A stretch of 32,863 nucleotides of DNA, taken from a virus. Taxonomy: Duplodnaviria; Heunggongvirae; Uroviricota; Caudoviricetes. Positions within the stretch are counted from its first letter, which is position 1, and each line of letters opens with the position of its first letter. The notes under the pieces were generated by a model. The model saw only the letters and a list, made by a program, of their open reading frames with translations, did no database searches and had not been told where the DNA came from. Position numbers and translations under genes: made by a program. The stretch lies in the IMG/VR virus record IMGVR_UViG_2700989508_000029. One strand, 5' to 3'. This document shows, piece after piece, positions 1 through 32,863 of the stretch.

Positions 1-411
1 ATGCCTGCCCCCGTCGTCCTGATCCTTGCGGCCGGGCGTGGAGAGCGCTTTCTCGCCTCCGGGGGAAATACCCATAAGTGTATCGGCTGGCGTCAGTCCC
101 CGGAGGTTGCGCCTTATCGCTGGCCATTTGAAGAAAACGGGAGAACTTTCGACCTTGCGATTGAACCGCAGATTACGACTAATGATCTGCGTCTGATGGT
201 GAGGCTGGCTCTTGCCGGCGGAGGAATAACAATTGCCACTCAGGAAACTTTCAGGCCATATATTGAAAGCGGTAAGCTTGTATCGCTGCTTGATGACTTT
301 CTTCCACAATTTCCGGGCTTCTATCTGTATTTCCCACAGCGTCGCAATATTGCACCAAAGCTCCGCGCCCTGATTGACTACGTCAAAGAATGGCGGCAGC
401 AATTGGTTTAA
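1..411 (+). CDS. LysR-family transcriptional regulator, C-terminal (substrate-binding) fragment; 5' end lies outside the window or the gene is truncated
   Basis: ORF runs to the window start; the C-terminal sequence (GGGITIATQETF...GKLVSLLDDFLP...FYLYFPQRR...LRALIDYV) resembles a LysR effector-binding domain; E. coli-like GC; sits outside the att repeat as chromosomal flank. Family assignment from motif memory only. Confidence 0.55.
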   Translation: MPAPVVLILAAGRGERFLASGGNTHKCIGWRQSPEVAPYRWPFEENGRTFDLAIEPQITTNDLRLMVRLALAGGGITIATQETFRPYIESGKLVSLLDDFLPQFPGFYLYFPQRRNIAPKLRALIDYVKEWRQQLV

Positions 412-537
412 ATAGCTGCACCTGCACTGCCTGATGTCAGAACAGTATTTTGATGAATTGCCAAGGTTACAATGGCACAAATGCGGCACAGGAGGAAACG
501 TGGTGTATTTAAATATGGGGTAACTCTTTGATTTTAA

Positions 538-556
538 TGGTGCCGATAATAGGAGT
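538..556. repeat. att core direct repeat (attL-type junction): tggtgccgataataggagt, identical to the 3' end of thrW at 31420..31438
   Basis: Exact 19-bp match seen in sequence; extends to about 24 bp with one mismatch (tt[t/g]aatgg...). An integrase gene starts 143 bp to the right. Confidence 0.8.
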
Positions 557-698
557 AAAACACTCGATTAATCTCGTGTTAATGCCATCACCTACGACCA
601 TTACTAATTGATTGAATCTTATAGAAAAATCATCATTTTCTATGCGTCACAATCAATTTTCACATTACAAACGCTCCGACACTTTAGCCGGAGATTTT

Positions 699-1976
699 AT
701 GAGATACAAGCCTAACCAATACTTAATCTGTGATTCTTACGGTAACTACTATTTGAGGATCACGTTGCCTGTGTATATGCAGCCCTTTTTTGAAGGAAAA
801 AGGACGTTTGTCAGGAGTCTACATACAAGTAATCTTCGTGTTGCACGTAGAAAGCGTGATCAGATTGCAGATGAATACCATTGTCTACGGGAGAGTGTCG
901 CCCCTGTAAACAGCACAATAGAGAACACGCTGGAGCTGTTACGCAGTAAGGCTAAATACGCCAAAACAGCTACCAGAATGCAAGATACAGCGTCTTCGTG
1001 TCCGTCATTGCTTAAAATTCTTGAAATCTACCTGACAATTAACAGCACGAAGAAGAAGCCAGCCACTTTAGCTAAGGCAAGAAAAGCGGTAGAGATGTTT
1101 CTCTCCTACCGTAAAAAGCCTGATATTGCATTGCAAGATGTGAGCCGCACCACTGTTACAGGCTGGATTGAACACATGCAAAAAACCCTTTCACAACAAT
1201 CAATTGCAAATTATATCAGCCCAATGGCCCAGCTATGGGAGTTAGCTTCATCACGTTACCACGATGCGCCAGAAAGGGCGCTCTCCCCCTGGCGAGGGCA
1301 TAGGCTTGATGTGGCACAAAGTAGAGAGAGCTATGAGGCATTTTCTAACAAAGAGCTATTGCAGGTGTTGCAAGTATTTTCCGGTAATTCAGCAGAAAAC
1401 AAAGAAATGATGGCTTTGTGTCTTATCGGTGCTTATACAGGTATGCGGATCAATGAGATAGCAAGTCTCACAATAGACGATGTGAAAGAGATCGAAGGTG
1501 TGCTGTGTTTTGAAATCACACAGGGAAAAACGAAAGCTGCGGCGCGTGTTGTTCCTGTACATAGCCTTATCACTCCATTGGTGTTATCTCTTCGTGAAAA
1601 GCCTCACAATGGCTTTTTGTTCTATCACGCCAGCATTACAGAGCGTGCTGACGGTAAACGCTCTACGTGGCATACACAACGATTTACAAGAGCTAAACGA
1701 AAGGCTTTAGGGGAAAAGGGAACAGAAAGGAAGGTGTTTCATTCTCTGAGACACGGAGTAGCACAGCTTCTTGATCGAAATCAAATTCCAGAAGACAGGA
1801 TCGCCCTTCTCCTGGGCCATACACGCGGCAATACAGAGACATTCCGCACATATAGCAAGAATGCAGCTTCTCCAGTAGAGCTTAAAAAATATATTGAGCT
1901 TCTACGCTACCCTGAAATAGAGAAAGGCTTATCAATCAATAAAAAATCAAATTTAAGGCGTAAAACAACGCCATAG
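699..1976 (+). CDS. tyrosine site-specific recombinase (integrase) of the left element
   Basis: Catalytic-domain motifs in order: MRINEIASLTIDDV (Arg), HSLRHGVAQLL (H-x-x-R), LLGHTRGN...TFRTYSK (His/Tyr). ORF track begins at a TTG at 612; I prefer the in-frame ATG at 699 with GGAG 5 nt upstream (ATG at 642 is also possible). Lies next to the att repeat. Confidence 0.75.
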   Translation: MRYKPNQYLICDSYGNYYLRITLPVYMQPFFEGKRTFVRSLHTSNLRVARRKRDQIADEYHCLRESVAPVNSTIENTLELLRSKAKYAKTATRMQDTASSCPSLLKILEIYLTINSTKKKPATLAKARKAVEMFLSYRKKPDIALQDVSRTTVTGWIEHMQKTLSQQSIANYISPMAQLWELASSRYHDAPERALSPWRGHRLDVAQSRESYEAFSNKELLQVLQVFSGNSAENKEMMALCLIGAYTGMRINEIASLTIDDVKEIEGVLCFEITQGKTKAAARVVPVHSLITPLVLSLREKPHNGFLFYHASITERADGKRSTWHTQRFTRAKRKALGEKGTERKVFHSLRHGVAQLLDRNQIPEDRIALLLGHTRGNTETFRTYSKNAASPVELKKYIELLRYPEIEKGLSINKKSNLRRKTTP

Positions 1977-1983
1977 ACGCAAT

Positions 1984-2020
1984 AAAGAGGCTTCAACATA
2001 ATTGGTAGCCTCTTTTATAA
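1984..2020. terminator. putative bidirectional rho-independent terminator between convergent genes
   Basis: Hairpin aagaggct...agcctctt (8-bp stem, ~14-nt loop) with A/T-rich flanks, between the integrase stop (1976) and the stop of the 2057..2770 gene. Confidence 0.4.
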
Positions 2021-2056
2021 TTACATCGTTACAGAGCGTTTTAGAGGCATTTACGG

Positions 2057-2770
2057 CTATTCCTGTTTAAAGGCAGGAGTAATAGTGTCTTCACCTTCAC
2101 TACTTGATTTTTCAGTGTTAACACGTTTTTTCATATTAGCCCCAATGTTCTTAGATGGCTGTGTTTTGAGAGCTACAGTGTTTACAGTGCCATAAGAAAC
2201 TAATCTGATTTGTTCAAAGCTAAGATCAAATACCAGAGATTCGCTTGCCTCTTCTGTGTATTCGATGCCTGTTAAAACAACGTTCTCAAAAGTTTTATTT
2301 TCTGTAACAAGAAGAAAAGGCTGTCTACTGTCCATAATCTGATTCAGGTAATCAATAGCTAATGATCTTCTGTTCCCGTTCACCCCTGCACTCTTTAACA
2401 AGCCAGGATCGCTTTTAATCGGTGTTTCAGTGATCCTTCCTTTAAGAGAAAACTTATTGTTTTTAATTTGAACGTGATCAGACACAGTAGCACCATTTTC
2501 TACGGGGTAGCTTGTAACATCTGCCGAACGTCTCACGTTCACATCGTCAACACTATCAAAGGCCAGTGCCATATAATTTTCATAAACGTCATTGCCAGAA
2601 GATGCCAAGCCACTGGTAACAATAGCAAATCCATTTTCGCCTTTTGTTGTATTAGCTTTGCTATTTTCGTTTTTTGTAGAGTTTATATCTTGTTCTGCTT
2701 TGTAAACAGCCTGAACGTGTTGTTCTGGAGTATTTGCTGCACGTATGGTTAAAATCCCGGCGGTCGCCAT
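2057..2770 (-). CDS. hypothetical protein (237 aa), last gene of the low-GC operon
   Basis: Long ORF, low GC; no recognisable motif. Confidence 0.5.
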   Translation of the reverse strand: MATAGILTIRAANTPEQHVQAVYKAEQDINSTKNENSKANTTKGENGFAIVTSGLASSGNDVYENYMALAFDSVDDVNVRRSADVTSYPVENGATVSDHVQIKNNKFSLKGRITETPIKSDPGLLKSAGVNGNRRSLAIDYLNQIMDSRQPFLLVTENKTFENVVLTGIEYTEEASESLVFDLSFEQIRLVSYGTVNTVALKTQPSKNIGANMKKRVNTEKSSSEGEDTITPAFKQE

Positions 2771-2804
2771 AATAATAATTTTCCTTGTAATGTTATGGCG
2801 GGAA

Positions 2805-4634
2805 TTACCCGCCGTTAGATTGTCCTGATAAGCTGGTTAATGTTAATGATTTCAAGAAGCTATCCCGACTTGCTCTCGCTGTAAAATCCACATAATCGCT
2901 TAATCTTGATGTGTCAGAATTAATAGTAAGAGGAACCTCCGTTACCACTTCAAAGGTTGGATTTATATTAAACACAGGAGATAAATTATAAGCTGGAGTT
3001 GTCATTGCAAGATTATTTAAAGCACCCTGTTTGAGATTGGTTATCGGTGCTTCGCTGACTGACATTTTTACATCTGACACAGAAGAAGCATTATCATCGA
3101 AAAGCAATCCCTTAATCGTGTTAAAGAGAGAATGACTATTATCAGGTGCAGTTGTTGCAGTTCCAGCGCCTTTATATTGGTCAGGAACGAGATTAGAAAG
3201 ATGCTGTTTCATCCCTTCATTGCTTAATGGCGGTGCATCACCTAAATTTTTCTGAATAGCATCTGTCTTATCATCATTACGATTAAACCAGTTTACAATC
3301 TTCATAATAGCCTCAAAGAGACTTCCTACAGCTTCTCCCAGCTTCGTAAAATACGGAGTGAGATTAGAAAGGTTTTTCATAAACTCTTCCGTTACTTTTG
3401 GATCGAGAGATTTCATAAAGCCGTCTACGAATGCTACTTGTCTTGCATCAGAAAGCTGTGAAAGCTGTCTGTTTAGTTCTCTGAATTTAACGATAGATTC
3501 TTGCTGTGTTTCTGTTAGCCATTTTCCAGAGGCTTTTTGCTGATTAATACTTTCTTGTACATCTTTAACGGAACGTTGCCAATATTTTGACGTAAGCATC
3601 AAATCATCGCCCAGGTCTTCTAAACGTTGTCCAATTTGGGAGTCTGAAAACCCTTTTTTCATCATTCCATTAACAGCCTTAGAAATTAATCCGGCTGGAT
3701 TATCAGCAAATTTTTTAAGGTCGCTTTTGTTAATAACACCGATGTTTAGAAGTTCATTAATAGCATTATCACCGCCTTTCCATTCAGATTTTCCTTTCTT
3801 GTCTTTCAAGAATTCAGCTTCACTGTAGGATTTTGCGGCACGTTCCCTAACATCTTTCATCTGATCCAGGTATTTCCTAGCCCCTTGATCACCCATCATA
3901 GAGTCAACGCCGTTTCTATAGGCCCATTCTGTAATGTTGTACATCTGGTTAACGTCTACACCGCCCAGCTTGGCCCGTTGAATTAGCTCCCCTTGCGTCT
4001 CTGCGTTAGCGAAGCTGTTAGCCATAAATTCAGAGGTTTTACTAACAGCCATCACGCCAGCGGCAGCCGTAGCGCCTCCAAATAACAGAGCGCCCATCGT
4101 GGCGGAATTCCCTGATCCTCCCTTAACGGGGGCTAATTGAGTTTTTCTATTGCCATTAATCTTACGTTGTTGTTGTTGTAAGCGTTTCATTTGGCTATTC
4201 ATACGTGCAAGCGAGATAGCGCCTTGTTCGTATTGTTTCGCTATCTCTCTAGCCTGTGCAATAGCTTTGTATTGTTCCGCTACAGAGAGGCGGTGCATTG
4301 CACTTATAGAGCTTGACACATCAAGGAGTTTTAATTCTGCTTTCTCCTTACGTGCTGCTATTTGTTGCTGTTGCCTTGCCTGTGCTCTTGCTGCGGCAGC
4401 TTGTGCTCTTTGATTCTGTTTTTCGGTTTTAGCTTTCTGTTGAGCAATCTTGTCTACTTCGTTTTGTGCTTTCTTATAGCCTTTAGTGACATTATCAAAT
4501 CTTAATTTAGCTGGCTTGATGTTTTCTGCGAATTCCTTTAAGCCTGTAATAGAGTCTTTCGCTTTTTTCAAGCTGTCTTTATCTACACTAAATGTTACTG
4601 TGTTCTTAATTTTAGAAGTGTTAATTTCTAACAT
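2805..4634 (-). CDS. hypothetical 609-aa protein with N-terminal coiled coil and a Gly/Ala-rich hydrophobic segment (tape-measure-like or injection-like; speculative)
   Basis: ATG at 4634 preceded by aaGGGGA; Q/A/R/K-rich heptad-like N-terminal region (QRAQAAAARAQARQQQQIAARKEKAEL); GALLFGGATAAAGVMAVS hydrophobic stretch; no Walker A or other catalytic motif seen. Confidence 0.55.
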   Translation of the reverse strand: MLEINTSKIKNTVTFSVDKDSLKKAKDSITGLKEFAENIKPAKLRFDNVTKGYKKAQNEVDKIAQQKAKTEKQNQRAQAAAARAQARQQQQIAARKEKAELKLLDVSSSISAMHRLSVAEQYKAIAQAREIAKQYEQGAISLARMNSQMKRLQQQQRKINGNRKTQLAPVKGGSGNSATMGALLFGGATAAAGVMAVSKTSEFMANSFANAETQGELIQRAKLGGVDVNQMYNITEWAYRNGVDSMMGDQGARKYLDQMKDVRERAAKSYSEAEFLKDKKGKSEWKGGDNAINELLNIGVINKSDLKKFADNPAGLISKAVNGMMKKGFSDSQIGQRLEDLGDDLMLTSKYWQRSVKDVQESINQQKASGKWLTETQQESIVKFRELNRQLSQLSDARQVAFVDGFMKSLDPKVTEEFMKNLSNLTPYFTKLGEAVGSLFEAIMKIVNWFNRNDDKTDAIQKNLGDAPPLSNEGMKQHLSNLVPDQYKGAGTATTAPDNSHSLFNTIKGLLFDDNASSVSDVKMSVSEAPITNLKQGALNNLAMTTPAYNLSPVFNINPTFEVVTEVPLTINSDTSRLSDYVDFTARASRDSFLKSLTLTSLSGQSNGG

Positions 4635-4648
4635 TTAAAATCCCCTTA

Positions 4649-4852
4649 TTAATCATTTTTATCACCTTCTTTACTTAAGAAATGGTGTAGAGCCTGATCA
4701 ATACTCTCGTTTAATCTGAACATACGGGCTTTTACTCCTTCATATGGAACATCTAGGAGAGAACAGAGATATTTCAGATTTAACAAGCCTCTAGAATCAT
4801 TAGCATCTAAATGTACGTGTACACCATTTTTTGATTTCAAAATCACTTCCAT
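4649..4852 (-). CDS. hypothetical small protein (67 aa)
   Basis: ORF with GAGGTG upstream of the ATG; lies between the terminator and the 609-aa gene. Confidence 0.4.
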   Translation of the reverse strand: MEVILKSKNGVHVHLDANDSRGLLNLKYLCSLLDVPYEGVKARMFRLNESIDQALHHFLSKEGDKND

Positions 4853-4865
4853 ATTTTAATCACCT

Positions 4866-4920
4866 CTCAAAATTTAAAAAAATAAAAAAAAAGGCGAAGC
4901 GTGAATACACGCCACGCCTC
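4866..4920 (-). terminator. rho-independent terminator downstream of the 342-aa gene
   Basis: Read on the minus strand: imperfect GC hairpin ggcgtggcgtg...cacgcttcgcc followed by ttttttttt atttttttaaatttt; immediately 3' of the gene ending at 4937. Confidence 0.55.
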
Positions 4921-4936
4921 TATTACACGTTAAATA

Positions 4937-5965
4937 TTATTTAACAGTGATTTGAACGGAGAAGCCTACACCGTGGTTTACAACCATCTGGCTATTCTCT
5001 GTAACAACGTTAACAGCATCACCACGAGAAGATTCATAGCTATAGCTATACACCTCAGCAGGAGCGGCATTGATCAGTTCAAAAGTGCTGGAAGCAGCCC
5101 CGTAGATGTTCTGATATACATTAGAGCCTTTAGCAAACTTCGGAATCGCAACCGCATCAGAAGTCATATGTGCAAGGTGTAGCGGATCTACCAGTTTAAC
5201 AACATCAATGTTAGTTCCTGGGATAGTGAACGCTGTCACCCCTGGCAGCAGGTCACGACGCTGATACACAACGTTCCCCTCTTCCAGTGGGCTTACATAC
5301 TGGAATGCGTTTGCCATACCAGCAGAGAATCGAATTGCGGAGAAGGCTTCAGGTTTACAGAAAACAACAATACGCTCTACAGCAGACGCCTGGCTTTGTG
5401 CTTTCTCGATAATGTCAGTAGCAATCTGATCAAATTCTTTAAAAATCTTCGTGGTGTCAGTGCTGGAAGCGTTCACAGTGGCTTTCATAGCTGATACGTT
5501 AAACAGCTTGCCCCATTCGATAAGAACATCATCAGTTTTCGGTGTATAAGTTTTGCCCGAGAACAAAGAAGCAGCCAATACGCTCTCTTTTGTACGCTGA
5601 TACGCTACGTGGTGTTTAGCGATATATTCCGCATAAATATCAGTGAGTGTTTCCTGGAAATCAGTGCCAGGTTTACGTTTGCCTTGAACATCAGAAGGAC
5701 GGATCACATCTTCACGCAGGAAGTAAGGGATCTCGATCAGCCATTCTTTACCTTGTTCTCGCTTAGTAACATTGTGTTCAGAACTAAAACGGCTTGTCTC
5801 TTTGTTAAAGAGAGATTCGTTGCTTTCGACAAGCTGGGAAACAGCTACTTTATGAGATGTAACCCCTACAGAATCCGTAAAATCAAGAGTAGAGAGCAGG
5901 AAGTTACGCGTGCTGTGTGTCTGGAACAGAGGGATCAAATCAACGTAATCATTGCCTAGAATCAT
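4937..5965 (-). CDS. hypothetical 342-aa protein, possibly a highly expressed structural protein (major capsid or tail-type; speculative)
   Basis: Long ORF followed directly by a strong terminator; preceded by a 120-aa gene with an ATGA start/stop overlap pattern further upstream, an arrangement reminiscent of decoration/capsid gene pairs. No motif-level proof. Confidence 0.55.
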   Translation of the reverse strand: MILGNDYVDLIPLFQTHSTRNFLLSTLDFTDSVGVTSHKVAVSQLVESNESLFNKETSRFSSEHNVTKREQGKEWLIEIPYFLREDVIRPSDVQGKRKPGTDFQETLTDIYAEYIAKHHVAYQRTKESVLAASLFSGKTYTPKTDDVLIEWGKLFNVSAMKATVNASSTDTTKIFKEFDQIATDIIEKAQSQASAVERIVVFCKPEAFSAIRFSAGMANAFQYVSPLEEGNVVYQRRDLLPGVTAFTIPGTNIDVVKLVDPLHLAHMTSDAVAIPKFAKGSNVYQNIYGAASSTFELINAAPAEVYSYSYESSRGDAVNVVTENSQMVVNHGVGFSVQITVK

Positions 5966-5983
5966 TTATTATTATTCCTTTTA

Positions 5984-6346
5984 TTAAGAAGTGAAAACAG
6001 AATGGAACCCTTCAAGCTGGAAGCCTTTTTTAATTAATGCTGTTTTTGCTGCTTCACTTACAGCATTCAGCGCATCAGCTTTGATGCATACAAGCCCAGC
6101 ATTGCTACGTAAAACATCTACAGGTTTGTTTTCTCCAGCCGTTACAAATTCACTCATAACAACATAGATATCATCTCCTGATACATATTTAGCGCCAGTG
6201 CTGGTGATCAAGTCGCCGCATTCAACATCAGCAGGAAGAGAAGCAAAAACCTTGCTTTCTACAGAGGCAAACGGATCAGTACAATAACTTACAATATCTG
6301 TGAAAGTCTTTCGAACTGGAAACAGAGTGTCTAAATCAATAATCAT
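5984..6346 (-). CDS. hypothetical protein (120 aa)
   Basis: ATG at 6346 with GGAG upstream; its start overlaps the stop of the upstream gene (ATGA). Confidence 0.5.
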   Translation of the reverse strand: MIIDLDTLFPVRKTFTDIVSYCTDPFASVESKVFASLPADVECGDLITSTGAKYVSGDDIYVVMSEFVTAGENKPVDVLRSNAGLVCIKADALNAVSEAAKTALIKKGFQLEGFHSVFTS

Positions 6347-6555
6347 TTAGTAATCTCCTTAGCTTTTAATTTGATTAATTCATTAAGGGAAGGTGTAGAC
6401 GGAGAAGAAGGAGAAAAATATTTTTCAACACATCTTTCTACTTCTTCTACAGAACACCCAGCGTATTTAGCTACCATTTCGGTAATTTGTGGATTTATTT
6501 TCAGCATTTCATCTTTATACTTGATGATTTGCTCTTTATCATTTAAGAACAACAT
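6343..6555 (-). CDS. hypothetical protein (70 aa)
   Basis: ORF translationally coupled to the downstream gene. Confidence 0.45.
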   Translation of the reverse strand: MLFLNDKEQIIKYKDEMLKINPQITEMVAKYAGCSVEEVERCVEKYFSPSSPSTPSLNELIKLKAKEITK

Positions 6556-6904
6556 TTATATAAACCTTGTTACCTTGTTTAAAGTAAGAAATACAACTTT
6601 TAAGTTGCATAACGGGCAAAATAAAAGGCAGCATTTAGAGCCGCCTTTTATTAACTTGTACCTATGTAATTACCCTATGTTATGCATACTCCAAGATGTA
6701 TGCATAACAAAGGAAAAAAGAGGTAATAATGACACAGTATTTACTTAAGGAGGAGAAGCGGGGAGCGGAGATTTTACTCCCCTTTAACGACAAGAAGAAT
6801 TTTTAATATCGAACCAATAAAGGAAAAATAATCACCCCATATAATTATATTAACATATAATAGATGGAATGTCAAGATATTTTACAACTTTTTTGTTGCT
6901 TTTT

Positions 6905-7240
6905 TTATTCTTCTGTGATAGTGCCTAAGCGTTGAGCGAGTTCGACAAGTCCATCTCCCACATAGCGAACATCAGATTCGATATCTTCTATCCAGTTTGA
7001 TAGCTCCCATATCTGATCGGCTGTCAGGTATGCGTTTTCGCGCTTACAGAGCATCTCTACACGCTTAGAGAGGTGCTCAAAGGCATTCACAGCTAAATCC
7101 CAGTGTTTAAACGCCTCATTTAGTGACGCTGGTGTGTTTTCTTTGTATGCTTCAAGTTCAGCGCGGTTTAAAGGCAGAAGGTAATCATCCTCATAATAAT
7201 TAATTAGTGAGTAAATTGTGTCATACGTGTTTTTGTTCAT
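6905..7240 (-). CDS. hypothetical acidic protein (about 111 aa)
   Basis: ORF track gives 6905..7267; I prefer the ATG at 7240 (MNKNTYD...), which has GGAGA 8 nt upstream and sits 1 nt after the upstream gene's TAA. Confidence 0.45.
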   Translation of the reverse strand: MNKNTYDTIYSLINYYEDDYLLPLNRAELEAYKENTPASLNEAFKHWDLAVNAFEHLSKRVEMLCKRENAYLTADQIWELSNWIEDIESDVRYVGDGLVELAQRLGTITEE

Positions 7241-7241
7241 A

Positions 7242-7652
7242 TTAAAAGTCTCCATAGTGATCAGCATTATCTAGAATCTGGAAGTCTGGAACTAAGTTAT
7301 TTAGGCCATTTGTGGCGAGATAACCAACGTAGTGGTTATAGTCTTCAAATCCTAAAATCTGGTATTTGCGTAAATCAGAGCTATCAACGATATACTCTTT
7401 TCTTTTTCTAGGTTTCCAGAATACGCCAGGTGTTGAAGATAAGATTTCTTGTAAGGCGTTAAATTCATCTCCGCAAGGCACAGAGGGAGAATGTTCTATG
7501 ATCTCTGTTTTCCATTCGCCAGGGGCGCTATTTTGCTTGGTGAGCGTAACTAGCTCTTTAAAGTCTTTGCGTCTTAGAATAGATTTAGGTTTACTTAGAA
7601 GAGAAGCTGAATCCCCGATTTTCTTAACAACGTTGTTTTTTCTTTTTGCCAT
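7242..7652 (-). CDS. hypothetical protein with a basic N-terminus (136 aa)
   Basis: ORF; K/R-rich N-terminus (MAKRKNNVVKK) suggests nucleic-acid binding (inference). Confidence 0.45.
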   Translation of the reverse strand: MAKRKNNVVKKIGDSASLLSKPKSILRRKDFKELVTLTKQNSAPGEWKTEIIEHSPSVPCGDEFNALQEILSSTPGVFWKPRKRKEYIVDSSDLRKYQILGFEDYNHYVGYLATNGLNNLVPDFQILDNADHYGDF

Positions 7653-7784
7653 TATTTACTTTTCCTTTTCTTTTAAAGGAAAACACCCCGAAGTATGTTT
7701 CTAACGTGAGAAAGAACAATAACCAATACATAGCTACTATCATAATAATGTTTTCCTTTTATATTTTAATTACATAGAGAGATT

Positions 7785-8063
7785 TTAGAGAGTGGAATAG
7801 ATGAATTCTATTTCTTTATCTAGTCTTTTGAGATTGAATGTAGAGAAAGATAATTCTTTAATTTCTATAACACCGAAGTTTGATAGCTGTTTCAGCCAGA
7901 ATTTTAAACCATCTTCAGAGCACCCTGCTCGATGTAACACATCGCTATATTTTAGCGGTGTTGGCTTTCCTTTATAGAGGTAAGCAAGTGTTTCGTAGAT
8001 GCGTTTTCCTGTGTCGTTACACTGAATTCTGTCTACTTGATTTTTTACTAAATATTGAATCAT
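7785..8063 (-). CDS. hypothetical protein (92 aa)
   Basis: ORF with GGAGG upstream of the ATG. Confidence 0.45.
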   Translation of the reverse strand: MIQYLVKNQVDRIQCNDTGKRIYETLAYLYKGKPTPLKYSDVLHRAGCSEDGLKFWLKQLSNFGVIEIKELSFSTFNLKRLDKEIEFIYSTL

Positions 8064-8074
8064 AACCCTCCTTA

Positions 8075-8767
8075 TTAAAATGGAATATCAAAGTCTTCGT
8101 ATACTTTGGGATGTTTCTTAGCAAAATATGCCTCAATACCATTTGGTAGCTTTAACCTGTGCTTATAGGCTAACGATGTTGCAAATTCTATAAATGATGC
8201 TCCTCCTGTTCTAGTATTCTTCTGCTTGATAATAAGAGAGGCAAAATTCTTTAACACATCCTCCTCATTATCATTAGCTACCTTTTCACTTGATGAAACA
8301 GGTGTTTCTTCCGTCTCCCACGGTAAAGGCGTATCCCAATCATCATCAAGAACATCAAAAGAAGGCTGTTTATGGCCTTTAGGTTGTTCCTGTGCTTCTT
8401 CTGCCTCAGAAAGATCAGAGAGTGATGATTCTCCTGGGGGAGTAATATGTGCATCTGTGAGAGGGAGAGCATTGTAAATCAAAGATGAAATATACGGATC
8501 AGGATGTGGGGATGTTTCTAATAATCCCATCTCTTTAAGATCGTTTATCTTACGTTTAATTGTTGACGCTGAAGACTTAAAAATCTTAGCTAATGTTTCG
8601 TGACTTTCATAACAATTAAGGTTGTTTTCCTGATAACTAAGGAATCGAAAATAAAGCACAATATGTAATAGATCTAAATCTTTTCCTTGAGGGAATTTAT
8701 CAGAATAAATCTTTGATACATTATCAAACGTGTCATAGTGTTTTGTAAAAGTTAGTTGGTTAATCAT
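8075..8767 (-). CDS. winged-helix DNA-binding protein, replication-initiator/replisome-organiser-like (putative Rep)
   Basis: N-terminal pattern LHIVLYFRFLS...ETLAKIFKSSASTIKRKINDLKEMGLLE resembles phage replisome-organiser / RepA_N winged-helix domains; acidic C-terminus. Start placed at ATG 8767 (AAGGAG 8 nt upstream) rather than the ORF-track 8791. Confidence 0.5.
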   Translation of the reverse strand: MINQLTFTKHYDTFDNVSKIYSDKFPQGKDLDLLHIVLYFRFLSYQENNLNCYESHETLAKIFKSSASTIKRKINDLKEMGLLETSPHPDPYISSLIYNALPLTDAHITPPGESSLSDLSEAEEAQEQPKGHKQPSFDVLDDDWDTPLPWETEETPVSSSEKVANDNEEDVLKNFASLIIKQKNTRTGGASFIEFATSLAYKHRLKLPNGIEAYFAKKHPKVYEDFDIPF

Positions 8768-8820
8768 TAAAAATCTCCTTGATGTAATCACGCTCTATGG
8801 CGCTACTATGGTGATAAAAA

Positions 8821-8991
8821 TCACTTGCTTTTATTTGAGAGTGTTTCAGCCTCTCTTTTCAACATATCAAGAATGTAATCTGTGACAGTGATCCGTCTAC
8901 TTCTGGCTTCTTTAAATAACACCTGAAATACTTCATCAGGAATATGAAAGCAAGTGCGTGGTTGTCTTTTCTTTTCTGTAGTTTCGCTCAT
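8821..8991 (-). CDS. ribbon-helix-helix (CopG/Arc-like) DNA-binding protein (about 56 aa)
   Basis: Start at ATG 8991 (MSETTEKKRQ...) with a strong AAGGAG 6 nt upstream; sequence PRTCFHIPDEVFQVLFKEARSRRITVTDYILDML fits a beta-strand/helix/helix RHH fold. Confidence 0.5.
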   Translation of the reverse strand: MSETTEKKRQPRTCFHIPDEVFQVLFKEARSRRITVTDYILDMLKREAETLSNKSK

Positions 8992-9010
8992 AGTTTTCTC
9001 CTTCTCTTCT

Positions 9011-9199
9011 TTACTCTGTTTCAGATTCTTTTTCATTTTTTCTTAGTTCATCAATAATCTTGAGTGCTTCATTGAAGCAAGCTGCTCGCTCTGGATAACC
9101 TCGACTCCTTGCCATATTACGATTCATTACTACTTGGTGGCGTGTAAGCTCACCTTTTTTAAATGCCTGGACGACGTGCTCAGGTGTAAACCATTTCAT
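9011..9199 (-). CDS. hypothetical small protein (62 aa), first gene of the operon
   Basis: ATG with AGGAG 8 nt upstream; an upstream promoter-like region contains three aaaacgctct repeats (9430..9600). Confidence 0.45.
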   Translation of the reverse strand: MKWFTPEHVVQAFKKGELTRHQVVMNRNMARSRGYPERAACFNEALKIIDELRKNEKESETE

Positions 9200-9855
9200 A
9201 AAAAACTCCTTATTCAGTTAAAAGAAAAAACACCTTGCAAGCCTGACGGCTTCAAAGTGCATTGATTTTGATTATTTAGAGAAGAATGTTTTTCTGTCCC
9301 TCTAATACCTATTATTACATATAAAGAAACATTTGTCAATACCTTTTCATAAAAAATCTGATCTTTTTCATGCACTTACATTTTTTCTTAGCAATTCGTG
9401 CTCTCCTATGTAGTGCTATTCTTCCTTATTGTCTAAAACGCTCTAAAACGCGTTCTAACGAGATTTTGATAAAAGCAATACATTCCCTTATCTAATGGCT
9501 GTTTAGCTCGCCAGAGGCTTATTTAAGTGGCTTATTTTGTATTTGTTAGATGATGATAGATATAAAACAGAGAGTCACTTTATAAAACGCTCTGTAAAGC
9601 CCTGTAGTGAGTTTATTATATGTAGGCAATGCGTTTCCATTCCCTACCCTGCTTAATGTTGTTAGAGAAGCATTTAGACCCCTTATTTTTAATTACCTAA
9701 AGTATCCTCTATACATCTCTGTTATGAAACACCTCTGAATCCTTCATAAAACACATTATGACGCAAAGAACACTTTTCTAAGGTGATTCCCTTCCTGAAT
9801 GCTGTTTCTTGCGTCAGAGAGCTACACAGAGCTTATAAAGATATTATTAATAATA

Positions 9856-9916
9856 AAGTAGATAAAGTAAGTAAGATAAGTAAGTAAGATAACTAAGATA
9901 GATAAGATTAATAAGA
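9856..9916. repeat. AAGTAAG / AGATAA short tandem repeat array
   Basis: Seen in sequence: gtagataaagtaagtaagataagtaagtaagataactaagatagataagattaataagat. Confidence 0.7.
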
Positions 9917-9961
9917 TCAGAATTCTCTTTCGGTGTCGCCTCTGGCTTTTCCACCGAAAAC

Positions 9962-10117
9962 AATTACACGACTACAGAATGTAGGAAGTGAAATTGTATT
10001 GAGGCTTAGTGAAATTACACGAGGAAAGCAGAGTGTAATTGAGCTTTAGCCGCTCTCTTCGAGTAATTACACAACTACAGAGAATAACGAGAGTTATTAA
10101 ATGTAGGAAGTGGAATT
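9962..10117. repeat. two copies of aattacac(g/a)actacaga...atgtaggaagtg(a/g)aatt, plus further TTACAC/GTGTAA half-sites
   Basis: Copy 1 at 9962..9993; copy 2 at 10066..10117 with an ~18-bp insertion; palindromic ttacacgaggaaagcagagtgtaa in between. Confidence 0.65.
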
Positions 10118-10340
10118 AAGAGGTAGAGAGTTACACATAAGCAATCAGTATGATTGGTTAGGTGATTACTCTTCTGCGCACAGCGCAATAGTATTTCTTC
10201 GTGGGCGTTACCGCCACGATAGTTACACGAAGAAAGTAACGCTTTGCTTTCGGTGTGAGCGGAACGGGCCAGCCACGAAGCCCGAAAGGTAGCGGAGTAA
10301 GGCTGCTTGCCAGAGAGTGAAGCTAACGCCGGAAGGCAAA

Positions 10341-10502
10341 AGATCATATATATATAGTATAAAGAATATTATTATGATCTAATTAATAATCTAATATAGT
10401 TTTATTAATAGTCTTATTGTAGTTCACAGTGACCTACCCCCTAGCTCACTATGACCTACCCCCTAGGTCACAGTGACCTATATAGTATAAAGAATATTAT
10501 TT
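10341..10502. repeat. 23-bp direct repeat tatatagtataaagaatattatt (10341..10363 and ~10479..10501) flanking a block of tgacctaccccctag repeats
   Basis: Seen in sequence; the inner block (10425..10479) holds two direct tgacctaccccctag copies plus an inverted gtcacagtgacc; a third related copy lies at 10703..10738. Confidence 0.7.
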
Positions 10503-10526
10503 ATATTATTTAATTATAGTATTGGT

Positions 10527-10626
10527 GGAACTCATTTCCTAGGTAGGTAGGAACTCATTTCCTAAGTAGGTAGGAAACCACTTCCTAGGTTACTTCCTAA
10601 ATAGATCGGAAATCATTTCCTAGGTG
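10527..10626. repeat. iteron-like array of (c)atttcctagg units (about 5 copies, ~22-bp period)
   Basis: ggaactcatttcctaggtaggtaggaactcatttcctaagtaggtaggaaaccacttcctaggttacttcctaaatagatcggaaatcatttcctagg. Confidence 0.7.
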
Positions 10627-10641
10627 TTATTTATTCTTATC

Positions 10642-10699
10642 GGGTATCAGTTTTGATAGGGGTATCAGACTTGATAGGGGTAACAGAATTCTGTGGGGG
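10642..10699. repeat. three ~19-bp direct repeats ggtatcag(nn)ttgatagg
   Basis: gggtatcagttttgataggggtatcagacttgataggggtaacagaattctgtggggg. Confidence 0.7.
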
Positions 10700-10739
10700 T
10701 AGTTCACTATGACCTACCCCTAGCTCACTGTGAGCTACC

Positions 10740-11680
10740 GTTACATTCAATCATCTTCCGATGTGTAATATCGTTACATTCAATAATTAGTCTATGTAAC
10801 ATATCGTTACTACCAACTTTCTTACAAAGAGCATTTCAGATAGCTGAATGTAACCTCTCGTTACATCCATTTGTCACATAGCACTCTGTGTAATGCCTTT
10901 CTATGTGTGTGCCATAATCCCCCCTATATTCCCTGTGTAAATCATAGAATATCCCTAACTTATTCCTGTGTAATTCCATACTAAAAATTCAATGAAAAAA
11001 GTAGCTTAAAAGTTCAATTCTTACTTTCTTCACTTTTACATCACTTTCGCAAATCCTTGTGTAATGCGGCTTACAGAGCACCATCAGAAATTGTTGGCTA
11101 AAAATTGTTCTGCTTGTTTCTTAATGAGTTTTCTTGTTTGTGCAAATTTTAAAATTTATTTTGTTTTTACAGCCTTATTTCGTGTAATGCGTGGCATAGC
11201 AAGCCCTTTTCTTGTGTTGTCAAGACATTTGGCAACGTTCAAACATCTGTTTAGAAATGCCAAATTGTTGATCTAACAAATAAACCTGTATAAACAGAAC
11301 ACCATTTAATCTATTCCCCTGTGTAATCCACTACATCACACGATAAAAACAAAAAACTTTTAATTATATTTCATAGCACACAAAAGTCAACAGAAGCCCT
11401 CTCGTGCTCCTACGTAAAAAATCCATCACTTTTCCCCTGATACATCAACTCAAGGCGTTCTATGTGTTCCTTAGTGCATATTACGATTATTATGTTAAAT
11501 GGATTTTGGCCTATATTTTGACCTGCACCCGCATAAACACTGGTTTCATCGCTTACAGCCCTTGTGAGACGTGGTGCTGTTTCTAGCATCTGATCCGACA
11601 TAAAACCGATCATTCTCGTGTTTAGTGAAAGTTTAGTGAGAGACATTACAGAAAGGCTTTCTGTGTAATGATTTAATAGG
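10740..11680. repeat. dispersed tcgttacat (4 copies, 10740..10870) and ctgtgtaat (at least 7 copies) motifs across a region with little coding potential
   Basis: Seen in sequence: accgttacattcaat, atcgttacattcaat, atcgttactacc, ctcgttacatcc; then ctgtgtaatgcc, cctgtgtaaatc, cctgtgtaattcc, cttgtgtaatgcgg, tcgtgtaatgcgtgg, cctgtgtaatcc, ctgtgtaatgatt. Confidence 0.6.
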
Positions 11681-11793
11681 TAAAAACGATGTTGATTACG
11701 CAAGAAAATTCCTTGCTGATATTTGGGGATTCTGGATTTTCCAGATCGGGGGGCGCTGAAAATCGCGTTAAGCACTTCTCGCAATCTAGCCAT
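11410..11793 (-). CDS. questionable ORF (127 aa) inside the repeat tract
   Basis: ATG start but no Shine-Dalgarno; overlaps the ctgtgtaat repeats; unremarkable composition. Listed only because nothing else covers the span. Confidence 0.2.
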   Translation of the reverse strand: MARLREVLNAIFSAPRSGKSRIPKYQQGIFLRNQHRFYLLNHYTESLSVMSLTKLSLNTRMIGFMSDQMLETAPRLTRAVSDETSVYAGAGQNIGQNPFNIIIVICTKEHIERLELMYQGKSDGFFT

Positions 11794-12137
11794 AAGGGAA
11801 GGGATATAGGTATTTAGATGTATTTATAGCTAATTTATAGCTATTTATTTTTTATTTACCTTTATTAAAAATAACCTTATAAATCAATAAGATACATAAT
11901 TATCTGTTTATATTCTAATCAATTAAATCAAGTTTAATACCCTTAAATAACCTGAAAATAGCCTTAAATACCCCAATAATTAATTTTAAGGTTTTCCGTG
12001 TTCTCTTCTGCATTATGAAAATGCAAAATAAGGCACAAAACAAGCTCACATACGCATTAAACACACATCACCTATACATCCCTATGCCAAGCAATGAAAA
12101 CAGCGTTAGAATGCGTCCTGTTGCGTTCTGGAGATTT

Positions 12138-12296
12138 TCAGAAATCCTCTCTAAGCCATTTCAACTCACTAAGGAGTTTTCTTTCTTCGTTCTCTCGTTG
12201 CTTTCGCTCTAGCCAGGCTTTTCCCTCTGGCGTAGACAGGAACTTACGAGCGTGAATCTTGCGGTTATTACGTTTGATAGCTGCAATGTTTTTCAT
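12138..12296 (-). CDS. possible small basic protein (52 aa; MKNIAAIKRNNRKIHARKFLSTPEGKAWLERKQRENEERKLLSELKWLREDF), absent from the ORF track
   Basis: My own translation of the minus strand; GAGG 6 nt upstream of the ATG; K/R-rich. Confidence 0.25.
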   Translation of the reverse strand: MKNIAAIKRNNRKIHARKFLSTPEGKAWLERKQRENEERKLLSELKWLREDF

Positions 12297-12900
12297 CGTG
12301 TGCCTCTGTATTCATATGAAAATTAACAAGTTACATACTACACAGGGAGACTACGCATAAAACACAATACAAGTAAAGATACATTTTCAAGACAATAGGA
12401 GCCATAAAGCGCCTTTGATGGTTATACCAAAAAATAAGCGCCGTAGGCGTATCCACTAAAAAGGGCTTTTTCACAAAAGCTATGAAGTCTTAGCAGTTCT
12501 TCTCTTATCAGGCACCCGTTGTACTCCGGTGGACGAAACCGTGCTAGAGCTTGATTCTTTCCCGATCAAGTTAGGTTTTGAAGAGGTGGGCTTTAATCCA
12601 CTATGCACTTAAAACTCTTCCCATCATTTAGCCTGTTTATCCTCTGCAACGTCTCACGACGTGTAGCATCATTGGACACCGCGCCAGGTGTGGAACATCT
12701 TGCTAAGAGTTTTGGTAGAAGGTTTAGAGACGGTGGCACGTCTTCCAGCTTCAAAGGAACTTGTTACGAGGTTGAGCCTGGGAACTACTCGCCCATACGT
12801 GTTACACTACCAAAGCCCATAACAACGTATAGGCGTTTGTAAGTGATAACAGAAGATACAATTTCTTAGAGAAGTTAAGCTAAGTTATTGATTTTCTTAA

Positions 12901-12917
12901 TGGTGCGATAATAGGAA
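12901..12917. repeat. degenerate third att-like site (tggtgc-gataatagga), putative junction between the two tandem elements
   Basis: Matches 16 of 17 positions of the att core with one deleted C; the left flank (ttgattttcttaa) resembles the flank of the 538 copy; the right flank (atacccccaaaagtacccccaaa, ~12965..12990) resembles the motif between the P4-type int and thrW (acccccataagtaccccca, ~31285..31308). Confidence 0.45.
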
Positions 12918-13257
12918 CAAAACAAACAATAAAAATACATTGATATATAAAGACATTTTCCCATTACATCTTTGTAGATACCCCCAAAAGTACCCCCAAA
13001 CAATTTTCTCTCACCACCATTTGCACATAAAGCAGCCATGTACAACTGGTAGTTGAACAGGCGGGTAGACCGTTCGTTCAGTAAATACCTGATATTTCCG
13101 CCAACGAGAAATTGCGTTGGCTGGCAGAGTGCAAATTTGCACGATAACCTAACCCATTGATTCTTTCGAAAACCCGCAATGCAGGAAGCCGGATAACACC
13201 ATTTTATAGCTCCGATCCCTTCAAAGTGAGGGGTAATTTGCCAAAACAGAGAGAGCA

Positions 13258-13545
13258 TTACTGTCTCTGGCAATCTTTATCGCGATAACGCCTGAAGTAC
13301 CCTCTCGCTTCCTCATCCATACCAAGAGCCGAATGAGTCCGCTTAACTGCCTGTCTTAAATCTCCGAATCTGTCTGTAGTTGCTGGTGGGCGTGCCGCCT
13401 TACGGATACATTCAGAGCGTCTGTTTGCTGCATGTTCACGTTCTTTATCGCCATCTGCCAGCATCATGACTTCTGCCCATCGTGCGGCAGCTCTCCGGTA
13501 TAGCCCTTTTGACTCCAGCTCTTCAGCTTTCCTGTCCTTTATCAT
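13258..13545 (-). CDS. PerC-family transcriptional regulator-like protein (95 aa)
   Basis: N-terminal LESKGLYRRAAARWAEVM resembles the conserved PerC/Pch motif; basic C-terminus. From motif memory. Confidence 0.55.
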   Translation of the reverse strand: MIKDRKAEELESKGLYRRAAARWAEVMMLADGDKEREHAANRRSECIRKAARPPATTDRFGDLRQAVKRTHSALGMDEEARGYFRRYRDKDCQRQ

Positions 13546-13575
13546 TTCTGCCTCTCAGATTATATAGATAAGCAA

Positions 13576-13706
13576 AAAGGTGTTGGTTCAGTTGGTTCAG
13601 TTGGTTCAATTTGTAAAGAGCGTTGTTTTTATTGTGTTTTTTCTAAAATATTGAACCAACATCAACTCATTTTGAACCAACACAGCCCAGCTCTGAACCA
13701 ACAACA
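13576..13706. repeat. iteron module A: three tandem GTTGGTTCA units, an AT-rich spacer, then three inverted TTGAACCAAC units; putative replication-origin-like site
   Basis: Seen in sequence; 13576..13617 is the exact reverse complement of 22113..22154. Confidence 0.7.
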
Positions 13707-13744
13707 CAGCGATAGATTTGCGATTGGTCCGTTATTTTCTGGCT

Positions 13745-13795
13745 GATATTTGAGCGTATAACAGTGTTATACAGTGGTATACTGTATGGATATTA
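13745..13795. promoter_or_regulatory. operator-like palindromes upstream of the RHH regulator gene
   Basis: gtataacagtgttatac (near-perfect palindrome) and ggtatactgtatgg directly upstream of the 13805/13817 start. Confidence 0.35.
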
Positions 13796-13804
13796 CTCAC
13801 TGAT

Positions 13805-14245
13805 ATGGTCTTTGCAATGAGCAAATCTAATCTGATCGCGTTCCGCATCCCATCTGAATTGCAGGATGAGTTTAATCGGTCTGTTCTCGCTTCTGGAGGG
13901 GATAAAACCTCCTGGCTTGTTGATGCGATTCGCATGAAGCTGGGACAGCCGGAAAAGTCTATTGATTCACGAATGCTTGGGCTGGTGGAGCGCATGGAAA
14001 AAGCCGCAGCATCGCTTATTGCCGGAAAGCCGAACATCCCACCAAAGCCATATAACGAAACGGCAGTTATAAAGATCATTGCCGATACCATCCGACAGGG
14101 ATTTGATAATGGGCGTGTGATAGCTGAACGGCTCAATGAAGCAGGCTACCAAACAAAAGCTGGTAAAGCGTGGGATAAAGACATTTACAGCGCGTGGAAG
14201 CGTCAGGATAACAATATTAAAAGAATCAATACGCTGCTTCAGTAA
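13805..14245 (+). CDS. two-domain DNA-binding regulator: N-terminal ribbon-helix-helix (Mnt/Arc-like) plus C-terminal recombinase-type DNA-binding motif
   Basis: SNLIAFRIPSELQDEFNRSVL...WLVDAIRMKL fits RHH; C-terminal IAERLNEAGYQTKAGKAWDKDIY resembles the DNA-binding motif of recombinase-associated domains. Start may be ATG 13805 or 13817. Convergent with the Abi gene. Confidence 0.55.
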   Translation: MVFAMSKSNLIAFRIPSELQDEFNRSVLASGGDKTSWLVDAIRMKLGQPEKSIDSRMLGLVERMEKAAASLIAGKPNIPPKPYNETAVIKIIADTIRQGFDNGRVIAERLNEAGYQTKAGKAWDKDIYSAWKRQDNNIKRINTLLQ

Positions 14246-14274
14246 TTGATCAGTGTATAAATGATATTTATCGC

Positions 14275-15252
14275 TCAATCGCTCCCTTTCCGCCCTTCAG
14301 CTACAGGGTCGTTGTCGGCGATAACAAAACCTAAGTCCTGAGAGAATCTCTCTCGTGGGAATCCTTTAGCAGGTAAACCCATTGAATCATATCCACATCC
14401 GGGAACATTTGGTTTAGAGTCAATAAGGTCTGCAATTTGCCGAAGCCATGTTGATCCCGGACCAAGTCGTTTAACTAAGTACCAGATAATACAGATCGCG
14501 CTAAAAATCCTCTCGCAACTCTCTGGATGGAGATTAAGTCCGTCAAAGTATTCATTATCCGGTACTGGAACTCGGGGATGCTTTCTATTCCATATTCTGG
14601 AATGGTGAGCGCAACGATTCCTTATGAGATTAAGGCACTTCAACCATTTTGCAAATGTCTGCTTATTATCAATGCCAAAACGACGTATAATTTTCCCCTG
14701 CATATGACCATTAAGCATCGCATAATATTTAGACATCTGACCAAAATCCCAGGTCTCCACCGCCACCCAAAATGGAATCTCCTTGCCTTGGCTTCGATGC
14801 CATTCAATACAGTCATCTCTGCTTTCGTCTAATTTTACTTTTTGCTTATACACCCAATGCTCGAAGGCAGATGAGAATTTTGGATTAATGTATTTTGATG
14901 ACATGTAGGCAAGTGGATCATTGCGACCAACCTCATGCGCGATGACTGAACGAACATGAATCTCTATTCTTTCGATAGCATCAATCATCAAAAGACGCAG
15001 TTTTTTGTCAAAAAGATATAGATCGTACGTCTTCTCGAAACTGGTACCAGTAAGAAATCGGTCTGTTCTGTACGAAAGACCTTTATCTGTTGTCGCAATA
15101 ATTCTTGATGGGTACCAAAAACCTGACAATCGATAATATCCAACCTGCGACAGCTTACGTATCGCACGATTTCGATCATTGATAATCATGCCACGTTCAA
15201 GTAGCAATCCTAGCAATTCGTGATAGTCCTTATGAGGCTTTGCGGCAATCAT
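14275..15252 (-). CDS. Abi_2-family (AbiD/AbiF-like) abortive-infection protein
   Basis: N-terminal signature KPHKDYHELLGLLLERGMIINDRNRAIRKLSQVGYYRLSGFWYP matches the Abi_2 family pattern; low GC. ORF track starts at a GTG (15297); I prefer ATG 15252. Confidence 0.7.
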   Translation of the reverse strand: MIAAKPHKDYHELLGLLLERGMIINDRNRAIRKLSQVGYYRLSGFWYPSRIIATTDKGLSYRTDRFLTGTSFEKTYDLYLFDKKLRLLMIDAIERIEIHVRSVIAHEVGRNDPLAYMSSKYINPKFSSAFEHWVYKQKVKLDESRDDCIEWHRSQGKEIPFWVAVETWDFGQMSKYYAMLNGHMQGKIIRRFGIDNKQTFAKWLKCLNLIRNRCAHHSRIWNRKHPRVPVPDNEYFDGLNLHPESCERIFSAICIIWYLVKRLGPGSTWLRQIADLIDSKPNVPGCGYDSMGLPAKGFPRERFSQDLGFVIADNDPVAEGRKGSD

Positions 15253-15885
15253 AGTGGCGAAACAAAAGATAATAAAAGGCCCGACCGTGAAACTCACATG
15301 CCTGAAATCGGCGGCGGAGAAACAGAGGATCGGGCTCGGTTGCCTGTAACTCTATCCGAAGTTATCCACATGTCAATGCACAGTTACTTAGGAAACTAAC
15401 ATAGGTACTATCATCACTCACGAAAAACCACTATATGTGGTTTTTATTCATATCGTTATCCACTACAGGCTGTGTCAATAACTTTTACCTATTAATTGGG
15501 TAATTTCTACATTTTCCTATGCTGGCTAGTTTCTCTACTGAAAAGTTGGCACTCCTTAATCGCTTTTCGGTTAATACTATCGGTCTTCATATTGCCAGCA
15601 GCATACGCCATCCGATAATTTCGATGCTACGCGCGCGTACTTGTCGCAAAATATCAGGCAAAGGCCAGATTCAGAACGTCGTGATAACCACCAGCACAAC
15701 ATGAGATGTCATGTAACACGATTTATCACATCAGATACATGTGATTGGTGTACCCGCATAAAACATCGTCATAGCGCGTCCTGTGCGCATATACGCCGAT
15801 AATCAACACATCACCACCACTCTGTCTCGTGTAGAGAACAGTTTCATGGTATCCCCCGCCATCGTGTGCGTACTGGTCGGACGTA

Positions 15886-15906
15886 GTTGCAAAATTTTTG
15901 CAACTG
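15886..15906. promoter_or_regulatory. near-perfect palindrome agttgcaaaatttttgcaact (operator-like) in the intergenic region upstream of the membrane-protein gene
   Basis: Seen in sequence; nearby gcgcgtactggtc direct repeats (x2) and the palindrome ggatttgaaatcc. Confidence 0.35.
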
Positions 15907-16121
15907 ATACCCCTCGCGCGCGTACTGGTCACGAAATTGGTGTTTTGCTGTGGCAGTGATATCAGAAAAATCTTCCTGTTTCACATAAAGCGGATATGCG
16001 CGTACTGTAACGGCCCCATCAACGGGGATCGGATTTGAAATCCCGACCCAAGCTATGTACCAAATGCCATGTCTTGGATATATGATGATTGCCATTCTAA
16101 ACAACGCTAAAGGGGGTTGGT

Positions 16122-16736
16122 GTGAGCAGAAAAGATACTAAAGAATTGCTAACTATCTGCATGGTGTACTTTTCAATTTATTTTTGTGCATACATGATAG
16201 TCCCAGATGAGTTTGAACATGGCAGTATTATTTATTCCATAACATTCTATTTTTTAGAGCTAACACCAATTTTGGCTATCCTTTTGGCAATACATATTTA
16301 TTTTTCCTTAAAAAAAGAATCGACTAATTGGGAGAAGGTATGGAGAGACAGAGGATTTCTAACATCACCTAAAGATGATGCATATGAGAGTGATTTTTCT
16401 GACTTTATAACAAACTACTACTCCAGCGAACAATTCAAAAATAGACTGTCTGATGTTTGGGAAACAGCAATGTATTCCATAGGGATTATATTATTGATAC
16501 TTACTGGTATTGCTCAATATGTTTTTAACATTGACTTATCATTAAATCCTGAAAATTTAATATCGCCATTGATTTTTGGTGAGATATTGATCTTCTCATT
16601 CGGAATTTTCTTGAGTGTTGTTCTCTGCTCATTATGCAAACTACTGACTAACAGGTATCCAGGTGAAGCAAGGAGAGCAAGAAAGGCAAATCCATATTAT
16701 CTTTTATTTCCTAATGGAGACAGCAGAGATATCTAA
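16122..16736 (+). CDS. small inner-membrane protein (about 4 TM helices), candidate superinfection-exclusion/defence protein
   Basis: Four hydrophobic segments (LLTICMVYFSIYFCAYMIV, ITFYFLELTPILAILLAIHIYF, AMYSIGIILLILTGIAQYVF, LIFGEILIFSFGIFLSVVLCSL); low GC; sits where sieA lies in P22 (directly after gene 16, opposite strand). Function is inference. Confidence 0.6.
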   Translation: MSRKDTKELLTICMVYFSIYFCAYMIVPDEFEHGSIIYSITFYFLELTPILAILLAIHIYFSLKKESTNWEKVWRDRGFLTSPKDDAYESDFSDFITNYYSSEQFKNRLSDVWETAMYSIGIILLILTGIAQYVFNIDLSLNPENLISPLIFGEILIFSFGIFLSVVLCSLCKLLTNRYPGEARRARKANPYYLLFPNGDSRDI

Positions 16737-16754
16737 GCCATCCATGGCTACCAG

Positions 16755-18860
16755 TTATTGAGCTTCTTTTTGTGATGCCTGTGCGACTCTGGTGAGCGAT
16801 TGTGTGACCGTACTGATCGCTCTGTCATATGCTGTGCTACCTTTTGGCGTATTTGCCAAACGTAACAAGGCATTTCGTATAACAGGGCTTTCGTATGCCT
16901 TCGCGGCTCCGCCTACGGCACCAGCAGCAGGAACAACAAACGCAGCCGTTTTTAGCATCCCCGCTAATACTGCTGCGTTTATGATGCCACCACCAACTAA
17001 CAATCCATAAAGCTGCTGACCATTTAAGTTTTGAACGTTCGCTTTTGCCGCGTGTCTTGTATCGTTGAGGTATTTAATAACGCCGTCCAGTTCCTTTCCA
17101 TGTACGCCTTTAAAGAAAGTTGCTGATTGCTTCCTGTTCCGGTGTAACGCATTAATAAACTTCTCAACACTGATATTTCCAGACGGATCAGTCGCCTTAT
17201 CTACAGCATTCTGAACTATGGCTGCTCGTGCGTTTTGCCTACCATTGTCATCCAGAAGCCTGTAAAGCTGAGAACGTTCTGATGGGCTTTGGCTAAAAAC
17301 GAGTTTTGTTACATCCTCAGGCGTGGCCTTGCCGCTGGCTATTGCCTTTTGAACGCGCGTTCTTCCCATCATGTCATTGAATTTAGACCATGAGCGATCA
17401 ACCCTTGCCATATTAATGGCTTCGTCTGCTCCAAGATTTTTGGCTACGGCTTTTTTCATATCCGCCGTATATGCCTTGTAGATAATATCGCTGGCTTTCT
17501 GGAGCGTATCTTTATCAACAGTGTCAGATGACGCCATAAACCGCTTTCGAAGATCGGTTCTGTTTTCCCTCGCCAGACGCAGGTCATTTGGTCCGCTGGT
17601 GATATCGTCTTTAAATTGCTGCAAGACTTTTACCGCGGCTCTATCCTGAGATTTACCCGGGCGGCTTAACACAGCAATCTGATTGTCGATAGCTTTTACC
17701 GTGTTTGAGAGATCGACAGGGGTATCCCCCATAGCGTCAATTATGCGGTTATATCGCTTTCCTGCTGCCTCAATGAATTTTTGTTGCCCTTTAGTCGCAG
17801 ATTCATAAAGCTGTTTATCAGAAATGCCACCCAGACCATCGCTAAATGTTCTGACTAAATTTTCTCGTGCTTGTTGTTGATTCAGCCGATTCTTACCGGT
17901 TCCAAAAAAAGGAACTCTTTCGCCTAATGTCTGAGCCTGACTCTGCATAAAGGTTTTATCTTTCAGCATGTCACTGGTCATTAACGGCAGATTTCTTTCC
18001 GATGCAAAGTCGACAGCAGCCTTTGCTTCAGGCGACATATCACCACGAACAGCCCTCGAAACCGCACTCGCTGTATTTTCCAGCCCCTTACCAATACCAC
18101 CAATGCCAGCAGAAATTACCGTTTGTAACGGATCAATATCTTCTCCACCAGCAAGGCTAGTGGCTCCCTGTAGTGCTAAATCTGTAGCTGCTGATTTTCC
18201 TATGGCACCAAGCACCGTTCCAGCCCTGCCCGCTGGTGTAAACGCCAGCGCATTAGCCAGAAACGATGCCACGTCTTGCGGCGATAAACCCGGCTTGTTC
18301 AGAGCATAATCACCGGATGGCAGGGAAACGATAGTGTTACCCTTCTCATCCTGCCTTAATTTCGCTCCCATGCTCTGAAGAATCTTTTCCTGAGATGCGT
18401 CAGAGCCGAAAAGTTGAGACCATCGAGCTTTTAGAGCATCCATGCTGAGTGAGGTTAACTCTGGGGCAAGGTCGACATTTTGCAGTCTCTCCATCTCTGG
18501 AGTCATTCGGCTTTCGCCTGTTATAGCATCGCGCATCGCAGCCCCAAGACTGGCTCCCTGTTCTGCTGAACGCTCAAGCCCCTCTCTTTGCTGAGTAGCT
18601 AACTTTGCATACCCTGACGCAAGAGAATTATCAGATGATGTATGTTGAATATTTTGAGTTGCTGATTGGGATCGGTCTATTTCATTCGTTGATGGTAGTG
18701 GATAGGCAGCATAAAAAGCCTGCTTAGCCTGCTCTACACTTTCTCCGGCTTGCGGGGCCACGACTTCATTGAAGTATTGCTCCTGAGCCTGCGCTTTTTG
18801 TTCTGGTGCTAACGCCTGATACTGTGGAGAGGCGATAACATCTTTCCATGCTTTAGCCAT
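16755..18860 (-). CDS. phage ejection (DNA-transfer) protein, P22 gp16-like (701 aa)
   Basis: Fourth gene of an operon with TAATG-coupled junctions; sizes and order 153/225/473/701 aa parallel P22 genes 14/7/20/16 (gp7 ~229, gp20 ~471, gp16 ~609 aa); A/Q/G-rich composition. Assignment is inference from architecture. Confidence 0.5.
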   Translation of the reverse strand: MAKAWKDVIASPQYQALAPEQKAQAQEQYFNEVVAPQAGESVEQAKQAFYAAYPLPSTNEIDRSQSATQNIQHTSSDNSLASGYAKLATQQREGLERSAEQGASLGAAMRDAITGESRMTPEMERLQNVDLAPELTSLSMDALKARWSQLFGSDASQEKILQSMGAKLRQDEKGNTIVSLPSGDYALNKPGLSPQDVASFLANALAFTPAGRAGTVLGAIGKSAATDLALQGATSLAGGEDIDPLQTVISAGIGGIGKGLENTASAVSRAVRGDMSPEAKAAVDFASERNLPLMTSDMLKDKTFMQSQAQTLGERVPFFGTGKNRLNQQQARENLVRTFSDGLGGISDKQLYESATKGQQKFIEAAGKRYNRIIDAMGDTPVDLSNTVKAIDNQIAVLSRPGKSQDRAAVKVLQQFKDDITSGPNDLRLARENRTDLRKRFMASSDTVDKDTLQKASDIIYKAYTADMKKAVAKNLGADEAINMARVDRSWSKFNDMMGRTRVQKAIASGKATPEDVTKLVFSQSPSERSQLYRLLDDNGRQNARAAIVQNAVDKATDPSGNISVEKFINALHRNRKQSATFFKGVHGKELDGVIKYLNDTRHAAKANVQNLNGQQLYGLLVGGGIINAAVLAGMLKTAAFVVPAAGAVGGAAKAYESPVIRNALLRLANTPKGSTAYDRAISTVTQSLTRVAQASQKEAQ

Positions 18861-20281
18861 TAATCACCCCATAGTGAAGAAAAGTTACTGCTGGCTGCTG
18901 GCTGTGATACCTGCTCAGATTGCGGCAATGTCTGCGACGAAGAAGAAGTTCCTCTGTCAACTGCTGAAATAACCCGCAAAGCATCATAAGCTCGACCAGA
19001 AGCAGCTTTCAGCGAATTGAACTGGTTTTCCATCTTCCGGCGCTTGGTATCAATGGTTTTTGTGGAGTCGCCAGGCTGAGGGAAATACATTTGATAATAT
19101 TTTGACATTTCAGCAGGTACGATGGCTGCCCCTGTTTCCTGACGGAGTATTGCCATTATTGCGTCATTAGCATTAACAACGTATTGCTGTTCTGTTGGGC
19201 TGAGCGTTAAGTTAGCCAGCGTCCCATTACCCAAAGCATTATTAATGATCGCCACTCGCTGTGGGCTAAGCTGGTCTTTCAGTGTATCTATTGAATCAAG
19301 AGCATCCCTAACCCTGTATGCAAATCCAGCAGCTTTTTTAGCCCCTTCTGGCGACTTTTCCATGATCTTTTGGGCTGTTGGCAAAGCTATTGGACGAAAC
19401 CCATCTCCAGATATTGGCTGGTTTAGTTTTCCCTGCTCTTCACTTCCGTCTGTGTAGTATTTTGTGACAGTGCCATCATCGTTTTCTCTAACACTCATTA
19501 ATTTTTTGGCGTTTGTATTAATTCCAGCCGCTGCCGCAAATGCCGCCGCCCCCTCTGGATCCGCCTTTAACATTTGAGCGTACTGATTGTAATTCTGCAT
19601 TGCTGCTGTTGGTGCATATGCTGACGTTAACGCATTTGCTCGGCTAATATCCTGCCCTCTCGCCTGAAGTGCTTCGCCAGCCTGATTGCTGCGGATTGTC
19701 TCTGCCAACTTGCCACGCTCAATATCCCGACCTTCCATTTGATCTTTGATATCGAAATACTTCTCATGACCGAGAGAAAACAGTGCCATACTACCAGCAA
19801 GCCGCTGGAACCCCTGTGGATCATTAACATGCATTTCGGCAACAGACTCAGGAGAAATTCCCAAGCGACGCATTTCATCTTCGTTATCTGCTATGAATTT
19901 TCCAAATGCCCCAGTTCCGAGCGAAGATGCGATTTGAGCACTAGTCGCAAGATGACCAATAGAATTTCTCTGGTCGTCATCAATAAAGCCCATCCCTTTC
20001 TGAACGCTTTCAAATTCTTCTGGATACTCAGAAATAAGACTGCGCATTTTGTTTCTGTCTCCAGACTCAAAAGCCCCGGCATATGCTTTCTGAAACTCTG
20101 CTTTACGCTGTTGTTGACGTGCCTGCTGATTAATCTCAGCAACGCCTCTTAGCCCCTGTAGCGCCATTAAACCTACGTTTGGCTGCTGCTGATACTGCAC
20201 AGGCTGAGGAACGGAAGAACGAGGAGCATTATCATTTTGCGGTGCCATGCTAGGCAGCCCGCCAAGTTGCCATGTCGCCAT
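18860..20281 (-). CDS. phage ejection protein, P22 gp20-like (473 aa)
   Basis: Start ATG overlaps the upstream TAA (TAATG); size matches gp20; Q/A-rich. Confidence 0.5.
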   Translation of the reverse strand: MATWQLGGLPSMAPQNDNAPRSSVPQPVQYQQQPNVGLMALQGLRGVAEINQQARQQQRKAEFQKAYAGAFESGDRNKMRSLISEYPEEFESVQKGMGFIDDDQRNSIGHLATSAQIASSLGTGAFGKFIADNEDEMRRLGISPESVAEMHVNDPQGFQRLAGSMALFSLGHEKYFDIKDQMEGRDIERGKLAETIRSNQAGEALQARGQDISRANALTSAYAPTAAMQNYNQYAQMLKADPEGAAAFAAAAGINTNAKKLMSVRENDDGTVTKYYTDGSEEQGKLNQPISGDGFRPIALPTAQKIMEKSPEGAKKAAGFAYRVRDALDSIDTLKDQLSPQRVAIINNALGNGTLANLTLSPTEQQYVVNANDAIMAILRQETGAAIVPAEMSKYYQMYFPQPGDSTKTIDTKRRKMENQFNSLKAASGRAYDALRVISAVDRGTSSSSQTLPQSEQVSQPAASSNFSSLWGD

Positions 20282-20958
20282 TAGAATCCAAGCCCCCCAA
20301 CAAGACCAATAAGCCCACCACCAATAGCGCCGGCCGCAGTTCCTATTCCAGGAACAACGGAACCAAGTTGCGCACCCGCTAAAGCGCCTGATGCTGCCCC
20401 ACCAATACCACGCGCAAGACTGGATGGCTGCTGCGCCTGACCTGCACGAATAGCGCCAAGCCCCTGCAAGAGTTGTCCGGTATTATTGGCGTAGTTTTGC
20501 CCTGCCGTTGCCTGCCCTGATGCCGCATTCATCCCGACATTTAGCAGGTTTCCATAATTTTGCATTTGCCCACTAAGCCAATTGTTATAAAGCATGGGCG
20601 CAATGGAAGATAACTGGTTACTGGTAGCTGTTGAGCCAAGCCCCCCGGTAGCTTCTGCTGAGACAAGGTTCTGATAACGGGCCTGATCTGCCTGTGTTTT
20701 ATATAAACCAGAACCAAAGAAATCATTCGCTGCTTTATTCTGCCCTTCCAGAGTCATCAGTCCTTGTAGTTGTTGTAAAGCAGGCAATCCGACTTCTGCA
20801 TACGGCTTGAGATTATTCATCACCGTATTCCACTGCTCGCGCTGCAAATCAATTGCCTGCTGCTGGGCCTTCGCCTGAGCTTTAGAGGCACCACCATCAC
20901 CGCCTTTTTCGTATACGGCACGATTGAGATGTTTATGAGCTATATGGGTAATTAACAT
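20281..20958 (-). CDS. phage ejection protein, P22 gp7-like (225 aa) with Gly-rich hydrophobic C-terminus
   Basis: C-terminal GIGGAASGALAGAQLGSVVPGIGTAAGAIGGGLIGLVGGLGF; size matches gp7; coupled to flanking genes. Confidence 0.5.
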   Translation of the reverse strand: MLITHIAHKHLNRAVYEKGGDGGASKAQAKAQQQAIDLQREQWNTVMNNLKPYAEVGLPALQQLQGLMTLEGQNKAANDFFGSGLYKTQADQARYQNLVSAEATGGLGSTATSNQLSSIAPMLYNNWLSGQMQNYGNLLNVGMNAASGQATAGQNYANNTGQLLQGLGAIRAGQAQQPSSLARGIGGAASGALAGAQLGSVVPGIGTAAGAIGGGLIGLVGGLGF

Positions 20959-21413
20959 TCGCTGAATTCCTTATATTGTTGCCGAGTTAACTGATAAAGC
21001 GTTACGCCGACGGGTTTACCACATCTGATATAAGCATCATCAAGGTGACCAACACGGGTAGCGCCAAGCAAACGGATAATTGCCCGTCCGTATTTCGTGG
21101 TGTCAGGAACCATAGTGATGCTGTTAAGGAATGGTGAGTTTTCGAGAAGCCATTTGCAGAATAATCGATGTCCTTGCAGTGCATATTCACCACGGAATCC
21201 GGGGTCGTACACCGCATGGCATTCAACAACGCTATGCCAGAAGCTACGCACTTCATGAACGCCAGCCAGCACCAATCCTTCGTAGATGCCGAGATATACC
21301 GCATCAGGCTTGATGTAGTACGTGTGCCCCGGCTCAACAATATTTTCGGTATTGCCTGGCTCGTTAAGAAAGGCCTGTAATCGCACAGGGTTATCAATAA
21401 ATTTTAGTTCCAT
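20952..21413 (-). CDS. gp14-like protein (153 aa), first gene of the ejection-protein operon
   Basis: Size and position analogous to P22 gene 14; 8-nt overlap with the next gene. Confidence 0.45.
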   Translation of the reverse strand: MELKFIDNPVRLQAFLNEPGNTENIVEPGHTYYIKPDAVYLGIYEGLVLAGVHEVRSFWHSVVECHAVYDPGFRGEYALQGHRLFCKWLLENSPFLNSITMVPDTTKYGRAIIRLLGATRVGHLDDAYIRCGKPVGVTLYQLTRQQYKEFSEC

Positions 21414-21429
21414 GCGATGCCATCCATTT

Positions 21430-21591
21430 TCACATACAGCCTGCCAGCGCCTTATCTATTAACCCTCGTGCAATTTCATGCAGAGTTGGCGCTACTCCAA
21501 TTCCTGATTTTTTACGCTGCTCTTCCTGAATTTTCTTTATCGCTTCCATTTGCTTCTCACTTATCAATACCGGCTTTACTGAAATAGCCAT
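21430..21591 (-). CDS. possible small DNA-binding protein (53 aa; MAISVKPVLISEKQMEAIKKIQEEQRKKSGIGVAPTLHEIARGLIDKALAGCM), absent from the ORF track
   Basis: My own translation; AGGGGG 4-5 nt upstream of the ATG; ends 17 nt before the gp14-like start. Confidence 0.3.
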   Translation of the reverse strand: MAISVKPVLISEKQMEAIKKIQEEQRKKSGIGVAPTLHEIARGLIDKALAGCM

Positions 21592-22036
21592 AACGCCCCC
21601 TTAGAACTGTATAAAACAACAGTTATTATAGTTTCACAAATCGCAATATTCATCATAGTAATTGCAAAATATGAAACAAATAGCACAAAAAAATGCCACC
21701 GCTCAGTAGCTGGTGGCATCGTTCTGTGTGTCAGGTTTTGACAGGTTTTTTATGGACTCTAAAAACTATATTTATGGTGTCGCATTACTCTTCACGGCAG
21801 GCGCTTTTCAGTTCTGCCCTTGCTTCTGGCTCCATTGGTAATTTGATTCGCGATCAGCTATGCGGATGGTTTGCTGAACAGGCATAACAACTTCTCAGAG
21901 GCTGTTTTTTGAACTGCGAAAATTTCGTAGTGCTCACTTTCAAAAACGTCACGCCCTTGTACACAGGATTTTACGAAAGTCTCGTAAAACACTCTCTGAT
22001 GCCAGCCAGGTGTTGTGCGCATCAATTCAGTCACAT

Positions 22037-22155
22037 TGTGTTGGTTCAAAATACCGTGTTGTTGGTTCAGTGTTGGTTCAATAAAAAGAATAAAATCCTT
22101 ATAAAACAATACACTTTACAAATTGAACCAACTGAACCAACTGAACCAACACCTT
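22037..22155. repeat. iteron module B (putative ori next to the primase gene): three GTTGGTTCA units, spacer, then three tandem inverted units
   Basis: Seen in sequence; mirror image of module A; lies 20 bp downstream of the primase stop. Confidence 0.7.
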
Positions 22156-22175
22156 TTCTACGCACATGAAGAAGC

Positions 22176-24935
22176 TCATTCTTCAGATGAGTTATAATCT
22201 CCTGGCTGGTAATTGAGTACATAAACGTTTATTTGTCGTCCCTGAATACGTGGTGATTTTCTTTGGTATCCACGACCGCTGTTTGGTGGGGTTAGCATCC
22301 CGGCTTTTTTCAACACTTCAGCAAACTGTTTTGCGTTGAAACCACATGCGATCTCCTTTTCAAATGTGGCCGGGAATGTGTAGAAAATCATTGGGCTTTC
22401 GTCATGTTCTCCACGCTGACGGTATCCGGCTAAATCTTTGATGGGCAAATCTGCCGGGCTGTATGGAAATGGTGCAAAACGGCTAAGCCCATAGGCATTA
22501 AGAAATGCCTCCGTTTGTTCAATAATCTGCTGATGCTCTTTGTTACCTGTGCCGAACTCGCGCAACCATGCGTTATAGCTGTGCTGTATCGCATCACGGC
22601 ATGTCTGAGCATCCCAGCCTGTTACAACCTCGCCTAACAACAATGCGGCCTCCATAATGGCAAATCGCGCGGCTACACGGTGAACCTGCTCACCATAATC
22701 GGATGGGATCAGGCTTCTCCATCTGCTTTCGCAATCACGAACGGTTTTAATAGCCTGTTGCTGGTGGTGTGCCAGCCATTTAATCCACTCACGCCCGGAC
22801 GCGCCGTGGTGATGCTGGTAAGCGTCTTTCAGTGCGTCTGCGTGCTGTTTTCCGTTCTGGTAATCGTGAAAGCGTACTGCTTTACTCAACGGAATATTCA
22901 GCAGTCGCACCAGTTGCCCGGCTTTGGTTTTTCGCCCGGAAGTAGCGATAAATGTTTCTAAATCCATTTCTCCGGTGCTGATTGCCACTGTACGCCAGCG
23001 TTTTAGATCCCGGTTTCCACCATCTTTAGCGCCTTGCAGTTTCCCTACACCGTTAAATAACGCATAGGCAGACTGTGAAACGCTGACAGGATCAGCGCCC
23101 TGACCAACTTCATCAAGCGGCATTAGTCCGTCATTGTGGGCGGCGGCCTCATTTGCCAGCCCCAGCGCGGTTCCGTACCACGTCAGCCGCAGTAAATCAG
23201 GGTTGCCGTATAAGCTGCTCGCCACGTTTGCCGTGGTGGTCTTACCTGCGCTCGACTGCTCATAGAAATGAATGCCGAACCCGTCAGCGCCCACCAGCCC
23301 AATCAATGGCGCTGCCAGTGCTGCGCCGATCCCGGTCATCATTGAATAGTTACCAAAGGCCAGACGCGCCACGTTATCACGCCAGCTTTTCGCGCTCCCT
23401 GAGACGGTATATCCGGCTGCGGCTGAGCTTCTCCCGCTGAACAGCACAGGATTTTCAGGTGTTCCGATGATTTCCCCATCAGGCATGATGTACGCTCCGC
23501 ATTGCCAGCCAGTGGCATGAGCAACACGCCACAATTCACGAGAGCCACTGCGTTGTAGCCAGTCTGCCAGTATTGCTCTGAGGCTGCTTTTGGTCGTGAC
23601 ATTTACCCCACCAGCTTTAAGTGTGCGCCATCCTTCACGTTCACCAATATCAGCCAGTGGAATGGCAGCGGTTGTCGGCGTTTCAGAACCAAACGACAGC
23701 CAGCGAAGAATGAGATACTGGTCTTTATCGTCTCTGCCAGTACCGATAACGCTTAACGGAGAACATAACCAGCTTTCGTTATTGATGATTTCTCCACTCT
23801 GGCTGTCAGCTCTCGGAGATACCCAATAAATACCATCCTCGCGGCTTTCTATTCTTGGTTTCAGTGGGTCGGTATCCATAACCTTAAAATCGCTTCCCTC
23901 AATGGTCTGTGGCTCCTGTTTCACGCCATTACCCTGTGGTTGGTACATTGACTTATTGAACGCTTCTGTGGCGCATTTAATGCCGTGTTTTTGGTGGTAA
24001 TCATTCCAGTCTGCTTTGTGATCTGTCGGGGGTAATGCCACCCATCCAGAAACAGATAAAGCTGCTTTTTCTGCTGCTATTCTCCCCGTGTTTTGTCTTC
24101 CTTCGCTGTGGTCGTTATCCGCAGCAATGATGATTTGTGCTGAAGGAAATTTATCCCGCAGTACCTGGGCGACATATAACAGGTTCCCGGCATCAATCGC
24201 CGCCACTGTCAGCGCCTCTGGACGAATTAAATGGGCAGATAATGCCGTTGCCAGACCTTCTGCGATTAAGATGCTCTGTGTTGTTTCTGGTGCGTTTATG
24301 GCGTGATATGCCCCCCGCTTTGCTGAACCTGTCAGGAGTCTTTTTTCACCATGTGAGGTAATAGTCTGTGCTGCTGTTACTGCGCCGGATTTATCCACCA
24401 GCGCCAGCAACAGAGATCCATCGGGCAACACGGGGAATGTAAAATCACCTACCCCTTTCGCAACCAGATAATCAGATTTGCCGTTTACAGCCTTTCTGCG
24501 CATGTCATCAAACTGACGGGAAAACGTATCCCGTCTTTGTTGTTCGTCCTTCTCTGCCCTTTTCAGGCGCTCCTGTTCGCGTCGCTGGCGCTCGGTTTCC
24601 AGTTGTTCCCGTTTCTGGCTGGTGGCTTCTGGTGTTTCCGTTGTCCGGTAATCAATACCCAGAACATCAGCGGCAAGAAGCGCCGCCTCTGTTGTGTCGC
24701 AGTTATTTACGCGTTTAATTAAATCCAGCCCATCACCAGCGCCGCACTGATTACAGATGAAGCTACCGCGCCCGTTGTCATCGAACCGGAATCGATCTTT
24801 GCCCCCACATGCAGGGCAGGGAGCATGACGGCGCGGAGAGTCAGGGACATTTATGTTCAGGCAGCCCAGCACATGAGGCCAGTTGTTTTCAGACGCACTG
24901 ATAACCTGACGGATAAGATCAATGTTTCGCATCAC
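22176..24935 (-). CDS. P4 alpha-like primase-helicase (zinc-ribbon + TOPRIM + Walker-A ATPase domain), 919 aa
   Basis: N-terminal Cys4 zinc ribbon (PCPACGG...FICNQCG); acidic TOPRIM-like segment (IIIAADNDHSEGRQNTG); Walker A (SSAGKTT); adjacent iterons. Confidence 0.85.
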   Translation of the reverse strand: MMRNIDLIRQVISASENNWPHVLGCLNINVPDSPRRHAPCPACGGKDRFRFDDNGRGSFICNQCGAGDGLDLIKRVNNCDTTEAALLAADVLGIDYRTTETPEATSQKREQLETERQRREQERLKRAEKDEQQRRDTFSRQFDDMRRKAVNGKSDYLVAKGVGDFTFPVLPDGSLLLALVDKSGAVTAAQTITSHGEKRLLTGSAKRGAYHAINAPETTQSILIAEGLATALSAHLIRPEALTVAAIDAGNLLYVAQVLRDKFPSAQIIIAADNDHSEGRQNTGRIAAEKAALSVSGWVALPPTDHKADWNDYHQKHGIKCATEAFNKSMYQPQGNGVKQEPQTIEGSDFKVMDTDPLKPRIESREDGIYWVSPRADSQSGEIINNESWLCSPLSVIGTGRDDKDQYLILRWLSFGSETPTTAAIPLADIGEREGWRTLKAGGVNVTTKSSLRAILADWLQRSGSRELWRVAHATGWQCGAYIMPDGEIIGTPENPVLFSGRSSAAAGYTVSGSAKSWRDNVARLAFGNYSMMTGIGAALAAPLIGLVGADGFGIHFYEQSSAGKTTTANVASSLYGNPDLLRLTWYGTALGLANEAAAHNDGLMPLDEVGQGADPVSVSQSAYALFNGVGKLQGAKDGGNRDLKRWRTVAISTGEMDLETFIATSGRKTKAGQLVRLLNIPLSKAVRFHDYQNGKQHADALKDAYQHHHGASGREWIKWLAHHQQQAIKTVRDCESRWRSLIPSDYGEQVHRVAARFAIMEAALLLGEVVTGWDAQTCRDAIQHSYNAWLREFGTGNKEHQQIIEQTEAFLNAYGLSRFAPFPYSPADLPIKDLAGYRQRGEHDESPMIFYTFPATFEKEIACGFNAKQFAEVLKKAGMLTPPNSGRGYQRKSPRIQGRQINVYVLNYQPGDYNSSEE

Positions 24936-25290
24936 CGTACCCCACGTGGTCTATAGCGTTTGCGATATGGCTAACCAGCATCTGCCACTTGGTTATTCCG
25001 TAATCAGTCAGCATGCCATCATTGTTTAGCCACATATCAAATTCAGCGGTTGTCGCAAGTTTCCACTTATCGCCGTGGACAGTCCTCATTGCTGGGTACA
25101 TGAATGCGCAAATCAGATCACAAACATCTGACGGCTTCAGAGATGTAGTAATGGTGCGTCCCTCTGGCGTCTGAATTGCCATTTTCTCTTCACCAGTAGA
25201 ATGAAGGTTATGAATCCACACAGCACCAGCAATCTTTGCCACCTGCTCTCCGATTGCGGAGCTAAGCGCCATTTCTGCATTTTCACGCAT
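24919..25290 (-). CDS. hypothetical early-region protein (123 aa)
   Basis: ORF in a translationally coupled series. Confidence 0.5.
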   Translation of the reverse strand: MRENAEMALSSAIGEQVAKIAGAVWIHNLHSTGEEKMAIQTPEGRTITTSLKPSDVCDLICAFMYPAMRTVHGDKWKLATTAEFDMWLNNDGMLTDYGITKWQMLVSHIANAIDHVGYGDAKH

Positions 25291-25624
25291 GAGAACCTCC
25301 CGCTACAGTTGCGCCCATGTCATTAACCATGCTTTGCCATATCTCACGCCCGACGTCAGTCAATCCGTCCTTAGTGACGCAACGCTCAAGAAGCTCGATC
25401 CCCACGGTTTCCCACTGCGGGTAGAACACTTTCATGGCTGCCAGTGTGTAGCTATCGATCAGGCTGCGAACGCCTTTTACTCCATTGACGATTTCCACAC
25501 GTACGGCCTCGCCGTCCGCATCAACCATGAAATAGTCCCCGCCGCTGGTGGAGGTAATGTGGTTATACAGTGCCGACGCATACTTATTTGCCAGCGCATT
25601 CAGTCGGAAATTTTTAGTAATCAT
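25283..25624 (-). CDS. hypothetical early-region protein (113 aa)
   Basis: ORF; 8-nt overlap with the downstream gene. Confidence 0.5.
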   Translation of the reverse strand: MITKNFRLNALANKYASALYNHITSTSGGDYFMVDADGEAVRVEIVNGVKGVRSLIDSYTLAAMKVFYPQWETVGIELLERCVTKDGLTDVGREIWQSMVNDMGATVAGGSHA

Positions 25625-25634
25625 GGCTCCATCC

Positions 25635-26237
25635 TCAGTGCGTCACTGGTTCCGCTGGCATGCCGTTTTCATTCAGTTCAGCTATAAAGCTGTTGTGAAG
25701 TTCAGCAAGCGTTTCACGACCAAATGGAGTCAGTGCTCCTTGTTCCACATCCATCATGGCTCTGTAGAAAATGATGGCGCGTTCTGTGCCAGACTCGATG
25801 CCAAAACGTTCTATCATCGCGCCCTCAATGTTGTTTGCCATAGCGAGGCGCTCTGCTACTGGATACAGCGGCATGGCGACGATGCCGTTGGAATAAACAG
25901 CCACTTCGGAAGGATTGCCAGTATCATCAATGATGCTGACAGTGCCGTTTTCCTCTCTCATTTCCAGCATGAATACTGTTGCGATCAGCCATCTCCACAT
26001 AATGACGTTATGCTGTGATGTGTAATCGAAATATCCCTGGTTGCCGCCATCGGCTATAGCGAGATGTATTGACATGCCTTCATCTGGTTTATCGTCATAA
26101 TCCCCGGCATCCAGACGATTTACGGCATCAATATATGAGACGGTCTCAACGCGTTCTGTCATGCCATCGTTGCTGCGGTGCATGATGTTTACGCCGTCAG
26201 GCGTTGCTTCTGCATGGAAAGTTAAGAAATTATTCAT
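25635..26237 (-). CDS. hypothetical protein (about 200 aa)
   Basis: Start moved to ATG 26237 (MNNFLTF...), which overlaps the stop of the upstream gene (CATGAATAA); the ORF-track N-terminal extension would overlap the upstream gene by 113 nt. Confidence 0.5.
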   Translation of the reverse strand: MNNFLTFHAEATPDGVNIMHRSNDGMTERVETVSYIDAVNRLDAGDYDDKPDEGMSIHLAIADGGNQGYFDYTSQHNVIMWRWLIATVFMLEMREENGTVSIIDDTGNPSEVAVYSNGIVAMPLYPVAERLAMANNIEGAMIERFGIESGTERAIIFYRAMMDVEQGALTPFGRETLAELHNSFIAELNENGMPAEPVTH

Positions 26238-26451
26238 GTTTCGCCTCGCCTGAATGATTCTGTAACTCATATTTGCCCAACAATTCGTCTGCTTCCTGAA
26301 TAGCTTCTGGTACGCCATTGAGCAGTGACATAACCGCGCCAATCATTAACTTGTCTCTGTTGCTGGGGCTGGCCCCTTCAAGCCAGAACCCTAAAACAGT
26401 CTGAACCTGTTCGATGCGACATTGCGCTTCAATGAGCTGGATGTTGGTCAT
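26230..26451 (-). CDS. hypothetical small protein (73 aa)
   Basis: ATGA-type coupling on both sides. Confidence 0.45.
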   Translation of the reverse strand: MTNIQLIEAQCRIEQVQTVLGFWLEGASPSNRDKLMIGAVMSLLNGVPEAIQEADELLGKYELQNHSGEAKHE

Positions 26452-26711
26452 TTCGCACTCTCCGCATCGATTAAACTGATATCTATCAGAGAGGTAACTT
26501 TTTGTAGCCAGCTAGTGATTACTGTCGCCCGTTCCCCTCCCACCGATGGAAGAATCTCATTCATCACATGAACCAGACCTGTGCGCGCTCTGGTAAGCCG
26601 TTCAGTCGTGCGATCTGCAAGAGTGAATGTGTCTGGATATGGCTCTTCACGGCTCAGCAATGATTCAATTCCCAGCTCACACGGATGACGATAAATTAAG
26701 TTGATATTCAT
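26448..26711 (-). CDS. hypothetical small protein (87 aa)
   Basis: ATGA-type coupling. Confidence 0.45.
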   Translation of the reverse strand: MNINLIYRHPCELGIESLLSREEPYPDTFTLADRTTERLTRARTGLVHVMNEILPSVGGERATVITSWLQKVTSLIDISLIDAESAK

Positions 26712-26902
26712 TTTTCACCCCCAAGAATTACCAGCTCTGCACGGGCATCGTTAACCAAAGATGAGCACGCTTTAATCGCATCCACGACATCAGTAGCGTC
26801 CATTTCTTCAGCCGAAAGACTGACAGCAACCAGGACAGCCGCTGCTTGCTCGATTAATTGAAGTGCGGACGTAAGGCGAGGGGTATTAATTGAGTTATTC
26901 AT
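26708..26902 (-). CDS. hypothetical small protein (64 aa)
   Basis: Coupled ORF. Confidence 0.45.
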   Translation of the reverse strand: MNNSINTPRLTSALQLIEQAAAVLVAVSLSAEEMDATDVVDAIKACSSLVNDARAELVILGGEK

Positions 26903-27113
26903 TGGTTTCCCCCGTTTTTACTGGCATTTCGCCACCTTCCAGCAGGAAATGAACGTCACGAACGGCGAGATCCAATATCGCGAGTAACGCCTTCAGTCTT
27001 TCGTCTCGTGAGGGAGAGTTGCTCACCAGAATGTCGTTAATCACTTCTGTCAGTGTGATGATCTGGCTTGTGCGTTCGAGGGGATCCATATGCACATCGT
27101 AGGTTTTAATCAT
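26895..27113 (-). CDS. hypothetical small protein (72 aa; MIKTYDVHMDPLER...)
   Basis: ATG at 27113 overlaps the stop of the upstream small gene (ATGATTAA); this is the C-terminal part of the 355-aa track ORF, which I split. Confidence 0.45.
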   Translation of the reverse strand: MIKTYDVHMDPLERTSQIITLTEVINDILVSNSPSRDERLKALLAILDLAVRDVHFLLEGGEMPVKTGETNE

Positions 27114-27300
27114 GTGCCACCTCCATGCGGATACGACCAGCAAAAAAGCAGACGTGATCGCGCACCAGAGAACGGCGAGCATCGCGTTCAGACTCGGCAG
27201 CAATATGATGAATTTTGGCGGTAATTGTCGGGCAATCGCGGCGAACTGCGGCGATAATCCAGATAAATTGCGGTTTTTGGGTAGGGGTAGTAGCCAGCAT
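27106..27300 (-). CDS. hypothetical small protein (about 64 aa; MLATTPTQKPQFIWIIAAVRRD...)
   Basis: ATG at 27300 with GGAGG 7 nt upstream; E. coli-preferred codons in this frame, against rare codons (cta, tta, cga, ccc) in the overlapping 355-aa frame. Confidence 0.4.
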   Translation of the reverse strand: MLATTPTQKPQFIWIIAAVRRDCPTITAKIHHIAAESERDARRSLVRDHVCFFAGRIRMEVAHD

Positions 27301-27324
27301 GTGGCAGCCTCCATTCGATAGCAT

Positions 27325-27962
27325 GTAACGCTACCACCGGAAACGCCAATTTCGCTGGTGGTAGCCCAGACAGGGTTGGCGTAACCGGCTCGAATGGATA
27401 CCGGCGCTTCCGAAGAAGCCCCTGCCTGAGCCACCATTGATTGACAAAGGCGCTGGATTATACACCAACGCCCAAAAAATGGGTGAGTCAGACCTACGAC
27501 ATAAAAAAAGACGCTCGGCGCGTCATATGTCGCCATTCGATTTACCAGGACGCCAATCCCGGCACCCGTTTTATGAGGTGCCTTATAACCATAAACCGTG
27601 TTGCCGCATAACGGCAAGCTCTTTTTTATGGACTCCGAAAACTCGCTATTGGAAGCACCAGATGCACAGTACATCGCGCTCATTTCGTTAACGTCACGCA
27701 CGTGGACGAATGTTTTTGTGGAGTCACTACACGAGCGGAAGACATCATCTACGACCAGAAATTTTCTGGCGCAGCCGCTGACCTTCTCAATGCTAATATC
27801 ATCGCCCGAGATTTCTGACATAGTTAAGGCATCCGCTCCTACCACCAGCAAATGATAAACTTTGCTTGTATCTGCTGTATTAATGCCTGACTTTGCTGTC
27901 ATATTGCTGGATTTTGGCGACATACCAGCCAGTGAAAATGTCTTCTTCTGGGCGGTTAGCAT
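27325..27962 (-). CDS. hypothetical protein, 3' end unresolved (possible frameshifted gene or pseudogene)
   Basis: ATG at 27962 overlaps the stop of the upstream gene (AAATGCTAA). The frame stays open to 26895, but downstream of ~27324 the codon usage favours the other frame. An A7/T7 homopolymer at 27503..27509 is a possible frameshift site. Confidence 0.3.
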
Positions 27963-28138
27963 TTGTTAACCTCCGCGAACTCCTTCATGAAACGTGCCAG
28001 CGGTTGTACGCATGGCGATTGATACCCGTCGCGATAAAACGTCACTCGGTTGTGAGACACGCTTTCGACAGTAACGAGTGCTCCGTGGGCATCTTTGTAG
28101 CGTTTTTGAGGTTGTGGTGTTCCTGTCGGCTTAAACAT
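27956..28138 (-). CDS. hypothetical small protein (60 aa; MFKPTGTPQPQKRYKDAHGALVTVES...)
   Basis: Start at the internal ATG 28138; the ORF-track extension would overlap the upstream gene. Confidence 0.45.
   Translation of the reverse strand: MFKPTGTPQPQKRYKDAHGALVTVESVSHNRVTFYRDGYQSPCVQPLARFMKEFAEVNKC

Positions 28139-32863: not shown

Follow-up and report, generated by a model that had tools for sequence, protein, structure and literature searches.

P4 is an integrative satellite of 11-12 kb that occupies a tRNA gene and replicates with functions of its own. A copy of the helper packaging site directs 11.6 kb into a T=4 capsid, and termination of transcription within a structured leader RNA governs gene expression; P4 has no capsid or tail structural genes and uses the external scaffold Sid. 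The cf-PICIs reportedly encode a portal, a protease, head-tail connectors and a small terminase, i.e., a complete head and packaging module, and the PLEs of Vibrio integrate by means of a large serine recombinase. The tape measure protein (TMP), TAC and BhuB of PLE have been shown experimentally to be built into chimeric tails with ICP1 parts, and the TMP of PLE11 is 95 aa shorter than that of its helper (PMC12987554). PLE also has a scaffold, TcaP, that remodels the coat protein of the helper (PMC10002752), and putative tmp genes are reported for some cf-PICIs (PMC12987554, legend of Extended Data Fig. 10). Ccm of SaPIbov5 is a homologue of the major capsid protein (MCP) that alters the size or shape of the capsid (PMC8569155), and the EPIPs, which are reported to encode an MCP and a TMP, have smaller heads and an altered tail length (PMC12822802).

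The locus described here lies in a stretch of 32,863 nucleotides, called the window. A sequence-only reading had singled out positions 2057-9400 as a low-GC operon of twelve genes of unknown function, possibly a satellite's particle or tail module or a non-enzymatic defence system; the observation has been confirmed in part and the interpretation supported in part, the evidence favoring the satellite guess. The cluster probably (at about 75%) represents the early and late genes of an integrative satellite of phi92-like phages, 12.4 kb in size. The element most likely hijacks these lytic phages for its spread, and we infer that it is excised, packaged and transferred. As far as a literature search found, the best reading is that this satellite family of Stephanstirmvirinae phages has not been described before.

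Like the Vibrio PLEs, the element appears to exploit a large, virulent, contractile-tailed helper, has its own replication initiator with iterons, and encodes a TMP and a baseplate-core protein of low to moderate identity to those of the helper, the TMP being the shorter one in both cases (by 50 aa here, 95 aa in PLE11). It differs from them by its tyrosine integrase at tRNA genes, by its own MCP and probable cement protein, and by the host and helper lineages, and no search revealed any sequence relationship to PLE proteins. As with the cf-PICIs, a chromosomal island encodes its own HK97-fold capsid protein and the helper would supply the rest of the virion, but the genes of the cf-PICI head and packaging module are absent from this element. 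SaPIbov5 of Staphylococcus aureus similarly encodes a homologue of the helper MCP; Ccm co-assembles with the helper capsid protein, while the E. coli protein may either do so or form the shell alone, and the remaining SaPI gene set is unrelated to that of the element. The EPIPs of Mycolicibacterium aichiense are also small satellites with an MCP and a TMP, but they encode in addition a small terminase, a head-tail adaptor and stopper, a scaffold and a serine integrase, and their helper is a temperate siphophage of actinobacteria. Integration at a tRNA gene, autonomous replication, a copy of a helper packaging site, a small capsid and leader termination are predicted features in common with P4, whereas homologues of P4 genes are absent here and the element carries capsid and tail genes of its own.

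Limits, distribution and conservation of the element

As delimited by sequence, the twelve-gene cluster is the core of a discrete 12.4-kb element, from window position 538 to about 12916, and the functional unit is thus larger than the interval first proposed. The features at its two ends are as follows.

538..556, + strand: distal att repeat of 19 nt, identical to the 3' end of thrW (TGGTGCCGATAATAGGAGT)
699..1976, + strand: tyrosine integrase (RefSeq start at 699; the longest ORF begins with TTG at 612)
12138..12296, - strand: 52-aa ORF near the tRNA-proximal end, 77-100% identity family-wide
12902..12919, + strand: degenerate att copy at the tRNA-proximal element end (TGGTGC-GATAATAGGAAC vs. 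the 19-mer)

A second exact copy of the 19-nt repeat is located at 31420-31438 inside thrW (chance expectation 0), and thrW directly adjoins window position 12916 in the metagenome contigs L074 and L058. The P4-like island at 12917-31419 is a separate neighbor of the element. The integrase matches the Pfam families Phage_integrase (3e-17), DUF6538 and Phage_int_SAM_5, and it is found at the same end of the element in all relatives. The 52-aa ORF is more strongly conserved than the MCP, and a family search with it gave no match.

The twelve minus-strand ORFs between 9199 and 2057 noted earlier are all present in the RefSeq annotation of E. coli O26:H11 11368, whose sequence is 100% identical to window positions 400-9800. 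Most of their starts are preceded by Shine-Dalgarno sites of the AGGAG type, and at several junctions the genes are closely spaced or overlap (-4, 1, 11, 14, 18 and 19 nt), as had been claimed. The low GC content was also borne out and marks the cluster as foreign: it is 38.3% for 2057-9199 and 38.4% for the whole element, close to that of phage inny (37.4%), whereas the chromosomal flanks are at 52.7% and the neighboring island is at 46.8%.

The same gene order is found in E. coli, Klebsiella, Citrobacter, Enterobacter, Kluyvera, Buttiauxella, Scandinavium, Serratia and Sodalis, with MCP identities down to 38% across these Enterobacterales relatives. The relatives are integrated at different tRNA sites, and some, with lengths of 13.8-13.9 kb, lie between repeats of 24-40 bp at tRNA-Gly and tRNA-Leu. 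This type of satellite is common in E. coli and Klebsiella; 501 of the 5426 complete E. coli genomes carry the late module. The twelve genes are real and under purifying selection; ORFs are full length across genera, with dN/dS values of 0.07-0.25.

Structural genes of the late operon

The late operon comprises six genes, listed below with the terminator that follows the third of them.

6343..6555, - strand: 70-aa protein, first late-operon gene, 41-48% identity across the family
5984..6346, - strand: probable capsid cement/decoration protein, 120 aa, directly upstream of the MCP gene
4937..5965, - strand: MCP, 342 aa, HK97-fold, Phage_cap_E
4896..4920, - strand: intrinsic terminator after the capsid gene (9-bp stem, 5 of its pairs GC, followed by a T-run)
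4649..4852, - strand: 67-aa protein, just upstream of the TMP gene, in the position of a tail chaperone-like gene
2805..4634, - strand: TMP, 609 aa (phrog_16051, 1.4e-54; phi92 gp134, 1e-38)
2057..2770, - strand: tail-tube initiator (Dit-like), 237 aa (Pfam Dit_like, 3.4e-29; 101.9 bits, cutoff 24.2)

Profile searches with Phage_cap_E, the phrog_16051 tape measure family and Dit_like have removed the label of unknown function, and the 342-, 609- and 237-aa proteins are identified by homology as the MCP, the TMP and the tail-tube initiator. Among proteins of solved structure, those most closely related to them are gp124, gp134 and gp135 of phi92, a virulent myophage. The 342-aa protein matches Pfam PF03864 over its full length (1.1e-14; 54.7 bits, cutoff 22.9), and the best PDB match of the family profile is gp124 (4.4e-18, full length); identity to the helper-type MCP is about 22%, and dN/dS is 0.07-0.12. 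The terminator that follows its gene, at 4920-4896, had been noted in the sequence-only reading, and the product does look like an abundant one.

The TMP has helper-like ends around an unrelated middle, as its N-terminal 66 aa and C-terminal 449 aa are 55% and 29% identical, respectively, to the TMP of phage EC_OE_11. The E. coli satellite TMP is 50 aa shorter than that of the helper (609 vs. 659 aa). A tblastn search with it returned 134 phage records, nearly all of Stephanstirmvirinae, and its dN/dS is about 0.2. The tail-tube initiator matches phi92 gp135 (PDB 21vq_N) at 1.6e-79 and is 61% identical to the 'tail tube initiator' of EC_OE_11, and its gene harbors a 79-nt patch that is 91% identical to phage DNA. 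Its dN/dS is 0.03-0.15; it is missing from about half of the relatives and is therefore not essential to the family.

The 120-aa product is tentatively regarded as a probable capsid cement or decoration protein, from the position of its gene and a low-confidence AF2 model (pLDDT 55.7). The cement protein gene of phi92, gp123, likewise sits immediately upstream of the MCP gene, and each of the top six Foldseek matches of the model in the PDB is a capsid decoration chain of 123-124 aa, from Bas63, Sf14 or YSD1, with probabilities of 0.77-0.95 for the first five and 0.13 for YSD1, and TM scores of 0.37-0.46. The 70-aa gene shows a dN of 0 among E. coli variants. The position of the 67-aa gene is conserved across the family (31-54% identity), and its product yielded no match in family searches and no similarity to that of the syntenic 75-aa phage gene.

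In agreement with the earlier remark that nuclease, terminase and portal signatures are lacking, none of the twelve proteins matched terminase, portal, ATPase or nuclease families. Genes for portal, protease/scaffold, terminase, sheath, tube, hub, wedge, fibre, receptor-binding and lysis proteins are absent throughout 538-12916.

Early genes, replication and transcription control

Six early genes run from 9199 down to 6905; they are listed with the control region that separates them from the late operon and with the iteron cluster.

9011..9199, - strand: 62-aa protein, first early-operon gene, 31-67% identity across the family
8821..8991, - strand: small RHH-like protein, 50% identical to inny_185 of phage inny
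8075..8767, - strand: winged-helix replication-initiator-like (Rep-like) protein, 230 aa from ATG 8767
7785..8063, - strand: 92-aa protein, 38-51% identity across the family
7242..7652, - strand: 136-aa protein, family-wide, 36-53% identity
6905..7240, - strand: 111-aa protein, a RefSeq CDS, weakly conserved (26-41%)
6556..6904, - strand: late-operon control region (sigma70-like promoter, structured leader, intrinsic terminator)
10416..10739, + strand: iteron cluster (repeats), probable replication origin

The Rep-like, RHH-like and 111-aa genes start at ATG 8767, 8991 and 7240, respectively, which differ from the starts of the longest ORFs. The winged-helix Rep-like assignment, first made for a 238-aa version, holds, with matches to HTH_36 (3e-5) and to PHROG replication-initiator families (2.9e-9). 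The protein is 32% identical to the early proteins inny_184 and Mt1B1_P17 gp053 of phi92-type phages, and the 5' leader of its gene and the motif ALPLTDAHITPP are identical to the phage versions. The RHH-like/Rep-like pair is homologous and syntenic to inny_185/inny_184, the former gene being directly upstream of the latter in the phage, and the Rep module has been exchanged between otherwise near-identical elements. The iteron cluster, to which the Rep-like gene is adjacent, is made up of three types of repeat, of 22-23 nt (five copies), 23-35 nt (three copies) and 18 nt (two copies), and is probably the replication origin of the element; its repeats are absent from phage inny. Family searches with the 92-aa protein gave no match. 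The 136-aa protein is represented by 387 protein clusters, mostly of Klebsiella, and its AF2 model was unusable (pLDDT 53).

The cluster had been taken for a single transcription unit, which does not hold, as a 349-nt gap at 6556-6904 harbors a promoter, a leader and a terminator, and a further gap of 132 nt separates genes 4 and 5. A sigma70-like promoter (TTGACA-17-AATAAT, 9339->9311) precedes the 62-aa gene, and another (TTGACA-17-TAATAT, 6875->6847) is found in the 349-nt gap. The late leader RNA is predicted to fold with a minimum free energy of -80.7 kcal/mol, vs. -54.1 for shuffled sequences (z = -6.4), and a terminator with a 13-bp hairpin and a U-run (6646-6618) lies just before the seventh gene. 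The layout is the same in a Klebsiella relative, and a covarying version of about 650 nt is present in other genera. The promoter, structured leader and terminator are predicted to gate the late genes.

Phage-like DNA and the probable nature of the element

The non-coding DNA of the element harbors three colinear islands from the helper terminal region.

9673..9694, + strand: 22-nt island also found in non-coding DNA upstream of the phage terminal repeat
11227..11265, + strand: inverted repeat ATTTGGCA-N23-TGCCAAAT, also within the phage terminal repeat
11745..11790, + strand: mimic of the inner edge of the direct terminal repeat (DTR) of phi92, candidate terminase recognition/cut site

The mimic is identical to phi92 318-363 at 43 of 46 positions and spans the annotated end of the DTR (1-343), with a candidate cut between 11770 and 11771; for phage BME3, PhageTerm independently gives a DTR of 342 bp (PMC12210895). 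The 46-mer, with an E value of 8e-9 against 2.3 Gb of phage DNA, is common to more than 56 Stephanstirmvirinae records. It is found in 426 complete E. coli genomes, is 98-100% conserved in E. coli elements whose MCPs are only 72% identical, and is replaced in a Klebsiella element by the Klebsiella-phage version. It could alternatively be a helper promoter or regulatory site located by chance at the repeat edge. The 22-nt island, which keeps the order and strand of the other shared islands, is identical at 21 of 22 positions to phi92 147334-147355 and inny 137363-137384, and is in single copy in both phages. The inverted-repeat island is 38/49 identical to Klebsiella phage KP2025, and that of the relative L026 is 31/37 identical to phage inny, at phi92 DTR positions of about 136-172. 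A search of the element for the outer-boundary motif of the terminal repeat gave no convincing copy. Viral-contig matches are prophage-style predictions of 19-76 kb, and of 24 mostly full-length metagenome contigs, none was circular or ended at the proposed cut site.

Short patches of element DNA are 91-100% identical to phages EC_OE_11, Mt1B1_P17, BI-EHEC and inny, indicating recent recombination in shared cells. The TMPs of the Klebsiella and Serratia relatives match almost only Stephanstirmvirinae TMPs (40-42% and 31% identity, respectively). All related phages found are virulent and of about 145-150 kb, and the best reading is that the helpers are such phi92-like myophages, of the Stephanstirmvirinae genera Justusliebigvirus and Phapecoctavirus.

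Upon helper infection, the element would excise and replicate from its own origin, and the terminator ahead of the late operon would be overridden by a helper factor or an early factor of the element, in which no helper-sensing or interference factor was identified. The satellite MCP and cement protein might assemble on the helper portal and scaffold, an assumption given that the two MCPs are only about 22% identical, to form a small shell fitting about 12 kb; phi92 has a T=13 head and a genome of 148.6 kb. The helper terminase would recognize the mimic and package the satellite DNA, and since the element lacks a portal, a terminase and the like, packaging would have to use both. The satellite TMP and tube initiator would take the place of gp134 and gp135, and the result would be a chimeric tail whose baseplate, tube and sheath are otherwise made by the helper. 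Interference with the helper would be an expected by-product.

The locus might instead be a domesticated, non-transmissible anti-phage island, whose structural copies would be decoys that poison phi92-like assembly and whose mimic would titrate or misdirect the helper terminase. The structural homologues have diverged in ways able to give dominant-negative subunits, with an unrelated middle between the helper-like ends of the TMP and 22% identity for the MCP; E. coli and Klebsiella often carry the element, and interference with tail assembly by satellites or prophages is known for Rta, Tai and Tab (PMC12987554, PMC11364771, PMC10884400). However, a fixed defence locus would not need the integrase, the intact att repeats at several tRNA sites, the Rep and iterons, or a size that has remained uniform (12-14 kb) despite deep divergence, all of which make this explanation unlikely. 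Known defence models (PADLOC) gave no match, and the earlier guess of a non-enzymatic defence system thus has no direct support, although defence is possible as a side effect of satellite interference; interference and transfer are not exclusive, since known satellites do both.

That the locus needs no helper, being a minimal virus sufficient in itself or a producer of GTA- or tailocin-like particles, is hardly credible: it does encode two tail-core proteins as well as a capsid and a possible cement protein, but a tape measure and a tube initiator alone cannot form a tail, and portal, terminase, protease/scaffold, tail tube, sheath, hub, receptor-binding and lysis genes are absent in 538-12916. 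We also consider it very unlikely that the locus is an ordinary decaying remnant of a temperate phi92-like relative, with a few structural genes surviving beside the integrase. Homology to phage structural proteins, which within an ordinary prophage remnant would have spoken against the sequence-only reading, is clear, but a compact element with synteny conserved in many genera, dN/dS values of 0.07-0.2, intact att repeats and the packaging-signal mimic show that the setting is not that of a decaying prophage. Some copies in complete genomes hold IS600, IS3 or IS4 insertions, databases contain truncated MCP fragments, and the locus occupies the position of the cryptic prophage CP4-6 of K-12. 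Nevertheless, decay in separate lineages would not lead time and again to the same 12-14 kb, with the same selective set and order of full-length genes at dN/dS values of 0.07-0.25, within intact bounding repeats; the element stands alone beside thrW, and the related phages found are all virulent, with genomes of about 145-150 kb.

An integrated element with two operons

The window is 100% identical to E. coli O26:H11 strain 11368 and to many EHEC genomes, and the twelve minus-strand ORFs that the sequence-only reading had placed between 9199 and 2057 are the same twelve annotated by RefSeq. Other features that it had described are borne out as well, including AGGAG-type ribosome-binding sites at most of the twelve ORFs, overlapping or tight junctions between several of them, a low GC content (38.3% versus 52.7% for the chromosomal flanks), and a strong terminator (4920-4896) downstream of the gene for the 342-aa protein. 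The proposal of a single transcription unit, however, does not hold, as a 349-nt gap at 6556-6904 has its own promoter, structured leader and terminator. The promoter (6875->6847) is near consensus, the leader folds with -80.7 kcal/mol versus -54.1 for shuffled controls (z = -6.4), and a 13-bp hairpin with a U-run ends 60 nt upstream of the seventh gene. Because of this combination, the cluster is read as two operons, which lie among the following features.

538-556: exact copy of the 19-nt thrW 3' end
6555->2057, minus strand: late operon
6556-6846: late-operon leader, 291 nt
9199->6905, minus strand: early operon
10416-10739: three sets of iterons
12138-12296, -: 52-aa ORF, beginning MKNIAAIKRNNRKIHARKF
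12902-12919: degenerate att copy

The thrW copy adjoins the gene for an integrase of the tyrosine type (PF00589). In two metagenomic contigs (L074 and L058), thrW is joined straight to the position of window 12916, and the contigs continue through the element to the far att. Thus, 538-12916 is an independent insertion, and the DNA from 12917 to thrW in the window is a second island. The GC content of the element (38.4%) is near that of phage inny (37.4%), one of the phi92-like myophages presumed to be its helpers, and unlike that of the host. Nearly all of the 3.7-kb stretch that separates the early operon from the tRNA-proximal end is non-coding, and the iterons in it are a probable origin of replication. 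An origin shared with the phage was considered and rejected, as these iterons are absent from the inny genome. The 52-aa ORF is 77-100% identical across the family, above the conservation of the major capsid protein (MCP), and no family match was found for its product. CP4-6 of K-12 occupies the identical chromosomal position but carries other cargo beside intF. At the outer edge, window 400-556, which comprises a truncated LysR gene (the yagP equivalent) and the att, is 97.5% identical over 157 nt to Escherichia phage phi458; the phage record has a 'tail assembly protein' annotation over the match, which is probably host DNA inside that record.

Virion proteins related to those of phi92

Profile searches, which the sequence-only reading had proposed as the check on the 342-, 609- and 237-aa proteins, identified all three as phage structural proteins. 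The 342-aa protein is a Phage_cap_E MCP (PF03864; 54.7 bits versus a gathering cutoff of 22.9, residues 22-341 of 342), and the best match of its family profile among solved structures is phi92 gp124 (4.4e-18), over the full length (positions 2-342). The 609-aa protein matches phrog_16051 (1.4e-54, residues 125-609) and, among solved structures, best phi92 gp134 (1e-38). It is a tape measure protein (TMP), whose homology to the TMPs of Stephanstirmvirinae, the subfamily of the presumed helpers, spans the C-terminal hub-binding part. The 237-aa protein is a Dit-like tail-tube initiator. It matches Dit_like (PF21821; 101.9 bits versus a gathering cutoff of 24.2), and its solved relatives are the tube initiators of Pam3 and of the Pa193 type besides phi92 gp135, which is the best match (1.6e-79). 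The best solved relatives of all three large proteins are thus virion proteins of a single phage. In phi92, the T=13 head is built from 775 copies of gp124, the gene for the cement protein gp123 lies directly upstream of the MCP gene, the gp134 trimer has its C-terminus inside the hub, and the tube is begun by a gp135 hexamer (PMC13450770).

Gene order follows that of the phages. In the phi92-like phage EC_OE_11, the order is cement protein, MCP, neck and tail genes, sheath, tube, chaperone, a 75-aa gene, TMP and tube initiator; in the element, it is a 120-aa gene, MCP, a 67-aa gene, TMP and tube initiator, which is the EC_OE_11 order minus its middle. Identity to the phage counterparts is 61% for the tube initiator and 22% for the MCP, while for the TMP, compared with that of EC_OE_11, it reaches 55% over the first 66 residues and 29% over the last 449, the middle being unrelated. 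The 120- and 67-aa proteins showed no sequence similarity to the products of the phage genes at the same positions. The AlphaFold prediction for the 120-aa protein is poor (pLDDT 55.7) and gives a weak hint only, its six best structural matches all being 123-124-aa capsid decoration chains of phages; from this model and the position of its gene, the protein is likely, as a weak call, to be a cement protein. The model of the 136-aa early protein, whose family comprises numerous distinct variants in Klebsiella, was equally poor (pLDDT 53.1) and was discarded, and PADLOC and NCBIfam scans of all the small proteins returned only weak HTH-type noise.

Homologues of the MCP form 52 clusters, all of them Enterobacterales chromosomal, with complete members of 341-348 aa, and the family profile found only 244 relatives among 1.84 billion representative proteins. 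Conservation of gene order, another check that had been proposed, was found across E. coli, Klebsiella, Citrobacter, Enterobacter, Kluyvera, Buttiauxella, Scandinavium, Serratia and Sodalis. The common order runs from the integrase through the tube initiator, where there is one, the TMP, a small gene and the MCP to genes of ~120 and ~70 aa, the early genes and Rep. The relatives use differing tRNA genes as sites, are flanked by repeats of 24-40 bp and measure 13.8-13.9 kb; about half of them lack the tube initiator, and the replication module has been exchanged between elements that are near-identical elsewhere. Matches of the TMPs of the Klebsiella and Serratia relatives are almost exclusively to TMPs of Stephanstirmvirinae. 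In dN/dS, the MCP ranges over 0.07-0.12, the tube initiator over 0.03-0.15 and the 120-aa gene over 0.09-0.19, with the TMP at about 0.2. Of 5426 complete E. coli genomes, 501 have a detectable late module. These elements are classed as a family rather than debris. Several otherwise identical copies are interrupted by IS600, IS3 or ISVsa5, also within the late module (NZ_CP074904.1, NZ_CP077567.1 and other complete genomes), which indicates that some copies are undergoing inactivation.

Variants of the architecture also occur. A distant relative (L037:3478-6704) comprises a small gene, an MCP gene (352 aa, 28% identical), genes of 98 and 133 aa and an integrase gene, with no tape measure gene, which suggests capsid-only variants of the same architecture. 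In the Klebsiella version, additional cargo (L004:2768-5083) separates the early operon from the tRNA-proximal end; it encodes a Dam methyltransferase and a 205-aa protein that has a Phage_integrase domain, and includes a 67-aa gene.

DNA shared with the presumed helpers and control of the late operon

The Rep-like character ascribed to an early-operon product is upheld by profile searches, in which the 230-aa protein appears as a winged-helix, replication-initiator-like protein. Together with its RHH-like neighbor, it is homologous and syntenic to the phi92-type early genes inny_185/inny_184, with short stretches identical. When all the element proteins, including those of the Klebsiella, Serratia and Sodalis relatives, were compared by tblastn with the complete inny genome, homologues were found for five genes, those of the three large proteins and of this early pair, and for none further. 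Over the ribosome-binding region of the Rep-like gene and its first codons, DNA identity to Phapecoctavirus phages Mt1B1_P17 and BI-EHEC is 96-100%, and an internal 43-nt stretch is 93% identical to the Justusliebigvirus inny; this mosaic suggests repeated recombination with different helper genera. The patches of this gene shared with phages of the two genera lie at window 8760-8808 and 8429-8471. In a distant metagenomic relative (L135:61-321), the small gene two positions upstream of MCP matches PF26210 (Phage_phiTE_211), which is named after a gene of phiTE, a flagellotropic Pectobacterium myophage; the 70-aa protein of the window had no match reaching PF26210.

A sensitive DNA search of the non-coding region against 50,697 phage records returned 65 matches, nearly all of them to Stephanstirmvirinae. 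Window 11745-11790 is identical at 43 of 46 positions to phi92 318-363, and the left direct terminal repeat of the phi92 record is annotated at 1-343, so that the match extends across the repeat's inner end. In the related phage BME3, a repeat of 342 bp was measured independently by PhageTerm (PMC12210895). Two more islands are common to the element and the phages, with order and orientation kept.

Shared island: 22-mer, from non-coding DNA upstream of the phage terminal repeat
Shared island: inverted repeat ATTTGGCA...TGCCAAAT, window 11227-11265, from inside the phage terminal repeat

Window 11745-11790 is most simply read as a putative site of recognition or cutting by the terminase, which the element would have copied from its helper. 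The block around it is 98-100% identical among E. coli elements whose MCPs are only 72% identical, and 426 complete E. coli genomes carry it, with at least 90% identity every time. An ORF overlapping the boundary mimic is broken in several copies, which argues that the mimic is conserved at the DNA level, and the variant found in a Klebsiella relative is that of Klebsiella phages of the same subfamily. The 46-mer might possibly be a regulatory site instead. A search of the element for the outer (left) boundary motif of the terminal repeat produced only one candidate, at 11005-11018, which matches at 12/14 positions and was too weak to be usable.

The leader ahead of the late operon is ~650 nt long in most relatives outside E. 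coli (Citrobacter-, Enterobacter- and Kluyvera-type), where it starts at a conserved promoter and has a terminator immediately before the 70-aa gene. In an alignment of L026:8701-9406, one such locus, with 13 relatives, the RNAalifold consensus contains 71 pairs. Pairing holds in 94.6% of the sequence-by-pair cells versus 38-48% with slid partners, and 17 pairs are changed on both sides versus 4-10 in the slid controls, a contrast that is inflated because the structure was taken from the alignment on which it was tested. There is good evidence, from these comparisons, that late expression would be controlled by termination. Long-range pairs that do not vary would mask the Shine-Dalgarno region of the first gene in the late operon. 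No Rfam family matched the leader or the non-coding region in a scan of the window and seven relatives.

A putative satellite of virulent myophages

Two properties by which satellites are recognized are found in the element, a discrete integrative unit with a recombinase and att repeats, and an incomplete set of virion and packaging genes. The virion parts encoded in 538-12916 are limited to MCP, the probable cement protein, TMP and tube initiator; ORF and profile scans of this interval found no portal, terminase, protease/scaffold, sheath, tube, hub or fibre genes. The PLE satellites have a large serine recombinase, PLE RepA, a TcaP scaffold, ICP1 as helper and a Vibrio host. The element differs from them by its tyrosine integrase, its Enterobacterales host and its Stephanstirmvirinae helper lineage, and Pfam, PHROG and PADLOC scans of its proteins found no PLE-type families. 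Besides an MCP, cf-PICIs have their own portal, protease, head-tail connectors and small terminase, none of which is matched by ORFs of the element. The alpha primase-helicase, Sid/Psu, delta and integrase of P4-like satellites have no match within 538-12916, such domains lying in the neighboring island at 22176-31254, and the defining features of classical PICIs are likewise absent. The mycobacterial EPIPs pair MCP with TMP, but with many more head genes (PMC12822802). By analogy, the element would work like a blend, with a PLE-like tail core and its own capsid protein as in cf-PICI or Ccm. No description of the element turned up in full-text searches on protein accessions, helper genera and gene content, in a corpus with most subscription journals outside its coverage. 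It is rated as a satellite family that is new in how its parts are combined and in its helper lineage, and of which an earlier description is possible.

In the proposed life cycle, of which excision, replication, packaging, particle composition and interference are all deduced from sequence, the element would lie dormant at its tRNA gene until infection by a phi92-like phage, whereupon it would excise and replicate from the iterons. The terminator closing the late-operon leader would then be read through, and the element MCP, probably with its own cement protein, would build a small shell on the helper portal and scaffold. The helper terminase would package element DNA by means of the terminal-repeat mimic, and, in a tail made by the helper, gp134 and gp135 would give way to the TMP and tube initiator of the element. 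This TMP resembles that of the helper at its N- and C-termini, as fits a protein with helper partners to dock to at both tail ends. Direct experimental precedent for the replacement step comes from Vibrio PLE, whose TMP, chaperone and hub protein BhuB, 20%, 20% and 41% identical to the ICP1 versions, are built into chimeric tails, and loss of PLE tmp lowers transduction by 96-99.9% (PMC12987554). In the case of SaPIbov5, a satellite homologue of the capsid protein resizes heads (PMC8569155). Scans of viral contigs for free forms matched contigs of 19-76 kb, none of element length, terminal overlap indicative of circular forms was found in none of 24 metagenome contigs tested, and the viral-contig and metagenome scans yielded no virion-derived element sequence. 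We give a probability of about one half to the reading that the elements are an undescribed class of Enterobacterales satellites of virulent ~150-kb phi92-like myophages, which would make their own MCP and cement shell and a tail core of TMP with or without tube initiator, steal the rest, be packaged through the mimic of the terminal-repeat boundary, and have their structured leader read through only during helper infection.

To our knowledge, none of the E. coli satellite families (P4-like, PICI, cf-PICI) has a strictly virulent large myophage as helper, and the element would, if this reading is true, be an E. coli counterpart to the Vibrio PLE/ICP1 system. It would join two strategies previously seen apart, in which a satellite makes either the capsid shell or the tail core, and offer a natural experiment on the use of a foreign portal by an HK97-fold capsid protein just 22% identical to that of the helper. 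The phi92-like phages (Justusliebigvirus, Phapecoctavirus) are described as lytic, of broad host range and often isolated, and as proposed for therapy or biocontrol of E. coli and Klebsiella. The element occurs in about 5-9% of the complete genomes of E. coli, among them EHEC O26, O103 and O111; as a satellite, it could make such phages less effective and could carry DNA between strains inside their particles.

The element also bears on the reason why satellites replace DNA-co-ejected proteins. Its thrW-proximal neighbor in the window (12917-31419) is a second, P4-like island, which also encodes Ash and AntA and has the following features.

13258-13545: PerC
14275-15297: Abi_2
16755-18860: 701-aa protein, P22-type ejection protein
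18860-20281: gp20 Inj_translocase, P22-type ejection protein
20281-20958: gp7, P22-type ejection protein
20952-21413: DUF2824, P22-type ejection protein
22176-24935: P4 alpha-like primase-helicase
30040-31254: P4-type integrase

With the P22-type ejection proteins of this neighbor, the window appears to hold two satellite-like islands in tandem, each with its own DNA-co-ejected proteins.

What the first reader, a model, noticed from the sequence alone, without database searches (positions are those of the whole stretch)
9200..11800. About 2.5 kb non-coding tract with at least seven distinct short-repeat families
Upstream of the low-GC operon lies an unusually long region without convincing ORFs. 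It holds an AAGTAAG/AGATAA microsatellite, duplicated aattacacNactacaga...atgtaggaagtg units, a 23-bp direct repeat flanking tgacctaccccctag palindromic repeats, five (c)atttcctagg iterons, three 19-bp ggtatcagNNttgatagg iterons, four tcgttacat units and at least seven dispersed ctgtgtaat motifs, plus an isolated GC-rich patch (10195..10330) with hairpin potential. This density of different repeats suggests a multi-protein binding platform (origin iterons for the adjacent Rep-like protein, centromere-like sites, regulator decoys) or a cluster of small RNAs. It is not CRISPR-like.
Basis: seen in the sequence. Interest (0 to 1): 0.6.

Follow-up and report, generated by a model that had tools for sequence, protein, structure and literature searches.

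The report
Satellite replication origin plus packaging mimic
This repeat-dense, gene-free stretch is the control region of a small integrated island in E. coli that probably parasitises phages: it holds stacked replication-origin repeats matched to the neighbouring initiator protein, plus a short copy of the genome-end sequence of virulent phi92-type phages, pointing to a satellite–helper pair I could not find described.

Summary
Window 9200-11800 has no supported gene and far more repeated words than chance (8-mers with ≥3 copies: 53 versus 11.8±4.0 in shuffles). The gene-poor tract actually runs to 12916.

It belongs to a 12.4-kb element (att 536-556 to 12898-12916) integrated at tRNA-Thr. 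The element encodes an integrase, a capsid protein, a tape measure, a tail-tube initiator and a phage-type initiator (Rep), but no detected terminase or portal.

Across 15 E. coli variants, the repeats next to an 85-90% AT stretch co-vary with the Rep DNA-binding domain:
- The 17-bp palindromes go with Rep type A (≥2 copies in 9/9; ≤1 in the other 6).
- TAACAGnnTTCTGT goes with type B (3/3, plus a Citrobacter relative).

The window carries two origin cassettes in tandem, which explains the many repeat families.

Window 11717-11794 copies the inner boundary of the 343-bp terminal repeat of phi92-like phages (43/46; 40/40 in relatives). The tail-tube initiator is 62% identical to theirs.

Best reading: promoter, composite iteron origin and helper-terminus (packaging) mimic of a satellite of virulent phages that I could not find described. 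The polar GTGYAAT motif remains unexplained. sRNA and centromere readings are unsupported. Nothing was tested experimentally.

The parts
536..556 (.). Left attachment-site copy (attL core AATGGTGCCGATAATAGGAG) of element A.
   Evidence: It is identical over 21 nt to the 3' end of tRNA-Thr at 31418-31438.
8075..8791 (-). Rep: a phage-type replication initiator of N-terminal type A. ATG start at 8767.
   Evidence: PHROG replication-initiation families match, phrog_270 at 2.9e-9, with nine further weaker matches (eight replication initiator/loader families); Pfam HTH_36 at 3e-5. All other Rep types also hit initiator families.
9200..9560 (-). Leader and promoter/operator region of the leftward o62-RHH-Rep operon. 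The sigma-70-like promoter is TTGACA-17-AATAAT with an upstream TG, at 9339-9311. There is a TCTAAAACGC x2 repeat and a palindrome at 9429-9472.
   Evidence: The promoter scan scores 11/12. The block 8760-9549 is conserved at 72-89% in divergent variants.
9856..9917 (.). AT-rich microsatellite (AAGTAAGATAAGT x3.9).
   Evidence: TRF. A 13-bp unit indel is seen in relatives.
9962..10117 (.). Three dyads with ATTACAC ... GTGnAAT arms; this is the left cluster of the GTGYAAT motif.
   Evidence: A left cluster in the opposite orientation is present in the six variants inspected with sequence context and in the wider 15-variant tally.
10195..10330 (.). GC-rich patch (56% GC) directly left of the AT-rich stretch.
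   Evidence: It is conserved in the E. coli variants inspected. RNA fold z is only -2.1/-1.8.
10336..10480 (.). Origin cassette 1. An AT-rich stretch 10336-10419 (84.5% AT), beginning with the 23-bp sequence at 10351-10373, followed by three type-A iterons (17-bp palindrome plus CCCCC, 22-bp period) at 10420-10480.
   Evidence: Relative L019 has the same layout alone. The palindrome is present in ≥2 copies in 9/9 type-A Rep variants and ≤1 copy in 6/6 others.
10479..10699 (.). Origin cassette 2, which resembles relative L020. It has a second copy of the 23-bp sequence, an AT-rich stretch (89.6% AT, to 10526), five TTCCTAGG-type units at 10527-10625, two TATCA-N4-TGATA units at 10642-10677, and one TAACAGAATTCTGT at 10681-10694.
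   Evidence: These arrays go with Rep types C, D and B respectively in relatives. The TTCCTAGG array is absent from L002 and L006.
10700..10737 (.). Two further 17-bp palindromes (type-A iterons).
10738..10870 (.). GTAAC-N5-GTTAC dyads at 10793-10811 and 10849-10867, with half-sites at 10738 and 10771.
   Evidence: Three such dyads follow the AT-rich stretch directly in the type-E Rep variant L007.
10763..11669 (+). Right cluster of eight GTGTAAT motifs, all in + orientation (10763, 10888, 10968, 11059, 11182, 11321, 11663, plus the degenerate 10935). It includes the conserved block 10962-11100.
   Evidence: The motif is not enriched in the helper-type phage or in relatives from other genera.
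11363..11390 (-). Sigma-70-like promoter TTGACT-16-TATAAT pointing left, towards the origin.
   Evidence: Scores 11/12. Both hexamers are kept in the divergent variants L007 and L009.
11345..11800 (.). Non-coding module, about 99% identical between otherwise divergent variants.
   Evidence: The ORF over it is probably spurious.
11717..11794 (+). Copy of the inner boundary of the direct terminal repeat of phi92-like phages. The position equivalent to the phage genome's right end lies between 11770 and 11771 (…CGCGTTA|AGCAC…).
   Evidence: 43/46 identity to phi92 318-363, which straddles the end of its terminal repeat 1-343. 40/40 identity in several relatives. 78-81% over 68-78 nt to Klebsiella and Citrobacter phages of the same subfamily. 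Window 11700-11800 matches in 426 of 5426 complete E. coli genomes. A K. pneumoniae relative carries the Klebsiella-phage version.
11800..12137 (.). AT-rich stretch with a TATAGCTATT x4.3 array at 11805-11848. This is the end of the exchangeable cassette 11333-12143.
12138..12296 (-). 52-aa CDS, the only gene annotated in the tract.
   Evidence: PGAP annotation. No Pfam or PHROG hit.
12297..12916 (.). Conserved right arm, with the attR core at 12898-12916.
   Evidence: 97-99% identical in all variants. Junction; att copy.

Best explanation
The tract is the cis-acting control region of a 12.4-kb integrative element that looks like a satellite of virulent phi92-like myoviruses. I infer five functions.

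1. A strong leftward promoter at 9339-9311 drives the o62-RHH-Rep operon.
2. The centre (10336-10870) is a replication origin of the lambda-O/ori kind. An AT-rich stretch that could unwind is followed by tandem dyad-symmetric sites at about two helical turns. The N-terminal winged-helix domain of the adjacent Rep would bind these.
3. This window carries two such cassettes in tandem. Each begins with the same 23-bp sequence. The first is the cassette cognate to its own type-A Rep (17-bp palindromes). The second is a cassette whose arrays go with other Rep types in relatives. That is why so many repeat families are stacked here.
4. At 11717-11794 the element carries the sequence at which phi92-type genomes end. 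After helper infection, the helper's packaging nuclease would recognise and cut satellite concatemers there and package them, as P4 does with the cos site of P2.
5. The GTGYAAT motifs, which point away from the origin on both sides, are bound by some factor common to all E. coli variants. Their role is unknown.

Shown here: the repeats, their co-variation with Rep, the sequence identity to the phage terminus, and the protein homologies.

Inferred only: Rep binding, replication, induction by the helper, and packaging.
For: Element and context:
- att copies bound a 12.4-kb unit. It sits alone at thrW in other strains.
- It encodes an integrase, a Dit-like tail-tube initiator, a tape-measure-like protein, a capsid protein and Rep. 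No terminase or portal was detected by Pfam or PHROGs.

Link to phi92-like phages:
- Dit is 62% identical. The tape measure is 31-53% identical. The capsid protein is 22% identical (E 4e-6). All three lie in the same gene order as in phage alia.
- The only non-coding DNA shared with any phage is 11745-11790. It lies on the boundary of the annotated 343-bp terminal repeat, and phi92's right end finishes with …CGCGTTA.
- Ten of 15 variants keep the site, some 40/40 identical, even when the upstream cassette differs.
- The K. pneumoniae relative carries the variant AAAATGGGGG, as the Klebsiella phage does.

Origin:
- AT content is 84.5% and 89.6% beside the arrays.
- Rep type A goes with the 17-bp palindrome (≥2 copies in 9/9, ≤1 in 6/6).
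- Type B goes with TAACAGnnTTCTGT x4-5 (3/3, ≤1 elsewhere).
- A Citrobacter relative has a Rep 67% identical to type B and the same iterons.
- Every Rep type tested hits phage replication-initiator families.
- Repeat copy numbers change by whole units among close relatives.
- L019 and L020 each carry one of the two cassettes found in tandem here.

Promoters.
Against: - No experiment: nothing shows binding, replication, excision or packaging.
- NCBI names the Rep protein 'transcriptional regulator'. It has no relative of solved structure by sequence. The palindromes could therefore be operators.
- No counterpart of the helper's left terminal-repeat end was found in the element, so a full terminal-repeat mimic is not demonstrated.
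- Three of 15 variants lack a recognisable site and two carry a variant with no match in the phage collection.
- No virome or free-element contig was found. The IMG/VR loci appear to be prophage regions of sequenced genomes (their names and sizes suggest this), and the 12.4-kb Logan contigs start inside the tRNA, so they are the integrated form.
- The TTCCTAGG and TATCA arrays co-vary with no protein in the regulatory half. Their assignment to Rep types C and D rests on a single genome each.
- The 15 variants are related, so the co-variation counts are not independent events.
Confidence: 0.62

Rival explanations
1. The 'Rep' protein is the element's transcriptional repressor. The tandem palindromes would then be operator arrays, like lambda OL/OR, controlling divergent transcription rather than a replication origin.
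For: The 17-bp dyad sites, three in a row with short spacers, resemble lambda operators. NCBI names the protein 'transcriptional regulator'. Co-variation of site and DNA-binding domain is expected for a repressor as well.
Against: The window's Rep and all seven other Rep variants tested that occupy this position and have a named hit match phage replication-initiator or helicase-loader families (the Serratia protein hits only a family of unknown function); none of the reported PHROG matches is a repressor family. The arrays always abut an 85-90% AT stretch. Only a weak promoter-like site (9/12) overlaps the arrays, whereas the strong operon promoter is about 1.1 kb away. The element has no other replication gene.
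Confidence: 0.15
2. The phi92-like segment is not a packaging site. It could be a recombination scar from exchange with the helper, or a site that senses or exploits another helper function, for example an early regulatory or end-protection protein.
For: Only one boundary of the terminal repeat is represented. Some variants lack the site or have a diverged version. The satellite and helper also share DNA at the start of the tape-measure gene, 86% over 87 nt, so exchange does occur.
Against: The segment is centred on the exact genome-end position. It is kept at ≥95% identity in 413 genomes. It is retained when the upstream cassette is swapped. A version matching the local helper lineage is found in another genus.
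Confidence: 0.2
3. The tract encodes one or more non-coding RNAs: a long leader, an origin-activating or primer RNA, or small RNAs. On this view the repeats are RNA motifs.
For: A conserved strong promoter at 11390-11363 points left into about 1 kb of gene-free DNA with no predicted terminator. The GTGYAAT motifs are strand-polar.
Against: There is no Rfam match even at E≤1. Fold z-scores are -2.1 to -0.6. Consensus folds of the conserved block are weak, -7 to -12 kcal/mol for 150 nt. The central arrays vary by whole units and by family, which suits protein-binding sites.
Confidence: 0.12
4. The tract is decayed coding sequence: frameshifted remnants of known genes.
For: The longest open frame (137 codons) exceeds all 100 shuffles, whose maximum is 130. 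In relatives, a recombinase gene occupies part of the region.
Against: Six-frame peptides of the tract hit nothing in the helper phage, the rest of the window or distant relatives, apart from the terminus segment and one stretch near att. There is no trace of the recombinase and no Pfam hit. The gene-free layout is conserved across E. coli variants and in Citrobacter, Klebsiella and Serratia relatives.
Confidence: 0.03
5. The arrays are centromere-like partition sites.
For: Tandem short repeats are typical of parC/parS sites.
Against: Neither Pfam nor PHROGs finds a ParA/ParB/ParM-type gene in the element. The element is chromosomally integrated.
Confidence: 0.03

Closest known systems
Lambda O protein and ori-lambda (lambdoid phage origins). 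Comparison from my own knowledge.
   Same: Both have tandem dyad-symmetric iterons at about two helical turns next to an AT-rich stretch. Both have an initiator whose N-terminal domain is type-specific and co-varies with the iterons. Rep also hits the 'replication initiation O-like' PHROGs.
   Different: Here the origin lies about 1.6 kb outside the initiator gene rather than inside it. No P-like helicase loader is encoded. Two cassettes of different specificity are stacked.
SaPI/PICI replication origins with their cognate Rep. Comparison from my own knowledge.
   Same: Both are satellite-borne origins made of iterons flanking AT-rich DNA. In both, Rep-ori specificity differs between islands.
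   Different: The Rep here has no primase or helicase partner. The element has none of the marker genes alpA, pri-rep or terS. The presumed helper is a virulent 148-kb myovirus.
Satellite P4: cos site shared with helper P2, and short iterons in ori and crr. Comparison from my own knowledge.
   Same: Both carry a short helper-identical DNA segment at the helper's genome-end cutting position. This segment is almost the only non-coding DNA shared with the helper. Both also have dispersed short repeats in two clusters around the origin.
   Different: The helper here has direct terminal repeats rather than cohesive ends. No sid, psu, delta or alpha homologues were seen. This element encodes its own capsid protein, tape measure and tail-tube initiator.
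PLE of Vibrio cholerae, satellite of the virulent myovirus ICP1. Comparison from my own knowledge and the commentary PMC12772148.
   Same: Both are small integrative islands that would exploit a large virulent myovirus, and both have an iteron origin in a non-coding region with a cognate initiator.
   Different: No protein similarity to PLE markers was tested or seen. This element carries structural-gene homologues of the helper.
Capsid-forming PICIs (cf-PICI). Comparison from my own knowledge and PMC12772148.
   Same: Both are satellites that encode their own major capsid protein.
   Different: cf-PICIs encode a full head module (portal, protease, head-tail connectors, small terminase). None of these was detected here.

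Membership tests
Iteron-type replication origin with cognate initiator | Three or more tandem repeats of about 17-22 bp at helical-phase spacing | tested here: met
   22-bp period x2.8 at 10420-10480 and x1.9 at 10700-10739. Further arrays have 23-bp and 18-bp periods.
Iteron-type replication origin with cognate initiator | Adjacent AT-rich stretch that could unwind | tested here: met
   10336-10419 is 84.5% AT and 10479-10526 is 89.6% AT. The AT-richest 60-bp window of the tract starts at 10351. The layout is the same in all variants inspected.
Iteron-type replication origin with cognate initiator | Initiator gene encoded nearby | tested here: met
   Rep 8075-8791 matches phrog_270 at 2.9e-9, with nine further weaker matches (eight replication initiator/loader families). 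All Rep types match such families. This rests on homology only.
Iteron-type replication origin with cognate initiator | Repeats change with the initiator's DNA-binding domain | tested here: met
   Type A goes with the 17-bp palindrome in 9/9 variants against 0/6 others. Type B goes with TAACAG dyads in 3/3 against 0/12, and also in a Citrobacter relative. The genomes are related, so the counts are not independent.
Iteron-type replication origin with cognate initiator | Initiator binding and origin activity | not testable with these tools
   Needs EMSA or footprinting and a replication assay.
Phage satellite (general) | Integrase and att sites, small size, incomplete virion and packaging gene set | tested here: met
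   att copies at 536-556 and 12898-12916 give a 12.4-kb unit. It has an integrase, capsid protein, tape measure and Dit, but no terminase, portal, sheath or tube was detected.
Phage satellite (general) | Cis site matching the helper's packaging or terminus sequence | tested here: met
   11745-11790 is 43/46 identical to phi92 318-363, across the terminal-repeat boundary. A lineage-matched version is present in K. pneumoniae. This is sequence evidence only.
Phage satellite (general) | Helper-dependent induction, packaging and transfer | not testable with these tools
   No virion-derived contig was found.
P4-like satellites | Marker genes: alpha primase-helicase, sid, psu, delta, and a cos site | tested here: not met
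   Pfam and PHROG scans of element A show none of these. A P4-type primase lies in the neighbouring element B.
PICI / cf-PICI | alpA, pri-rep and small terminase; for cf-PICI also portal, protease and connectors | tested here: not met
   None was detected among element A proteins.
CRISPR array | Identical repeats separated by unique spacers of similar length | tested here: not met
   The units are contiguous or irregularly dispersed, with no spacer pattern.
Known RNA families (Rfam 15) | Covariance-model match | tested here: not met
   There were 0 matches in 9000-12950 at E≤1. At gathering score only C4, isrK and the tRNA match, all elsewhere in the window.
Plasmid/phage partition centromere | Repeat array next to parA/parB-type genes | tested here: not met
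   No such genes were found in element A.

The most novel reading that the evidence does not exclude
Element A and its relatives may be a family of phage satellites that parasitise virulent phi92-like myoviruses (Stephanstirmvirinae) and that I could not find described. Parts of the tract match in 727 of 5426 complete E. coli genomes (full length in about 210), and related capsid genes occur in Citrobacter, Klebsiella, Enterobacter, Cronobacter and Serratia. On this reading the satellites would be packaged through a copy of the helper's terminal-repeat boundary. They would also bring their own capsid, tape-measure and tail-tube-initiator genes. The stacked non-cognate iteron sets would then act in competition between co-resident satellites, and the polar GTGYAAT arrays would be a new cis element of their replication or packaging.
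Probability: 0.4. Interest if true: 0.8.

Novelty: new variant of a known kind. Interest (0 to 1): 0.62.

Why it matters
[quoted passage not shown] A common chromosomal island that copies their genome-end signal and some of their tail and head genes would be a satellite of a virulent E. coli phage. It would probably also act as a defence against such phages.

The only well-studied precedent for a satellite of a large virulent myovirus is PLE with ICP1 in Vibrio.

The tract itself gives concrete handles for experiments:
- a defined candidate packaging site;
- five natural Rep-iteron specificity pairs for swapping experiments;
- a tandem-origin arrangement that shows how origin modules shuffle.

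If the satellite reading is wrong, the tract is still a clear example of modular rep-ori exchange in an integrative element. That would be ordinary.

Tried and rejected
- Known RNA families: Rfam at gathering score and at E≤1 found nothing in the tract.
- RNA folding of the GC patch, the conserved block 10955-11105 and the right arm gave weak scores. The small-RNA reading was set aside.
- Helper promoter or binding motif: GTGTAAT and the other repeat words are not enriched in phage alia.
- DnaA boxes: none lie in the origin region.
- ORF 11410-11793 as a real gene: rejected as unlikely.
- Remnant of the recombinase seen in relatives: none.
- Six-frame search for decayed genes: negative.
- Helper's left terminal-repeat end in the element: not found.
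- The variant site of L002 against the phage collection: no match.
- Equating element A with Sakai prophage Sp1: wrong, because Sp1 is a lambda-like remnant.
- Evidence of free or packaged element DNA: the IMG/VR loci appear to be prophage regions of sequenced genomes, and the 12.4-kb Logan contigs start inside tRNA-Thr, so they are the integrated form.
- Solved-structure relatives of Rep: none by sequence.
- The Rep homologue search returned only near-identical proteins, so no useful alignment was available for structure prediction, which I did not run.
- The genome-contig scan with the capsid protein gave only one Escherichia locus.
- Nine of ten literature searches, combining 'satellite' with phi92, Justusliebigvirus, Stephanstirmvirinae, rV5 or thrW, found no description of this element. 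The library is open-access only.

Full report
**1. What is there**

The window is E. coli DNA. Window 9200-11800 is 100% identical to O26 and O103 strains.

A tRNA-Thr(CGT) gene lies at 31420-31495. Its 3' end is repeated at 536-556 and, with a one-base deletion, at 12898-12916. In strain RM8426 the DNA matching window 1-12916 abuts the tRNA directly.

So the window holds two integrative elements in tandem at thrW:
- Element A: about 536-12916, 12.4 kb.
- Element B: 12917-31436.

The finding lies in element A.

**2.

- The load of repeated words is far above chance. 8-mers with at least three copies number 53, against 11.8±4.0 in 200 dinucleotide shuffles and 9-15 in coding controls. 9-mers number 20 against 1.4±1.4.
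- GTGTAAT occurs 15 times in the window against 4.1±2.1 expected, with 11 copies inside 9963-11669.
- The 17-bp palindrome TAGnTCACnnTGAnCTA occurs at five positions against 0.01 expected.
- PGAP annotates nothing under 9200-11800 in the listed genomes. The tract ORFs have no Pfam match.
- The longest ORF (11410-11793, minus strand) has only near-identical Escherichia/Shigella relatives, with inconsistent lengths and frameshift-like ends.

Two corrections:
- The third '19-bp iteron' is a different dyad, TAACAGAATTCTGT.
- The gene-poor tract runs on to 12916, with a single annotated 52-aa CDS.

The GC patch is real (56% GC), but its folding is unremarkable: z = -2.1 and -1.8.

**3. The element around it**

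Element A encodes the following:

| Gene | Coordinates | Evidence |
|---|---|---|
| Tyrosine integrase | 612-1976 | Pfam Phage_integrase 3e-17; PHROG integrase 5.6e-33 |
| Dit-like tail protein | 2057-2770 | Pfam 3e-29 |
| Tape-measure-like protein | 2805-4634 | PHROG 1e-54 |
| Major capsid protein | 4937-5965 | Phage_cap_E |
| Small proteins of unknown function | between 4649 and 9199 | no hits |
| Phage-type replication initiator (Rep) | 8075-8791 | phrog_270 2.9e-9; nine further weaker matches (eight replication initiator/loader families) |
| Weak Arc/RHH-like protein | 8821-9036 | PHROG 0.004 |

No terminase, portal, sheath or tube was detected, so it cannot be an autonomous phage.

The structural genes point to one phage group:
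- Dit is 62% identical to the 'tail tube initiator' of Justusliebigvirus (phi92-like) phages.
- The tape measure is 31-53% identical to that of phage alia, and the capsid protein 22% (E 4e-6). The gene order is the same.

The capsid family is also found in Citrobacter, Klebsiella, Enterobacter, Cronobacter, Dryocola, Serratia and Sodalis. The Klebsiella, Citrobacter and Serratia relatives share the gene order and have a 1-2 kb gene-poor stretch upstream of the initiator operon.

Parts of the tract are found in 727 of 5426 complete E. coli genomes, and at least 80% of it in about 210.

**4. The centre is a replication origin, and the repeat families are iteron sets**

I compared 15 E. coli variants. 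All share one layout: the GC patch, an AT-rich stretch, tandem dyad repeats, GTAAC-N5-GTTAC dyads, then a conserved block.

The tandem repeats differ between variants, and they differ together with the N-terminal domain of Rep. That domain falls into five types.

| Rep type | Variants | Repeat that goes with it |
|---|---|---|
| A | This window and eight others | 17-bp palindrome with CCCCC spacer, ≥2 copies in 9/9; ≤1 copy in the other six |
| B | Three variants | TAACAGnnTTCTGT, 4-5 copies in 3/3; ≤1 elsewhere |
| C | One genome (L020) | TTCCTAGG array |
| D | One genome (L006) | The most GGGGTATCAnnnnTGATAGGGG units |
| E | One genome (L007) | Three GTAAC-N5-GTTAC dyads directly after the AT-rich stretch |

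A Citrobacter relative has a Rep domain 67% identical to type B and the same TAACAGAATTCTGT repeats. A K. pneumoniae relative has yet other dyads, TACATCAAAATGATGTA.

All Rep types tested match phage replication-initiator families, not repressor families.

The AT-rich stretches are 84.5% and 89.6% AT. Close relatives differ by whole repeat units.

This is the pattern of an iteron origin with a cognate initiator, as in lambda O/ori or the SaPI origins (comparison from my own knowledge).

**5. Why there are so many families here**

- Relative L019 has only the AT-rich stretch plus type-A palindromes.
- Relative L020 has only an AT-rich stretch plus the TTCCTAGG, TATCA and TAACAG arrays.
- Both AT-rich stretches begin with a closely similar sequence (exact in the window and L020, two mismatches in L019).
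- The window has the two cassettes one after the other, joined at that 23-bp sequence (10351-10373 = 10479-10501).

So the window's origin is a tandem of its own cassette and a foreign one, most simply made by recombination between variants. The foreign arrays match no protein in the regulatory half of this element. Whether they are inert or titrate the initiators of competing elements is open.

**6. The segment shared with a phage**

Searches of 50,697 phage records with the tract gave one hit region only.

- Window 11745-11790 is 43/46 identical (40/40 in several relatives) to phi92 and its genus.
- The match is at phi92 positions 318-363. The phi92 record annotates its left direct terminal repeat as 1-343, and its genome's right end finishes with …GGGGGGCGCTGAAAATCGCGTTA.
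- The shared segment is therefore centred on the point where the phage genome ends. The equivalent point in the window is 11770|11771.
- Klebsiella and Citrobacter phages of the same subfamily match 11717-11794 at 78-81%.
- Window 11700-11800 matches in 426 of 5426 complete E. coli genomes, at ≥95% identity in 413.
- The site is retained when the upstream cassette is exchanged for one carrying a serine recombinase.
- It sits at the end of a 450-bp non-coding module that is about 99% identical between variants whose genes are 30-88% identical.
- A K. pneumoniae relative has the site in the same relative place, with the Klebsiella-phage version of the variable part.

The closest precedent is P4, which shares the cos site with P2 (my own knowledge).

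I therefore read this as the signal by which the helper's packaging nuclease cuts and packages the element.

Limits of this reading:
- No counterpart of the helper's left repeat end was found.
- Three of 15 variants lack the site, and two have a variant with no phage match.
- No packaged or excised form was found in public assemblies.

**7. Other parts**

- A strong sigma-70-like promoter (TTGACA-17-AATAAT with TG) at 9339-9311 faces the o62-RHH-Rep operon. It lies in a block conserved across divergent variants.
- A second promoter (TTGACT-16-TATAAT, 11390-11363) also points left, towards the origin. It is conserved. It might activate the origin or make a long leader; this is untested.
- The GTGYAAT motif is in the six variants inspected with sequence context and in the wider 15-variant tally, whatever the Rep type. 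The copies left of the origin point left, where they form three dyads. The copies right of it point right.
- GTGYAAT is not enriched in the helper-type phage or in relatives from other genera. I could not assign it.
- It is not a DnaA box, and the conserved block containing it does not fold convincingly.

**8. Comparison with what is known, and novelty**

The origin works like lambdoid and SaPI origins. The terminus copy works like P4 cos. The life style would be closest to PLE/ICP1.

Element A fails the marker-gene tests for P4-like satellites, PICI and cf-PICI.

Nine literature searches found no description of a satellite of phi92-, rV5- or Stephanstirmvirinae-type phages, or of this thrW element. 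The library is open-access only, so an existing description cannot be excluded.

Sakai prophage Sp1, at the same tRNA, is a different, lambda-like remnant.

**9. Verdict**

The centromere and small-RNA ideas are not.
- The tract is best explained as the promoter, composite iteron origin and helper-terminus mimic of a satellite-like island.
- As an origin it is a known kind. The stacked cassettes and the terminal-repeat-boundary copy linking it to virulent phi92-like phages make it a new variant.
- All functional steps remain inferred.

Noticed in passing
window 12917-31436: A second integrative element (B) sits in tandem at thrW. It has its own integrase (30040-31254), a P4-type primase (22176-24935, phrog_1139 at 2e-178), P22-type ejection/DNA-transfer proteins (16755-20281) and an Abi-like protein (14275-15297). 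It also has Rfam hits to C4 antisense RNA (27354-27441) and isrK (27504-27581). Similarity to the Sakai P4-like prophage Sp2 is only patchy.
   Followed up: partly
window 12143-12916: The right arm of element A is 97-99% identical in all E. coli variants, even where the rest of the element is 70-90% identical. Some genomes carry only this piece. Window 12632-12847 is 70% identical to the end of a Citrobacter relative (L056 1178-1404). There is no RNA-fold signal (z -0.6/-0.8).
   Followed up: partly
window 11333-12143; L002 14236-14775: This is an exchangeable cassette. Many relatives carry a 179-aa serine recombinase (Resolvase, 1e-33) in its place. phi92 encodes a resolvase/invertase of its own (gp053).
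   Followed up: partly
window 11052-11072; L008 about 10675-10700: In relative L008 the 11-bp loop TTGTGTAATGC of a small hairpin (stem AAGCC/GGCTT) is inverted, apart from one base. This flips one GTGTAAT motif.
   Followed up: no
window 4547-4633: The first 87 nt of the satellite tape-measure gene are 86% identical in DNA to the helper-type phage alia (12200-12286). That is far above the rest of the gene.
   Followed up: no
L055 3776-3835 (K. pneumoniae relative): This Klebsiella family member has a terminus-like site whose variable part (AAAATGGGGG) matches Klebsiella phage phi1_175008 rather than phi92. Its iterons are TACATCAAAATGATGTA dyads, and it carries a Dam methylase as cargo.
   Followed up: partly
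window 9673-9694: A 21/22 match to the unique right end of phi92, about 925 bp before its right terminal repeat. It is weak (E 1e-4 in a small search).
   Followed up: no
window 6556-6904; L008 6357-7352: A second gene-free gap lies inside element A, between the head-side genes and the regulatory genes. It is 350 bp here and about 1 kb in divergent variants.
   Followed up: no

What the first reader, a model, noticed from the sequence alone, without database searches (positions are those of the whole stretch)
13576..22155. Perfect 42-bp inverted repeats within mirrored iteron modules bracket the 8.5 kb cargo segment
13576..13617 (aaggtgttggttcagttggttcagttggttcaatttgtaaag) is the exact reverse complement of 22113..22154. 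Each copy sits in a ~120-bp module of GTTGGTTCA iterons in both orientations, and the two modules are mirror images. The segment between them holds the ejection-protein operon and the Abi/membrane/RHH cluster. The pair could be an ori/crr-type origin for the adjacent primase (P4 uses two iteron regions), the footprint of cargo acquisition by recombination at origin repeats, or the ends of an invertible segment.
Basis: seen in the sequence. Interest (0 to 1): 0.6.

Follow-up and report, generated by a model that had tools for sequence, protein, structure and literature searches.

The report
Two mirrored replication origins in a PICI
The inverted repeats are two copies of the replication-origin module of a phage-parasitic island (an EcCIMP1-type PICI): one sits in the usual place after the primase-helicase gene and a second, mirrored one 8.5 kb away, an arrangement found in several bacterial genera but not described in the papers I could search.

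Summary
A perfect 44-nt inverted repeat (13575-13618 / 22114-22157) lies inside two mirrored ~125-bp modules. Each module has three tandem GTTGGTTCA iterons, a 43-bp AT-rich spacer and three opposed iterons.

The window is E. coli. The modules belong to an 18.5-kb EcCIMP1-like PICI integrated at tRNA-Thr (thrW). Module R starts 18 bp after the stop of the primase-helicase (PriRep), which is the standard PICI ori position and anatomy.

- In 53 of 55 PriRep homologues with enough downstream sequence, an iteron cluster follows the gene.
- The iteron sequence co-varies with a short C-terminal segment of the protein.
- R travels with the helicase/C-terminal cassette when the replicon is swapped.

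Relatives show two layouts:
- a compact 12-iteron origin ending in inverted tandem triples (never with a distant copy), or
- a 6-iteron origin plus a distant, always inverted second module 0.3-10 kb away.

The second module is its own conserved type across genera, so it is old and maintained. The cargo between the modules varies.

None of 576 E. coli genomes shows the flipped orientation, so an invertible segment is not supported.

Best reading: a dual or bipartite PriRep origin, working like P4 ori/crr. This is a new variant of a known kind and is of moderate interest.

The parts
22037..22157 (-). Module R: the primase-proximal origin module. Read in the primase direction it has tandem iterons 22150-22124, an AT-rich spacer 22123-22081, and opposed iterons at 22080-22072, 22069-22061 and 22048-22040. 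The module ends 18 bp after the PriRep stop codon.
   Evidence: The same position and anatomy occur in 53 of 55 homologous loci. It is lost together with the helicase/C-terminal cassette in L003.
13575..13707 (+). Module L: the distal, mirrored origin module (M2 type). It has tandem iterons 13582-13608, an AT-rich spacer 13609-13651, and opposed iterons at 13652, 13673 and 13694 (21/21-bp spacing). Its outer edge lies 29 bp upstream of the perC start codon.
   Evidence: M2-type modules with 21/21 spacing and a TATATAAG outer flank are conserved across genera. The module is present in EcCIMP1 itself and in CV839-06.
13575..13618 (.). Left arm of the perfect 44-nt inverted repeat.
22114..22157 (.). 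Right arm of the perfect 44-nt inverted repeat.
22176..24935 (-). PriRep primase-helicase, 919 aa: Zn-ribbon + TOPRIM primase domain, DUF927 helicase, and a C-terminal segment that co-varies with the iteron sequence.
   Evidence: Pfam and PHROGs DNA primase. The N-terminal domain is 33% identical to P4 alpha, E 2e-41. The helicase matches the chain deposited as 'Pathogenicity island protein', PDB 8tch, E 3e-11. C-terminal co-variation with iterons is shown.
16755..21591 (-). Cargo, proximal part: 53-aa ORF (21430-21591), DUF2824/gp14-like (20952-21413), P22 gp7-like (20281-20958), gp20-like injectosome translocase (18860-20281), gp16-like DNA transfer protein (16755-18860).
   Evidence: Pfam and PHROGs. 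About 90% nucleotide matches to P22-like phages including Kapi1.
13805..16736 (.). Cargo, distal variable part: 146-aa protein with a ribbon-helix-helix-like N-terminus (13805-14245, +), Abi_2 protein (14275-15297, -), small ORFs, and a 204-aa protein (16122-16736, +; weak SieA-like hit).
   Evidence: EcCIMP1 carries other genes in this stretch.
13756..13789 (.). Operator-like repeats (ACAGTGTTATAC / ACTGTATAC type) between module L and the 146-aa gene. This is a likely separate binding site for that protein.
   Evidence: The equivalent position in other genera carries GTAAGACA x2, with or without an adjacent iteron module.
13258..13545 (-). PerC-family regulator gene, immediately outside module L.
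   Evidence: Pfam PF06069, E 3e-33. In other genera perC follows the proximal module or the compact origin instead.
12894..12923 (+). Distal att-like repeat of the PICI, and the junction with the neighbouring element A.
   Evidence: Direct repeat family D2. The homology break with L003 falls at window 12888.
30040..31495 (-). Integrase (30040-31254) and tRNA-Thr(CGT) with the att repeat 31414-31443: the proximal end of the PICI.

Best explanation
Both modules are arrays of binding sites for the island's own primase-helicase (PriRep). Together they form the replication origin of an EcCIMP1-type phage-inducible chromosomal island.

Each module alone has the standard PICI/SaPI origin layout: two opposed iteron sets around an AT-rich stretch where the DNA can melt. 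Module R is the standard origin directly after pri-rep. Module L is a second, paralogous module at the far end of the helper-exploitation and defence genes, close to the island's distal att site.

After the helper phage induces the island and it excises as an 18.5-kb circle, PriRep would bind both arrays through its C-terminal segment. L then either fires as a second origin or, like crr/ori of satellite P4, cooperates with R, possibly through protein-mediated looping. Sister lineages keep the same 12 iterons as one compact ~260-bp origin that ends in inverted tandem triples. The split form therefore looks like that origin with 1-10 kb of genes nested between its halves.

Shown here: the anatomy, the link to the primase gene, the co-variation with the protein, and the recurrence and conservation of the inverted pair.
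Inferred: binding by PriRep.
Not shown: that L is needed for, or takes part in, replication.
For: Context:
- The island is 97.8% identical over 12.65 kb to EcCIMP1 of E. coli MP1. That PICI was shown experimentally to be mobilised by the P22-like phage Kapi1 (PMC11773190).
- EcCIMP1 itself has both modules.

Link to the primase:
- An iteron cluster starts 26-59 bp after the gene in 53 of 55 homologous loci from many Enterobacterales genera.
- Seven iteron sequences occur, each tied to its own C-terminal motif. Examples: GAACCAAC with QRKS-PRI, GAGACAAC with QGRV--RE, ACGGGTTA with KKKALRKM.
- At matched core identity, same-iteron pairs have more similar C-termini than different-iteron pairs (Mann-Whitney p 3e-6 to 1e-24; pairs are not phylogenetically independent).
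- In L003 the helicase + C-terminus + R were replaced as one block (window 21994-23925) by a DUF5906 replicon with its own iterons.

Known rules that fit:
- PICI/SaPI origins lie just 3' of rep, have 6-12 iterons in two opposed sets around an AT-rich region, and are read by the Rep C-terminal domain (PMC9371898; PMC6092414).
- The helicase part matches the PDB chain 8tch, deposited as 'Pathogenicity island protein'.

Second module:
- 0 of 22 compact 12-iteron loci have a distant copy, against 11 of 23 six-iteron loci (Fisher p 2e-4). The latter is a lower bound because flanks stop at 10 kb.
- In all ten genome-collection pairs that I aligned, the second copy scored higher as an inverted than as a direct match to the first. 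The tandem triples are opposed in all four split pairs from viral contigs and in MP1 and CV839-06.
- M1 and M2 are distinct conserved types across genera. Iteron columns are 95-99% conserved against 61-74% for the spacers.

P4 comparison:
- The P4 record shows crr directly after alpha, units of tandem (9-bp period) plus opposed iterons, and ori 4.7 kb away with its tandem set inverted.
Against: - No experiment or computation here shows that L binds PriRep or is needed for replication.
- R alone already meets the published definition of a complete PICI origin.
- About half of the six-iteron loci show no second module within the 10 kb available, so L may be dispensable.
- In L003 an intact L persists without its primase, which shows it can survive as an orphan at least for a short time.
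- The C-terminal segment gave only a low-confidence model (pLDDT 54). It has no detectable sequence similarity to the P4 alpha C-terminus, so a DNA-binding fold is unconfirmed.
- The loci compared are related to one another, so the counts and p-values overstate independence.
Confidence: 0.6

Rival explanations
1. L is bound by PriRep but is not an origin. It acts as a regulatory array. One version is an operator that couples expression of perC (start codon 29 bp from the tandem iterons) or the divergent gene to PriRep level. The other is a copy-control or handcuffing site, like the extra iteron arrays of P1 (incA) and other iteron plasmids (comparison from general knowledge, not tested here).
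For: - In every layout a gene starts right outside a tandem triple. perC follows L here, and follows M1 or the compact origin in other genera.
- The outer flank of M2 carries a conserved TATATAA-like motif; here it is a perfect TATAAT about 20 bp from the last iteron.
Against: - The consensus scan found no sigma-70-type promoter in either module.
- L has its own 43-bp AT-rich spacer and opposed iterons, the full origin anatomy, which an operator would not need.
- Islands with no detectable perC still have both modules (L036, L061, L062).
Confidence: 0.18
2. L is a functionally neutral duplicate of the origin, kept similar to R by occasional gene conversion. Its main consequence is evolutionary: R and L serve as conserved homology anchors for swapping the cargo between islands.
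For: - The cargo between the modules differs among close relatives while both modules stay in place.
- The arms sometimes share derived variants, which suggests conversion: GTTGGTTCG in both arms of CV839-06, GTCGGTTCA in both of L036, and GTTAGTTCA in both of L027.
- An orphan L persists in L003.
Against: - M2 is a distinct type with its own spacing and flank, conserved across the eight genome loci from six named genera plus an Erwinia MAG in which it was found. Its iteron columns are far better conserved than its spacers, which is not expected of a neutral copy.
- Compact and split forms are complementary (0/22 against 11/23), which suggests a requirement for two iteron sets.
Confidence: 0.12
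3. The iterons are bound by another island protein, such as the 146-aa protein encoded next to L or PerC, rather than by the primase. On this view the modules are transcriptional control regions.
For: - Short contiguous 9-bp repeats resemble the repeat arrays bound by some ribbon-helix-helix proteins (general knowledge, not tested here).
- The 146-aa gene sits next to M2 in several genera.
Against: - That gene has its own separate operator-like repeats, and it occurs without an adjacent iteron module in L023, L025 and L041.
- EcCIMP1 and CV839-06 have L but no homologue of the 146-aa gene.
- Iteron type tracks the primase C-terminus, and R is swapped together with the primase.
Confidence: 0.04
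4. The repeats are the ends of an invertible 8.5-kb segment that flips by recombination between the arms.
For: - A 44-55 nt inverted repeat could support rare RecA- or phage-mediated inversion.
- Shared variants between the arms show that the arms do interact at times.
Against: - A synthetic flipped junction found no genome with 80% or more coverage among 576 E. coli genomes that match it.
- No invertase or other recombinase domain was found in the Pfam/PHROGs scans of most cargo genes.
- The orientation relative to the primase is the same in all relatives examined.
Confidence: 0.02

Closest known systems
PICI / SaPI replication origin (ori immediately 3' of rep or pri-rep)
   Same: - Module R lies directly after the pri-rep gene.
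- Each module has two opposed sets of short iterons around an AT-rich region.
- There are 6 iterons per module and 12 in all, within the published range of 6-12 (PMC9371898, PMC6092414).
- The helicase domain matches the PDB chain deposited as 'Pathogenicity island protein', 8tch.
   Different: - A second complete module sits 8.5 kb away in mirror orientation, with the packaging/ejection and defence genes between the two.
- The papers read describe a single origin next to rep.
- The EcCIMP1 paper contains none of the terms 'iteron', 'origin of replication' or 'inverted repeat'.
Satellite phage P4 ori / crr bipartite origin
   Same: - Two iteron regions lie kilobases apart and share one short iteron.
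- One region (crr) lies directly after the primase-helicase gene.
- Each 120-bp crr unit has two iterons at a 9-bp period, a gap, then opposed iterons. The tandem set at ori is inverted relative to crr.
- The N-terminal primase domain of PriRep is homologous to P4 alpha (33% identity, E 2e-41).
   Different: - In P4 the two regions flank the alpha operon; here both lie downstream of the primase on the integrated map.
- P4's crr is a tandem duplication of the 120-bp unit, whereas each module here is a single unit.
- The helicase is DUF927 and the C-terminus has no detectable similarity to alpha.
- The island lacks the sid, delta and psu genes found in the P4 record.
- Whether both sites are needed in cis is unknown here.
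EcCIMP1 (E. coli MP1 PICI mobilised by the P22-like phage Kapi1)
   Same: - Same thrW site, same int-alpA-antA-ash-primase backbone, and 97.8% identity over 12.65 kb.
- Same two modules.
- Same P22-like gp14/gp7 genes.
   Different: - The distal half of the cargo differs. This window has a 701-aa gp16-like protein, a 204-aa protein, Abi_2 and the 146-aa protein. EcCIMP1 has a transglycosylase-type gp16, a 232-aa protein and a small HTH gene (called alpA_1 in the paper).
- The L + perC region is only 88% identical.
Accessory iteron arrays of iteron plasmids (for example P1 incA, handcuffing)
   Same: - A second array of initiator-binding repeats lies away from the origin proper on the same replicon.
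   Different: - Those arrays lack the AT-rich melting region and act negatively on copy number. That statement rests on general knowledge and was not tested here.
- L has the full origin anatomy.

Membership tests
PICI/SaPI-type replication origin | Lies immediately 3' of the rep / pri-rep gene | tested here: met
   Met for R: the module ends 18 bp after the PriRep stop and the first iteron begins 26 bp after it. The same holds in 53 of 55 homologous loci. L does not meet this feature, being 8.5 kb away.
PICI/SaPI-type replication origin | Two sets of iterons of opposite orientation flanking an AT-rich region | tested here: met
   Both R and L have 3 + 3 iterons around a 43-bp spacer of 16-21% G+C.
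PICI/SaPI-type replication origin | Iterons recognised specifically by the C-terminal domain of the cognate Rep | tested here: inconclusive
   Iteron type co-varies with a C-terminal segment of about 15 aa, and R is co-inherited with the helicase/C-terminal cassette. There are no binding data, and the structure model is of low confidence.
PICI/SaPI-type replication origin | Rep + ori drive autonomous replication | not testable with these tools
   Needs a plasmid maintenance assay like the one done for EcCICFT073 (PMC6092414).
P4-type bipartite origin (ori + crr) | Two separate regions carrying the same iteron, kilobases apart on one replicon | tested here: met
   The same 9-mer occurs at 13582-13702 and 22040-22150 and nowhere else in the window. 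The layout recurs in relatives.
P4-type bipartite origin (ori + crr) | Both regions required in cis for replication | not testable with these tools
   Needs deletion analysis. The only indirect hint is that compact and split forms are complementary.
P4-type bipartite origin (ori + crr) | Initiator is a P4 alpha-family protein (primase + alpha-type helicase + alpha C-terminal DNA-binding domain) | tested here: not met
   Only the N-terminal primase domain is homologous. The helicase is DUF927, and the C-terminus shows no similarity to alpha. It may work like P4, but it is not a member of the P4 family.
Invertible DNA segment | Both orientations occur among genomes or molecules | tested here: not met
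   None of 576 matching E. coli genomes contains the flipped junction.
Invertible DNA segment | A dedicated recombinase is encoded in or next to the segment | tested here: not met
   No recombinase or invertase domain among the cargo proteins scanned: eight against Pfam and the 53- and 64-aa ORFs against PHROGs; a 61-aa ORF was not scanned. The only integrase is the att-site tyrosine integrase 8 kb away.
EcCIMP1-like PICI | Integrase, AlpA-type regulator, primase, PerC and helper-like DNA-transfer genes, about 18 kb, at a tRNA att site | tested here: met
   Annotation and domains, att repeats and tRNA-Thr, and 97.8% identity to EcCIMP1 over 12.65 kb.

The most novel reading that the evidence does not exclude
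EcCIMP1-family PICIs use a distance-tolerant, two-part origin whose halves bracket the helper-exploitation and defence genes. PriRep bound at the two mirrored halves pairs them, as P4 alpha is thought to pair ori and crr. The pairing, or recombination between the inverted halves during replication (a double rolling circle, as in the yeast 2-micron plasmid), would help turn the small circle into the concatemers that a headful-packaging P22-like helper needs. The conserved halves would also serve as fixed anchors for exchanging the cargo nested inside the origin.
Probability: 0.12. Interest if true: 0.75.

Novelty: new variant of a known kind. Interest (0 to 1): 0.5.

Why it matters
PICIs and other phage satellites spread virulence and anti-phage genes, and EcCIMP1-like islands sit in roughly a tenth of complete E. 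coli genomes. The papers read here describe PICI replication as one origin next to rep.

A second, mirrored origin module that is conserved across genera, and that alternates with a compact 12-iteron form, suggests this family needs two initiator-binding arrays. It also suggests the family tolerates kilobases of cargo between them.

This gives three directly testable points:
- whether the distal module is needed for replication or transfer;
- which C-terminal residues of PriRep set iteron specificity (the co-varying QRKS-PRI-type segment);
- whether the variable defence and hijacking cargo is exchanged between the two conserved modules.

It also gives a practical marker for annotating these islands, which current satellite classifiers score as incomplete according to the EcCIMP1 paper.

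Tried and rejected
- **Invertible segment.** I built the junction expected after inversion and searched 5426 E. coli genomes. None of the 576 matching genomes has it. Rejected.
- **The 146-aa protein as the iteron binder.** The gene has separate operator-like repeats. It occurs without an iteron module in some loci, and L occurs without the gene in EcCIMP1 and CV839-06. Rejected.
- **PerC as the binder.** Islands with no detectable perC still have both modules. Rejected.
- **Promoters in the modules.** The consensus scan found none. Only a lone TATAAT lies outside L, so a regulatory role stays speculative.
- **Structure of the PriRep C-terminal 160 aa.** AlphaFold2 with 29 homologues gave pLDDT 54, too poor for a fold search, so none was run.
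- **Similarity to the P4 alpha C-terminus.** The profile comparison was negative.
- **Literature search for the iteron sequence.** It returned only unrelated primer matches.
- **Island ends in other genera.** Defining them by att repeats worked only for L014.
- **Whether the six-iteron loci without a second module have one further out.** This could not be settled.
- **Assembly artefact.** Rejected, because both copies are present in hundreds of complete genomes.

Full report
**1. The observation**

The perfect inverted repeat is 44 nt: 13575-13618 is the reverse complement of 22114-22157. The arms extend to 55 nt at 95% identity, and further inverted matches cover the rest of the modules. The full modules, 13575-13707 (L) and 22037-22157 (R), align at 76%.

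All 12 exact copies of GTTGGTTCA in the window lie in these two modules. Chance would give 0.28, and none of 100 shuffles reached 12. Each module has three contiguous iterons, a 43-bp spacer of 16-21% G+C (among the lowest 0.6-1.7% of 43-nt windows), and three iterons of the opposite orientation. Those three are spaced 21/21 bp in L and 11/21 bp in R. A chance perfect 44-nt inverted repeat is expected about 1e-18 times. The repeat arm occurs in 528 of 5426 complete E. coli genomes, usually twice, so it is not an assembly artefact.

**2. Where it sits**

The window is E. coli, 100% identical to strain 03_3013. A tRNA-Thr(CGT) gene lies at 31420-31495, and att-like direct repeats lie at 532, 12894 and 31414. 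These define two elements inserted in tandem at thrW.

The modules belong to the 18.5-kb element between 12894 and 31443. Read from the tRNA, its gene order is:
- integrase
- an AlpA-type HTH regulator
- AntA/B
- Ash and an Icd-like gene
- a 919-aa TOPRIM + DUF927 primase-helicase (22176-24935)
- module R
- a 53-aa ORF
- P22-type gp14 (DUF2824), gp7, gp20 and gp16 homologues
- a 204-aa protein
- an Abi_2 protein
- a 146-aa protein whose N-terminus looks ribbon-helix-helix by eye
- module L
- a PerC-family regulator
- the distal att repeat

This element is a close relative of EcCIMP1: window 20121-32756 is 97.8% identical to the MP1 island. EcCIMP1 is a PICI shown experimentally to be induced and transferred by the P22-like phage Kapi1 (PMC11773190). 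That paper contains none of the terms 'origin of replication', 'iteron' or 'inverted repeat'. EcCIMP1 itself carries both modules, at 10736-10856 and 19276-19396 of L081.

**3. The iterons belong to the primase-helicase**

I fetched loci encoding homologues of the protein (50-99% identity) from one genome per species.

- In 53 of the 55 loci with enough downstream sequence, an iteron cluster begins 26-59 bp after the stop codon.
- Most use TGAACCAAC. Others use TGAGACAAC, ACGGGTTA, GAACCGAC, GTCGGGTA, GTGGGTTA or TGGGATAA.
- Iteron type goes with a short segment about 30 residues from the C-terminus. Examples: GRGYQRKS-PRI..GRQ with GAACCAAC, QGRV--RE with GAGACAAC, DRLKKKALRKM..GGKQH with ACGGGTTA, and KGVTRKT-LRI..DGKQP with GAACCGAC.
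- At matched identity in the protein core, same-iteron pairs have much more similar C-termini than different-iteron pairs (Mann-Whitney p from 3e-6 to 1e-24). These pairs are not phylogenetically independent.

A natural replicon swap gives the same answer. In strain EC5502 (L003) the island is otherwise 96-99% identical, but window 21994-23925 is replaced. That block holds the helicase, the C-terminus and R. The replacement is a DUF5906 replicon with its own iterons (GGTGGTACAG type).

The N-terminal primase domain is homologous to P4 alpha (33% identity, E 2e-41). The DUF927 part matches the chain deposited as 'Pathogenicity island protein', PDB 8tch, at E 3e-11. Published work places PICI and SaPI origins immediately 3' of rep, with 6-12 iterons in two opposed sets around an AT-rich region, read by the Rep C-terminal domain (PMC9371898; PMC6092414). 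R fits that description point by point. Binding by PriRep remains an inference.

**4. The second module is a recurring design**

Among the homologous loci there are two origin layouts.

- **Compact.** About 260 bp with 12 iterons (pattern ---+++++-+++). It starts with a tandem triple and ends with the same triple inverted, and it occurs with every iteron type.
- **Short.** 111 bp with 6 iterons (---+++), like R.

None of the 22 compact loci with at least 8 kb of downstream sequence has a further cluster. Of the 23 short loci, 11 have a second cluster 0.3-9 kb downstream (Fisher p 2e-4). This is a lower bound. In many of the remaining loci the packaging genes start 3-6 kb after the primase, so the island runs beyond the 10 kb that I hold.

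In each of the ten pairs I aligned, the second cluster scored higher as an inverted than as a direct match to the first. The loci are from Lonsdalea, Rosenbergiella, Chimaeribacter, Pantoea, three Serratia genomes, Leclercia, Cedecea and an Erwinia MAG. One Serratia pair (L039) is only a partial match.

A scan of viral contigs for the tandem triple gave more cases. Four contigs have the triples 231 bp apart (the compact form). Four have them 7.5-10.5 kb apart. In all eight, the two triples face each other. The orientation relative to the primase is always the same, and it matches the compact origin with genes placed between its halves.

An alignment of all modules shows two types.
- Proximal modules (M1) share 11/21-bp iteron spacing and a TTTATAAGG spacer motif.
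- Distal modules (M2) share 21/21-bp spacing and a TATATAAG outer flank.

M2 modules from different genera group together rather than with the M1 of their own island. Iteron columns are 95-99% conserved, against 61-74% for the columns between them. The outer flank of L (ACACCTTTTTGCTTAT...) matches the distal end of the compact origins. The distal module is therefore old and maintained, which explains the perfect 44 nt better than a recent duplication does.

Occasional conversion between the arms is also visible. CV839-06, which carries the island at a different chromosomal site, has the same GTTGGTTCG variant in the middle iteron of both arms.

**5. What lies between the modules, and whether it flips**

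The cargo varies while the modules stay. EcCIMP1 and CV839-06 carry a transglycosylase-type gp16, a 232-aa protein and a small HTH gene where this window has a 701-aa gp16-like protein, Abi and the 146-aa protein. Other genera carry unrelated genes there. In several genera perC lies inside the pair, directly after M1. In E. coli it lies outside, directly after L.

I built the junction expected if the segment were inverted and searched all complete E. coli genomes. None of the 576 genomes that match has it. No recombinase domain appears in the Pfam and PHROGs scans, which covered all cargo ORFs above 50 aa except one of 61 aa. An invertible switch is therefore not supported.

**6. Other binders considered**

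The 146-aa gene next to L has its own operator-like repeats between its start and the iterons (window ~13756-13789; GTAAGACA x2 in other genera). It occurs without an iteron module in L023, L025 and L041. EcCIMP1 and CV839-06 have L but no homologue of this gene. Islands without a detectable perC still have both modules. Neither protein is a good candidate for the iteron binder.

No sigma-70 consensus promoter was found in either module. A perfect TATAAT lies about 20 bp outside the last iteron of L and upstream of perC, so an added regulatory role for L cannot be excluded.

**7. Comparison with what is known**

The closest working analogue is the ori/crr pair of satellite P4. The annotated P4 record shows:
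- crr directly after the alpha gene;
- each 120-bp crr unit built from two iterons at a 9-bp period, a gap, and opposed iterons;
- ori 4.7 kb away, with its tandem set inverted relative to crr.

On the excised circle of this island, L and R likewise split the genome into two arcs. One arc carries int-to-primase (about 10 kb). The other carries the helper-exploitation and defence genes (about 8.5 kb).

The island is not a P4 family member. Only the primase domain is shared, the C-terminus shows no similarity to alpha, and the sid, delta and psu genes of the P4 record are absent from the island's annotation. By membership it is a PICI with a PICI-type origin. What is new is the second, mirrored module and the compact/split alternation. 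Neither is mentioned in the passages I retrieved from these papers by term search, and a search for the iteron sequence found nothing relevant.

**8. Limits**

Nothing here shows that L is required for replication or that it fires.
- R alone is a complete origin by the published definition.
- An orphan L persists in the swapped island L003.
- The AlphaFold model of the C-terminal 160 residues was too poor to use (pLDDT 54).
- The loci compared are related, so the counts overstate independence.

**Verdict**

The inversion reading is rejected. The cargo-footprint reading holds only as a long-term evolutionary corollary. I put about 0.85 on the iterons being PriRep sites and R being the origin, and about 0.6 on L taking part in replication as a second origin or a crr-like partner. 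This is a new variant of a known kind, of moderate interest, and directly testable in the published MP1/Kapi1 system.

Noticed in passing
window 562-12888: A separate ~12.3-kb element is inserted in tandem at the same thrW att site and is absent from the otherwise matching locus L003. It encodes its own integrase (612-1976), tail-fibre-like and tape-measure-like proteins, a major-head-like protein (4937-5965) and an O/DnaD-like replication initiator (8075-8791). It looks like a small phage-like or satellite-like element of another kind.
   Followed up: partly
window 10351-10740: A dense field of 22-23 bp repeats lies in a ~3.5-kb stretch of element A with almost no annotated genes. Repeats include TAGTTCACAGTGACCTACCCCC in about five copies, GGAACTCATTTCCTAGGTAGGTA in three, and a 23-bp AT-rich pair. 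It may be that element's own origin or a regulatory region.
   Followed up: no
window 27354-27441 and 27504-27581 (- strand): Rfam finds a C4 antisense RNA (79.5 bits) and an isrK Hfq-binding RNA (67.1 bits) next to each other, inside the region annotated as a partial ash family pseudogene and just upstream of the Icd-like gene. This resembles the P1/P7-type C4/icd/ant immunity arrangement.
   Followed up: no
L003 22113-22227 and 23229-23335 (E. coli EC5502): The alternative DUF5906 replicon that replaces the DUF927 cassette also has two iteron clusters (GGTGGTACAG / GGTATAG type). One lies right after the gene and one about 1 kb away, with two small genes between them. Genes nested between two iteron sets are therefore not limited to one replicase type.
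   Followed up: partly
L005 ~13045-13070, L009 ~12990-13015, L003 ~22150-22170: A GC-rich motif, TGGCGCGG(C/G)CTG, sits in the second half of compact 12-iteron origins with different iteron specificities. It also sits in the distal iteron cluster of the DUF5906 replicon. It is conserved independently of the iteron sequence and its role is unknown.
   Followed up: no
L144 5002-5122 and 13541-13651 (E. coli CV839-06): The same PICI is integrated at a different site (between yicC and dinD) with a different integrase. Both tandem triples carry the same middle-iteron variant GTTGGTTCG, which indicates gene conversion between the two arms.
   Followed up: partly
window 13756-13789: Operator-like repeats lie immediately upstream of the 146-aa gene. 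In other genera the same position holds two GTAAGACA repeats. This looks like a separate small regulatory unit next to module L.
   Followed up: partly
window 23926-24935 versus L003: The breakpoint of the replicon swap lies inside the primase gene, at about residue 336. The two replicase types share the same N-terminal Zn-ribbon/TOPRIM primase domain and differ in the helicase, the C-terminus and the origin.
   Followed up: partly

Follow-up and report, generated by a model that had tools for sequence, protein, structure and literature searches.

The Abi_2 gene, the gene for a 146-amino acid (aa) protein and the membrane protein gene found next to each other in this phage-related DNA are, judging from their sequences and distribution, separate pieces of an Escherichia coli mobile island and not a single system. 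The interval probably holds two independent anti-phage cargo modules. Each has its own variable slot, and the slots are neighbours in an integrative island that is widespread in E. coli, with island backbone on either side. This reading is built on observed homologies, on the conservation and covariation of an RNA upstream of the Abi gene, on the slot structure and on the independent occupancy of the slots. The window, that is, the whole stretch of 32,863 nucleotides that was analysed, contains the features listed in Table 1, among them the three ORFs that the earlier note had placed here.

Table 1. Features of the two cargo slots and their surroundings (window positions)
Feature	Position	Strand	Evidence or remark
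PerC-family regulator gene, last island backbone gene	13258..13545	-	Pfam PerC, E=3.1e-33
Iteron-like repeats, GTTGGTTCA x3 and TGAACCAAC x3	13582..13706	.	Divergent PerC / 146-aa intergenic region
146-aa island backbone gene	13805..14245	+	Conserved with three different cargos
Abi_2 / AbiD-F family HEPN ribonuclease gene	14275..15252	-	Pfam PF07751, PADLOC AbiD, PDB 8vz6
Conserved structured non-coding RNA / leader, predicted antitoxin, about 80 nt	15267..15344	-	Covariation, model R1
Sigma-70-like promoter match, TTGACA-16-TAGAGT	15349..15376	-	Promoter scan, 10/12 matches
Upstream platform, common to both E. coli Abi alleles and partly to Enterobacterales relatives	15346..15570	.	Pairwise alignment, megablast
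Hairpin AAAAACCAC-ATATA-GTGGTTTTT within platform	15443..15421
Conserved block of about 505 bp between slots	15621..16126	.	Alignment A1
Divergent SieA homologue, 204 aa, motifs YSSEQFKNRLSD and TNRYPGEARRARK	16122..16736	+	BLASTP, hhalign
gp16-like ejection protein gene; gp20-, gp7- and gp14-like genes come next, as far as 21413	16755..18860	-	PHROGs, Pfam

Results

Blocks of the island family are present in 615 of 5,426 complete E. coli genomes (about 11%), and the analysis of the slots shows this common island to be a two-slot defence hotspot. In an alignment of island loci (A1) the slots are delimited by conserved and variable blocks, and in other loci they hold an ImmA/IrrE pair, a 73-aa gene or a 118-aa membrane protein instead. 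One swap junction is found a few bases past the common -10 hexamer and the other right after a common start codon. The Abi allele of the window was found in 73 complete E. coli genomes, the SieA-like gene in 102 and the whole stretch in 61; these are overlap totals and not per-genome co-occurrence, and they imply that the Abi cassette and the SieA-like gene assort independently.

The block between the slots has five GCGCGTACTG-like copies (repeats D1, D2 and D4) and frame-broken minus-strand ORFs that differ through indels among loci, and it ends with a ribosome-binding site and a GTG start common to the alternative slot-1 genes. Its DNA gave no match in 50,697 phage records and its ORFs no PHROG match. 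The region as a whole had no match to the same records with megablast, distant blastn or tblastn. Portal, terminase, coat and tailspike genes were not found in the element, which is without head and tail genes, and there is no sid/delta/psu-like gene among the annotated genes of the island. The low GC content remarked on in the earlier note was seen again, with the lowest values over the membrane protein gene (0.32-0.37), followed by the Abi gene (0.39-0.43) and the ejection genes (about 0.45-0.53).

The PerC gene is at the outer edge of the backbone, and in the relatives L002-L004 and L088 it adjoins the chromosomal junction, which is at a LysR pseudogene or dinD. The repeats between PerC and the 146-aa gene (families D3, D5 and D6, pairs I2-I4 and I11-I13) are invariant in four islands and are candidate operator or arm-type sites. 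The earlier note had placed palindromic operators near the 146-aa gene, and these repeats are located upstream of it. The 146-aa ORF converges on the Abi gene with a gap of 29 bp, and its last 12 or so codons are part of the variable cassette. The protein has 367 homologues of 64-78% identity across Enterobacterales, one of which is named 'Arc-like DNA binding domain'. An AF2 monomer model gave an unstructured segment (residues 1-12), helices at 13-25 and 32-42 and a C-terminal helical domain with pLDDT 85-93.

The gene had been described as a convergent ribbon-helix-helix (RHH) regulator. The convergent orientation is correct, and for the RHH label the results are faint: no Pfam RHH family matched the protein, and hhalign placed it in register with P22 Arc and Mnt at a pairwise E of 0.005-0.006 and a probability of 6-8%. 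The C-terminal domain has a weak similarity to HTH_62, which is found in 27 of 30 members of the family. No significant match in PDB came from searches with the sequence, with a profile or, using Foldseek, with the AF2 model. An RHH (beta-alpha-alpha) pattern at the N-terminus is possible. PADLOC matched neither this protein nor PerC. The place of the gene beside PerC is the same with Abi, the ImmA/IrrE pair or the 73-aa gene in the slot. It belongs to the conserved backbone, its product probably binds DNA, and it is unlikely to be a partner of Abi.

AbiD/F genes are widespread defence genes, and in recent work the AbiD/F proteins have reportedly been placed at the root of Cas13. The assignment of the Abi gene to the Abi_2 family holds, with a match to PF07751 from position 2 to 184 of the 184-position profile (E=2.3e-52, 178.4 bits with a cutoff of 25.6) and to the PADLOC AbiD model (E=6e-58, 194.7 bits). 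The product is homologous over its full length to PbAbiF (PDB 8vz6, E=3.9e-36) and 29% identical to the experimentally characterised AbiF of phage phiC2 over 92% of the length. Its R211 and H216 align with R210 and H215 of PbAbiF, which are the catalytic residues named in PMC12373285, and the HEPN motif R-phi-xxx-H, here R211-N-R-C-A-H216 (RNRCAH), is invariant in 26 homologues. By analogy with the characterised AbiF systems, the product is predicted to be the toxin in a type III toxin-antitoxin module that resembles AbiF and acts by abortive infection. No obvious Shine-Dalgarno sequence precedes the ATG in the window allele. A GTG start at 15297, giving 340 aa, was rejected because it is inside the RNA and because homology to 8vz6 and relatives begins at the ATG at 15252. 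The Abi protein of E. coli strain A34 occupies the same slot and belongs to a different clade.

From the sequence comparisons, a structured RNA that has no annotation and lies directly upstream of the Abi gene is its likely partner. Its P1 stem is formed by GCCCGAUC and GGUCGGGC. The 5' side of P1 leads into an internal loop, CUC in the window and CYC in the consensus, then into a UG/YA helix of 2 bp and a P2(-P3) hairpin that varies. P1 is followed by a conserved U-rich tail, CCUUUUAUUAUCU in the window and CCUUCUUGUUUYU in the family consensus. The consensus structure obtained with RNAalifold from 64 loci (alignment A3) has 16 pairs, of which 12 show compensatory changes. Of the cells, 94.7% are paired, compared with 27-45% for slid structures, and covariation is 0.556, a value reached by none of 500 shuffles, compared with 0.08-0.16. 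Five internal-loop nucleotides (C17, C18, U21, A58 and G60 of A3) are invariant. Single-sequence folds recover the helices, with modest thermodynamic z-scores (-1.2 and -1.9). At the U-tract, the terminator scan made no call.

R1, the covariance model of this RNA, has a single match in the window. It matched 74 of 80 Abi_2 homologue loci, once in each, directly upstream of the gene and on its strand, and nothing further in 488 kb. The A34 allele, which is not in the seed, scored 59.3 bits. The leader has a nucleotide identity of 86% with loci at which the identity of the Abi protein is no more than 66-68%. The Rfam abiF motif RF03085 gave no match at E<=10 in scans of 3.3 kb (13500-16800) and 161 nt (15240-15400), and none at the gathering score in 20 homologue loci. 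A scan of the whole window against Rfam at the gathering score found no abiF motif, and the region itself had chance-level matches only. The positive control phiC2 scored 37.6 bits with RF03085. Conversely, R1 had no significant match in the abiF leader of phiC2 (RCd22). As RF03085 misses the RNA and R1 misses RCd22, homology to the known AbiF antitoxin RNAs is unproven. The earlier note did not contain this RNA, the most likely partner of Abi.

The promoter match ahead of the RNA is so positioned that transcripts would begin with the 5' end of the latter, and most homologous loci have a TTGACA-type -35 in the corresponding place; the promoter scan itself was not enriched over shuffles. TTGACA at 15478 was considered as a second promoter and rejected, as no acceptable -10 follows. 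Window and A34 are identical in alignment columns 1-256 and 98.7% identical by megablast over 15331-15560. They share the DNA through the -10 and 4 nt beyond (TAGAGTTACA), and divergence starts with the first bases of the RNA model. In the A34 allele, RNA and toxin are exchanged together. The platform is aligned by nhmmer to the relatives L006, L007, L008 and L012, and its hairpin could insulate the cassette from read-through.

The membrane protein had been described as a 4-TM protein at a sieA-like position. Four hydrophobic segments (9-27, 39-57, 112-137 and 150-168; Kyte-Doolittle) agree with this and have the same pattern as the HS1 protein, and the gene directly follows the gp16-like gene. 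Beyond the position, the sequence indicates a true but divergent SieA homologue. The family profile aligns with P22 SieA in hhalign (99.3% probability, E=3e-20, 143 columns). In BLASTP, the protein is 29% identical to P22 SieA over 108 aa (E=8e-8) and 34% identical over 118 aa (E=2e-9) to the protein at the sieA position of the E. coli HS prophage. A Citrobacter relative with 50% identity belongs to a true P22-like prophage, where it has gene 16 on one side and mnt/arc/ant/tailspike on the other. The published cytoplasmic motif of SieA is FxRYPxEAxxFNK (PMC10883804); the RYPGEA core and the final K are kept in the window, and the F and FN positions differ. No tblastn match was found in 50,697 phage records. 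The lineage is rare: a word-indexed search rendered E. coli, one Citrobacter cluster at 50% identity and one marginal match, and the hotspot includes a SieA lineage that is almost confined to E. coli and Citrobacter in this search. PADLOC did not match the protein, a result that is uninformative because P22 SieA is likewise without a PADLOC model. The defence-like character that the earlier note gave to the cargo is supported.

The neighbouring gp16-like gene is convergent with the membrane protein gene and matches phrog_770, 'DNA transfer protein' (E=3e-161). The ejection genes match PHROGs 770, 917, 598 and 651 and the Pfam families Inj_translocase and DUF2824.

Discussion

A toxin with an upstream non-coding RNA as antitoxin is the paradigm of the AbiF family (PMC12373285, PMC13064643, PMC12737573). 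For the Abi cassette, transcription, RNA-protein binding, toxicity and the phage phenotype are what we infer. The sigma-70-like promoter would drive the short structured RNA, and most transcripts would stop at the U-rich tail after its closing stem. Read-through would give the mRNA of the HEPN RNase. The RNA would bind the Abi dimer and block the RNRCAH active site, as for PbAbiF-AbiFr and AbiFCd-RCd22, and infection would upset the balance of RNA and protein so that the freed RNase arrests the cell. From homology with P22 SieA, the second module would act in the inner membrane and block DNA injection by P22-like phages via their gp16/gp20 ejection proteins.

The kinds of system in the two slots are already known and the RNA variant is possibly undescribed. 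More tentatively, and with somewhat less than an even chance, the RNA may constitute an undescribed class of AbiF-associated antitoxin, structurally distinct from Rfam abiF and accompanying one Abi_2 clade (Enterobacterales, Pseudomonas and Vibrio to Desulfobulbales and cyanobacteria). It would then move with the toxin as one cognate cassette while the promoter platform stays in place, in the defence hotspot of an island where P4-type genes for integration and replication are combined with P22-type ejection genes and a SieA of its own. To our knowledge, standard annotation has no model for this RNA and still handles AbiD as a single gene; PADLOC and DefenseFinder presumably treat AbiD as a single-gene system. 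An RNA that is supported by covariance and characteristic of a large Gram-negative Abi_2 clade would allow such loci to be annotated as two-component RNA-protein systems. It would supply a second, structurally different RNA for comparison with AbiFr and crRNAs. It would also explain why such Abi genes may resist cloning without their native upstream DNA, a difficulty reported for the lactococcal relatives.

It is unlikely that the RNA is a cis-acting leader only (a transcription attenuator, in some alleles an anti-Shine-Dalgarno element, that would keep expression of the toxin low) with no protein-binding antitoxin function and with Abi as a single-gene AbiD-type system. A GC-rich stem and a conserved U-rich tract immediately before the start codon would suit a leader, as would the pairing that CCUUC can make with the GGAGG ribosome-binding site in the A34 allele, and the PADLOC match is to the single AbiD model. 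RCd22 also acts in cis through premature termination (PMC12373285). However, the conservation of the invariant internal-loop nucleotides greatly exceeds the requirements of a terminator, RNA and protein are swapped as one unit with divergence a few bases past the -10, and both experimentally characterised AbiF relatives that were reviewed use the upstream RNA as a direct antitoxin. A single multi-gene defence system, in which the RHH-like regulator controls Abi and the membrane protein is its partner or effector, deserves hardly any credence. The three genes are adjacent, the whole stretch recurs in E. coli genomes, and Raoultella (L006) likewise has a homologue of the 146-aa gene that converges on an Abi gene, as Rahnella (L008) does in part. 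These two loci are read as the same hotspot, with slight room left for a functional link. But the components, which the earlier note saw as one arrangement, do not co-occur across genomes. The 146-aa gene stays with non-Abi cargo and is missing from 78 of the 80 Abi_2 loci of other taxa, the SieA-like protein from all 80, so that 78 have neither neighbour. Abi and the SieA-like gene are in separate slots with counts that imply independent occupancy, which also speaks against the membrane protein as an Abi partner. The three genes are divided between the two strands and do not share an upstream region, and the SieA family has an established single-gene function (PMC10883804).

The cluster could also be a decaying remnant of the right arm of a P22-like prophage (gene 16 - sieA - immI) that has no present function and carries Abi as a passenger. 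This is very improbable, even though the lack of head and tail genes, the broken frames in the middle block and the mnt/arc/ant/tailspike genes that come after the SieA homologue in a real P22-like prophage fit with it. The long ORFs (701, 473, 325 and 204 aa) are intact, and dozens of unrelated strains have them with 99-100% conservation. The many genomes with island blocks show ordered replacement of cargo at fixed junctions, a pattern that points to an active hotspot and not to decay.

Defence hotspots of P2 phages and P4 satellites have reportedly been described by Rousset et al. in 2022. The island resembles them in that unrelated defence genes interchange at fixed positions between conserved flanks (PMC13586616), and it also encodes a P4-type integrase, an Ash-family protein and an alpha-like primase. 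The flanks are different, with the 146-aa gene and PerC on one side and the gp16-like gene on the other, and here there are two adjacent slots as well as P22-type ejection genes.

Like P22 SieA (type A) and the type B SieA of the E. coli HS prophage HS1, the 204-aa protein is encoded directly after gene 16 and convergent with it, and like types B and C it has an extra N-terminal TM segment. The identity to the P22 and HS1 proteins is only 29-34%, over the C-terminal 60% or so. All sieA genes that Leavitt et al. 2024 (PMC10883804) examined differ from the gene of the window in that the latter is in an island without head and tail genes.

The Abi cassette shares the Pfam Abi_2 family and the HEPN R-phi-xxx-H motif, with aligned catalytic residues, with the AbiF systems: PbAbiF-AbiFr (PDB 8VZ6), AbiFCd-RCd22 of C. 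difficile phi027/phiC2 and the lactococcal AbiD, AbiD1 and AbiF. The order of promoter, short structured RNA with a U-rich end and toxin gene on a mobile element is also the same (PMC12373285, PMC13064643). In contrast, the abiF motif of Rfam (RF03085) consists of a hairpin of 37 nt (CCCGCC-A-AGC...GCU-CAAAUC-GGCGGG) with two copies in RCd22, and neither covariance model detects the other RNA. The window RNA is one two-helix element of 65-80 nt with a CYC internal loop on the 5' side. ToxIN/AbiQ has the same succession of promoter, antitoxin RNA, terminator-like element and RNase toxin and the same abortive-infection logic. The ToxI and antiQ RNAs are tandem repeat arrays processed by the toxin, whereas the window RNA is single-copy and structured, and the toxins have the ToxN fold in ToxIN/AbiQ and the HEPN fold in the Abi protein of the window.

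Gene content and cargo slots

The interval 13200-16800 has a 100% identical counterpart in the chromosomes of several E. coli strains, O26 among them, and the RefSeq annotation has the same genes at the same places as the earlier note, whose coordinates and gene order were correct. Behind the gp16-like gene follow gp20-, gp7- and gp14-like genes (PHROGs; Pfam Inj_translocase and DUF2824). The GC content is lowest in the membrane gene (0.32-0.37), in keeping with the low GC noted earlier. The interpretation as a defence cluster was partly right: the Abi_2 gene and the SieA-like position stand, but not the proposal that the Abi gene, the RHH regulator and the membrane protein form a single arrangement, because the cargo swaps separately while the 146-aa gene is kept with every cargo examined.

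Features of the window and their positions
Feature	Position	Strand	Content or evidence
Second element genes	about 600-13000		integrase (612-1976), Dit-like, tape-measure-like 609-aa, Phage_cap_E capsid, HTH_36
Conserved left block	up to about 14208		PerC, intergenic repeats, 146-aa gene (A1)
PerC-family regulator	13258..13545	-	RefSeq annotation
Hypothetical protein (146 aa)	13805..14245	+	RefSeq annotation
Variable slot 2	about 14208 to 15570/15621		A1
Abi family protein	14275..15252	-	RefSeq annotation
Unannotated gap, 870 bp	between Abi gene and 16122		RefSeq annotation
Conserved middle block, 505 bp	15621..16126		A1
Variable slot 1	starts just past common ribosome-binding site and start GTGAG, 16122		A1
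Hypothetical protein (204 aa)	16122..16736	+	RefSeq annotation
701-aa protein, gp16-like	16755..18860	-	RefSeq; PHROGs; Pfam Inj_translocase, DUF2824; fifth block of A1
Island genes	16755-31254		P4-type integrase (Arm-DNA-bind_3), HTH gene, AntA, Ash, Zn-ribbon/Toprim_3/DUF927 primase
Island ejection genes	within 16755-31254		P22-type gp14, gp7, gp20, gp16
C4 antisense RNA	27354-27441	-	Rfam, 79.5 bits
isrK	27504-27581	-	Rfam, 67.1 bits

An alignment of four islands (A1) resolves five blocks, two of them variable. Slot 2 holds the Abi cassette in the window, an ImmA/IrrE protease gene with a 125-aa gene in PK5, and a 73-aa gene in MS14385 and 214-4. Slot 1 holds the 204-aa gene in the window, 214-4 and A34, and an unrelated 118-aa membrane protein, alongside a different gp16 allele, in PK5 and MS14385. 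At least 80% of the interval is carried by only 62 of 617 matching E. coli records. Among 5,426 complete genomes, 615 have any island block, 73 this Abi allele, 102 this SieA-like gene and 61 the whole interval, the last three at a coverage of at least 80%. Judged from the overlap of these totals, the Abi allele and the SieA-like gene would each also occur without the other. The two-slot hotspot itself is a new element.

The slot-1 alternatives share a ribosome-binding site and their opening five bases, GTGAG, and split after these (window 16122; L002:8877 and L003:7846 in two other E. coli islands). The alternative 118-aa protein has four transmembrane segments and accompanies a 705-aa gp16 allele, and the gene in the exclusion slot and the type of ejection protein may co-vary. 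The middle block, conserved in every island examined, contains five GCGCGTACTG-like 10-mer copies, indels, which vary among strains, interrupt its minus-strand ORFs, and it matched neither phage DNA nor a PHROG. Possibly it serves to control the slot-1 gene.

The Abi protein and its upstream RNA

The Abi_2 assignment made in the earlier note holds: the product spans the whole Pfam Abi_2 profile (E=2.3e-52) and matches AbiD in PADLOC (E=6e-58). It is homologous over its full length (E=3.9e-36) to 8vz6, the only solved member of the family, a Prevotellaceae AbiF homodimer with two bound copies of a non-coding RNA (PMC12373285). The HEPN motif RNRCAH (R211..H216) is invariant across 26 relatives, and R211 and H216 align with the catalytic R210 and H215 of PbAbiF. 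AbiF of the C. difficile phage phiC2, a toxin by experiment that is neutralised by the RNA RCd22 encoded upstream, is 29% identical over 92% of the length. On these sequence grounds the Abi gene is a member of a known family, and recent reviews class the AbiD/F group as a whole as protein-plus-RNA type III toxin-antitoxin systems.

The comparison drew on 80 loci with Abi relatives 38-68% identical, from Enterobacterales, Pseudomonas, Vibrio, Pasteurellaceae, Desulfobulbales and cyanobacteria. The 90 nt 5' of the start codon, which the earlier note had passed over, are better conserved than the gene itself, with 86% nucleotide identity where the proteins are only 66-68% identical. Nearly all loci have a TTGACA-type promoter followed by a common RNA pattern, AAYCGNGCCCRNYCCYCUG, a variable hairpin and YAYGRNYNGGGCCUUCUUGUUUYU. 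RNAalifold on an alignment of 64 distinct copies gives a structure with 16 pairs in all, arranged as two helices; 12 of the pairs show compensatory double changes. Aligned cells are paired in 94.7% of cases, against 27-45% with the 3' partners slid, and the covariation score of 0.556, against 0.08-0.16 in the controls, was reached by none of 500 shuffles. Single-sequence folding reproduces both helices with modest z-scores.

A covariance model built on this RNA (R1) gives a single match in the window, at 15267..15344 (-), and one each in 74 of the 80 loci, always just 5' of the Abi gene and on the same strand, with no further match in 488 kb. It also matches the RNA of the A34 allele, which was not in the seed, at 59.3 bits. 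A promoter scan gave the match TTGACA-16-TAGAGT at 15376..15349, weak alone since the scan as a whole showed no enrichment relative to shuffled sequence; it would put the transcription start at about 15345-15341, shortly (a few bases) 5' of the first helix.

Some features of the leader vary. In the A34 allele (L088:3425-3516) pairing is possible between a conserved CCUUC 3' of the closing stem and GGAGG, the ribosome-binding site for the predicted toxin, which hints at an additional lock on translation in some alleles; the 15-nt segment concerned is gone from the window allele. TGTGGATAA at 15362-15370 (-) lies within the spacer of the promoter match, and AGTGGATAA at 15455-15463 (-) lies 93 nt 5' of it. 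The reverse complement of TGTGGATAA is a perfect DnaA-box consensus, and may be there by chance or as a regulatory input. In Candidatus Electronema the Abi gene has an upstream region that looks degenerate, and R1 matches a truncated copy at the contig end (L042:1-46), about 3 kb upstream of that gene; a second Abi module may lie nearby.

Exchange of RNA and predicted toxin

Another 56 genomes match the cassette only at 15331..15560. One of them, A34, has a different AbiD-family gene in slot 2 (PADLOC E=2.7e-57), which appears, from its RNA and size, to belong to a clade of about 51% identical relatives. The window and A34 have identical DNA beginning at least 250 nt upstream and reaching four bases past the -10 hexamer (...TAGAGTTACA); they part at the first positions of the RNA model, and the difference continues through the gene. 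RNA and predicted toxin are therefore exchanged as one unit beneath a promoter platform common to both alleles, and the cassette junction a few bases past the common -10 hexamer is a new element. Such joint exchange is what one would expect of a cognate antitoxin-toxin pair. The RNA could act as an attenuator only; we lean somewhat towards a direct antitoxin.

The membrane protein

The 204-aa protein has four hydrophobic segments, in line with the 4-TM call of the earlier note, and contains TNRYPGEARRARK. PHROGs gave a weak SieA-like match (E=4.4e-4). P22 SieA is 29% identical to it over 108 aa (E=8e-8), and the protein encoded at the sieA position of an E. coli HS prophage 34% over 118 aa (E=2e-9); from its position only, we infer the latter to be the published type B SieA. 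An exhaustive HMMER search gave 43 representatives, mostly of 160-175 aa, with the common motifs YSSExxxNRxSD and CKLLTGRYPGEAxxxRK, and the profile of this family matches P22 SieA with 99.3% probability (E=3e-20). SieA occurs in three types, B and C having an extra N-terminal transmembrane segment; all share the motif FxRYPxEAxxFNK, and the gene is placed after gene 16 (PMC10883804). A 50% identical Citrobacter homologue belongs to a full P22-like prophage, where the genes run gp16, homologue, orf, mnt, arc, ant, tailspike. The lineage was rare in an indexed search, and a translated search of 50,697 phage records gave no match. Judged by homology, the membrane protein belongs to the known SieA family.

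The 146-aa protein

Across Enterobacterales this protein has 367 homologues of about 143 aa with 64-78% identity. Only two of the 80 Abi loci from other taxa contain its gene, both in Enterobacterales and apparently in the same hotspot; none of the 80 encodes the SieA-like protein. The earlier call of an RHH regulator stays a tentative one. The N-terminus (IAFRIPSELQDEFNRSVLASGGDKTSWLVDAIRMKL) fits a strand-helix-helix pattern and aligns in register, if weakly, with Arc and Mnt, but neither Pfam RHH models nor Foldseek on the AF2 model gave a significant match. The AF2 monomer is confident only in the C-terminal helical domain, which shows weak HTH_62 similarity in 27 of 30 family members. It is a probable DNA-binding regulator belonging to the island backbone. 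At 13582-13706, where the PerC and 146-aa genes diverge, three tandem GTTGGTTCA repeats with 9-bp spacing face three TGAACCAAC repeats, invariant among the islands compared. These iterons are candidates either for operators of the 146-aa protein or for integrase arm sites near the island end.

Two probable modules in a wider island

We consider it likely that the two slots carry two independent modules in one hotspot. In the first, an AbiF-like RNA antitoxin and a HEPN toxin would lead to abortive infection. The second would be a SieA-type block of DNA injection directed at P22-like phages; SieA blocks injection, and escape mutations are found in gp16 and gp20 (PMC10883804).

The stretch 16755-31254 belongs to an island at tRNA-Thr (31423-31495), beside proA. 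This island joins P22-type ejection genes to a P4-type integrase, AntA, Ash and an alpha-like primase. Head and tail genes are absent; portal, terminase, coat and tailspike were all missing from this stretch. The island resembles a P22-like phage satellite with ejection proteins of its own, or else a conserved chimeric remnant. A second integrative element lies between a LysR-pseudogene junction and PerC, includes about 3 kb of low-GC DNA without annotated genes (about 9177-12138), and is absent from this position in strains 214-4 and A34.

Comparison with known systems

The C4 and isrK matches both lie inside the RefSeq 'ash family protein' ORF, 3' of the AntA gene, and the start of this ORF may be over-extended. 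The C4/isrK/AntA region resembles the P1/P7 immI-type c4/ant control region.

The Rfam 15 family abiF is RF03085. As a positive control it detected the two copies in RCd22 of the phiC2 leader at 37.6 and 19.5 bits, with the consensus CCCGCC-A-AGC...GCU-CAAAUC-GGCGGG. The window RNA was undetected by RF03085 and all other Rfam models, even over only 161 nt at E<=10, as were 20 homologous loci by the abiF model at the gathering score and RCd22 by R1. The covariation-supported RNA is thus a new element relative to Rfam. In common with RCd22 and the abiF motif it has a closing stem rich in GC and single-stranded pyrimidines that are conserved, but its architecture is unlike that of the abiF motif.
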